Origin: Delftia acidovorans NBRC 14950 | Lineage (GTDB): Bacteria; Pseudomonadota; Gammaproteobacteria; Burkholderiales; Burkholderiaceae_C | Length of the DNA stretch: 32,000 nucleotides | NCBI RefSeq assembly: GCF_001598795.1 | Contig: NZ_BCZP01000027.1 | Coordinates: 40,313-72,312 of the forward strand | Direction of reading: 5' to 3' | Shown here: positions 1 through 32,000 of the stretch, piece by piece | Position numbering within the stretch: the first letter of the stretch is position 1 | Layout: the number at the start of each line of letters is the position of its first letter | The notes under the pieces: generated by a model | The model's input: only the letters and a program-made list of their open reading frames with translations | What the model was told of the DNA's origin: nothing | Database searches by the model: none | Made by a program: the position numbers and the translations under genes

Positions 1-1
1 G

Positions 2-544
2 TTGATTCCGACCGTGCTGTCCGTCAGTGACGTACAGCGTGTGCTGCAGAACCTGTTGCGCGAGAAGGTGTCGATACGGCATGTGGAAGCCATCCTGGAA
101 ACCTTGGCGGATGCCGGACGCCAGACCAAGGACGTACTGCATCTGACCGAGATGGTGCGTCTGCGCCTGGGTCACGCCATCTGCCAGGGGCTGGCGGGCG
201 AAGGCGCCGCCCTGCATGTCATCACGCTCGACCCGGCCATAGAAAGCCAGCTGCTGCAAGGCCTGCAGTCCGCGCAGGCCGGCCTGCGCGCCGACGACGG
301 CGCGGCCGCCCCGGCGTCCTTCGCGCTGGAGCCCAAGCTGGCTGAACAAATGATGCTCAAGCTCATGCAGCAGACCGAGCGGATGATGAAAAGCAATCTG
401 CTTCCCGTGCTGTTGTGCGCCCCCGAGCTGCGCCGGCATGTACGCCTGCTGTCCGAGCGGATGATGCCCCACCTGCGGGTGCTGTCCATGGCCGAGGTGC
501 CCCAGGCCATCGAGCTCAAGTCCTATGCCGTCGTGAGCCTCTAG
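2..544 (+). CDS. flhA: Flagellar/T3SS export-gate protein FlhA, C-terminal fragment (5' end upstream of window)
   Basis: The ORF is open from the window edge. The translation ...VLSVSDVQRVLQNLLREKVSIRHVEAILETLAD...HLTEMVRLRLGHAICQ... matches the conserved FlhA/SctV cytoplasmic C-terminal domain. Stop TAG at 542-544. Confidence 0.85.
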   Translation: MIPTVLSVSDVQRVLQNLLREKVSIRHVEAILETLADAGRQTKDVLHLTEMVRLRLGHAICQGLAGEGAALHVITLDPAIESQLLQGLQSAQAGLRADDGAAAPASFALEPKLAEQMMLKLMQQTERMMKSNLLPVLLCAPELRRHVRLLSERMMPHLRVLSMAEVPQAIELKSYAVVSL

Positions 545-581
545 CGGCACGCATCCTCCCATTCCCATTGCTCCCCAGACC

Positions 582-1370
582 ATGCAAGAAGTACTCGCCC
601 TCGCGCTGCAATCCATGCAGCAGGACATGCAGCGACTGGACCGGACAGGCCTGAACCTGGCCAATGCCCTGACGCCGGGCTACCAGCGCGAGGTTGTCTC
701 GGCGCGGCCTTTGCGGCTGGGCACTCCCTCGTTTGCCGCGATGGTCGGCACGGCAGCCGCCGCCGCCGTCGCCGAGAACGCGCCGGCTGTGTCACCCCAT
801 GCGCCTGCTGCCGGTCTGCTGGTGCAGACCGACCACCGTCCCGGCACGCTTCGCTCCACGGGGCAGAACCTGGATGTCGCCCTGGCTGGCGCAGGCTATT
901 TCGAGGTGAGCACGCCCGGTGGACCGGCCTACACGCGCCAGGGCAATTTCAGGCTCGACGCACAGGGGCGCCTGGTCACCGCCCAGGGCCATGCCGTCAT
1001 GGGGCGAGGTGGCGAGATCCTCCTTCAGTCAAGCCAGGTGCGCATCGATGCCCAGGGAAACATCTTCGACGGGGATGGGGTGGGCCGCACGGACAGACCC
1101 GTCGCGCAGTTGAAGGTGGTCGAGATGCCGCAGCCCTCGCAACTGCGGCGCCTGGGCGAAGGTCTCATGTCCATCGATGGCCAGCCCGGACAGCTTGCCG
1201 ATGCCGATATCCGCATACAGCAGGGCTTTGTCGAGAACTCCAACGTCAGCTCCATGCACGAGATGGTGCAACTGATGCAGACCATGCGGCATTTCGAGTC
1301 CATGCAGAAGGTGGCGCTGGGCTATGACGAGATGACCGGCCAGGCCATACGCAAGCTGGGAGAACTGTGA
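582..1370 (+). CDS. flgF: Flagellar basal-body rod protein FlgF
   Basis: 262-aa ORF with ATG at 582. It has the N-terminal rod-family motif LDRTGLNLANALTPGYQRE and the C-terminal motif QQGFVENSNVSSMHEMVQLMQTMRHFESMQKV. Size and position directly upstream of flgG fit FlgF. Confidence 0.8.
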   Translation: MQEVLALALQSMQQDMQRLDRTGLNLANALTPGYQREVVSARPLRLGTPSFAAMVGTAAAAAVAENAPAVSPHAPAAGLLVQTDHRPGTLRSTGQNLDVALAGAGYFEVSTPGGPAYTRQGNFRLDAQGRLVTAQGHAVMGRGGEILLQSSQVRIDAQGNIFDGDGVGRTDRPVAQLKVVEMPQPSQLRRLGEGLMSIDGQPGQLADADIRIQQGFVENSNVSSMHEMVQLMQTMRHFESMQKVALGYDEMTGQAIRKLGEL

Positions 1371-1487
1371 TGGCACATCTTCGCTGCGGTTGTTCCGCCT
1401 GCTTCGGCAGCCCGGACTCCGGCAAGCATCCGTTTTGCAAGACGCGCCAGGTCATTGCACCTGGCCAATTTCTGGAGGCAGATTTCC

Positions 1488-2282
1488 ATGTATGACGCTT
1501 TGTACATCGGCGCGACCGGCATGCAGGCGCAGCAGCTCAACGTCGAGACCATCGCCAGCAATCTGGCCAACGTCAACACGGCAGGCTACAAGCGGTCGCG
1601 GGTCAGCTTCTCCGATCTGGTCGCCCTGGATCCGGCACGCCGCACGGCGGCCCTGGCCGGGCCCGACGCGGGCCTGCTTGCGCCGGTGATGCGCATGGGC
1701 GCCGGGGTGGGCGTGGCGGGCATCTCCAAGCTCTTCGACGCAGGCGATATCAAGAAGACCGACCTGCCCATGGACATCATCGTTCAGGGTGAAGGTTTCT
1801 TCGAGGTACAGACACCCGATGGAACTCCCGCGTACACACGCGGCGGCACCTGGACGGTCAACCGGGACGGCAACCTGGCCACATCCGCAGGCCTGGCCCT
1901 GAAGCCGGCAATCGCGGTTCCAGACGATGTGCAGGCGCTGGTTGTGCAGCCCGATGGACGCGTGCAGGCACGCGTGGCCGGGCAGCAAAGCCTTGCGGAC
2001 CTGGGCAAGATCGATCTGGTCCGCTTTGCCAATCCCCAGGGCCTGGCTGCGCAGGGCGACAACCTGTACCGCAGCAGTGCCGCGTCGGGCGAGGCACTGC
2101 TGGTGCGTCCGGGCGAAGAGGGCGCGGGCCACATTGCGCAGGGCTACCTGGAGGCCTCCAACGTGAAGATGGTGGACGAGATGGTCAACCTGATGCTGGC
2201 CCAGCGCACCTATGAGGCCAACACCAAGATCGTCCAGGCCGCCGACGACATGATGGGCATGGTCAACGGACTGCGGCGATGA
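1488..2282 (+). CDS. flgG: Flagellar distal rod protein FlgG
   Basis: ATG at 1488 is preceded by GGAGG (1474-1478). The track's 1455 start is an in-frame upstream extension. MYDALYIGATGMQAQQLNVETIASNLANVNTAGYKRSRV... and ...QGYLEASNVKMVDEMVNLMLAQRTYEANTKIVQAADDM are near-consensus FlgG termini. Confidence 0.88.
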   Translation: MYDALYIGATGMQAQQLNVETIASNLANVNTAGYKRSRVSFSDLVALDPARRTAALAGPDAGLLAPVMRMGAGVGVAGISKLFDAGDIKKTDLPMDIIVQGEGFFEVQTPDGTPAYTRGGTWTVNRDGNLATSAGLALKPAIAVPDDVQALVVQPDGRVQARVAGQQSLADLGKIDLVRFANPQGLAAQGDNLYRSSAASGEALLVRPGEEGAGHIAQGYLEASNVKMVDEMVNLMLAQRTYEANTKIVQAADDMMGMVNGLRR

Positions 2283-3319
2283 GGCGGATGCAGGCTCTCT
2301 TGCCCGTGGCCGCGCTGGCGACTGCGTGCTGCGCTCCCGCCTGGGCGGTGCCTGCGCAGGCGTGGCTGCGCGTTGAGCTGCGTCCTCAGGTGACGGTGCA
2401 GCATTCCAGCGTGCGGCTTGCAGACATTGCGGTGCTGACCAGCTCCGACCTGGGCATGCTGCGCCGCGCGCTGGCCATACCGCTGGGACAGGCTCCGCGC
2501 CCGGGAGAAAGCGCCGTGCTGGAAAGCGAGCGGCTGGGCTACTGGCTCAGAAGCCGCACAGGACTCAGAGAGGACCAGATCGACTGGCGCGGGCCCCGCC
2601 AGACGGCCATCGTCACGGCCGTGCAGGAGATTGCGGGCGAGCAGGTGGCTGCCCAGGCGCAGGCTGCACTGGCCGAACACCTGCGGTCAATGGCCCGGCA
2701 AAAGGGCCTGGTCCTTTCACGCCTGGACATCGATCCTGTGGCCCTGCCCTTGTCCCTGGAGGTGCCTGTGCAGGGGCGGCGCCTGCAGGTGCGGCCCCTG
2801 AACGCGACACGGATGGGCCCGCGCATGCTGGTCTGGGTCGATGTGTTCTCGGGTGATCGCCATGTGCGGGCCATTCCCGTGCGATTCGAGGTGGCTGCCT
2901 TTGCCCGGCTTCCCGTCGCCTCGCATGCCATGCCGGCCGGCTCGCCCGTGCAGGCCGACGGCATGGAAATGCGCGAGATCGATGTGACCGCAATGCTAGG
3001 CCTGTCCGGCCTGTCCGCCTTGCCCGGGGGCGTTCAGGTGGATGCATCGGCTGGAGCCGATGCAGACCCGCCCGTGCTGCGCCGCGCGCTGCAGGCAGGT
3101 GACGTCGTTTCTGCAGACAGCCTGCTGGCCAGGCCTGCCGTGGTGCGGGGTGAATGGGCCAGCCTGGTGACGCGCCAGGGACCGCTGTCGCTGGAGAGCC
3201 GGGTGGAAGTCCTGCAGGACGGACAGCCCGGGCAGATCGTGCGTGCCAGGCCGGCCAATGCGACGGGGGTGCTGTCCGTCCGCGTGGTGGGCCGGGGCCA
3301 GTTGGAGTTGCAACCATGA
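2279..3319 (+). CDS. flgA: Flagellar P-ring assembly chaperone FlgA (long form, 346 aa)
   Basis: ATG overlaps the flgG stop (ATGA at 2279-2282). The N-terminus is signal-peptide-like (LLPVAALATACCAPAWA). The C-terminus is SAF-like (...GQPGQIVRARPANATGVLSVRVVGRGQLEL). It sits in the flgG-flgA-flgH context. The protein is longer than typical FlgA. Confidence 0.65.
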   Translation: MRRMQALLPVAALATACCAPAWAVPAQAWLRVELRPQVTVQHSSVRLADIAVLTSSDLGMLRRALAIPLGQAPRPGESAVLESERLGYWLRSRTGLREDQIDWRGPRQTAIVTAVQEIAGEQVAAQAQAALAEHLRSMARQKGLVLSRLDIDPVALPLSLEVPVQGRRLQVRPLNATRMGPRMLVWVDVFSGDRHVRAIPVRFEVAAFARLPVASHAMPAGSPVQADGMEMREIDVTAMLGLSGLSALPGGVQVDASAGADADPPVLRRALQAGDVVSADSLLARPAVVRGEWASLVTRQGPLSLESRVEVLQDGQPGQIVRARPANATGVLSVRVVGRGQLELQP

Positions 3320-3915
3320 CGACGGCAATCAAGATGACGGTGAAAGCCAGGGCCGCAGTCCTGGCGTGGGCCATGGCAGCACCGCTGGGTGCGCTGCATG
3401 CCGAGAGCCTGTTCCAGGAGCAGACCTTCAGGCCCTTGATGGCCGACAACAAGGCATTTCGCGTGGGAGACGTGCTGACCGTGCAGGTGTTCGAGAACTC
3501 CAGCGCAACCACCTCGGCCGATACGGGCACGCGCCGCCGCAACGCCTTGTCTGCCGACCTTTCCCACGGCAGCGGCAGCGTGGCACAGACGGCAGCGGGC
3601 CTGGGTGGCACCTTCGACGGCGGCGGACGCACCCAGCGCACCAACCGCGTGCTGGCCACGCTCACGGTTTCCGTGCAGGAGGTGCTGGCCAACGGCGACC
3701 TGCTGGTGGGCGGGGAGCAGACGCTGACCGTGAACGAAGAGCCGCAGAAAGTGACCCTGCAGGGGCGGGTCCGCCCGCTGGACATCTCGGATGGCAACGT
3801 GGTGCTGTCCACGCGCCTGGCCGACGCGCGCATCAGCTACGTGGGCGAGGGCGATCTTGCCGAGCGCAGCCGCCGCCCCTGGTGGCGCAGCCTTCTGGAC
3901 AACCTGGGGCTTTGA
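3316..3915 (+). CDS. flgH: Flagellar L-ring protein FlgH
   Basis: ATG at 3316 overlaps the flgA stop (ATGA). There is a signal peptide (ARAAVLAWAMAAPLGALHA). FRPLMADNKAFRVGDVLTVQVFENSSATTSADT... and ...LLVGGEQTLTVNEEPQKVTLQGRVRPLDISDGNVVLSTRLADARISYVGEG are classic FlgH blocks. The 3154 start in the track was rejected. Confidence 0.88.
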   Translation: MTTAIKMTVKARAAVLAWAMAAPLGALHAESLFQEQTFRPLMADNKAFRVGDVLTVQVFENSSATTSADTGTRRRNALSADLSHGSGSVAQTAAGLGGTFDGGGRTQRTNRVLATLTVSVQEVLANGDLLVGGEQTLTVNEEPQKVTLQGRVRPLDISDGNVVLSTRLADARISYVGEGDLAERSRRPWWRSLLDNLGL

Positions 3916-3916
3916 C

Positions 3917-5053
3917 ATGGCGTATTGCATGAAGAATTTGTGGAGCTGCGTGCTGGGCGCTGCATTGCTGGCGGGCTTGCAGATTCCCCTGAGCGCACAG
4001 GCCGAAAGCGTGCGCGTCAAGGACCTCGGAAAACTGCAGGGCTGGCGCGAGAACGCCCTGGTGGGCACGGGCATCGTCACGGGCCTGGCGGGCACGGGCG
4101 ACTCCGCCTCCAGCCGGGGTGCGCGCCAGGCGCTGTCCAACGCCATGTCGCAGTTCAACCTGAATATTCCCCCGGAGCAGATCCAGAGCCGCAACGTGGC
4201 CGTCGTCATGGTCAGTGCCGCGCTGTCGCCCTTCTCCCGCGAGGGCGATACGCTGGACGTGACCGTCACCTCGGTGGGCGACGCGCGCAGCCTGGTCGGC
4301 GGCAGCCTCATGCTCATGCCGCTCAAGGCGGCCAACGGCCGCATCTACGCACTGGCCCAGGGGGCCTTGTCGGTGGGCGGCTACCGATATGACGCCAACG
4401 GCAACGTGGTCCAGAAGAACCACCCCACCGTCGGCTCCATTCCTGGCGGGGCGACGGTCGAGGTCGGCGTCACCGCACAGGTGGTATCGCAGGACAACCG
4501 CATGACCTTCGTGCTCAACGAGCCCGACTACACCACGGCCGACCGGGTCGCCGAGGCCATCAACCGCCAGTTCGGCGACTCGCTCGCCCAGGCGCGCGAT
4601 GCCTCCGGCATCGACCTGTTCGTGCCCGAAGGGCAGCGGCGCCGGCTGGTGTCCTTCGTCTCGCGGCTGGAGTCGGTCTTCGTCGAACCTGACCGGCGCG
4701 CCAAGGTCGTGATCAACGAGCGCACCGGCACCGTGGTATCGGGTGGGGATGTGCAGATATCCAAGGTCGCCATCTCGCATGGAGACCTGAAGCTGTCCAT
4801 TCGCAATGAGGTCACTGCCTCGCAGCCCGGCTTCATCGGCGTGGCAGGCGATGGCGTGCGCACGGCGCTGGTGACGAACACCCGCGTGGATGTGGAAGAG
4901 CGTCAGGTGCCGGGCTTCGTGTCGGGCAGCACCACGGTGGCCGACCTGGTCCAGTCCCTGGTGAGCCTCAAGACCAATACGCGCGACATCATTTCCATTC
5001 TCCGGGCCGTCAAGGCCGCCGGCGCCCTGCACGCCGAGCTGATCGTCCAGTAA
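3917..5053 (+). CDS. flgI: Flagellar P-ring protein FlgI
   Basis: ATG at 3917, 2 nt after the flgH stop. There is a signal peptide. VRVKDLGKLQGWRENALVGTGIVTGLAGTGDS... and C-terminal ...TRDIISILRAVKAAGALHAELIVQ are near-consensus FlgI. Confidence 0.9.
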   Translation: MAYCMKNLWSCVLGAALLAGLQIPLSAQAESVRVKDLGKLQGWRENALVGTGIVTGLAGTGDSASSRGARQALSNAMSQFNLNIPPEQIQSRNVAVVMVSAALSPFSREGDTLDVTVTSVGDARSLVGGSLMLMPLKAANGRIYALAQGALSVGGYRYDANGNVVQKNHPTVGSIPGGATVEVGVTAQVVSQDNRMTFVLNEPDYTTADRVAEAINRQFGDSLAQARDASGIDLFVPEGQRRRLVSFVSRLESVFVEPDRRAKVVINERTGTVVSGGDVQISKVAISHGDLKLSIRNEVTASQPGFIGVAGDGVRTALVTNTRVDVEERQVPGFVSGSTTVADLVQSLVSLKTNTRDIISILRAVKAAGALHAELIVQ

Positions 5054-5077
5054 ACATTTTCCAGGAGGGAGCACCCA

Positions 5078-5470
5078 ATGACCCAGGCAATCGAGGCCGT
5101 CACCGTGGCCAGCCTGTCCATGGCGCTGGATGCGGCATCGCTGCGCCACCAGGCCATCGCACGCAACATCGCCAATGCCGGCACCCAGGGCTACGTCCCG
5201 GTACAGGCGAGCTTCTCCGGGCAGATGCAGGAAGCACGGCGTCAGCTGGACCAGGGCCAGCTGTTGAGCACGGCGCAAGTCGATGCCATGGCGCAGGAGA
5301 GCCTGCGCCTGGAGCCCCGGCGCGATGCGACGGGCCTGCCAGCCAGCGTGCAGCTGGACTCCGAGGTGGCCCAGATGGCGCACAACGCCGTCCACTACCA
5401 GGCCCTGCTCAAGGGCCTGTCGCAACACATGTCGCTTTTGTCATCCGCCGTCTCTGACGGCAAGCGTTGA
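5078..5470 (+). CDS. flgB: Flagellar proximal rod protein FlgB
   Basis: AGGAGGGA (5063-5070) precedes the ATG at 5078. The 130-aa protein has LRHQAIARNIANAGTQGYVP (rod N-terminal motif) and a C-terminal ...VAQMAHNAVHYQALLKGLS as in FlgB. It sits directly upstream of flgC. Confidence 0.8.
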   Translation: MTQAIEAVTVASLSMALDAASLRHQAIARNIANAGTQGYVPVQASFSGQMQEARRQLDQGQLLSTAQVDAMAQESLRLEPRRDATGLPASVQLDSEVAQMAHNAVHYQALLKGLSQHMSLLSSAVSDGKR

Positions 5471-5481
5471 GGAACCTTCGC

Positions 5482-5898
5482 ATGGACTATTCACAAGCCT
5501 TCGCCATCAGCGCCAGCGGCATGACGCTGGAGCGCACCCGTGTCGAGGTCGCGTCGCTGAACCTGGCCAATGCCAACACCGTGGCAGGCACCGACGGCAA
5601 GCTCTTCCAGCCGCTGCGCGTCGTGGCGCGCACCTCCTTCTCGGAAACCGTGGCCCAGGGGCTGGCAGCGAATCCCGTGGTCTCGCTGGAGCCTACGCAG
5701 CAGCCGGCGCGCATGGTGTATGAGCCAGGCCATCCCATGGCCGACGCGCGCGGCTTTGTCTCCTATGCCGGCGTGGATACCGCCACGGAAATGGTCACCA
5801 TGATGAGTGCCATGCGCGCCTACGAGGCCAATGTGGCCGCGATGAACACGGCTCGCAGCATGGCGCAGAAGGCGCTGGCCATCGGAGGTGGCGCATGA
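5482..5898 (+). CDS. flgC: Flagellar proximal rod protein FlgC
   Basis: ATG at 5482. MDYSQAFAISASGMTLERTRVEVASLNLANANT... and ...GVDTATEMVTMMSAMRAYEANVAAMNTARSMAQKAL are typical FlgC termini. Confidence 0.85.
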   Translation: MDYSQAFAISASGMTLERTRVEVASLNLANANTVAGTDGKLFQPLRVVARTSFSETVAQGLAANPVVSLEPTQQPARMVYEPGHPMADARGFVSYAGVDTATEMVTMMSAMRAYEANVAAMNTARSMAQKALAIGGGA

Positions 5899-6233
5899 GC
5901 ACCGAAGCCCTGGGCGCGGTGTCCGCAGCCCTTTCCTCGATCGCCGAGCCTTCGCTGGCCCCTTTGCAAGGCGCCATGCATGCAGGGGACGCTGGTGCGT
6001 CCGGTACCACCGGTGCCGGCTTTTCCAGCATGGTCACGCAGGGCCTGCAGCAGGTCAACGGACAACTGCTGGCCAGCCAGGCGGACTTGCAGCAGCTGTC
6101 CGTGGGCAATGTGCAGAACCTGCACCAGGTCATGATCCGCCTCGAGGAAAGCCGGCTGGCGTTCCAGCTGACCATGCAGGTGCGAAACCGCCTGCTGGAG
6201 TCCTACCAGGACGTCATGAGGATGCAGGTGTAG
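5895..6233 (+). CDS. fliE: Flagellar hook-basal body complex protein FliE
   Basis: ATGA overlap with the flgC stop. The 112-aa protein ends ...VQNLHQVMIRLEESRLAFQLTMQVRNRLLESYQDVMRMQV, which is the FliE C-terminal signature. It lies in the flgB-flgC-fliE order. Confidence 0.78.
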   Translation: MSTEALGAVSAALSSIAEPSLAPLQGAMHAGDAGASGTTGAGFSSMVTQGLQQVNGQLLASQADLQQLSVGNVQNLHQVMIRLEESRLAFQLTMQVRNRLLESYQDVMRMQV

Positions 6234-6251
6234 CCGTCCCTGGGCAGCGCA

Positions 6252-6267
6252 GGCAGCAGGCTTGCGC
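6252..6267 (+). promoter_or_regulatory. Candidate sigma-54 (-24/-12) promoter upstream of fliF
   Basis: aGGCAGcaggcTTGCg fits the TGGCAC-N5-TTGC spacing exactly (GG at 6253-6254, GC at 6265-6266). It lies in the 85-nt fliE-fliF gap, about 52 nt upstream of the fliF ATG. This is a motif match only. Confidence 0.3.
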
Positions 6268-6318
6268 GCGCCCCGGATCACACCGCTGAACTTCGCAACG
6301 CATCAAGAGCAAAAACAC

Positions 6319-7833
6319 ATGACTGAATTCTGGGAGGGCCTGGGCCGAGGCGCTCGCACCAGCCTGATCGCCGGGCTGATCGCCATCGTGCTGGGCACCG
6401 CCGCGCTGGCCTGGTGGCTGTTGAGAGCCGATTACCAGGTGCTGTTCTCGGATCTCAAGCCGCAGGACGCGGCTGCCATGAGCGCCGAGCTGGACAAGCT
6501 CAAGATTCCCTACCGCTTCGACGAAGCCCAGGGAGCCCTGCTGGTGGACAAGGCGCAGGTCTTGCCGACGCGGCTCAAGCTCATGGGCCAGGACATGCCG
6601 CTGCAGGGGGCCGTCGGCTTCGAGCTGTTCAACAACACCGACTTCGGCATGACCGAATTCGCGCAGAAGATCAACTACCAGCGCGCCCTGCAGGGCGAGC
6701 TGACGCGGACCATTCTGTCGCTGTCCGAGATCCGTGATGTGCGGGTGCATCTGGCGTTGCCTGAGCAGGGCCTGTTCAAGCAGGCGCAATCGCGGCCCAA
6801 GGCCGCCATCACCATCACGCTGCGGGACGGGCAGTACCTCAGGCCCGAGCAGGTCAATGGCATACAGCGCCTCGTGGCGGCCGCCACGCCGGGCATGACG
6901 GCCCAGGATGTCACCGTGGTCGACAGGCAGGGCGTGGCGCTGAGCCGTTCGAGCGAGGAAAGCGCCGATGCTGGTGCGGCTGTCGCAGGCTCGGGGCGGC
7001 TCGAACTCAAGAAGGACACGGAAGCCCAGCTGGCCCGCAAGGCAGCGGCTGTGCTCGACCGCGCCTTCGGCCCCGGCCAGGCGCTGGCCAGCGTTGATGT
7101 CACGCTGAACATGGACCAGGTCCGCATCACGACCGAGGACGTGATTCCTGCCGCCTCCCGCACGGCAGACAGCCGTGGCGTCATCGTCAAGGAGCGCGAA
7201 TCCGTGCGTGACGGCGGCCAGCCGCCACTCGATGCCGCGCGTGCGGGCAGCGCCGGTGGCGCGAGCACCCAGCGCGAGGTGGACTACCAGGTTGGCCGGC
7301 GCGTGGAGCAGGTCGTCAGCCAGGCCGGATCGGTGCGCCGTATCCAGGTCGTGGCCGTGGTTCGCCAGCCGCTGGACGCTGGCCAGGAGGACAAGCTGCG
7401 CCGCCTGCTGGCAGCCGCCGTGGGCGCGAGCACGGAGCGCGGCGATACCGTCGTTGTCCAATCCATGCAGGCGCTGTTGCCTGTGAATGCAAATGCGGAT
7501 GGCGCTGCCGCGCAGCAGCAGGATGAAGCGCCGCTGTCTCCAGGCCAGGCCGTGCAGTCGGTGCCATCGGTGGCGTCGCATGCCGTGCCCAAGGGCCGTG
7601 GCCTCGATATCGATCTGCCCTTGCCCGTGCAGGCTGCGGCGGCTGTGGTCCTGTGCCTGGTGGTCGCCCTGTTTGCTGTGAGCGCTGCGCGGGCGAACCG
7701 CAAGGCGCCGTCTGCCATGCCCGCAGGCCTGAGCGATGCCGAGCGTCAAGCGGCCCTGCGCAAGCTGCAGCAGTGGATGCATGCCGATGGCGCAGGCCAT
7801 GCCGCGCGGCCCATGGAAGGGCAGCAGACATGA
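6319..7833 (+). CDS. fliF: Flagellar MS-ring protein FliF
   Basis: ATG at 6319; the 6262 start was judged an upstream extension. There is an N-terminal TM helix (SLIAGLIAIVLGTAALAWWLL). YQVLFSDLKPQDAAAMSAELDKLKIPYRF... and FELFNNTDFGMTEFAQKINYQRALQGELTRTILSLSEIRDVRVHLALPE are FliF/YscJ-family blocks. A second TM helix lies near the C-terminus (AAAVVLCLVVALFAV). Confidence 0.88.
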   Translation: MTEFWEGLGRGARTSLIAGLIAIVLGTAALAWWLLRADYQVLFSDLKPQDAAAMSAELDKLKIPYRFDEAQGALLVDKAQVLPTRLKLMGQDMPLQGAVGFELFNNTDFGMTEFAQKINYQRALQGELTRTILSLSEIRDVRVHLALPEQGLFKQAQSRPKAAITITLRDGQYLRPEQVNGIQRLVAAATPGMTAQDVTVVDRQGVALSRSSEESADAGAAVAGSGRLELKKDTEAQLARKAAAVLDRAFGPGQALASVDVTLNMDQVRITTEDVIPAASRTADSRGVIVKERESVRDGGQPPLDAARAGSAGGASTQREVDYQVGRRVEQVVSQAGSVRRIQVVAVVRQPLDAGQEDKLRRLLAAAVGASTERGDTVVVQSMQALLPVNANADGAAAQQQDEAPLSPGQAVQSVPSVASHAVPKGRGLDIDLPLPVQAAAAVVLCLVVALFAVSAARANRKAPSAMPAGLSDAERQAALRKLQQWMHADGAGHAARPMEGQQT

Positions 7834-8450
7834 GCTTTGCCGAACTGGCTTGCGCGCCCCAGACCGATCCGAGAAGAGCGGCTTTGCTGCTGCATGCCAT
7901 GGCGCCCGCCGATCGCGATTGGCTGCTGGAGCGCATGCCGGCTCCTGCGGGGCAGGCGCTGCGCGGCTTGCTGATCGAACTGGCGGAATTGGGCATACCG
8001 CCCGACACCGAATTGCTGGGCAGCGTGCTGAAGGCGCCTCGTTCGCATGAGGCGCTGGCTGCGCCGGCGGTGCACGCTGAGGTCTCCGAGGATGCGTCTT
8101 TCCTCATGGCGCTCGATGCCGGCGGCATCGACGCGCTGGTCCGGGCCTGGCAGGGCCAGCCGTCCAGGCTGGTCGCACGGGCGCTGTGCCTGAGGCCCTG
8201 GCCCTGGCGACCTCTGGCACTGGAAAAGCTGCCGCTTCCTCAGCGCCGCCGTGTGATGGACCTGATGGAGTCCATGTCGCTGGATGCTCCGGGCGACAAC
8301 GCCATGGCTGTGGCGCTGATGGCCGCCATGCGCCACTGCTGCGAGCGCGCTGGCGATGCCGTCGGCGCCGTACCCACGGTCCGGCGGCCTGCCGGACGTG
8401 GCAATGAGCGTGGCCATGGCCTGCTGCGATGGCTGAAGAGAGGTCTTTGA
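7830..8450 (+). CDS. Short FliG-like protein (206 aa; FliG N- and middle-domain-like, no C-terminal torque domain)
   Basis: ATG at 7830 overlaps the fliF stop (ATGA), and its own stop overlaps the fliH ATG (TGATG). It occupies the canonical fliG slot. QTDPRRAALLLHAMAPADRDWLLERMPAPAGQALRGLL parallels the FliG N-domain (E. coli [35 protein letters not shown]). IDALVRAWQGQPSRLVARALCLRPWPWRPLALEKLPLPQRRRVMDLM parallels the FliG middle ARM motif ([43 protein letters not shown]). The protein ends about 50 aa later. Confidence 0.45.
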   Translation: MSFAELACAPQTDPRRAALLLHAMAPADRDWLLERMPAPAGQALRGLLIELAELGIPPDTELLGSVLKAPRSHEALAAPAVHAEVSEDASFLMALDAGGIDALVRAWQGQPSRLVARALCLRPWPWRPLALEKLPLPQRRRVMDLMESMSLDAPGDNAMAVALMAAMRHCCERAGDAVGAVPTVRRPAGRGNERGHGLLRWLKRGL

Positions 8451-9346
8451 TGCCGGGCGAACCCCTGATCCTGCGCGATGCAGACTGGATGCCCGAGGCG
8501 CTGAAGATCGGCAGGCCGCGCAGCGCCGGCGTGGCCGCGTCGATGCCTGCGGCCGCCCATGCGGCTGCGCCGGTCCCGGCCGCAGCGCCTGCGCCTTCTG
8601 CCCAGTGGCTGGAGCAGCAGCGCCGCGCCGCCTATGAGGAAGGCCTGAAGGCAGGGCGCAAGGCTGCGGACGCCGAACTCGGGCAGCGCGCCCAGGCGCT
8701 GTCCCATGAGCAGGCGCAGGTGCGGGAAGCCACGGCTGCGCTGCAGCGCGAGCAAAAGGAGTTGCAGCAGCGCAGGCAAGCCGGTGAGCAGCAGATGTCG
8801 GCTCAGCGGGATTCGCTGCAAACGCTGCTCCAGCAACTGCCGGCGGCCTGGGAGGGCTTCCTGCAGGATGCCGAGGAAGACATGCTGTCGCTGGTCTTTG
8901 AGGCGGTCTGCCGCATCACAGGCGAGCAGGCCGTCAGCCGCGACGGGGCGCGTGCCATGCTGCAGCGCACGGTGCAGGCCTGGCATGGCCGTCGGCCCTT
9001 GAGCGTGCATGTGCATCCCGACGATCTGGACGCGCTGCAGTCCGATGCGCCGCTGCGCCAGATGCTTTCCGCATCGGGCTTCACCGCCGAGAGACAGACA
9101 CTGCGCTGGGTCGCCGACCCCGAAGTGCAGTTGGGCGGCTGTCTGCTGCGTTCCGAAGAGGGCGCGCTGGACGCGCGCCTGGAGGTGCAACTGCAAGCCC
9201 TCAGGGCCAGCCTGGCGCAGACGCGGGAGGTGCGGCGGGAGATGCAGCGAGAGGGGCAGCGGGAGGGGCAGCGGCAAGTCCAGCACGACCAGACAACTGC
9301 TGCAGACGGCGGCCCGTTCAAGCCCGCAGGGGAGGCCGTACGATGA
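8450..9346 (+). CDS. fliH: Flagellar export ATPase regulator FliH
   Basis: ATG at 8450. The N-terminal half is coiled-coil rich (EQQRRAAYEEGLKAGRKAADAELGQRAQAL...). The C-terminal ...WVADPEVQLGGCLLRSEEGALDARLEVQLQAL is the FliH/SctL-type motif. It lies immediately upstream of fliI with an ATGA overlap. Confidence 0.72.
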   Translation: MPGEPLILRDADWMPEALKIGRPRSAGVAASMPAAAHAAAPVPAAAPAPSAQWLEQQRRAAYEEGLKAGRKAADAELGQRAQALSHEQAQVREATAALQREQKELQQRRQAGEQQMSAQRDSLQTLLQQLPAAWEGFLQDAEEDMLSLVFEAVCRITGEQAVSRDGARAMLQRTVQAWHGRRPLSVHVHPDDLDALQSDAPLRQMLSASGFTAERQTLRWVADPEVQLGGCLLRSEEGALDARLEVQLQALRASLAQTREVRREMQREGQREGQRQVQHDQTTAADGGPFKPAGEAVR

Positions 9347-10848
9347 CCGTGCCCTTGCCCTTGCCCTTGCCATTGCTTGATGTGCGCGCCATTCTCGGTG
9401 AGTACCGCAGCGCCCTGCGCCAGGCCGAGCTGTCCCGGCGACTGGGCCGCGTGCTGCAGATGCAGGGCCTGGCCATCGAGGCGCAGGGGCCTGATGCCAC
9501 GGTGGGCGAGCTGTGCCGCATCCTGCCGCGCCAGCGACCGGCCGAGCGTGGCGGGAGTCGGCAGGCATCCATGTCGCCCGAGCACGGTGTTCTGGCCGAA
9601 GTCGTGGGACTGAGGGGCGACGTGATCACCCTCATGCCCTACGGCAGCATGCAGGGCGTGGCAGCAGGCTCCGAGATCGTGGCGCTGGGGCGCCAGGCGA
9701 GCTTCGGCGTCGGGCCCGCACTGCTGGGCCGCGTGATCGACGGTTTCGGGCATGCGCTGGACCAGCGGCCCGATCCCGTGGCGCCGCTGCAGCGTCCGCT
9801 GCATGCGGCGCCCATCAATCCCATGCAGCGCCCGCGCATCCACGAGGTGCTGCAGACCGGTGTGCGCTGCCTTGATGGCCTGCTGACCGTGGGCAAGGGC
9901 CAGCGCGTGGGCATCTTCGCGGGCAGCGGTGTCGGCAAGAGCACGCTGCTGGGCATGATTGCCCAGCACGTCAGCGCCGATGTCAACGTCATTGCGCTGA
10001 TCGGTGAGCGTGGGCGCGAGGTACGCGAATTCATCGACAAGCAACTCGGCCCCGAAGGCCTCGCGCGGTCCGTGGTGGTGGTGGCCACATCGGACCAGCC
10101 GGCCCTGGCGCGCATACGCGCTGCGCATGCGGCCGTCACCATTGCCGAATACTTCCGCGACCAGGGGCGCCAGGTCCTGCTGACAATGGATTCGGTCACG
10201 CGCCTGGCCATGGCGCGGCGCGAGGTGGGGCTGGCCGCAGGTGAGCCGCCCACGGCACGCGGCTACACGCCGTCCGTGTTTGCCGAGCTGCCCCAGCTGT
10301 GCGAGCGCTGTGGCACGGCGCCGTCGGGAGGCTCCATCACCGCGCTGCTGACCGTGCTGGTGGAAGGGGACGACATGAACGAGCCCATTGCCGACAGCCT
10401 GCGCTCCATCCTCGACGGCCATGTGGTGCTGTCGCGGCATATCGCCCATGAAGGCCAGTACCCGGCGATCGACGTGCTGCGCAGCGCCAGCCGGCTGCTG
10501 CCCGACCTGACCACGCCGCAGGAGCGCGAACTGATTTCCGATGCGGTGCGCCATCTCGCCCTGCTGGATCGCAACCGGCAGCTGGTGGACATCGGCGCCT
10601 ACGAAAAAGGCATGAACCCCGAACTGGACCAGGCCTTGCTGCTGGCTCCGGGCCTGAAGCAATGGCTCAGCCAGGCCGAGGGCGGAATCTCCCGCAGCCA
10701 GGCCATGGGCGAATTGCGCAAGCTGCTGTGGCCCGACAGGCCTGCCGTGGAGGCAGGGCCTTTGCTCGCGCCCGCCCCGGCGGCGGCACCGGCCCGGTCA
10801 CCGGCCAAATTCAGCTTCTCGCTGACCCCTCAGAAAGGCAAGCGATGA
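9343..10848 (+). CDS. fliI: Flagellum-specific T3SS ATPase FliI
   Basis: Walker A is GSGVGKSTLLGMI. VLLTMDSVTRLAMARREVGLAAGEPP and ITALLTVLVEGDDMNEPIADSLRSILDGHVVLSR are FliI/SctN signatures. The protein is 501 aa, slightly long, with a PLPLPLPL N-terminus. Confidence 0.92.
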   Translation: MTVPLPLPLPLLDVRAILGEYRSALRQAELSRRLGRVLQMQGLAIEAQGPDATVGELCRILPRQRPAERGGSRQASMSPEHGVLAEVVGLRGDVITLMPYGSMQGVAAGSEIVALGRQASFGVGPALLGRVIDGFGHALDQRPDPVAPLQRPLHAAPINPMQRPRIHEVLQTGVRCLDGLLTVGKGQRVGIFAGSGVGKSTLLGMIAQHVSADVNVIALIGERGREVREFIDKQLGPEGLARSVVVVATSDQPALARIRAAHAAVTIAEYFRDQGRQVLLTMDSVTRLAMARREVGLAAGEPPTARGYTPSVFAELPQLCERCGTAPSGGSITALLTVLVEGDDMNEPIADSLRSILDGHVVLSRHIAHEGQYPAIDVLRSASRLLPDLTTPQERELISDAVRHLALLDRNRQLVDIGAYEKGMNPELDQALLLAPGLKQWLSQAEGGISRSQAMGELRKLLWPDRPAVEAGPLLAPAPAAAPARSPAKFSFSLTPQKGKR

Positions 10849-11369
10849 CCAGAGATGGACAGTCCGCATCGCAATCCGTGCCGAATGTGGACCTGCGCGG
10901 CTTTTCCTATGCGCTCACCCCCTATCTGCGCAAGCAGGAGTGGCAGATGGAACGGCTGCAGGCGCGCATGACCGGGTTGCAGCACAGTCTGGCCCAGGCC
11001 GAACACGCGTTGCAGGAGCAAGAGGCATCCTTGCAGGCACATGCCGCCCAAATGCGGCAGGCAATGCACTCGCGCCCTGATCCGCTGCTTCACCGCAGGG
11101 GGCTGGCTTTCCTGTCAGGCCTGCACGCGCGCATCGATAGCCAGAAGCAGGAAGTGCAGGCTCTGCGTGCGCAGAAGGCCGACCTCCAGGCGGAGTGCCT
11201 GGCCCAGCAGCGCAGCATTGACGGCCTGCTGGAGCACAGGACGCAGGCCCTGCATGAATATGCGCTTGAAGCCGGGCGCGCTGCAGCGGCAGAGGCAGAC
11301 CGTGACTGGGTAGGCCGCTTGGCCATGCGCCAGCCACTGCGTGAATTCCGCGTGGAGCAGTCCGAATGA
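10845..11369 (+). CDS. fliJ: Flagellar export chaperone FliJ-like coiled-coil protein
   Basis: ATG at 10845 overlaps the fliI stop (ATGA). The 174-aa protein is strongly helical and Gln/Ala/Leu-rich (LRKQEWQMERLQARMTGLQHSLAQAEHALQEQEASLQAH...). It occupies the canonical position after fliI. The call rests on position and composition, not strong motifs. Confidence 0.55.
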   Translation: MTRDGQSASQSVPNVDLRGFSYALTPYLRKQEWQMERLQARMTGLQHSLAQAEHALQEQEASLQAHAAQMRQAMHSRPDPLLHRRGLAFLSGLHARIDSQKQEVQALRAQKADLQAECLAQQRSIDGLLEHRTQALHEYALEAGRAAAAEADRDWVGRLAMRQPLREFRVEQSE

Positions 11370-12541
11370 ACAGTCTCGACATTCATTCCGCAGGCCTGCC
11401 CGCTTTGCCTGCGCTCCCTTTCGGTGAAAAAGGCGTGGGGCAGGGCGGCGGTGCACCGCAGGATCAGGCACCGACGGGACAGCGCTCGCGTCAGGCCTGG
11501 TTGCGGGAAATGGAACGGGCCCAGCTGGCAGGCTGGTTCCAGCCGTTCGGCACGGCGACAGGTGACATTGCGCAGCACAACCCCAAGACGCAGGCGCGCC
11601 CCGTGCAAGCTGGTGCGCCAGGTCCTGCTACGCCGCAGGCTGCACAGCGGCAGCCTCAGATGTCCATGCCCGGGCAGGCGCAGGCGCGCCCGGTGGCCGC
11701 GGCCGACTCCGGGATCACCCGGACTGCGTCGGCGTCGGGCGCCGCGCCGGCGTTGGCCGAGAAAGCTTCTCCCGGCCTGGCGGCGGCTGGCCGTTCGGGA
11801 ACGTGGGAGTCACTGTCTCCGCGTTCGGGCCACGGCCTGTCCATGGGCGACTCCTCTGCAGCCGTGGCTGCCTATGCCGCCGCCGGTGCCGACGCGGCAT
11901 CGGCTGGCGAGGGCGGTGCCCCGGGCCTGGCCAAGGCTGTGTCCGCAGCGGCGTCGCAGCAGGCATCTGCGGCATCGGCGACTGCAGCGGCCCCTGCCGC
12001 ACCAGAGCACGCGGGCATTCGTCCGCCCATCCAAATGGCGGTGCAGACGGCTGCGCTCTTGTCTGCCTCGCCATCCGCCGCGCTTGCCCTGCTGGCCGTG
12101 CGCGACGCCGCGGCCCCTGCAACTGCCGTGCCTGGCGCAGATCGGCCTTCGACCCGTGCGTCGCAATCGCCGGCAAGTCCCTCGGCTGCGTCAGGCCCTG
12201 CCATTGCGCGCTGGCAGGGTGCCGCACAGGCACAAGGCATGCGCATGCATGCGCAGTGGACGGAGCGCGGCGTGCAGCTGTGGCTGGGCCTGGACGGCAG
12301 CGCCCAGCAGGTGGGGGTGCAGGCGCAGGCCGTCGTGTACTCGCTGCATCGCCTGCTGCGCGACCAGGGCCAGCAGCTCAGCCGGGTGGTCTGCAACGGG
12401 CAGGTGGTATTCGATGCTGCGACGGCCCGGGCAGGCGCGGGCCGTGCACTGCATGAGTTTTCAGACCTCTTCGACAGGTATGCCTCGGCCACGCCGGGCA
12501 TGCCGGCTTTCCTTCCATCCTCCAGCAAGGAGATTTCATGA
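11366..12541 (+). CDS. fliK: Hook-length control protein FliK-like
   Basis: ATGA overlap with the fliJ stop. The 391-aa protein is Ala/Pro/Ser/Gln-rich and low-complexity. The C-terminal block MRMHAQWTERGVQLWLGLDGSAQQVGVQAQAVVYSLHRLLRDQGQQLSRVVCNG resembles the FliK C-terminal (Flg_hook) domain. It sits in the fliJ-fliK-flgD position. Confidence 0.55.
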   Translation: MNSLDIHSAGLPALPALPFGEKGVGQGGGAPQDQAPTGQRSRQAWLREMERAQLAGWFQPFGTATGDIAQHNPKTQARPVQAGAPGPATPQAAQRQPQMSMPGQAQARPVAAADSGITRTASASGAAPALAEKASPGLAAAGRSGTWESLSPRSGHGLSMGDSSAAVAAYAAAGADAASAGEGGAPGLAKAVSAAASQQASAASATAAAPAAPEHAGIRPPIQMAVQTAALLSASPSAALALLAVRDAAAPATAVPGADRPSTRASQSPASPSAASGPAIARWQGAAQAQGMRMHAQWTERGVQLWLGLDGSAQQVGVQAQAVVYSLHRLLRDQGQQLSRVVCNGQVVFDAATARAGAGRALHEFSDLFDRYASATPGMPAFLPSSSKEIS

Positions 12542-12936
12542 GCATCGACAGCATCGGCAGCGCCACCACGGGACTGCGCGGCAACAGCCTGGGACAGGAG
12601 GATTTCATGAAGATCCTGCTCACCCAGCTGACCTACCAGGACCCCCTCAAGCCCATGGACAACCAGCAGTTCATGGCCCAGATGGCGCAATTCACCAGCC
12701 TGGAGCAGACCCAGCAGCTCAACCAGAAGATGGCCACCCTGATCAGCAACCAGGCAGCCCTGCAGTCCGTGGGCCTCATCGGCCGCACCGTGGACATCAA
12801 CACGGGAGGCTCCTCGCTGACCGGCACCGTGGCCTCGCTGTCGCTTTCGGGGGACTCGCCCTCCATCACCGTGCGCACCAGCTCCGGCGCCACGCTTCAG
12901 AACATCGCCCTGAGCCAGATCACCGCAGTGCGGTGA
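12538..12936 (+). CDS. flgD: Hook capping/assembly protein FlgD (short, 132 aa)
   Basis: ATGA overlap with the fliK stop. LGQEDFMKILLTQLTYQDPLKPMDNQQFMAQMAQFTSLEQ is the FlgD N-terminal signature. The protein is short and has only a small C-terminal beta region. Confidence 0.82.
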   Translation: MSIDSIGSATTGLRGNSLGQEDFMKILLTQLTYQDPLKPMDNQQFMAQMAQFTSLEQTQQLNQKMATLISNQAALQSVGLIGRTVDINTGGSSLTGTVASLSLSGDSPSITVRTSSGATLQNIALSQITAVR

Positions 12937-12961
12937 AGCGCTCCCATCCCGAGGACATTCC

Positions 12962-14134
12962 ATGATCGAATCCATCTACGTCGGCATGACGGGCCTGGCC
13001 AGCTTCTCGCGCGGGCTGCGTGTCATCGCTAACAACACCACCAACCTCAATACGCCCGGCTTCAAAAGCTCCACGCTGCGCTTTGCCGATGCCTTCTATG
13101 CGGGCGGAGGCTATTCGGGCCGCCAGTTCGGCCAGATGGGCTATGGCGTGACGACCACCGGCACGGCCATGTCCTTCAAGCCCGGCGAACTGCGCCAGAC
13201 CGGCAACGGGCTGGACCTGGCCATGGACGGCCAGGGACTGTTCATGCTCAAGGCCGAGGACGGCAGCATCCGCTACACGCGCGCGGGCCAGTTCCAGTTC
13301 GACAAGACCGGCGTGCTCGTCAGCGGCAGCGGAGCCAAGGTCATGGGCGTGGGCACCAACGGCGCGGCGACCGAGATCAGCATCGCCAATCTCAAGACCA
13401 CCACGGGCAAGGCCACGACCTCCGCCAAATTCACGGGCAACCTGTCGAGCGCAGGCACGGACCAGACGGTCAACGGCGTGCGCGTCTATGACGCGGCGGG
13501 CGGCGAGCATCTGCTGACCCTCAAGCTCACCAACACCAATGCCACCACGGCAGGCAGCTGGAAGGTGGAGTTGATGGATGGCACCACCCTTGTCGATACC
13601 AAGCAGATCGTCTTTCAGGACGGCAAGCCCACGGCAGCCACCTCCAGGCTGTCCTTCACCTACTCGCCTGCCGGCCAGGCCGCCATGCCAGTGACGCTGG
13701 ACTTCAGCACCGATGTCACCTCCTTCGCTTCGGGCACCCTGTCCACCCTGGCCTTTGCGTCCCAGGACGGCTATGCGCCGGCGGAACTCAGCTCTGTCTC
13801 CTTCGATGCGACCGGCACCCTGGTGCTGACCTATGGCAACGGGCAAACCACCAAGGGCCCCCGCCTGTCGCTGGGGCGCTTCGACACGGTCGATGCCGTG
13901 GGCACCGTGGGCAACAACGAATTCGTGGCGCTGGACGGCGGTGCCTGGCATACGGGCGTGGCCGGTGGCGCCTTTGGCAATGTGCGCGCGGGCTATGTGG
14001 AAATCTCCAACGTCGATCTGTCGCAGGAGTTCAGCGACCTGGTCATCATGCAGCGCGGCTACCAGGCCAGCTCCCAGGTCATCTCCACGGCCAACGAGAT
14101 GCTGCAGGAGCTTTTCTCCATGAAGAGCCGTTGA
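12962..14134 (+). CDS. flgE: Flagellar hook protein FlgE
   Basis: GAGGA precedes the ATG at 12962. MIESIYVGMTGLASFSRGLRVIANNTTNLNTPGFK... and C-terminal GYVEISNVDLSQEFSDLVIMQRGYQASSQVISTANEMLQEL are hook/rod family termini. Its 390 aa and position after flgD fit FlgE. Confidence 0.86.
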   Translation: MIESIYVGMTGLASFSRGLRVIANNTTNLNTPGFKSSTLRFADAFYAGGGYSGRQFGQMGYGVTTTGTAMSFKPGELRQTGNGLDLAMDGQGLFMLKAEDGSIRYTRAGQFQFDKTGVLVSGSGAKVMGVGTNGAATEISIANLKTTTGKATTSAKFTGNLSSAGTDQTVNGVRVYDAAGGEHLLTLKLTNTNATTAGSWKVELMDGTTLVDTKQIVFQDGKPTAATSRLSFTYSPAGQAAMPVTLDFSTDVTSFASGTLSTLAFASQDGYAPAELSSVSFDATGTLVLTYGNGQTTKGPRLSLGRFDTVDAVGTVGNNEFVALDGGAWHTGVAGGAFGNVRAGYVEISNVDLSQEFSDLVIMQRGYQASSQVISTANEMLQELFSMKSR

Positions 14135-14137
14135 TCC

Positions 14138-15034
14138 ATGGTGCGTACATTGCAGGATCAATGCGTGGCTGCAGGTCTGCTGTCCCTGCAGGAATCGGGT
14201 AGGGCCAGGCCGCTGCGGGTCTGGAGCGCCCGCCAGAAAGAGAACGTCTGCGACGCCGTGCAGGCCGTGCTGCTCCAGTGGCATGCCGACTGGAGCGTGC
14301 ATGGCGATGCCCCGGGGGCGCCTGCGGCATTGCGCGTGCAGGACCCCGGGGCCAATGATGGCGAAGGCGTGGACATGCTGGACGAACAGGCCGCGCTGCG
14401 CGCTCTGCACGCGCTTCTGTTCGGCCAGCCTGCGGCCGATCCCGACCGGCGCGGTCCGGCAGCACCTGCCCTGGACATGGCTGCAGGGCTGTGCGCACAG
14501 GCCTGGCAGTCCTTGACTGGCGGGCTGCGCCAGCTGGCGGGTGCCAGCCTGGGGGAACATCAGGGCTGTGCCCCCGGACCCTGGTCCGGTGCCGTTGTCC
14601 TGGCGCTGGACTGGGGCGGGGTGCGCTGGGTGCTACACCTGAACGCATCTGCCGTGGAGCAAGTCCTCGCCTCGTGCGGTGAGCTGGGTACCGGCTCGCG
14701 GGATCAGGACGACGGCGCCGTACGCAAACCCCTGGTGCCGCTGGTGCCGCTGGTGCCGCTGGTGCCGCTGGTGCCGCTGGCAAGTGCGCTGCACAGCCAG
14801 ACGGTGACGGTCCGCCTCGAGCTCAACCCCATATCACTGAGCCTGGGACAGCTGCAATCGCTGGCGCCGGGCGATGTCATCACCTTGACGCACGCGCTGG
14901 AGCAGCCTGCCCTGCTGCGACTGCAATCCCGGCAGGGCATGGATGCCGGTGAGCTCCTGTGCACCGGCTGGCTGGGGCAGTCGCAAGGCCGCCTGGGCGT
15001 CGAGCTTCAACCCCTTTCCAACACATCTTCCTGA
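14138..15034 (+). CDS. FliM/SctQ-like C-ring protein (N-terminal region of unclear affinity plus C-terminal SpoA domain)
   Basis: 298-aa ORF starting 4 nt after the flgE stop and located upstream of fliN. The C-terminus VTVRLELNPISLSLGQLQSLAPGDVITLTHALEQPALLRLQ...GELLCTGWLGQSQGRLGVEL is a SpoA/FliN-type domain. No LSQxEIDxLL-like N-terminal peptide is visible. Confidence 0.5.
   Translation: MVRTLQDQCVAAGLLSLQESGRARPLRVWSARQKENVCDAVQAVLLQWHADWSVHGDAPGAPAALRVQDPGANDGEGVDMLDEQAALRALHALLFGQPAADPDRRGPAAPALDMAAGLCAQAWQSLTGGLRQLAGASLGEHQGCAPGPWSGAVVLALDWGGVRWVLHLNASAVEQVLASCGELGTGSRDQDDGAVRKPLVPLVPLVPLVPLVPLASALHSQTVTVRLELNPISLSLGQLQSLAPGDVITLTHALEQPALLRLQSRQGMDAGELLCTGWLGQSQGRLGVELQPLSNTSS
14732..14780 (+). 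repeat. Perfect in-frame 9-bp tandem repeat (ctggtgccg x5.4) encoding (LVP)n linker
   Basis: Read directly: ctggtgccg occurs at 14732, 14741, 14750, 14759 and 14768, followed by a partial ctgg. It lies inside the FliM/SctQ-like gene, just upstream of its SpoA domain. Confidence 0.95.
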
Positions 15035-15041
15035 ACTGTCT

Positions 15042-15446
15042 ATGTCTTTGCAGAACACGCCGCCGCAAGCTCCTGGCGCGCAATCCATTCCGTCTCCGGC
15101 CCCGCGCATGCAGCGCATCGAGCTTGCCGAGCTGGATACTGCTGCCCCTTCCCCGGCTTCCTCTGCGGCACCCCAGCCGCTGGTGCCCAGCCTGCACCCG
15201 CTGCACCAGGTCAAGACCACCGTGCAGGTCTGCGTGGGCACTGCCACGCTGACGGTCGGTGAACTGCTGGGCGCCCAGGCACAGCAGGTGCTGGTGCTGG
15301 ACACGGCTGTGGAGCAGGCCGTGGACCTGCTGGTGGAAGGCCAGGTGGTTGCGCGTGGGCAACTGGTGGCTGTGGGCGACCGCTTCGCCGTGCGCCTGAC
15401 GGAGCTGCCCACGCCGCTGGGACTTCAAGCCAAGGCACATCCATGA
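15042..15446 (+). CDS. fliN: Flagellar motor switch protein FliN
   Basis: ATG at 15042. The N-terminus is Pro/Ala-rich. It is followed by the SpoA block VKTTVQVCVGTATLTVGELLGAQAQQVLVLDTAVEQAVDLLVEGQVVARGQLVAVGDRFAVRLTEL. Confidence 0.82.
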   Translation: MSLQNTPPQAPGAQSIPSPAPRMQRIELAELDTAAPSPASSAAPQPLVPSLHPLHQVKTTVQVCVGTATLTVGELLGAQAQQVLVLDTAVEQAVDLLVEGQVVARGQLVAVGDRFAVRLTELPTPLGLQAKAHP

Positions 15447-15859
15447 CCGTGGCACTGCCGGAGTCCATCCCCCTGCGCCGTGAGCCAGCGCCTGTTCCCG
15501 GCACGCCCGCCGAGGAACTGGCGTGGATGGGTGTTTTCATCGTCCTGCTGCTGCTGGTCTTCGTGGCTTGGCGCAAGTGCCGGCCGGGCGGCGCTGCCAG
15601 CGAGGGCAAGGCGCCGGCAGCGGGCTGGCTGGGACGGTGGATGGGCAGTCTGCAAAAAAAGCAGGAGCTCCGTACCAGCCTGGTCTCCAGCGCACGCCTG
15701 ACGCCCCAGCACAGCGTGCACGAGGTGACCTGGCAGGGCAGGCGGCTGCTGATAGGCTGCGCACCCCAGTCCATCGCCTTGCTGGCCGAGGCACCGCTGG
15801 ATGAGAGCGCGGCGCAGCCAGCCCCGTCCACCAACGAAGGCAAGGACGGCACGCCATGA
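15443..15859 (+). CDS. fliO: Flagellar biosynthesis protein FliO-like
   Basis: ATGA overlap with the fliN stop. There is a single TM helix (WMGVFIVLLLLVFVAW) followed by ...LVSSARLTPQHSVHEVTWQGRRLLIGCAPQSIALLAE, the usual FliO layout. It lies between fliN and fliP. Confidence 0.55.
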   Translation: MTVALPESIPLRREPAPVPGTPAEELAWMGVFIVLLLLVFVAWRKCRPGGAASEGKAPAAGWLGRWMGSLQKKQELRTSLVSSARLTPQHSVHEVTWQGRRLLIGCAPQSIALLAEAPLDESAAQPAPSTNEGKDGTP

Positions 15860-16605
15860 CACAAGCCGCATCTAGCAGCCTGCGTCAGGGCCTGCGCAGG
15901 GCCGCAGCCGTGGGCGCCCTGTTGTTCATGGCGGGCGCCGCCTATGCGCAGGCCAGCGGCAAGGCCGGTGCAGCCACGGAGACATCGCAGGCCTTGCGTA
16001 TCGTCATCGGCCTGACCCTGCTGGCCGTGCTGCCCGCCTTGCTGGTCTGCGTGACCAGCTTCCTGCGCATCATCATCGTGCTGTCCATGCTGCGCCACGC
16101 CATCGGCATGAACGAAACGCCGCCCAACACCGTGCTCATCGGACTGGCGCTGTTCCTCACCATGTTCACCATGGCGCCCGTGCTGGAGCAGGTCAACCGC
16201 GAAGCCGTGCAGCCCTTCATGGAAGGCCGCGCCGGCATGCAGGAAGGCTTTGCCAAGGGCATGGCGCCGCTGCGCGACTTCATGGTGCGCCAGACGCGCG
16301 AGCAGGACCTGGCCCTCATGGTCGAACTGTCCAAGGCCGAGCCGCCCGCGTCCATGGACGACATCAGCAACGTGCAGCTGATTCCGGCCTTCATGCTGTC
16401 CGAGCTGCGCGCCGCCTTCCAGATCGGCTTTGTCGTCTTCCTGCCCTTTCTGCTCATCGACCTGATCGTCTCCAGCGTGCTCATGACGCTGGGCATGATG
16501 ATGATGCCGCCCACCACTATCGCCTTGCCCATCAAGGTGCTGATGTTCATCCTCATCGACGGCTGGAGCCTGCTGCTGCGTGCGCTGGTGGGCAGCTTTC
16601 ACTGA
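15856..16605 (+). CDS. fliP: Flagellar export apparatus protein FliP
   Basis: ATGA overlap with the fliO stop. LRIVIGLTLLAVLPALLVCVTSFLRIIIVLSMLRHAIGMNETPPNTVLIGLALFLTMFTMAPV and PFLLIDLIVSSVLMTLGMMMMPP are FliP/SctR signatures. Confidence 0.92.
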   Translation: MTQAASSSLRQGLRRAAAVGALLFMAGAAYAQASGKAGAATETSQALRIVIGLTLLAVLPALLVCVTSFLRIIIVLSMLRHAIGMNETPPNTVLIGLALFLTMFTMAPVLEQVNREAVQPFMEGRAGMQEGFAKGMAPLRDFMVRQTREQDLALMVELSKAEPPASMDDISNVQLIPAFMLSELRAAFQIGFVVFLPFLLIDLIVSSVLMTLGMMMMPPTTIALPIKVLMFILIDGWSLLLRALVGSFH

Positions 16606-16625
16606 GGCCTGCGCGCTTGCCCGCC

Positions 16626-17477
16626 ATGGCTGCCGCCGCACCTTCCGCAAGCACGGATCTTCTCCTGGAGGAAGAGGCGCAACTGTGGTCGCGCTGGCGT
16701 GGGGCAGGCGATGCGGCGGCCCGCGAGCGGCTGGTGCTGCACTACCTGCCCTTTGCCCGCACCCTCGCTGCCGTGCATTACCGCGGCCGGATCCACGCCG
16801 ATGTGGAGTTTGACGACTACCTGCAACTGGCGCGCCTGGGCCTGATGGAGTCCGTGGACCGTTACGAGCCGGAGCGTGGCGCCCAGTTCAAGACCTATGT
16901 GGCCCATCGCATCCGTGGTGCCTTGCTCAACGGCCTGGAGAAAGCCACCGAAAAAAGCCAGCAGATCGCGGCCCGCAAGCGCCTTCAGGCCGAACGGCTC
17001 GAAAGCGTCAAATCTGCGGCGCTGGACGCAGCTGCGTCCCATCCCTGCGATGAAGGCCGAGGGACAACGGCGCGCGGCCCGGTGGCCCGCTCGCGCCAGA
17101 GCACCTTGCTGGCCTACCTGGCCGAAGTCGGCATAGGCATTGCGCTGGGTGTCATGCTGGAGGACACCGGAATGGTCGCCGCCGACGGGGAATCCGAAGG
17201 CGGGGACGTTGCCGCCGTGGCCGCCTCCCCCGACGTGCTGTACTTCCGAAAGACCGAACTGCAACGCTGGCGGGAGCAACTGCGCGAGGCACTGGCACGG
17301 CTGCCAGCCCAGGAGAGCAAGGTCATCCGCTACCACTACCAGCAGGAAATCCCGTTCGAAGAGATTGCCGCCATGCTCGGCGTCTCGCGCAGCCGGGTCT
17401 CGCAGCTGCACCGCCAGGGGTTGGGCAAGTTGCGCCACATGCTAGGACAGGGGCCGCCCTGTGACGTCTTCCTCTAG
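16626..17477 (+). CDS. fliA: Sigma-28 (FliA)-type RNA polymerase sigma factor
   Basis: Region 2 reads DDYLQLARLGLMESVDRYEPERGAQFKTYVAHRIRGALLNGL. Region 4.2 HTH reads IPFEEIAAMLGVSRSRVSQLHRQGLGKLRHML. It has a flagellar context. ATG at 16626; the track's TTG at 16617 is also possible. There is an extended acidic/Ala-rich insert between regions 2 and 4. Confidence 0.72.
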   Translation: MAAAAPSASTDLLLEEEAQLWSRWRGAGDAAARERLVLHYLPFARTLAAVHYRGRIHADVEFDDYLQLARLGLMESVDRYEPERGAQFKTYVAHRIRGALLNGLEKATEKSQQIAARKRLQAERLESVKSAALDAAASHPCDEGRGTTARGPVARSRQSTLLAYLAEVGIGIALGVMLEDTGMVAADGESEGGDVAAVAASPDVLYFRKTELQRWREQLREALARLPAQESKVIRYHYQQEIPFEEIAAMLGVSRSRVSQLHRQGLGKLRHMLGQGPPCDVFL

Positions 17478-17560
17478 ACGCCTGCCCATACCCGCCAATC
17501 CCACCACAGCTTCAGCCCCCGTGGCTGCCCTGACAATCACCACCATCCGAGGGAACATCC

Positions 17561-18733
17561 ATGAGCGCACAAACTCCCCAGACTGACGAAGGCTCCACGG
17601 CCAGGCTGGAACGCCTGGAAGCCTATCTGCGTGAAGACCCGTCCAACCCCGGCCTGCTGACCGAGGCCTTTGGGGCGGCGCTGCAGTGTGCCCAATGGGA
17701 GCGTGCCGCCTTTCACCTGCGGCACGCCCAGGCGCTGCAGCCCGGCAACCTGGCCTGGTCGCTGCGCGAAGGCGACCTGCTGCTGGCCCAGGGCCAGTAC
17801 CAGCTCGCCGCCGAACTGCTGGATGCCCTGCTGTCGCTGGACGGCGCACCCCGAGAATTCACCGATGCCGTGCTGCACAACTTGGCCTGGATCGCCTTCC
17901 AGGATGGCCGCTACCAGGATTGCGCAGACAGGTTGACTTCCAGGCTGCAGGATCTGGACCACCCTGCGTCGGCCGCATTGGCCCGCCTGTGGCTGCGTGC
18001 ATTGCACCATGCAGGCCAGGTCGATCAGGCCGTGGCCTGGGCTGGCGCTGCGGATGCAAGGCAACAACTGCCCGCCGCCGCCGCGGGCGTGGCCAGCCTC
18101 GCAGCCCTGGATGCGGATCAGTTGGAGCGTGCAGGCCAATGGGCCGCCCGTGCGCTGGAGCAGGCCACGCCTGACGACCGCCCCATCGAGGCCTTGGTCA
18201 CCCAGTCCTCGCTGGCGCTGGCCCGCCAGGATGCGGCACAGGCCCGCACGCAGGCCCGCGCCGCCCTGCAGATCAGCCCGCGCGATGGCCGTGCCTGGTC
18301 CGCCCATGCCATGGCCGACCTGCTGGCTGGCGACCTGCCCACGGCCCTGGCCCACTTCGACAACGCCCTAGCCACCATGCCCGGCCATATCGGCACCTGG
18401 CACGGCAAGGCCTGGGCGCAGCTGCTGTCTTCCGACCTGCAGGGAGCGCAGCGTAGCTTCACCAGCGCGCTGGACCTGGACCGCAACTTCGCCGAAAGCC
18501 ATGGCGGCCTGGCCGTGGCCCTGGCCCTGCAGGGCCGCACGGACGAGGCCCAGCAACACATTGAGCGCGCCCTGCGCCTGGACGCCTTCAACCTCTCCGG
18601 ACGCTACGCGCAGGCCATCGTGGGTGGAGAGATCCGGGATCTGGAGTCCTTCCAGGCGCTGGCCAAGCGGCTGTTGCGGGGGCAGGATGGGTTGCTCAAG
18701 GCAGTGCTGGGCGCCTCAAAGGCTGGGCGCTGA
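17561..18733 (+). CDS. TPR-repeat protein
   Basis: GAGGGA precedes the ATG at 17561. The 390-aa protein has repeated about 34-aa Ala/Leu/Trp-rich units (e.g. AWSAHAMADLLAGDLPTALAHFDNALATMPGHIGTWHGKAWAQLLSSDLQGAQRSFTSALDLDRNFAESHGGLAVALALQGRTDEAQQHIERALRLD). Confidence 0.7.
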   Translation: MSAQTPQTDEGSTARLERLEAYLREDPSNPGLLTEAFGAALQCAQWERAAFHLRHAQALQPGNLAWSLREGDLLLAQGQYQLAAELLDALLSLDGAPREFTDAVLHNLAWIAFQDGRYQDCADRLTSRLQDLDHPASAALARLWLRALHHAGQVDQAVAWAGAADARQQLPAAAAGVASLAALDADQLERAGQWAARALEQATPDDRPIEALVTQSSLALARQDAAQARTQARAALQISPRDGRAWSAHAMADLLAGDLPTALAHFDNALATMPGHIGTWHGKAWAQLLSSDLQGAQRSFTSALDLDRNFAESHGGLAVALALQGRTDEAQQHIERALRLDAFNLSGRYAQAIVGGEIRDLESFQALAKRLLRGQDGLLKAVLGASKAGR

Positions 18734-20705
18734 GGACTGCCAGAACTGGCGCCGGCAGCACCGAATCCAGGCTGCCCGTGACCCGGCTCGGGTCATAGGG
18801 CTGGAAGGTGTCTGCGTTGTTGGCGTTCAGGGCCAGCTTGGGGATGCTCAGGGTCTGGCCGGCCGTGAGCTCGCCGTCGCCTGAGACAGCCAGGCCGTTG
18901 GCTTCCGCGATGCGCCACCACAGGCTGCTGTCGCCCAGCACGTTGCGGGCAATGGTCTTGAGGGTTTCGCCACCGACCACGGTGTAGCTCATGGCGCTGA
19001 AGCTGGTGTCGCGCAGCTTCAGGGCAGGGGCGTTGAGGTTGAATTCGGCGGTGTTGACGTATTTGGGGACATCTCCAGCCTTGGGCGGGTTCTCGGAGTC
19101 AGGGGCGTCGCCGTAGCGGGCCAGGACTTCGCCGTTGGCCACCAGTTGCCGTTGCACGTGGCCGGGGTTGATGGCGTCGCCGATGAAGCCGCCGATGTAG
19201 CCACCGGGCTCGTTCTGGATGCGGCCGCCCTTGTCGGCCGTGGTGCCGGCGCTCTGGTTGACGTAGAGCGCATTGCCCTGGGCATCATTGACGAAGGCCC
19301 GGTTGTAGCGGGTGTCGTAGACCTCCCCTTTCTGCTCGATGTTGCTGATGAAGCCGTTGGCGTCGCGCCACGTGTTGGTGGTGGCCGTGCGGCCGCCCTG
19401 GGTGGTGGTGGACTCGGTCTGCTGGTAGCCGCCATTGAACTGGTGCTGGTAGGTGGTGCGCACGGCGTCATTGGTGCGGCCATCGGTGGTCTGCAGGTTT
19501 CCGCGCAGGTTGCCTGCGGCGTCATAGCCCAGAGAGGTGTCGCCGGCAGCGCCGTGGTAGGCGATGTCGATGTGCTGGGTCTTTTGCTGGTTGTCGGTGC
19601 GGCGCATGACCACGCGGGTGTCCTGCAGACGGCCCAGGTTGTCGTACTGGTTGTAGCGGTGTTCGTCGTTCCAGAGATTGTTGCTGCGGGCCAGCGACAT
19701 CGCATAAACCTGGCGGCCGGCACCATCGTAGCGGATGGTGTCGGTGCGCTCGGCAATGCCGTAGCCCGAGTAGCTTTCGATCCGGTTCAGGTCGTCGTAG
19801 ATGTATTGGTAGGTGCCCCGCGTGTCGGCGACACCGGCCGTGGTGCTTTTCTCGAAGACGGTGTCCTGGATGCGGTTGCCAGCCTGGTCGTAGAGGTAGT
19901 CATGCGACTTGAGCAGGGTGCCGTTGGGGGTGGCACCCTGGTATTCGCGGCTGGCGAGCTGCCGGTTCATGGCGTCGTAGCCGTAGGTCGTCACGCTTTC
20001 GTTGACGAACTGCTGGTACTGGCCCGGGGACTGGTAGGTCTTGCCTTCGTTCTTGATGGTGTAGAGGTTGTTGATGACGCTGGTCTTGACCTGGCTGCGA
20101 TTGCCGGCCAGGTCGTAGCTGATGCGCACGTCGGTGCGGCCATCGAAGCTGGCGCGCAGGCGGTTCTGGGCATCGTAGAACAGGTGGTTGTCCTGGTAGA
20201 CCACGTTTTCGATGAGGCCGGAGGACAGCTTGGTCTTCTGGGTGAGCTTTTCGGTGAGTCGGTTGCCGGCCAGGTCATAGGTGTAGCTGCTGAGCTGGCC
20301 CAGGTAGTTGTCCTTGATTTCGATGAGCTGGCCGGCGCCATCGTAGCGGTAGTCCAGGCTCTTGCCCTTGGTGTTGCCCTCATGGGTGAGCTGGCCGGCC
20401 TTGTTGTAGTCGTACTGGTAGTAGACGCGTGCGCCGTTACCCAGCTGCGAGTCGCTGCGGGCTGTCAGGCGGCCGAAGATGTCGTAGCTCCAGTCCTGGC
20501 TCATGAGGTTGGGGTCGGTGAAGCCGATCTTGCGGCCCAGGGCATCGTAGCGGTAGTAGCTGACGTTGCTCATTTCGCCCAGTTTCATGGTGGGGTCGGG
20601 TAGGGCCAGCGATGCGGTGACCTTGACCTGCTCCTGGCCCAACTTGGCCTTCATCATGCCGCTCGTTCTGTTGCCGAACGGTGCGGAAACCTGGGACAGG
20701 GTCAA
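18696..20705 (-). CDS. Truncated YD-repeat/LysM protein: internal-fragment paralogue of the large toxin gene (probable relic/pseudogene)
   Basis: The 669-aa ORF has a TTG start. Residues from GQEQVKVTAS to ...GSLDSVLPAP align with aa about 1081-1718 of the large ORF, covering the YD repeats and the LysM domain YTVVGGETLKTIARNVLGDSSLWWRIAEANGLAVSGDGELTAGQTLSIPK at 18837-18986. It lacks the N-terminal half, TM segment, junction motif and toxin tip. Its last 38 nt overlap the TPR gene's 3' end. Confidence 0.65.
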   Translation of the reverse strand: MTLSQVSAPFGNRTSGMMKAKLGQEQVKVTASLALPDPTMKLGEMSNVSYYRYDALGRKIGFTDPNLMSQDWSYDIFGRLTARSDSQLGNGARVYYQYDYNKAGQLTHEGNTKGKSLDYRYDGAGQLIEIKDNYLGQLSSYTYDLAGNRLTEKLTQKTKLSSGLIENVVYQDNHLFYDAQNRLRASFDGRTDVRISYDLAGNRSQVKTSVINNLYTIKNEGKTYQSPGQYQQFVNESVTTYGYDAMNRQLASREYQGATPNGTLLKSHDYLYDQAGNRIQDTVFEKSTTAGVADTRGTYQYIYDDLNRIESYSGYGIAERTDTIRYDGAGRQVYAMSLARSNNLWNDEHRYNQYDNLGRLQDTRVVMRRTDNQQKTQHIDIAYHGAAGDTSLGYDAAGNLRGNLQTTDGRTNDAVRTTYQHQFNGGYQQTESTTTQGGRTATTNTWRDANGFISNIEQKGEVYDTRYNRAFVNDAQGNALYVNQSAGTTADKGGRIQNEPGGYIGGFIGDAINPGHVQRQLVANGEVLARYGDAPDSENPPKAGDVPKYVNTAEFNLNAPALKLRDTSFSAMSYTVVGGETLKTIARNVLGDSSLWWRIAEANGLAVSGDGELTAGQTLSIPKLALNANNADTFQPYDPSRVTGSLDSVLPAPVLAVLSAQPLRRPALP
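18754..20638. repeat. 1.9-kb dispersed duplicate (copy 1) of the YD-LysM coding segment
   Basis: By-eye alignment with 26838-28745. Blocks about 18754-19430 and about 20058-20425 are nearly identical. The centre (about 19430-20055) and the distal end (about 20425-20638) are divergent. Confidence 0.85.
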
Positions 20706-20821
20706 GCGGCGTGCTTCGGTCGCTTTCGCTTTCTATACCCCAACCTCATGGGTCCGCGTGGACGCGTACCCGGCGCTTGGACCGCTCCCGCACGAGGTCG
20801 GCCTCTGCAACGCTGCGGCAA

Positions 20822-20990
20822 CCCGCCTTGGGGCGGGCGCACCTTCGCGTCAGCACCGGCGCCTGCCGGAGCCGCCCGTTGTACTCTCGGCAGCAACTCC
20901 AACCCATCCCCCGCCCTTCCCAGGGAAGGGCGCGAGTCGCCTTCTGCCGTGTGCGATGCCAGGCCTTCAACGGCCAAGCACCGCACACGG
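20822..20990. other. Cluster of three perfect GC-rich stem-loops in a 366-bp non-coding spacer
   Basis: The three stem-loops are CCCGCC-ttgg-GGCGGG (20822-20837), CGCCCTTCC-cag-GGAAGGGCG (20912-20932), and CCGTGTGCG-N27-CGCACACGG (20946-20990). No convincing ORF is present. GC is high, unlike the flanking AT-richer cassette. Confidence 0.6.
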
Positions 20991-21071
20991 CGAGCGTCGG
21001 TCGGCACACCACCGCGTCAAGGCCAAGCCCTCACGGGCGGCCGGTGGCCAGTCTGGACCCGGTTGCCGCAG

Positions 21072-21302
21072 CTAATTTGCTTGGAACTCAGCAGGTGTCA
21101 GAACACGAACACCCGCTGCCAGCATTCGCTTGACTACCTCATCAGCATCCAAATTGTTTTCAATGAGCTTTGCCGCCTTCGCATCAGTGTTGACTATCAG
21201 ATATTCCGGCTCACTGCCAGATGCGCCAACATTCATAAGAGCCCACTGCGGCGCAGTCCCATCCCATAAGTATCCATATTGCTGCACTTGCGCTTCCATC
21301 AT
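21072..21302 (-). CDS. Small protein downstream of orphan toxin tip (putative immunity protein)
   Basis: 76-aa ORF (MMEAQVQQYGYLWDGTAPQWALMNVGASGSEPEYLIVNTDAKAAKLIENNLDADEVVKRMLAAGVRVLTPAEFQAN). GC is lower than the genome background. Its position downstream of a toxin-tip ORF is the only functional evidence. Confidence 0.4.
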   Translation of the reverse strand: MMEAQVQQYGYLWDGTAPQWALMNVGASGSEPEYLIVNTDAKAAKLIENNLDADEVVKRMLAAGVRVLTPAEFQAN

Positions 21303-21412
21303 TTGCTCCCTGTGACATCCTTGCTGAATCTAACTACATCCTTGCCTACCGGAACAATCTGAGAACTGCGTTGAGGCGAGCCGATGGCTTCAAGGAAGCG
21401 CATAACTTTCAT
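21299..21412 (-). CDS. 37-aa ORF start-stop coupled to both neighbours (separate peptide or frameshifted 5' part of the immunity gene)
   Basis: Its ATG (21412-21410) overlaps the stop of the orphan tip (ATGA), and its TGA overlaps the ATG of the 76-aa ORF (ATGA). Translation by hand: MKVMRFLEAIGSPQRSSQIVPVGKDVVRFSKDVTGSK. It is not in the supplied ORF track because it is too short. Confidence 0.25.
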   Translation of the reverse strand: MKVMRFLEAIGSPQRSSQIVPVGKDVVRFSKDVTGSK

Positions 21413-22509
21413 GTCCTGTGGACTTGTCCATGCAGTTCCACCAGGGTGCGATAAATCAACATCATGTCACTTTGCAATGGAACGTCAACGGCTCCCTTTT
21501 CGCCAGAATATAAGAAGTACTGCCCTCCACGACTGTTTTGGCCGGGGCCCAGCTTGTAGGTCACTGCAAATTCGACATCATGCTTGACCGTCAGAGCTTC
21601 CAGCTGCACTGGCGTTGGACGCCCTGGCACTGCCACTCCAGAAATACCAGGTAACCCCTCGCCAACTCTTGCACCGTACAAAAGCCTCTCGACCGCGCCG
21701 GTCTCGGCCAACGTCGCACTTCCGACATTGCCAAGACGGTAGTTTCCATACTTCGCCAACTCGGTGCTCAAACTTCGAACACCAGCGCCAAGACCCAATG
21801 CAGCCTGTCCCACATCGTTGAACAGGCTCCCCAATTCGTAGCTTCTCTGGAAGTCGTCGCTCGTGATGGACGATGCCAAACTATACCGGTTGGCGACGTC
21901 TTCGATCAAATTGGTGGCCGTCTCGACAGGACTGCCAGCCAGGTTGATGATGCCCTTGCCCAACGCGCTATTGTTCTCCCAGGAACGTTGCATCAAAGGT
22001 GTGTTGTGGAAGGCACCTCCCGTGACAACATCCAACGCCTGATTAAAGGTGTCGCTGAGCGTGCGAACAGTGCCATAGGCCATTTTCCCAAAGGACGCAC
22101 CAACGCCAGCCACAGCCCGAGCGGACGGCAGTGCGTCGCGCACGCCTGGACCGTATCCATTGCCTGCGTCACTTGCCGTGCTCTGAGGTCCACTGGCAAG
22201 CACCCAAGATTCCTCGGAAATCGGCAGCGTCCCACGCAAACCTTCTATCGAGGAGACATCAAAGTCACCCGCTGTGTCCTGGACATCGCTCGCACGCACA
22301 TTGCCGTACCTCAGCCCCTCACCACTACCAAGCCGCAGACCAGTTCCGTCATCGCCTGAACCGCCGAGGCTGTAGAGCCTGTTGTTGGCCTGGCCGTGCA
22401 GTTCAGTGCCCGTGGACGCACTGGCCACGGACCACCCCAACGCATTCCCAAACGCATCGGTCGCCACCTGCTGCATGCTGACCCGCCCAACCTGGGTGAT
22501 CAAGGCCAC
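21409..22509 (-). CDS. Orphan polymorphic-toxin C-terminal cassette (junction motif plus variable tip of unknown activity)
   Basis: Starts ...ALITQVGRVSMQQVATDAFGNALG..., the same motif that precedes the tip of the large toxin. In-frame homology extends upstream to a stop at 22543-22545 (GAGLAAGT...). There is no credible RBS and only a GTG start. It shares the loose LYSL...GLRLG..GLRYG..RA pattern with the main tip and then diverges. Confidence 0.55.
   Translation of the reverse strand: MALITQVGRVSMQQVATDAFGNALGWSVASASTGTELHGQANNRLYSLGGSGDDGTGLRLGSGEGLRYGNVRASDVQDTAGDFDVSSIEGLRGTLPISEESWVLASGPQSTASDAGNGYGPGVRDALPSARAVAGVGASFGKMAYGTVRTLSDTFNQALDVVTGGAFHNTPLMQRSWENNSALGKGIINLAGSPVETATNLIEDVANRYSLASSITSDDFQRSYELGSLFNDVGQAALGLGAGVRSLSTELAKYGNYRLGNVGSATLAETGAVERLLYGARVGEGLPGISGVAVPGRPTPVQLEALTVKHDVEFAVTYKLGPGQNSRGGQYFLYSGEKGAVDVPLQSDMMLIYRTLVELHGQVHRT
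22436..22473 (-). repeat. Junction box, orphan copy (38 nt identical to 26208-26245)
   Basis: cccaacgcattcccaaacgcatcggtcgccacctgctg was read at both sites. It encodes QQVATDAFGNALG on the - strand. Confidence 0.95.
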
Positions 22510-22586
22510 GGTGCCTGCTGCCAGGCCCGCTCCTGTACGGAATCAGAATTTTGTTTCTATAAATTATTTCGGCATAATTTCTATAT

Positions 22587-23078
22587 TTATTTAGAACTTA
22601 TTGTAAATGAATGGCCTGTGCAAATAATATTTCCATCATTAATATCTACACTGTTTAGCGTTTGAAGTATATGAATTTCTTGATTAATTTCTGTTTTTTT
22701 GTTGAAAAGATAGCCCATGAATTCTGAAGGCAATATTTTTAATAGTACTCTTGAAAGAAGTTCCGATTGATTTTTCAGCATTTTCTCAAAAGATATATAT
22801 CCAGTGTCATGTAAATATTTATAATCCCCTTCAAGCTCTTCGTAGAATCCCTCATCTTCCGATTCACGGTCGATGAAATCCTGATAATATTTCGAAAAAT
22901 GAATGATTGCATCGGAGAACTCAATTTTTAAAAAATAGAAATTAACCTCTTCTGAAGGCAAGGATTTTCCGAATGAATGGTGATCGACTGTTATTTTTGA
23001 GCAATCAATTGGGTGTTTATTTATTTCGCAGTAACGCATTAGAAAAATCCGCCGGGTGGCACTAGTGTAATTTTCCAT
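22587..23078 (-). CDS. AT-rich hypothetical protein (putative immunity/partner of the IS-disrupted orphan module)
   Basis: The ORF is open over 22587-23195. Likely starts are ATG 23078 or ATG 23039, the latter 22 nt after the upstream stop. The DNA is very AT-rich (about 27-30% GC by eye) and the protein is Lys/Glu/Phe/Ile-rich. I recognise no motif. Confidence 0.4.
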   Translation of the reverse strand: MENYTSATRRIFLMRYCEINKHPIDCSKITVDHHSFGKSLPSEEVNFYFLKIEFSDAIIHFSKYYQDFIDRESEDEGFYEELEGDYKYLHDTGYISFEKMLKNQSELLSRVLLKILPSEFMGYLFNKKTEINQEIHILQTLNSVDINDGNIICTGHSFTISSK

Positions 23079-23430
23079 CTGGATGAATGGAAATGTATCC
23101 AGACGGACCAAATGGTTGTCCGGCACGTTCTGGAGGGAAGGGACCACGAACTCCTGATCTTTGAAAAAATTCCTGTGGACTGACGATGAGTCCACTAAGA
23201 GGATTATTTCCAGAGAATATGCGTATTACTCTCTCTGATTTCAATAGGCCTCCGGCATCGAAGTTATCAAGGATGGTTTCAATTTGTTTTGTTTTCATTT
23301 TTGAATTAAAGCCAATATCTAGATCACTGTCCGGTCGGAATTGTTTCTCGCCAGCGAAGAATGATCGTATACGGCTTCCTCCCAAAACAACTTCAACAGG
23401 CTTGGGCGTGTTAAGACTGGCTAACACCAC
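23062..23430 (-). CDS. Nucleotidyltransferase-fold ORF, 5' end disrupted by IS insertion
   Basis: VEVVLGGSRIRSFFAGEKQFRPDSDLDIGF fits the minimal Pol-beta-type NTase pattern (G-S ... D-x-D). The first about 6 codons, including the GTG start, lie inside the IS terminal repeat, so the native N-terminus is missing or displaced. Confidence 0.4.
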   Translation of the reverse strand: MVLASLNTPKPVEVVLGGSRIRSFFAGEKQFRPDSDLDIGFNSKMKTKQIETILDNFDAGGLLKSERVIRIFSGNNPLSGLIVSPQEFFQRSGVRGPFPPERAGQPFGPSGYISIHPDGKLH

Positions 23431-24290
23431 CGATCCACGAAGCGCGCGCAGATGATCGCTGCCGCCAATTTCAGCAGCGCTTCGTGGATATCCAGCCGTC
23501 GTTCAAAGCGGATTCGCAGCTTGCCAAAGCCTGCAAACCAGCTGTGCGTCCTCTCCACCACCCACCGGTGTTTGCCCAGCCGCTCGCTGCTCTCAATGCC
23601 TCGTCTGGCAATCCGGCCAATGATGCCCCGCTGCCTCAGGTGGGCTCGGCATCGCTTGAAGTCGTAGCCTTTGTCGGCGTGCAGCTTTGCCTGTCGTCTA
23701 CGGGGACGTCCTGACAGGCCAGCAATCGCAGGAATCGCGTCCACGCACCTCTCGAACATCTTGGGGTCGTGCCGGTTCGCGCCGCTGACCAAGATCACCA
23801 GCGGGATGCCTCTGGCATCTACGACGATGTGCCGCTTGGGGCCCCGAGCTTGCCTCTGTCCGTGGGGTTTGGGCCCGTTTCCTGGCCCCCCGAGGGCCTG
23901 GTACCGAGGAGCCATCAATGCTGCCTCGGCTCCAATCGATTTGGTCATGTTCACGCAAGCGAGTCAGCATGGCTTGGTGCAGCTGCTCCCAGACACCAGC
24001 GGCATTCCAGTCGCGCAGACGCCGCCAGCAAGTCATGCCGCTGCCGTAGCCCAGGGATTGGGGAAGGTCTTCCCATGGAATGCCTGTTTGCAGCACGAAC
24101 AAGATGCCGTTGAGGGCAGCCTCATCGCTGACTGCGAGCTTGCGCGCGCCGCCTTTGGCAGAAGGCACGAAGGCTGGGATCAGGGGTCGTAGCTGTCGCC
24201 ACAGTTCTTTGCTTGCAGGTCGTCTTGCCATGAGGGCCGCGAACATAACTGCTCCGAGGGCGCCTCTGGGAAAGTAGTGTCAGCTACTCT
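23414..24290 (-). mobile_element. IS5-family insertion sequence (IS427-like size class)
   Basis: Imperfect terminal inverted repeats: AGACTGGCTAACACCAC (23414-23430) versus the reverse complement of 24274-24290, AGAGTAGCTGACACTAC (13/17 matches). It is flanked by TA on both sides (23412-23413 and 24291-24292). It encodes a DDE transposase in two overlapping frames. Its GC is high relative to the AT-rich target. Confidence 0.75.
23421..24246 (-). CDS. IS5-family DDE transposase, split over two overlapping frames (orfA 23698-24246, orfB 23421-23954)
   Basis: orfA reads ...ALNGILFVLQTGIPWEDLPQSLGYGSGMTCWRRLRDWNAAGVWEQL...IDGSSV. orfB reads ALGGPGNGPKPHGQRQARGPKRHIVVDARGIPLVILVSGANRHD...LHADKGYDF...IARRGIESSERLGKHRWVVERTHSWFAGFGKLRIRFERR. 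These are the typical IS5/IS427-group transposase blocks. Confidence 0.8.
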
Positions 24291-24466
24291 TATTACAGGA
24301 TTGCCATTTGCATCGAGGGTTATAAACTGACGACTTGCAAGAGACGGAGTGCCGCCGCGAACACGGAAAAATTCACCGTCGTACCCGCCATCGGTGCGAA
24401 GTTTTCTTCAATGCTAATTGAAACAGCCCACAATATGAAGGTCGTTCATCGATTCATTAGAGTAGC

Positions 24467-24865
24467 TCACATATTCCGAAGCAATCGCATCACGTCATCT
24501 TTTCTAGGACTTTGCTGAGATTCAAGATATGCATAAATCTGCATCAACCTAGGTCGTAAGTTAGGCGAGGGCTTAACTGACATATTTTCAAGCTCTGATG
24601 CCGCAATCGCGGCCACCTGCAGGTGATCCGAATTTAGAAGCTTTGTTAACAGAGTGTCGGCGAATTCGCCCCCTGTAGCACCAGCAGCTTCGGCACATCT
24701 CTCTTGCCAGTAAGCAGGCTTTGTCAAAGCCCGCTCTGTAAGCTCGTACCAATCGGACGGTGAGAAATCATGCAGCTTATCCGCAGCAAGTTGAACACTA
24801 ACTTCTTGCCACCCAGAAGCAGGTGAGCCCAGCAAAGCGTCGTACGATTCATTCATGATATTCAT
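24467..24865 (-). CDS. Putative cognate immunity protein of the EndoU-like toxin tip
   Basis: The 132-aa ORF starts 6 nt after the toxin stop. It is AT-rich like the toxin tip and helical and acidic (…DWYELTERALTKPAYWQERCAEAAG…). The assignment rests on position only. Confidence 0.5.
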   Translation of the reverse strand: MNIMNESYDALLGSPASGWQEVSVQLAADKLHDFSPSDWYELTERALTKPAYWQERCAEAAGATGGEFADTLLTKLLNSDHLQVAAIAASELENMSVKPSPNLRPRLMQIYAYLESQQSPRKDDVMRLLRNM

Positions 24866-24871
24866 TTTAGT

Positions 24872-27800
24872 TCACGGAGGCGAAATTGGCCTTCCCCCGG
24901 TAGGGAAAGAGGATGTGATTATACCGTTCTCTTTTACCACTTGCCACTGAACTCCGTTGACAACGGATGTATGCACAGTGGTTTCCACTCCATTTGTATT
25001 CCGAAGCACAAAACCCGGCTGTTTTCCAGTTATCTTGCCTGCCTCAAGAATATCTGCATTCCCCCACGTTTCGGGGGCAATCGTTTGAATATTCGGTGAT
25101 TTTGCCTTTGAAAAACCAATGCTGCCATCCTTTCGAACGATTGTGCCTTTGAAGTCCGTCACCGAAATCGTCCCATCCGGGTTAACCGTGGAGTAAGGGT
25201 TCATCTGATAATTTGGAGAGCTCAGCACGTCGGGGGAGTGGCCTCCGACGAAGTTGTTAGTCCCGGGTTTTCCAGCGCCAAATAGAATTTTAGAGTCAAG
25301 TTGTGTCAGTGGCCCGAAAAAATCGGAATCACCAGGCACCGGCACGACGGTATTGCCAAATTTAACCCCCCCAAGCTGGGCCGCTCTGCTCCCTATTATC
25401 GGTCCCGAGAATGCATTGTCGAGTGCCGCTGCTGCTATACTACCAGTTGCTCGTATTCCAGTAACCGTTCCATATATTTCAGCGCCAGCTTGCAAGCTTG
25501 CACCGAGAATGGATGTTATTCCATCACCTAGATGCTCCTCGGAAAATGCGCGAGTTGGGTTGATTATATTGCTCTGAACGTAGGCTGCCGCAGGTGCCAA
25601 TTTGCCTAAGATAGCCTCTGCACCGGGACTGTCGGGCGTATAACTGTAGTTTGTTTGAAGAATATTCTGAACACCTACCGCAGTATCTACTCCACTCAAA
25701 ATGGCGTATGGAATGGAAGCCAGTGCACTACCAATACGTACAGTTTGGTTGTAGGTTCCACCCAGCACCAATTGCGCAGTTCCTTGAATATATTCAGCCC
25801 CACTTGGTGAGGCGATAGAAATATCTGTGTTAAATGCTGGAGCATTATCTAAACTAATAGATGGTAACGCTACAGGTTTCAGAATATTATGGCTAATTAC
25901 TTCGGTTGCACGCACATCGGAATCGTAGTAATCGTATCGCAAGCCCTGCGAATTTACCCCTTGATAGATGATCTTTGGAGTGGCATACATTGATGCCAAA
26001 TACCCGTTATTCCCGAAACTGTCTAAATTCTGTGTATTAATTCCGAATGATGGTATTGCGCGTTGTTCCCCATAACTGAGGCCAGCAGCGCCACCAAGCC
26101 TCAGATTCGGCTCGCCGTTTCCAGGAAGCAACCCAAGCGAGGCTCGGTCGTCAGACGCCAAACTATAGATTGAGGGTGTGGGCTGATTGAGTGACGCAAG
26201 GCTCTCTCCCAACGCATTCCCAAACGCATCGGTCGCCACCTGCTGGATGCTGATGCGCCCACCCCGCGCCACGGCAGCAGCCGTACCTGCCGCGAACCCG
26301 CTGATCGTGCCACGCGCGATGCCTGCCGCAGTCTGGTTCCACTCGCTGAACACGGTGGAGGTCTTGAGCTGGCCGTCCACATAGCTGCCCGCGGCGCCAC
26401 CGGCCGCGCTGGCCGCCACGCTCTTCCAGTCGAATCGGTCTTGTAGCCCCGTGACCACGCCAATACCCTGGGTCATGGCATTGGCCGTAGCTGCTCGCAT
26501 AGCTGCCGATTGCCAGTCCGTTCCGCCCAGCAGTTCCGTTCCTGCAAGGCCCTTGGTGATGCCACCGCTGAGCGCAGACAGAGCCACGCTCTTCCAACTG
26601 AAGCCGTCCTGCACCCCCATCAGATTGCCAGCGACTTGGCTGGCGATGGAGCCTGCGGCCCCTCCTACTGCAGCACCCATCGCCGAGGTGGTGGCAGTGG
26701 CTCCGGCTCCGCTGATCAGCCCGGGCACCCCCATATTGGCGAGGAACTGAGGAGCATAGACGGCAACCACTACAGCCACCGCCACCATGATGATCTTGCC
26801 CAGCGCCCCGCAGCCACCTCCCTGGCCCGCAGGCGCAGGCAGCACCGAATCCAGGCTGCCCGTGACCCGGCTCGGGTCATAGGGCTGGAAGGTGTCTGCG
26901 TTGTTGGCGTTCAGGGCCAGCTTGGGAATGCTCAGGGTCTGGCCGGCCGTGAGCTCGCCGTCGCCCGAGACGGCCAGGCCGTTGGCTTCCGCTATGCGCC
27001 ACCACAGGCTGCTGTCGCCCAGCACGTTGCGGGCGATGGTCTTGAGGGTTTCGCCGCCGACCACGGTGTAGCTCATCGCGCTGAAGTTGGTGTCGCGCAG
27101 CTTCAGGGCAGGGGCGTTCAGGTGGAATTCTGCGGTGTTGACGTATTTGGGGACGTCTCCAGCCTTGGGCGGGTTCTCGGAGTCGGGGGCGTCGCCGTAG
27201 CGGGCCAGGACTTCGCCGTTGGCCACCAGTTGCCGTTGCACGTGGCCGGGGTTGATGGCGTCGCCGATGAAGCCGCCGATGTAGCCACCGGGCTCGTTCT
27301 GGATGCGACCGCCCTTGTCGGCCGTGGTGCCGGCGCTCTGGTTGACGTAGAGCGCATTGCCGCGCGCGTCGTTGACGAAGGCCCGGTTGTAGCGGGTGTC
27401 GTAGACCTCCCCTTTCTGCTCGATGTTGCTGATGAAGCCGTTGGCGTCGCGCCAGGTGTTGGTGGTGGCCGTGCGGCCCCCCTGGGTGGTGGTGGACTCG
27501 GTCTGCTGGTAGCTGCCGTTGAACTGGTACTTGTAGGTGGTGCGCGTGGCATCACCGGTGTTGCCATTCGTGGTCTGCACTTGCCCGCGCAGGTTGCCAG
27601 CGGCGTCGTAGCCCAGGCTGGGGTCGGTGGTGCCGGGGGCGCCATGGTAGGCGACGTCGGTGTGCTGGATCTTTTGCTGGTTGTCGGCGCGGCGCATGAC
27701 GACGCGGGTGTCCTGCACGCGGCCCAGGGTGTCGTACTGGTTGTAGCGGTGTTCGGCTTCGCCGGTGCTGCTCAATGTCTTGGCATAGACCTGTCGGCCG

Positions 27801-30800
27801 GCTCCGTCGTAGAGGATCTGGCCGGACTGCGTGGCCTTGCCCGACTGGCTGATGCTGAAGCTGTCCAGCCGGTGCAGGTCGTCGTAGACGTAGTGGTTGA
27901 CCGTTTCCTGGGCGGCCTTGCCAGAGGTCTGTTCACTGGCAATGTCGCTGGTGCGGTTGCCGGCCAGGTCGTAGGCGTAGTTGTGCTTGAGGGTGGTGGA
28001 GGTGATTTGCTCAAGTCCCACCTTCTGGATCTGCCATTCGAAGCTGACAGTCTGCCGGTTCATGGCGTCGTATGCATAGGTCGTCAGGCTGGCATTGTCC
28101 ACCTGGTCGTACCAGCCAGGCGATTGCCACCATTGGCCCGCGAAGTTCACCTTGTAGAGGTTGTTGATGACGCTGGTCTTGACCTGGCTGCGGTTGCCGG
28201 CCAGGTCATAGCTGATGCGCACGTCGGTGCGGCCATCGAAGCTGGCGCGCAGGCGGTTCTGGGCATCGTAGAACAGGTGGTTGTCCTGGTAGACCACGTT
28301 TTCGATGAGGCCGGAGGACAGCTTGGTCTTCTGGGTGAGCTTTTCGGTGAGTCGGTTGCCGGCCAGGTCATAGGTGTAGCTGCTGAGCTGGCCCAGGTAG
28401 TTGTCCTTGATTTCGATGAGCTGGCCCGCGCCATCGTAGCGGTAGTCCAGGCTCTTGCCCTTGGTGTTGCCCTCATGGGTGAGCTGGCCGGCCTTGTTGT
28501 AGTCGTACTGGTAGTAGACGCGTGAGGCGTTGTCCAGTTGCGAGTCGCTTCGGGCTGTCAGGCGACCGAAGATGTCGTAACTCCAGTCCTGGGTCATGGC
28601 GCTGGCGCCATCTCCGGCACCGGTAAAGCCTATCTTGCGGCCCAGCGTGTCGTAGCGGTAGTAGTTGACGTTGCTCAGCCCGCCCAGTGTCACGGTGGGG
28701 CCGGGTACGGCCGGCGATGCGGTGACCTTGACCTGCTCCTGCCCGCTCATGGTCACGTTGCCGGCCAGGTCGTAGCGGTAGCGTGTGGCTTCGTTGTTGC
28801 CGTTGATGACGCGCACCTTGCGGCCGGCCTCGTCGTACTGGATGGTTTCGAGCGTGCGCAAGGCAATGGCGTTCTGGGGATCGGCCCCCGAGACGCCGTT
28901 GGCCGCATGGACGCTACCGTTGACACCATTGGCCACCGCGCCGTTGACCGATCCCAACTCGAACCGCGAGAGGGTGGACGTCGATGCCAGTGTCGTGGAG
29001 GTCAGCCGCGATAGCTTGTCATAGCTGTAGTCGGTGACCACGGTGCGCGTGGCGGTCATGCGCTCGGCTGCACTGATCTTGTCGCCAAAGGCGTTGTAGC
29101 TGAGGTCTATGCGCCCGCCGTCGGCCTTGCGCTCCTGCACCACGTTGCCGGCCAAGTCACGGACCTGGGCGTTGATGTTGCCCTTGCCGTCACGCACGCC
29201 GACCTGGCGGCCCAGTGCGTCGTAGTAGATGCGCGTGGTGGTGTATTCGGTGGGGCCTTCGTAGCTGGCCAGCTGGGTCTGGGAGGTGAGCTGGTTGCTG
29301 GCGTTGTAGGTGAAGCTGGTCTTGAACAGGGTCTGGCCAGCCTGCACGCGCGGGTCGTCCACCCCGGTGAGGTTGCCCCAGCGGTCGTACTCGCGGTTGG
29401 TGACGGCGCGGTTGCTGAGGTTGAAGGGCGTGCCGGCCCACACGCGGGTCTGCACGGTTTCCGTGTAGGGCGGGGTGGTCTCCTGCAGGCTGATGGCGCT
29501 CGAGGAGGGGACGGTGACCTTGACGATCGATTTGGCGACATAGGCCGCGTGCTGGGCCGTGGCCGGGTATTCGATCTCGATCGTGATCCTGTACTCGGTA
29601 TTGGGCGTGAGCGCATCCAGCACGATGCCCTGCAGCGGCGCCCAGTTCGGGAAGTGGATGCGGTTGTCGCCCTGGCGCCACAGGGTGGGCGTGCCGCCCG
29701 GCAGGCTGGGGTAGGAACTGACCTTGACGCGTGCACCGACCTCCGGGGCGCTCCAGTGCAGCATGTTGTAGATCTGCCCGTCGATGGCCGCCTGGCTGGT
29801 GCCCACGCCGGCGACGTTGGCCGTGGCAATCATCTCGGCGCTGAGCACCCAGGGATTGGTGATGTCGTATTCCTGCGTGGTGGTCAGGTAGTCGCCCAGG
29901 GGCTGGTTGCCCATGGCGTTGCGGTTGTAGGCCGCATACAGCGGCACCATGTCATCGGCCGGGACCTTGGAGATGTAGCCGTCGAATTGGTAGGCGCTCT
30001 GGTACCAGGTGGTGGGCGACCACGGGTAGTTGGCGGCCGGCTTGGAGTTCAGGGTGACGAAGGAGCCGCCGTTGACATCCTGCGGATTGGCCGTGAGGCG
30101 GAAGACGGTGGAGGCGCCGTATTTGTACTGGTACAGGCGCTGGTTGGTGGCCGAGGGCGAGGTCTCCACATAGCCGACGATGCCGTCATAGATGACGGCG
30201 CCGGCAGCCTCCAGCGCCTTGAATTCGGAGAAGACCGTGGGATCGGCCGAGGTGAGGTGGTGCTGGTTGTTCTGGTAGGTGAAGAGGAAACGGTGCAGAG
30301 GCACGCGGCCGGGAGCAGGGCTGCTCCAGACATAGCCGACCACGCCCAGGTTGGTGACGTTGCGTTTTTCCAGAACCGGCGCGGGCGAGACGTTGGTCAT
30401 GGCCACGTTGCCTGGTGTTCCGACCTGGCCTGTGGCATGCACCTTCTCGCCCGTGGCGGTGTTGGTGGCGATCACCTCGTATTCGATGCTGCCCGGGCCC
30501 CAGTTGACGGCCACGCCTTGCCTGTTGATGCCCATGCCCACGGTGCGCCCGTCGCCATAGGCGAACAGGCCGTTGCCGACCGTGCGCGTGGTCACGGCAG
30601 AGCTGTTGCCCTGGGGCCAGTAGCGGAATTCCACAGTCCAGCCCGCCGCAGGCTTGGGCCACTGCAGCACGCGGTAGGGGTAGCCGTCGATGATGGCACT
30701 GCCCTGTTCCACGCCGCCGGGCAGGGGCGGCAGGTTGCCGTTGGTGCTTTCTGCACCGATGGTGAAGGTGCCCGAACCCACATCGCGCGTCATCTGCGCA

Positions 30801-32000
30801 TTGGTGTTGCGCACGCGGTATTCGTAGTTGCCGGCGGGGAACTGGCTGACGTCGAAACGGTGGGCCGAGCCGAACGAGGTCTGTATGCCCACGGGCGCGG
30901 TGGTCCAGCCGTCATTGCTGCCGTAGCGGCGGTATTCGAGCGTGGTCTTGCTGACCAGGTCCTGCGGGTAGCTGACTTCGATGCTCAGGCCCATGACCTT
31001 GGCGAACATGAGCGAGGTGTGGGAAGACCCTCCGAAGGTGGCCCTCGGCAATCCCAGCAGGGCGTTGCGGTCAGTGATGGAGGTGGTGTACAGGCCGTCG
31101 CCGCGCCCACTGGCCTTGTTGTCCAGCCTGTAGAGCTTGGTCATGCCCGGCACTTCGGTGGTTGCGCCGGGGGCCACGTAGCCCTCTATGCCCTGGTTCT
31201 GCCACGAACCGCCGGCCGATGGCGCGCCGCCATTCGTGTACAGAGAGACATCGGGGTCGCCAGCCTTTGTCCAGCGGTACAGCGGTATAAGACCGGGTTG
31301 CGGATCGCGGCTCACGTAGCCGGCCGTGCCCTCATCCAACCAGCCCTTGGACTGGTTGAGCAGGCGCTCGCGCTCGGTCAGGCTGGTGGTGAAGTAGTGG
31401 GTATCGGTGTAGCGGTTGTAGTAGCGGTAGATGGGAATGCGGCCGTCTCCGGCCTCGTTCCAGATCTGGCCGGGGCTGCTGCCCTCGGTCCAGTTGAGGG
31501 TAGAGGGCTGTGCGGGGCCGTCCACGCTGTACAGCGACTGCCATTTGCCGAAGACGTCCATCTTCTCGACCAGGACCTTCTTGATGGCGCCTATGCCTGG
31601 AGCGTCCGCACTCGCATTGGCCCATTTGAGGCTGTAGCCTTCCACGGCTTCCTCGGCAGGCACGATGACGGTCTTGGTCTGGTCGCGCAGACTGGTGACG
31701 TTATAGGTGCCGCTGTGCTGGGTGTTCAGCGTGAATGCCCGCGTGTCGTAGGTCAGCGTGATGCGCACGTCGCCGCTGCCCAGGTCTTCCAGCGAGCGCC
31801 AGACCAGGTCCACCTGGTTGTAGGGCTTGCGTTGGTACTCGACAGGCACAGTCTGGACGTCCACCTCGCTTTGCGAGATCACCCCATACAGCATGTTCTG
31901 CCGCGTGGTGATGCTCATCGGCTGCTCGGTCGCACGCTCGGGCGCCAGCGTCTGCACCAGCCGGCCCAGCGCGTCGTAGCGCATGTCCGTGCGCCGGAAC
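24872..32000 (-). CDS. Giant YD (Rhs-type)-repeat / LysM polymorphic toxin, 5' end outside window
   Basis: A single uninterrupted ORF stays open to the window edge (...FRRTDMRYDALGRLV). It has many YD repeats (YDALGR, YDLAGN, YDGAGQ, YDAAGN), lectin-like YRxYN...H(F/Y)(Y/F)T...GW..EG repeats, a LysM domain, a TM helix LGKIIMVAVAVVVAVYAPQFL, a G/A-rich region, the junction QQVATDAFGNALG, and then an AT-rich C-terminal module. Confidence 0.88.
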   Translation of the reverse strand, partial: FRRTDMRYDALGRLVQTLAPERATEQPMSITTRQNMLYGVISQSEVDVQTVPVEYQRKPYNQVDLVWRSLEDLGSGDVRITLTYDTRAFTLNTQHSGTYNVTSLRDQTKTVIVPAEEAVEGYSLKWANASADAPGIGAIKKVLVEKMDVFGKWQSLYSVDGPAQPSTLNWTEGSSPGQIWNEAGDGRIPIYRYYNRYTDTHYFTTSLTERERLLNQSKGWLDEGTAGYVSRDPQPGLIPLYRWTKAGDPDVSLYTNGGAPSAGGSWQNQGIEGYVAPGATTEVPGMTKLYRLDNKASGRGDGLYTTSITDRNALLGLPRATFGGSSHTSLMFAKVMGLSIEVSYPQDLVSKTTLEYRRYGSNDGWTTAPVGIQTSFGSAHRFDVSQFPAGNYEYRVRNTNAQMTRDVGSGTFTIGAESTNGNLPPLPGGVEQGSAIIDGYPYRVLQWPKPAAGWTVEFRYWPQGNSSAVTTRTVGNGLFAYGDGRTVGMGINRQGVAVNWGPGSIEYEVIATNTATGEKVHATGQVGTPGNVAMTNVSPAPVLEKRNVTNLGVVGYVWSSPAPGRVPLHRFLFTYQNNQHHLTSADPTVFSEFKALEAAGAVIYDGIVGYVETSPSATNQRLYQYKYGASTVFRLTANPQDVNGGSFVTLNSKPAANYPWSPTTWYQSAYQFDGYISKVPADDMVPLYAAYNRNAMGNQPLGDYLTTTQEYDITNPWVLSAEMIATANVAGVGTSQAAIDGQIYNMLHWSAPEVGARVKVSSYPSLPGGTPTLWRQGDNRIHFPNWAPLQGIVLDALTPNTEYRITIEIEYPATAQHAAYVAKSIVKVTVPSSSAISLQETTPPYTETVQTRVWAGTPFNLSNRAVTNREYDRWGNLTGVDDPRVQAGQTLFKTSFTYNASNQLTSQTQLASYEGPTEYTTTRIYYDALGRQVGVRDGKGNINAQVRDLAGNVVQERKADGGRIDLSYNAFGDKISAAERMTATRTVVTDYSYDKLSRLTSTTLASTSTLSRFELGSVNGAVANGVNGSVHAANGVSGADPQNAIALRTLETIQYDEAGRKVRVINGNNEATRYRYDLAGNVTMSGQEQVKVTASPAVPGPTVTLGGLSNVNYYRYDTLGRKIGFTGAGDGASAMTQDWSYDIFGRLTARSDSQLDNASRVYYQYDYNKAGQLTHEGNTKGKSLDYRYDGAGQLIEIKDNYLGQLSSYTYDLAGNRLTEKLTQKTKLSSGLIENVVYQDNHLFYDAQNRLRASFDGRTDVRISYDLAGNRSQVKTSVINNLYKVNFAGQWWQSPGWYDQVDNASLTTYAYDAMNRQTVSFEWQIQKVGLEQITSTTLKHNYAYDLAGNRTSDIASEQTSGKAAQETVNHYVYDDLHRLDSFSISQSGKATQSGQILYDGAGRQVYAKTLSSTGEAEHRYNQYDTLGRVQDTRVVMRRADNQQKIQHTDVAYHGAPGTTDPSLGYDAAGNLRGQVQTTNGNTGDATRTTYKYQFNGSYQQTESTTTQGGRTATTNTWRDANGFISNIEQKGEVYDTRYNRAFVNDARGNALYVNQSAGTTADKGGRIQNEPGGYIGGFIGDAINPGHVQRQLVANGEVLARYGDAPDSENPPKAGDVPKYVNTAEFHLNAPALKLRDTNFSAMSYTVVGGETLKTIARNVLGDSSLWWRIAEANGLAVSGDGELTAGQTLSIPKLALNANNADTFQPYDPSRVTGSLDSVLPAPAGQGGGCGALGKIIMVAVAVVVAVYAPQFLANMGVPGLISGAGATATTSAMGAAVGGAAGSIASQVAGNLMGVQDGFSWKSVALSALSGGITKGLAGTELLGGTDWQSAAMRAATANAMTQGIGVVTGLQDRFDWKSVAASAAGGAAGSYVDGQLKTSTVFSEWNQTAAGIARGTISGFAAGTAAAVARGGRISIQQVATDAFGNALGESLASLNQPTPSIYSLASDDRASLGLLPGNGEPNLRLGGAAGLSYGEQRAIPSFGINTQNLDSFGNNGYLASMYATPKIIYQGVNSQGLRYDYYDSDVRATEVISHNILKPVALPSISLDNAPAFNTDISIASPSGAEYIQGTAQLVLGGTYNQTVRIGSALASIPYAILSGVDTAVGVQNILQTNYSYTPDSPGAEAILGKLAPAAAYVQSNIINPTRAFSEEHLGDGITSILGASLQAGAEIYGTVTGIRATGSIAAAALDNAFSGPIIGSRAAQLGGVKFGNTVVPVPGDSDFFGPLTQLDSKILFGAGKPGTNNFVGGHSPDVLSSPNYQMNPYSTVNPDGTISVTDFKGTIVRKDGSIGFSKAKSPNIQTIAPETWGNADILEAGKITGKQPGFVLRNTNGVETTVHTSVVNGVQWQVVKENGIITSSFPTGGRPISPP
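24875..25264 (-). other. EndoU-like nuclease toxin domain (C-terminal about 130 aa of the giant ORF)
   Basis: NNFVGGHSP...KAKSPNIQTIAPETWGNADILEAGKI...VNGVQWQVVKENGIITSSFPTG matches my recollection of the bacterial EndoU toxin pattern (GGH ... FPxxW ... I-T-x-[FY]-P near the C-terminus). Confidence 0.5.
26208..26245 (-). repeat. Junction box, main-gene copy (38 nt identical to 22436-22473)
   Basis: The same 38-mer as the orphan copy. GC drops sharply immediately 3' of it in the gene (lower coordinates). Confidence 0.95.
26838..28745. repeat. 1.9-kb dispersed duplicate (copy 2, inside the intact toxin gene)
   Basis: Partner of 18754-20638. The boundaries were read from where identity starts (ggcagcaccgaatccagg) and ends (gtgaccttgacctgctcctg). 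Confidence 0.85.
26921..27070 (-). other. LysM peptidoglycan-binding domain within the giant toxin
   Basis: YTVVGGETLKTIARNVLGDSSLWWRIAEANGLAVSGDGELTAGQTLSIPK fits the LysM consensus (Y.V..GDTL..IA........ L...N.l.....l..GQ.L.IP). Confidence 0.85.
29857..31447 (-). other. Region of lectin-like repeats interleaved with beta-sandwich-like modules in the giant toxin
   Basis: Repeats include RIPIYRYYNRYTDTHYFTTSLTERERLLNQSKGWLDEGTAGYV, LIPLYRWTKAGDPDVSLYT...WQNQGIEGYV, MTKLYRLDNKASGRGDGLYTTSITDRNALL, RVPLHRFLFTYQNNQHHLTSADPTVFSEFKALEAAGAVIYDGIVGYV and MVPLYAAYNRNAMGNQPLGDYLTTTQEYD. They resemble the repeat I recall being catalogued as DUF5648. IDGxxYxxLxW modules lie between them. Confidence 0.5.

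Follow-up and report, generated by a model that had tools for sequence, protein, structure and literature searches.

The window analysed here, a 32,000-nt stretch of Delftia acidovorans DNA, raises the question of whether a 38-nt sequence, found once within a giant toxin gene and once in an orphan toxin tip downstream of it, is a recombination handle through which tips are switched. The window matches Delftia acidovorans CP066006.1 at 100% identity, and the 38-mer, CCCAACGCATTCCCAAACGCATCGGTCGCCACCTGCTG on the plus strand, occurs in the window exactly twice:

26208-26245, minus strand: junction box, main copy, encoding QQVATDAFGNALG (exact repeat)
22436-22473, minus strand: junction box, orphan copy of the 38-mer (exact repeat)

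Exact searching and shuffling confirmed the original prediction of an identical box at both positions; even with up to three mismatches there was no third match in the window, and 100 dinucleotide-preserving shuffles gave 0 matches (chance expectation 0). Both copies are read in one frame on the minus strand and code for the same peptide; they are in-frame direct repeats with 3772 bp between them. The weaker similarity predicted to continue into the conserved side is also there (79% identity over 86 nt including the box, 22436-22521 vs 26208-26293, reaching ~50-70 nt 5' of the box), and the pair of peptides quoted for it was correct. On the tip side, the claim of immediate divergence holds for the DNA but not for the protein, where weak similarity between the main and orphan proteins remains for ~50 aa (YSL..LRLG..GLxYG; BLASTP 43/86 identities, E=1e-14). 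Nor is the 38-mer a generic dispersed repeat, the outcome that would have spoken against a handle; in a metagenome scan, only three contigs contained it exactly, every one from the same Delftia locus and gene family, and 0 matches were found in the viral contigs scanned. Its 10-mers likewise concentrate in boxes, and the boxes of other Acidovorax/Paracidovorax species have 26-31 nt in common with the window box.

The main copy lies within the following part of the toxin gene:

24872-32000, minus strand: main toxin gene, final 7.1 kb at its 3' end (last 2370 codons; the ORF leaves the window, and its full length in the source genome is 5974 aa), with Pfam matches to DUF5648 (E=7.4e-22) and RHS_repeat (E=5.8e-21)
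26924-27070, minus strand: LysM domain (PF01476, E=5.7e-6, passing the cut-off), residues 1639-1687 of the main-protein ORF as read in the window
26207-26830, minus strand: pre-toxin domain, Gly/Ala-rich, ~207 aa, ending in RGGRISIQQVATDAFGNALG, with seven predicted helices of ~20 residues
24875-26206, minus strand: main polymorphic tip (444 aa), consisting of a linker, a middle domain and a C-terminal EndoU-like nuclease region at 24899-25273 (EndoU_bacteria, E=5.9e-5, 23.9 bits vs a cut-off of 25.3)
24467-24865, minus strand: candidate immunity gene of the main tip (132 aa), assigned by co-occurrence with that tip

The main protein carries YD/RHS repeats (PF05593, E=5.8e-21; TIGR01643, E=1.8e-15), and the box peptide is the final conserved motif of the pre-toxin domain, which comes after the YD-repeat core and the LysM domain. 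The region from LysM to the box had no match in Pfam, NCBIfam or the PDB, including a permissive Pfam scan and a PDB profile search. Its AlphaFold model is all-helical (mean pLDDT 62), and a Foldseek comparison with the PDB returned nothing under E=1. The helices are predicted to be hydrophobic and of membrane-protein character, with the box in the last of them. This pre-toxin domain is unannotated and new, with no description found in the databases and literature searched. The G+C content is 65% in the core and 45-50% in the main tip, and the 132-aa ORF accompanies the EndoU-like tip in every case.

Downstream of these genes lies an array of tip fragments and associated ORFs:

23413-24292, minus strand: IS5-family insertion sequence (DUF4096 and DDE_Tnp_1 in two frames; imperfect inverted repeats, ends approximate)
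23062-23412 and about 24293-24420, minus strand: 3' and 5' parts of a tip remnant that lacks a box and is interrupted by the insertion sequence
22587-23195, minus strand: 202-aa ORF, candidate orphan immunity gene (G+C 27-33%)
22474-22542, minus strand: pre-toxin remnant, 23 codons between the TGA at 22543-22545 and the orphan box
21299-22435, minus strand: orphan tip (341 aa) with a JAB-like toxin domain, pseudogenised as judged by comparison with intact homologues
21072-21302, minus strand: candidate immunity gene of the orphan tip, intact (76 aa; 81% identity with the ORF that follows the undamaged tip of Acidovorax sp. PRC11)
18696-20705, minus strand: terminal duplicate of the core and LysM, truncated 5' and 3' (86-96% identical to 26832-28744)

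The downstream tip fragments have no start, and their homology to the main gene is confined to sequence upstream of the motif. With the insertion sequence removed, the box-less remnant rejoins into an ORF of ~160 aa with a GS...DSDLD nucleotidyltransferase-like motif and a weak match to MdcG (E=0.11); the main tip of the related Delftia locus L088 was considered as its intact form and ruled out, protein similarity being absent. The ~2-kb core duplicate stops directly after LysM and adjoins a convergent TPR gene. Neither the remnant split by the insertion sequence nor this duplicate figured in the original note.

The orphan carrying the second box is a pseudogene. The in-frame stop predicted just upstream of it is present (TGA), and the 23 codons between this stop and the box belong to a pre-toxin allele unlike that of the main gene; the remnant is 90.6% identical to loci L001 and L087, and carries a Gly-to-Val change at an otherwise invariant Gly. 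Within the tip, four bases (CATA) have been lost between 21450 and 21451, which takes out the first His of an HTHPGG..S..D motif and shifts the frame, leading to a stop 15 codons on (21409-21411) and leaving the remainder of the domain in another frame down to 21299. The tip is found intact on a 2869-aa full-length D. tsuruhatensis protein, WP_343740781.1 (P0202), behind the orphan-type pre-toxin allele. In this protein and in Acidovorax sp. PRC11 the intact tip reads ...MMLIYHTHPGGT(A/P)W(A/T)SPQDM..., with a JAB-type H[ST]H...S..D motif; this motif and a weak RadC-like JAB match (E=0.079) point to a JAB domain. The broken allele, with the same 4-nt deletion, also occurs in several other strains and in metagenomes. 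The 76-aa ORF accompanies the JAB-like tip in both Delftia and Acidovorax sp. PRC11. Taken together, the orphan looks like a displaced cassette that has kept ~100 nt of handle and its immunity gene while its toxin decayed, and the intact candidate immunity gene is a plausible reason why the module persists. The orphan pairs a dead toxin with an intact candidate immunity gene, which favours an "immunity reservoir" view at this locus.

To place the box in a wider context, we scanned 1.84 billion cluster representatives (50% identity clusters) with HMMER and obtained 1822 relatives, 995 of them at E<=1e-10. Full-length family members are 4000-6400 aa long and begin MVAIVSGNSLGL, with a weak DUF6531 match. 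Among the matches listed, similarity ends at most ~10 residues after the box (query residues 228-236, with the box at ~214-226). The consensus (R/K)GG(R/K)(I/V)x(I/V)xQ(V/I)AxDAFGNALG is present in 137/172 retrieved homologues, in which DAFGNALG is invariant or nearly so; conservation is lost straight after it, and the tails that follow are mostly 250-550 aa. The family occurs in Delftia, Acidovorax, Variovorax, Ramlibacter, Massilia, Pandoraea and other genera, and a scan of one genome per species yielded 354 confirmed loci, all Burkholderiales-type. Several of these have two or three boxes in tandem, and many boxes have just 235-760 ORF codons ahead of them and therefore belong to orphan modules. 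The motif string led to no relevant paper in the searchable literature.

Breakpoints between conserved and variable sequence fall at the box throughout this family. Main and orphan DNA homology stops in the box or at most 12 nt past it in Pandoraea (L074), Acidovorax sacchari (L015) and Acidovorax sp. PRC11 (L010). Between genomes, loci L028 and L029 match at 100% over the 600 nt upstream and bear no relation to each other downstream, and L050 and L058 are 99.2% identical upstream with nothing shared downstream; L010/L015 and L021/L027 show the same pattern. The converse is seen in L058/L082, L023/L027 and L015/L021, whose tips are 86-94% identical and whose pre-toxin regions are 70-76% identical. 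Over seven cross-genome pairs, the switch points lie inside the box or at most ~27 nt after it. Shared tip segments frequently stop 250-900 nt after the box, indicating that the tips are mosaic, with further junctions within. These comparisons support a reading of the box as a demarcation motif between the conserved delivery part and the polymorphic tips. Alternatively, the breakpoints could cluster at the motif through selection, if only in-frame junctions at a domain boundary survive.

The same locus can be compared between Delftia strains. L088 has the same flagellar/TPR flank as the window (96.7% identical), and its main gene carries a different, 452-aa tip at this chromosomal site. Relative to the window, the ~600 nt before the box of the L088 main gene are 40-80% identical, 53 nt across the box are exact, and the sequences are then unrelated. 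A stretch homologous to the 202-aa ORF is also present in the L088 array. L087 and L091 have an additional core-pre-toxin-box-tip module farther down the array, and in L090 the terminal core fragment differs. The strain-to-strain rearrangements that could be reconstructed in Delftia have their breakpoints in the long core repeats and not in the box. L001 may be a chimeric metagenome assembly, joined through the core repeat, and the argument for tip switching is therefore not based on it. Alternative tips after the box, suggested at the outset as something to look for in related strains, were thus found in L088, in the cross-genome pairs and in D. tsuruhatensis. As judged from these alignments, the box appears to be a family-wide junction of tip exchange, and the handle idea has good support, both across the family and, between strains, at this locus.

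We next consider the DNA of the box, using 70 distinct boxes. Its codons are mostly GAT (59/70, 84%), TTT (52/70, 74%), AAT (61/70, 87%) and TTG (54%). In the 300 codons upstream, T-ending codons make up only 27% for D, 18% for F and 29% for N (Fisher p ~1e-21 for the contrast with the box), and in the 150 codons downstream 49%, 37% and 44% (Fisher p ~1e-8 to ~1e-12). The pattern persists in 53 clusters with <75% identity in both flanks (AAT in 50/53), and at the second Ala of the box these independent clusters have GCG 39 times and GCC once. The box Ala and Gly codons are likewise more uniform (GCG 68-74%, GGC 68%), although these are not rare codons. Elsewhere in the same genes, the peptide D-x-F-G-N in YD repeats is encoded with the opposite preference (GAC 36:11, TTC 41:6, AAC 32:15), and invariant D/F/N/L positions outside the box use GAC/TTC/AAC/CTG. 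As N, A, L and G were outside the search pattern, there is no ascertainment bias at those residues.

We also tried other readings of this signature. Hitch-hiking of the box with low-G+C cassettes was rejected, as the tips are 37-49% T-ending at D/F/N vs 74-87% in the box. By eye, a sigma-54 promoter has the wrong GG-N10-GC spacing, and a slippery site lacks the canonical heptamer. RNAalifold predicted no conserved RNA structure at the box (35 sequences, -0.3 kcal/mol, no covarying pairs). Given the codon anomaly, the lack of RNA structure and a tip G+C content that does not explain it, the box DNA is constrained beyond the needs of the peptide. The synonymous pattern is chiefly a reversed codon preference and not total invariance, and selection on translation is conceivable. 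DNA-level selection, or homogenisation, for recombination is the leading candidate for the cause of the disfavoured codons, ahead of a translational pause and, last, a dedicated mechanism, though we give it somewhat less than even odds.

Several other explanations deserve to be weighed against a recombination junction. The identity could be merely a by-product of an invariant peptide and codon bias, the DNA sequence having no role of its own. DAFGNALG is indeed nearly invariant, and the CAG CAG GTG GCG ACC part of the 38-mer consists of common codons. However, the box takes GAT, TTT, AAT and TTG where the same residues and peptide elsewhere take the favoured synonyms, and the second Ala is almost always GCG. 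In-register exact runs between 2414 pairs of boxes from different loci have a median of 11 nt, so 38 nt is more than a conserved peptide would yield by itself; at the 99th percentile the runs reach 29 nt, and only 0.6% of the pairs share at least 38 nt exactly (0.06% of those whose upstream flanks have diverged to a comparable degree). Identity over 38 nt is uncommon even among copies of the DAFGNALG motif, and we consider the by-product reading very unlikely, largely refuted as it is by the codon data. A translational pause seems unlikely too, if less starkly so. Here, slow codons ending the membrane-like pre-toxin domain would aid folding, insertion or export, and junctions would lie there simply as it is a domain boundary. 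The four anomalous codons are the rarer synonyms in G+C-rich genomes and sit where the final helix of the hydrophobic domain is predicted, as a pause would have it. Yet the raised uniformity extends to Ala and Gly codons that are not rare, an island of exact identity between alleles only 40-80% identical is not predicted, and conserved RNA structure is absent.

Two further explanations accept recombination but differ in how or when it occurs. Perhaps a RecA-mediated deletion of 3772 bp could still swap the EndoU-like tip for the orphan tip today, creating a new active toxin. The two copies are exact, direct and in frame, and 38 nt is close to the shortest length generally cited for RecA-dependent recombination. 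A natural deletion of this kind loaded an orphan onto cdiA in Y. pestis Microtus (Poole et al., 2011; PMC3150448), and another did so with rhs in Salmonella, although the latter used 522 bp at 95% identity, far above 38 nt (Koskiniemi et al., 2014; PMC3967940). In the window, however, the orphan tip is frameshifted and its catalytic His is missing, this same damaged allele is fixed across several strains and metagenomes, and a deletion between the 38-mers would take the main candidate immunity gene too. Neither 5.8 billion protein clusters nor the metagenome scan yielded a main::orphan fusion, as protein or contig. Since the orphan tip is dead, a present-day switch here is unlikely to be productive. 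With no fusion found and the strain breakpoints lying in core repeats, displacement of the expressed tip by this orphan, as originally proposed, is not supported, and we regard a live switch as highly improbable. A dedicated site-specific or nuclease-driven mechanism (shufflon-like or homing-like), targeting the box in place of general homologous recombination, is more improbable still. The box does have a conserved ~23-nt core, GATGCGTTTGGCAATGCGTTGGG, with a 12-nt internal periodicity (ATGCGTT twice), but both 7-mers occur together in just 17/70 boxes, which also led us to reject a two-7-mer binding site. The boxes within arrays are all direct repeats and hence form no inversion system. In addition, the IS transposase is the only recombinase gene in the window, and breakpoints spread from inside the box to ~27 nt beyond it.

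Instead, what the window contains is the 3' end of a YD-repeat/LysM polymorphic toxin gene followed by further cassettes; we think it probable that these have been displaced and that the box is the recombination junction of the family, conserved at the DNA level. The protein turns polymorphic after the box, continuing into a linker, a middle domain and the toxin, followed by the immunity gene. Incoming tip/immunity cassettes would cross over within or just ahead of the box, and older tips would be displaced downstream as orphans, holding varying amounts of pre-box sequence. The short handle of the window orphan may be the scar, or footprint, of a right-hand crossover, left as a newer cassette entered upstream. 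The 38-nt identity reflects unusually strong nucleotide-level conservation against codon bias, of which recurrent recombination or selection for identity would be the simplest cause; recombination itself may maintain the box sequence. A bolder possibility, to which we give somewhat less than even credence, is that the 23-38-nt box is a universal DNA adaptor, whose nucleotide identity across many Burkholderiales genera lets whichever tip/immunity cassette a shared pool offers recombine in frame with whichever carrier gene. If true, this would amount to second-order selection for evolvability, seen as synonymous-site constraint, and box-to-box segments would be mobile units. The codon signature offers a testable handle on whether the junctions of polymorphic toxins are kept as protein only or also as DNA recombination sites.

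How does this family relate to known systems? In contact-dependent inhibition (CDI), orphan CdiA-CT/CdiI modules are demarcated by VENN, and recombination between the conserved motif-coding sequences has been proposed (Poole et al., 2011; PMC3150448). The Delftia family and CDI both have a giant conserved delivery protein that diverges sharply after a short conserved peptide, and both have downstream arrays of tip/immunity pairs without start signals. CDI orphans also hold variable amounts of upstream homology, at times the motif-coding sequence alone, and some are interrupted by IS elements. In contrast, the Delftia carrier is a YD-repeat/LysM protein, and its motif, DAFGNALG, ends a hydrophobic helical domain. 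Pfam gave no match to a TPS domain, FHA repeats or PT-VENN (PF04829), and the VENN and (Q/E)LYN motifs are absent.

Rhs/WapA YD-repeat toxins, with orphan rhs-CT/rhsI modules and PxxxxDPxGL demarcation, were reportedly described by Jackson and colleagues in 2009. The Delftia family shares with them the YD/RHS repeats and a G+C content that is high in the core and lower in the tip. C-terminal displacement in Rhs also leaves orphans with core fragments, comparable to the 2-kb duplicate at 18.7-20.7 kb. Expression of orphan Rhs toxins through homologous recombination between main and orphan genes has been described (Koskiniemi et al., 2014; PMC3967940). Unlike in Rhs, the repeats of the Delftia protein are separated from its tip by LysM and a ~200-aa helical domain, and proteins of this family reach 4000-6400 aa. 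PxxxxDPxGL and DPxGL were absent from the main protein and from -400 to +200 aa around the box in 86 homologues, so the autoproteolytic core end of Rhs is absent. Scans of two full-length homologues revealed neither PAAR nor VgrG; the Delftia N-terminus lies outside the window. The family appears to work like the CDI and Rhs orphan systems, but is not a member of either. The original idea of a CDI/Rhs-like handle with a different motif thus holds as regards the family-wide junction, the tip variation and the absence of VENN and PxxxxDPxGL, and lacks support only as regards live displacement by this orphan. While orphan tips are known from CdiA and Rhs, the same logic of orphan tips and demarcation motifs is found here in a large family that is undescribed in searchable resources, and whose giant YD/LysM toxins bring a pre-toxin domain and a motif that are both new.

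The accessible part of a survey by Zhang et al. (2012; PMC3482391) gives the order of a trafficking/repeat region, a pre-toxin domain, a toxin and immunity, treats LysM as an accessory adhesion domain, and includes Tox-JAB-2 (H[ST]H, S, D) and EndoU-type toxins among known tips. That part names DUF637, DUF637-N and PT-VENN as pre-toxin domains, with PT-TG not found in it (PMC3482391). PT-HINT and PT-TG are said to be covered by the same survey as well. In Pfam, the Delftia domain matches none of these pre-toxin domains. As far as the accessible text goes, the Delftia gene order of repeats, pre-toxin domain, toxin and candidate immunity gene corresponds to the generic polymorphic toxin architecture.

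The tips of this toxin family, the polymorphic C-terminal parts that follow the 38-nt junction box, are tripartite and mosaic, with a linker of ~100 aa leading into a middle domain and then the toxin, both in the window (24875-26206 and 21409-22435) and at family loci elsewhere (L052, L062 and L024). The middle domain is common to tips whose toxin domains are unrelated, and the linker of a subset of tips shows the pattern YSL..LRLG..GLxYG. This layout looks like that of CdiA-CT, the toxin tip of contact-dependent inhibition proteins, which consists of an entry domain and a toxin. The box peptide (26208-26231 in the window, and in all boxes) is an internal tandem of DAFG and NALG; the half-repeats, GATGCGTTTGGC and AATGCGTTGGGG, are identical at 9/12 nt. 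Because the peptide resembles the YDxFGN motif of YD repeats, it may itself be a last repeat that survives as a relic.

Full-length family proteins span 4000-6400 aa and share, outside the window, the N-terminus MVAIVSGNSLGL...VNxxxGNLVLQ (P0100, P0164, P0064, P0135 and others), with a weak DUF6531 match. Neither a signal peptide nor PAAR was found in the two full-length homologues scanned.

Three features of the window concern a box-less tip remnant and the duplicated core, the YD-repeat part of the toxin gene:

23413-24292, IS5-family element (DUF4096 and DDE, in two frames)
20706-21071, spacer of ~360 nt, about 73% G+C, separating the candidate immunity gene of the orphan tip from the core fragment that ends the array
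18696-20705, 2-kb duplicate of core and LysM (counterpart 26832-28744)

The IS5-family element interrupts the remnant (flanks about 24293-24420 and 23062-23412); in silico excision regains an ORF of ~160 aa containing a GS...DSDLD nucleotidyltransferase-like motif.

The duplicate terminates exactly after LysM, overlaps the 3' end of a convergent TPR gene by 38 nt, and might act as a right-hand homology anchor for cassette insertion. Its internal extent differs among Delftia strains, with breakpoints near 20778 (within the spacer, which holds no convincing ORF), 20191/20083, 19805 and 19532. The duplicated core is also where short-read assemblies break, the contigs of L085 and L086 ending at window position 18783, and such assemblies may be joined chimerically there. 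At locus L001, the tipX module lies directly upstream of the EndoU module, an order that could be an assembly artefact.

In the flagellar cluster, a + strand ORF (14138-15034) contains a 9-nt tandem repeat, CCGCTGGTG, at 14729-14780, with four overlapping 25-nt copies.

Follow-up and report, generated by a model that had tools for sequence, protein, structure and literature searches.

Polymorphic toxins are classed by two things: the scaffold that delivers them, and the pre-toxin junction where one toxin is exchanged for another. The described systems closest to the locus studied here are the Rhs/WapA toxins (RhsA, Tse5, Tre23-Rhs, and WapA of Bacillus and Streptococcus), the CdiA proteins (T5SS), the prePAAR effectors, and the PAAR-EndoU and PT-HINT-EndoU toxins. 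We analysed a stretch of 32,000 nucleotides from Delftia acidovorans NBRC 14950 (the window), which contains a long open reading frame (ORF) on the - strand. With a probability of roughly 0.8, judged from its sequence, this ORF encodes roughly the last third of a giant polymorphic toxin with YD repeats, a fixed pre-toxin module and no RHS core.

Like Rhs/WapA toxins, the predicted protein carries YD/RHS repeats, full-length relatives open the repeat region with a DUF6531 lid domain, and the variable C-terminal toxins come with orphan cassettes and with an immunity gene behind the toxin gene. By contrast, the window family has neither the RHS-associated core nor the DPxGL aspartyl protease of these toxins, and neither PAAR, prePAAR nor a Sec signal (judged from the N-termini of relatives). 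Its members are also 3-4 times longer, and Ig-like and lectin-like domains separate their several repeat blocks. The LysM domain of the window protein follows the repeats and lies beside a hydrophobic helix, rather than being N-terminal; LysM, DUF6531 and Rhs are joined in WapA-CT1 of S. suis (PMC12704120).

The likeness to CdiA lies in the giant repetitive stalk, in a short conserved motif placed exactly where the variable toxin starts (VENN or (Q/E)LYN in CdiA, QQVATDAFGNALG here), and in a modular tip whose N-terminal sub-domain is reused before different toxins. Immunity genes immediately downstream, orphan tips with homology at the junction only, and a CdiA_C_tRNase domain in one relative are further shared features. 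However, the window family lacks the TPS domain, FHA repeats, DUF637 and PT-VENN domains and the CdiB partner; its stalk is built of YD repeats, and its pre-toxin region consists of LysM and helices. PrePAAR Rhs/Tse6-type effectors reportedly carry N-terminal helices beside PAAR and need Eag chaperones. As in the window protein, a polymorphic toxin is fused to hydrophobic helices, for which insertion into the target inner membrane has been proposed as an aid to toxin crossing. Here, by contrast, the helices come after the YD repeats and just ahead of the tip, beside LysM, and the surroundings contain neither Eag nor PAAR genes. PAAR-EndoU and PT-HINT-EndoU toxins (P0123, P0124, P0129) share the last 155 aa at 64-68% identity and have homologous immunity genes (42%), but use an entirely different delivery scaffold: a short PAAR protein next to VgrG-DcrB, or a toxin processed by HINT.

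Our literature search on the motifs and architecture found no publication specific to them, and we found no description of a LysM and membrane-helix junction module standing in place of the junctions typical of Rhs or CdiA proteins. The papers on LysM that we retrieved (PMC6833914, PMC13133200, PMC12419801) concern unrelated architectures. The conserved body with a hypervariable predicted toxin end, the candidate immunity gene downstream and the orphan cassettes mark the protein as a probable polymorphic toxin in the sense of Zhang/Aravind 2012.

The ORF (24872..31984, - strand) was unbroken, as a preliminary description of this DNA had stated, and its reading frame continued 5' of the Met at 31984 to the window edge; the gene must therefore start farther upstream. 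We number amino acids (aa) from the Met at 31984 as aa 1. The complete protein probably comprises 4000-6400 aa, so the window would hold only the last third or so. The features of the gene and its immediate neighbour are as follows.

24872..32000, - strand: C-terminal 2375 codons of the predicted giant YD-repeat polymorphic toxin, open at the window edge
29495..31498, - strand: DUF5648 lectin-like repeats and beta-sandwich-like IDGxxYxxLxW modules, aa 163-830 (profile and motif)
27350..29407, - strand: last YD/RHS repeat block, aa 860-1545 (profiles, AF2 and fold match)
27071..27349, - strand: conserved post-YD linker (FVNDAxGNALYV ... RQLVxNGEVLxRYG), aa 1546-1638; not an RHS core
26924..27070, - strand: LysM peptidoglycan-binding domain, aa 1639-1687 (profile and AF2 fold)
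26735..26812, - strand: GGCG with a nearly invariant Cys, then a TM-like helix, aa 1725-1750
26267..26692, - strand: Gly/Ala/Ser/Thr-rich, low-charge helical segment, internally duplicated, aa 1765-1906
26207..26245, - strand: junction QQVATDAFGNALG, aa 1914-1926, within the last predicted helix
25805..26206, - strand: tip sub-part A, aa 1927-2060, 73% identical to P0023
25340..25804, - strand: tip sub-part B, aa 2061-2215, found in 10 other family sequences
24875..25339, - strand: tip sub-part C, EndoU-like toxin domain, aa 2216-2370 (the last 155 aa)
24467..24865, - strand: 132-aa candidate immunity protein, 7 nt past the toxin stop codon

The order in the ORF was thus YD repeats and DUF5648 lectin-like repeats, LysM, the hydrophobic helix, the duplicated Gly/Ala-rich unit, QQVATDAFGNALG and the tip. 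Pfam and NCBIfam matches in the window protein comprised RHS/YD repeats, two DUF5648 domains, which account for the "lectin-like" repeats noticed earlier, and LysM at aa 1639-1687. IDGxxYxxLxW motifs lay at aa 432 and 734. Profiles, hydropathy and a motif scan bore out the positions that the preliminary description had given for the YD repeats, LysM, TM helix and DAFGNALG, and also its two G(V/L)QD copies.

YD motifs were found at aa 3, 866, 921 and 1050-1459, and the window protein matched the RHS/YD repeat models PF05593 (3.9e-21) and TIGR01643 (3.4e-15). AF2 predicted beta hairpins throughout aa 860-1545; the model of aa 840-1700 had a pLDDT of 76.5 and a pTM of 0.60. Foldseek matched the local fold to Rhs shells with probability 1.0; RhsA, Tse5, Tse15 and TcC were matched with E down to 2e-27, and the local fold of the YD block also resembled Tc and teneurin shells. 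The TM-score of the YD-block model against solved shells was 0.13-0.32, the highest being to the half-shell TcC. The "YD shell" described earlier is better called YD repeats, which profiles and motifs both show. Of the suggested arrangement, a putative YD cage followed by a peptidoglycan-binding domain and a membrane segment, LysM and the hydrophobic helix do follow the YD repeats.

The absence of canonical RHS core/DPxGL and VENN/(Q/E)LYN motifs, noted previously by eye, held when profiles and motifs were searched. The motif scan of the window protein detected no DPxGL, PxxxxDPxGL, VENN or (Q/E)LYN, and neither TIGR03696 nor any other core profile matched it at E <= 0.1; the NCBIfam RHS core profile matched none of the 67 relatives scanned (0/67). 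Among 243 relatives, PxxxxDPxGL occurred in one (1/243), ~4100 aa upstream of the junction, VENN in none (0/243) and xLYN twice. Pfam searches of the window protein and the full-length L056 homologue found no TPS domain, no FHA repeats and no SpvB, TcdB or TcA-type domains.

Between the YD repeats and the tip lies a pre-toxin module consisting of the linker, LysM, GGCG and the hydrophobic helix, the duplicated Gly/Ala-rich unit and the helix carrying QQVATDAFGNALG. The linker (aa 1546-1638) was kept across the family. LysM scored 27.5 bits with PF01476 (cut-off 20.9), and its AF2 model matched solved LysM domains with probability 1.0. The sole strongly hydrophobic stretch of the window protein was aa 1722-1750, with a mean Kyte-Doolittle hydropathy of ~2; just one helix was hydrophobic enough for a classical TM segment. 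Over aa 1727-1926, Gly and Ala made up 38% of residues and charged residues 9%, compared with 16% charged in the whole protein. The unit at aa 1765-1906 had the layout helix - G(L/V)QDxFxWK - helix, twice, with copies of G(V/L)QD(G/R)F(S/D)WKSVA(L/A)SA at aa 1790 and 1846 (WKSVA at 1797 and 1853), and its halves, compared with shuffled sequences, aligned at z = 7.7. Searches of Pfam, NCBIfam and PDB folds gave no match to aa 1765-1906. For aa 1500-1940, AF2 predicted the LysM fold followed by seven helices, each 19-24 residues long; the helical part after LysM was modelled with moderate confidence (pLDDT 63-87) and had no structural analogue.

Both conservation and GC content dropped just past QQVATDAFGNALG. 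DAFGNALG lay at aa 1919, and in an alignment of relatives the collapse of conservation that had been expected after it began ~5 residues beyond. Over the 200 aa before the motif, median identity in 33 relatives was 47.5% (minimum 38.5%); it fell to 20.7% over the 200 aa past the motif and was 19.3% over the last 150 aa. The tip, anticipated as AT-rich and of about 440 aa, spans aa 1927-2370 (444 aa) and has 48.6% GC, compared with 64.8% for the scaffold, with the break <100 nt from the motif. GC3 was 0.87 in the scaffold, 0.39-0.48 in the tip and 0.45 in the immunity gene. Judged from these patterns, the sequence past the junction helix is a replaceable cassette.

The low-GC tip was a three-part mosaic. 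P0023, which shares sub-part A, has the same scaffold as the window gene and a different toxin end with an HExxH motif. In relatives, sub-part B lay mostly upstream of the extreme C-terminus, and we infer that it is an adaptor or entry domain. Sub-part C and the C-termini of PAAR (T6SS) and PT-HINT toxins shared 57-72% identity. EndoU_bacteria (PF14436) matched the tip with E = 5.9e-5 and 23.9 bits, just below the gathering score of 25.3, and close homologues of sub-part C carry precomputed PF14436 matches. H2249, H2338, K2232 and K2279 were invariant across 11 homologues of the EndoU-like domain; in the window protein, the first of the two His residues usual in EndoU is apparently replaced (SKILFG...GGHSP). 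A PDB sequence search gave no match covering the EndoU-like domain, and a profile search matched only the PAAR parts of homologues. The EndoU-like domain is a probable RNase.

The 132-aa ORF behind the toxin gene was 42% identical (E = 3e-36) to an ORF behind a VgrG-DcrB-PAAR/EndoU gene and, in a second case, 30% identical (4e-17) to an ORF behind an EndoU toxin on another scaffold; it is the candidate cognate immunity gene. Its product had no signal peptide.

The window gene belongs to a large family without a name, with a conserved body ending in the fixed pre-toxin module. At E <= 1e-3 we found 1973 clusters (~2000 clusters at 50% identity), mostly from Burkholderiales. Full-length relatives had 4200-6400 aa, with several repeat blocks broken up by Ig-like and lectin-like domains. 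When 67 relatives were compared with Pfam, their tips fell into at least 14 different toxin families, including Ntox46, Tox-SHH, Lipase_3, Tox-ART-HYD1, CdiA_C_tRNase, GH-E, Ntox21, Ntox22, Tox-MPTase4, Amidase_2, Tox-HNH-HHH, EndoU and SLT_4. The C-termini of homologues thus vary, carrying many different Pfam toxin domains as the preliminary description would have it, and its proposal of a distinct polymorphic-toxin scaffold gains support from this tip diversity, from the homology of the downstream ORF and from an orphan tip that re-uses the junction.

The upstream sequence had been flagged for a search for secretion signals. The window gene's own N-terminus lies outside the window; full-length relatives had conserved N-termini (MVAIVSGN...-DUF6531), at which we found no Sec, PAAR or TPS signal. 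No VgrG, PAAR or DcrB homologue was present in 1.57 Mb of 138 related loci, and these loci showed no conserved transporter gene upstream, nor was a partner transporter seen. The conserved neighbourhood of the family comprised fliP-fliA-TPR, plus small TPR proteins at the gene start. The locus scan used a 6-sequence alignment as query, a 19-sequence alignment being too diverse. A genome scan with the first 250 aa of the window protein found no relative; this region is poorly conserved. Several candidate readings were rejected. The small and large TPR neighbours gave generic TPR matches only, far below the SycD/LcrH cut-offs, and were not accepted as SycD/LcrH-type chaperones; the N-terminal leader, compared with flagellar axial proteins, had no Pfam match except DUF6531; and the 2108-aa "complete" ORF of L038, considered as an N-terminus, had an implausible start. 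Homologues were not stand-alone short proteins (<= 674 aa), a reading drawn from a listing apparently restricted to proteins of up to ~1.74x the query length; full-length members of 4200-6400 aa in an unindexed search also spoke against it.

The family is common in soil and plant-associated Burkholderiales. Searches based on the Rhs core, PAAR or VENN miss it, together with its toxin and immunity genes, because the known junctions, processing domains and secretion signals are absent. QQVATDAFGNALG gives a simple means of finding further toxin and immunity pairs, the LysM and helix module is a testable candidate for toxin crossing of the target inner membrane, and the family makes the export of a ~6000-aa protein without a recognisable signal directly testable.

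As a tentative mechanism, to which we give somewhat less than even odds, the LysM/helix module would act as a membrane-insertion device for translocation. The C-terminal region would reach the periplasm of a neighbouring cell, where LysM would dock on peptidoglycan, and the hydrophobic helix and the glycine-zipper-like helices would insert into the cytoplasmic membrane. The tip could then cross that membrane, possibly being cleaved close to the junction helix; sub-part B might help entry, the EndoU-like domain would cut RNA, and the immunity protein would protect sibling cells. Basic residues were found on the N-terminal (LysM) flank of the hydrophobic helix, in several relatives too. Such residues on the LysM side are not easily reconciled with a simple topology of "LysM outside, tip inside".

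A rather doubtful alternative is that the toxin is anchored in its producer and "loaded" in the manner of CdiA, LysM being bound to the peptidoglycan of that cell and the helix embedded in the inner membrane. The giant YD/Ig/lectin part would then be outside, and the tip would be held back, guarded by immunity, until target binding. CdiA sets an example here, as its C-terminal half stays in the producer periplasm until receptor binding. The position of LysM ~40 residues ahead of the sole strongly hydrophobic helix, the basic residues on the N-terminal flank of that helix in several relatives, an immunity protein that has no signal peptide, and lectin-like and Ig-like domains suited to surface display are all consistent with such anchoring. 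However, relatives have no N-terminal export signal to bring 4000-5000 aa outside, a partner transporter gene was not seen in related loci, and we know of no precedent for such a long N-terminal region being moved through the inner membrane before an anchor near the C-terminus.

The membrane-insertion device could also be part of something broader, namely a new delivery class of signal-less YD proteins of 4000-6400 aa with a novel export route and a self-contained LysM/GGCG-helix/Gly-Ala-helix/DAFGNALG device that would dock on peptidoglycan, enter the inner membrane of the target cell and free the tip at the junction helix. We consider this broader reading improbable. The fliP-fliA-TPR neighbourhood and the small TPR proteins give a hint of control by FliA or of export through the flagellar type III system.

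Still more improbable is a function other than as a weapon between bacteria, either as a giant adhesin or as a Tc-like or teneurin-like YD toxin directed against eukaryotes or insects. Tc toxins and teneurins do also contain YD, Ig-like and lectin-like DUF5648 domains, and the lipase or ADP-ribosyltransferase tips of some relatives could act on eukaryotes. Against this, the SpvB, TcdB and TcA-type domains are missing, the adjacent small immunity gene and orphan cassettes are those of bacterial polymorphic toxin loci, nuclease tips are shared with antibacterial T6SS effectors, and relatives carry peptidoglycan amidase and transglycosylase tips. Finally, a canonical Rhs (T6SS) effector with a closed YD cocoon, core autoproteolysis and an RHS core diverged past recognition would account for the RHS repeats, the local fold match to RhsA, Tse5, Tse15 and TcC, the Rhs lid DUF6531 at the N-terminus of full-length relatives and the same EndoU domain on PAAR effectors, but it is largely refuted by the lack of TIGR03696 in the window protein and 67 relatives and of DPxGL-type motifs, by relatives without N-terminal PAAR and 138 loci without VgrG, PAAR or DcrB, by the low TM-scores to closed shells, and by the ~830 aa past the YD repeats, including a folded LysM and a hydrophobic helix, which are too much for a ~700-aa repeat cocoon.

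Downstream of the immunity gene, the window held further fragments of toxin loci.

24278..24389, - strand: remnant of another toxin C-terminus, 81% identical to the P0059 end, cut off by an IS
23421..24246, - strand: IS4/IS5-family transposase in two frames (DUF4096 and DDE_Tnp_1)
22587..23430, - strand: 122-aa ORF and 202-aa ORF, 33% GC, assigned to no family
21409..22509, - strand: orphan tip of 366 aa that opens with the junction MQQVATDAFGNALG (junction homology)
21072..21302, - strand: 76-aa candidate immunity gene of the orphan tip, recurring in L013
18696..20705, - strand: truncated paralogous YD end and LysM, 87% nt identity to 26832-28744

The truncated scaffold copy ended just before the GGCG-TM helix. 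A further toxin end, together with its immunity gene, may be represented by the 122-aa and 202-aa ORFs. In the orphan tip, 54 nt were 94% identical to the junction-coding DNA of the main gene, followed by unrelated sequence. In L013, a counterpart of the 76-aa ORF (81% identity) again comes directly after the toxin domain seen in the orphan tip, so that orphan toxin end and ORF recur together. Spare downstream cassettes of this kind can, as the shared junction-coding DNA suggests, replace the active tip by recombination there. Seven related loci had 2-3 tandem junctions, and L001 carried the same tip and immunity pair in an orphan position.

The locus encodes a polymorphic toxin that carries a new pre-toxin module: the module, running from LysM to the junction between the YD repeats and the toxic tip, is fixed, and the body is a conserved giant YD scaffold. 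The main gene is a single uninterrupted minus-strand ORF (24872..31984) that is still open past the Met at 31984 as far as the window edge, so the protein is N-terminally truncated in the window. Profile searches found DUF5648 in two stretches, RHS/YD repeats, LysM at aa 1639-1687 (numbered from that Met) and, at the extreme C-terminus, a weak EndoU_bacteria match slightly under the Pfam threshold (putative EndoU). Regular-expression searches confirmed every motif position in the preliminary description: YD motifs at aa 3, 866, 921 and 1050-1459, IDGxxYxxLxW at aa 432 and 734, G(V/L)QD(G/R)F(S/D)WKSVA(L/A)SA at aa 1790 and 1846, and DAFGNALG at aa 1919. The same searches found no DPxGL, PxxxxDPxGL, VENN or (Q/E)LYN in the main protein and the RHS-core profile did not match it, upholding the earlier statement that canonical Rhs/CdiA junction motifs are missing. 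The two-copy Gly/Ala-rich segment proved to be a true internal duplication (halves, z = 7.7 versus shuffles).

The module ends at a sharply delimited recombination junction, with interchangeable toxin and immunity cassettes beyond it and spares downstream. Across 33 ORFs, median identity was 47.5% (minimum 38.5%) over the 200 aa ending at the motif, 20.7% over the next 200 aa and 19.3% over the last 150 aa. Conservation in anchored columns was gone about 5 residues past ...DAFGNALG (xSLAD), which bears out the collapse that had been proposed at this position. The 444-aa tip had a GC content of 48.6% versus 64.8% for the scaffold and a GC3 of 0.39-0.48 versus 0.87, with the change located <100 nt from the junction motif. 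Tandem junctions, two to three on one strand, occurred at seven related loci, and the window's own tip and immunity pair occupies an orphan position in a metagenome contig.

Features downstream of the main gene, in minus-strand order
24467-24865, minus strand: 132-aa ORF, candidate immunity gene, starting 7 nt past the main-gene stop codon
24278-24389, minus strand: 37-aa remnant of a toxin C-terminus, 81% identical to the end of P0059 (a protein of Delftia sp. PS-11); broken by an IS
23421-24246, minus strand: IS4/IS5-family element, transposase split over two frames
22587-23430, minus strand: 122-aa ORF and 202-aa ORF, the latter 33% GC
21409-22509, minus strand: orphan tip, a 366-aa ORF whose start reads ...MQQVATDAFGNALG and then diverges immediately from the main gene
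21072-21302, minus strand: 76-aa ORF, candidate immunity gene of the orphan tip
18696-20705, minus strand: 669-aa ORF, truncated copy of the main-gene YD end and LysM, DNA 87% identical
17561-18733: TPR gene, converging on the toxin array
1-17500: flagellar gene cluster

The orphan tip and the main gene have 54 nt in common (94% identical), which code for exactly the junction, and nothing else. In an Acidovorax contig, the orphan's toxin end (87% identity) and the 76-aa partner (81%) again lie side by side. The P0059-like remnant also follows the 132-aa gene in four metagenome contigs (L001-L004). The 122-aa ORF has a nucleotidyltransferase-like GS...DxD motif; neither it nor the 202-aa ORF matched any profile or family, and the two resemble a further toxin's end with the immunity gene belonging to it. 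The truncated YD-LysM copy ends exactly ahead of the GGCG-hydrophobic helix, overlaps the convergent TPR gene at the latter's 3' end, and is probably a trace of an old rearrangement at the toxin-island edge.

Pfam scanning of 67 relatives identified tips with Ntox46, Tox-SHH, Lipase_3, Tox-ART-HYD1, CdiA_C_tRNase, GH-E, Ntox21, Ntox22, Tox-MPTase4, Amidase_2, Tox-HNH-HHH, EndoU and SLT_4 domains. The window's tip is a mosaic of three parts. Part A (aa 1927-2060) is common to a same-scaffold protein with a different toxin, part B (2061-2215) was found again in ten further members of the family, in most cases at a place upstream of the very C-terminal end, and part C (2216-2370) shares 57-72% identity with the C-terminal ends of PF14436-bearing PAAR-domain T6SS effectors and PT-HINT toxins. 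The 132-aa ORF is 42% identical (E = 3e-36) to the gene after a VgrG-DcrB-PAAR/EndoU effector, and a second example reached 30%. The toxin and immunity cassette thus travels from one delivery scaffold to another as a unit.

An AF2 model of aa 1500-1940, built on a 61-sequence alignment (pLDDT 69), contained the last YD hairpins, a confident LysM fold, a hydrophobic helix at 1727-1750 and six further helices of 19-24 residues, the last holding the junction motif. Compared with the PDB by Foldseek, this model matched in its LysM part alone, and no model in Pfam or NCBIfam covers the module helices. The only strongly hydrophobic stretch of the main protein is aa 1722-1750; in the 180 aa after it, G/A/S/T make up 52-74% within predicted helices and charged residues are few. 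Cys1725 (window 26810-26812) lies in GGCG immediately before the hydrophobic helix; 101 of 123 family members have this Cys. A lipobox reading of this cysteine was ruled out, since a lipobox Cys comes after the hydrophobic run.

Our preferred reading, to which we assign a probability of roughly 35-40%, is that the module mediates entry into the target cell. LysM would dock the C-terminal region on target peptidoglycan, and the hydrophobic helix and glycine-zipper-like helices would insert into the inner membrane and carry the tip through it; part B may serve as an entry adaptor, by analogy with CdiA-CT, and the putative EndoU-like domain would cut RNA. The main rival, which we rate as somewhat less probable, is that the module instead anchors the toxin in the producer's own envelope until contact, as in CdiA. 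Two features are difficult to square with either reading: the helix is flanked by basic residues towards LysM, and an export signal is absent. Rhs-style encapsulation is unlikely, given the roughly 830 residues, including the folded LysM and the hydrophobic helix, that follow the YD repeats.

Of the 'YD cage' in the preliminary description, the YD repeats are borne out. An AF2 model of aa 840-1700 (pLDDT 76.5, pTM 0.60) predicted beta hairpins throughout, with local matches to RhsA, Tse5, Tse15, TcC and teneurins (E down to 2e-27). A closed cage was not demonstrated, because TM-scores were only 0.13-0.32 and the top match was half-shell TcC.

A word-indexed protein search with aa 1550-1935, which covers only proteins up to ~1.74x the query length, returned 138 proteins, and scanning a single genome for each species gave 51 related loci, many with >10 kb of ORF upstream of the junction. 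Most were from Comamonadaceae (Acidovorax/Paracidovorax, Variovorax, Delftia, Comamonas, Rhodoferax and Ramlibacter), the remainder from Pandoraea, Massilia, Roseateles, Rhodocyclaceae, Chitinimonas and one Arenimonas; the nearest named proteins were from Delftia acidovorans (86-91% identity). Full-length giants, invisible to the word-indexed search, emerged when aa 1690-1930 (LysM left out) were searched by HMMER without an index, which yielded 1973 cluster representatives at E <= 1e-3, of which 1209 reached <= 1e-10 and 199 reached <= 1e-30. Full-length members have 4200-6400 aa, with the module always ~400-700 aa short of the C-terminus, and are named in databases only 'YD repeat-containing', 'LysM peptidoglycan-binding' or 'RHS repeat protein'.

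The family operates on the pattern of Rhs/WapA and CdiA systems: the scaffold is giant and repetitive, a motif marks the junction, the tip is modular, and an immunity gene and orphan cassettes accompany it. Unlike Rhs, it is without RHS core, DPxGL and PAAR; unlike WapA, without a Sec signal; and unlike CdiA, without TPS, FHA and VENN. By their defining features, the YD family thus falls outside both Rhs/WapA and CdiA. Streptococcus suis WapA-CT1 combines LysM, DUF6531 and Rhs, but there LysM sits at the N-terminus after a Sec signal, and a canonical core is present (PMC12704120). The 2012 polymorphic-toxin survey mentions LysM solely as an adhesion domain. Full-text literature searches turned up no description of the motif, leader or architecture, an absence that is no proof.

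A complete homologue of 6200 aa on a Variovorax megaplasmid (L056) consists of a 39-aa leader, DUF6531, RHS repeats, eleven Big_3_5 domains, RHS repeats again, LysM and the module. At its end (L056:21968-23517), the tip is Gly-rich, and the next gene encodes a membrane protein of 100 aa, which we take to confer immunity to a toxin acting on membranes; next downstream come an orphan tip that begins ...NVFGNALG and contains the window toxin's tip part B, and an IS21 element. Nineteen long members share the start MVAIVSGNSLGLSLTSLATLGQRG..., then DUF6531, and scanning metagenomes with the N-terminus gave 266 relatives. The suggested upstream check for a signal peptide, PAAR/VgrG or TpsB was made on relatives, the N-terminus of the window's gene lying outside the window, and found none: Sec-like signal, PAAR, TPS and LXG were absent from the N-termini of long members, and VgrG, PAAR and DcrB homologues from 138 related loci (1.57 Mb).

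Two neighbourhoods recurred among 43 loci with at least 3 kb of upstream flank. In 15 of the 43, all metagenomic (L066, L068, L070, L071, L075-L078, L081, L086, L087, L097, L104, L115, L135), a divergent ATP-grasp-like gene and a nitroreductase(SagB)-YcaO fusion lie 0.2-5 kb upstream of the giant-gene start, with a radical-SAM/SPASM-like gene in seven loci and a 2OG-Fe(II) oxygenase ORF also present; this operon looks like a peptide-modification cluster. The other consists of fliP-fliA-TPR, then a divergent small TPR gene (~185-aa product; 16 loci), beside which a 127-aa ORF of no family lies in 15 (small TPR loci: L060:8945-9895; L065, L088-L090, L096-L098, L104, L112, L113, L115, L121, L131, L136-L138). 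The TPR proteins gave only generic TPR profile matches, and the window's is 49% identical to that beside the Variovorax gene. The fliP-fliA pair with its ~400-aa TPR gene adjoins the toxin locus in the window (1-18733), Comamonas, three Variovorax genomes and at least 11 metagenome contigs (L023, L028, L039, L056; L065, L088, L090, L097, L104, L121, L133, L134, L136-L138), at either the giant-gene start or the end of the toxin array. The linkage was absent from other genera having enough flank. The adjacency may be lineage synteny, or it could point to a connection in function, for example FliA control or flagellar export.
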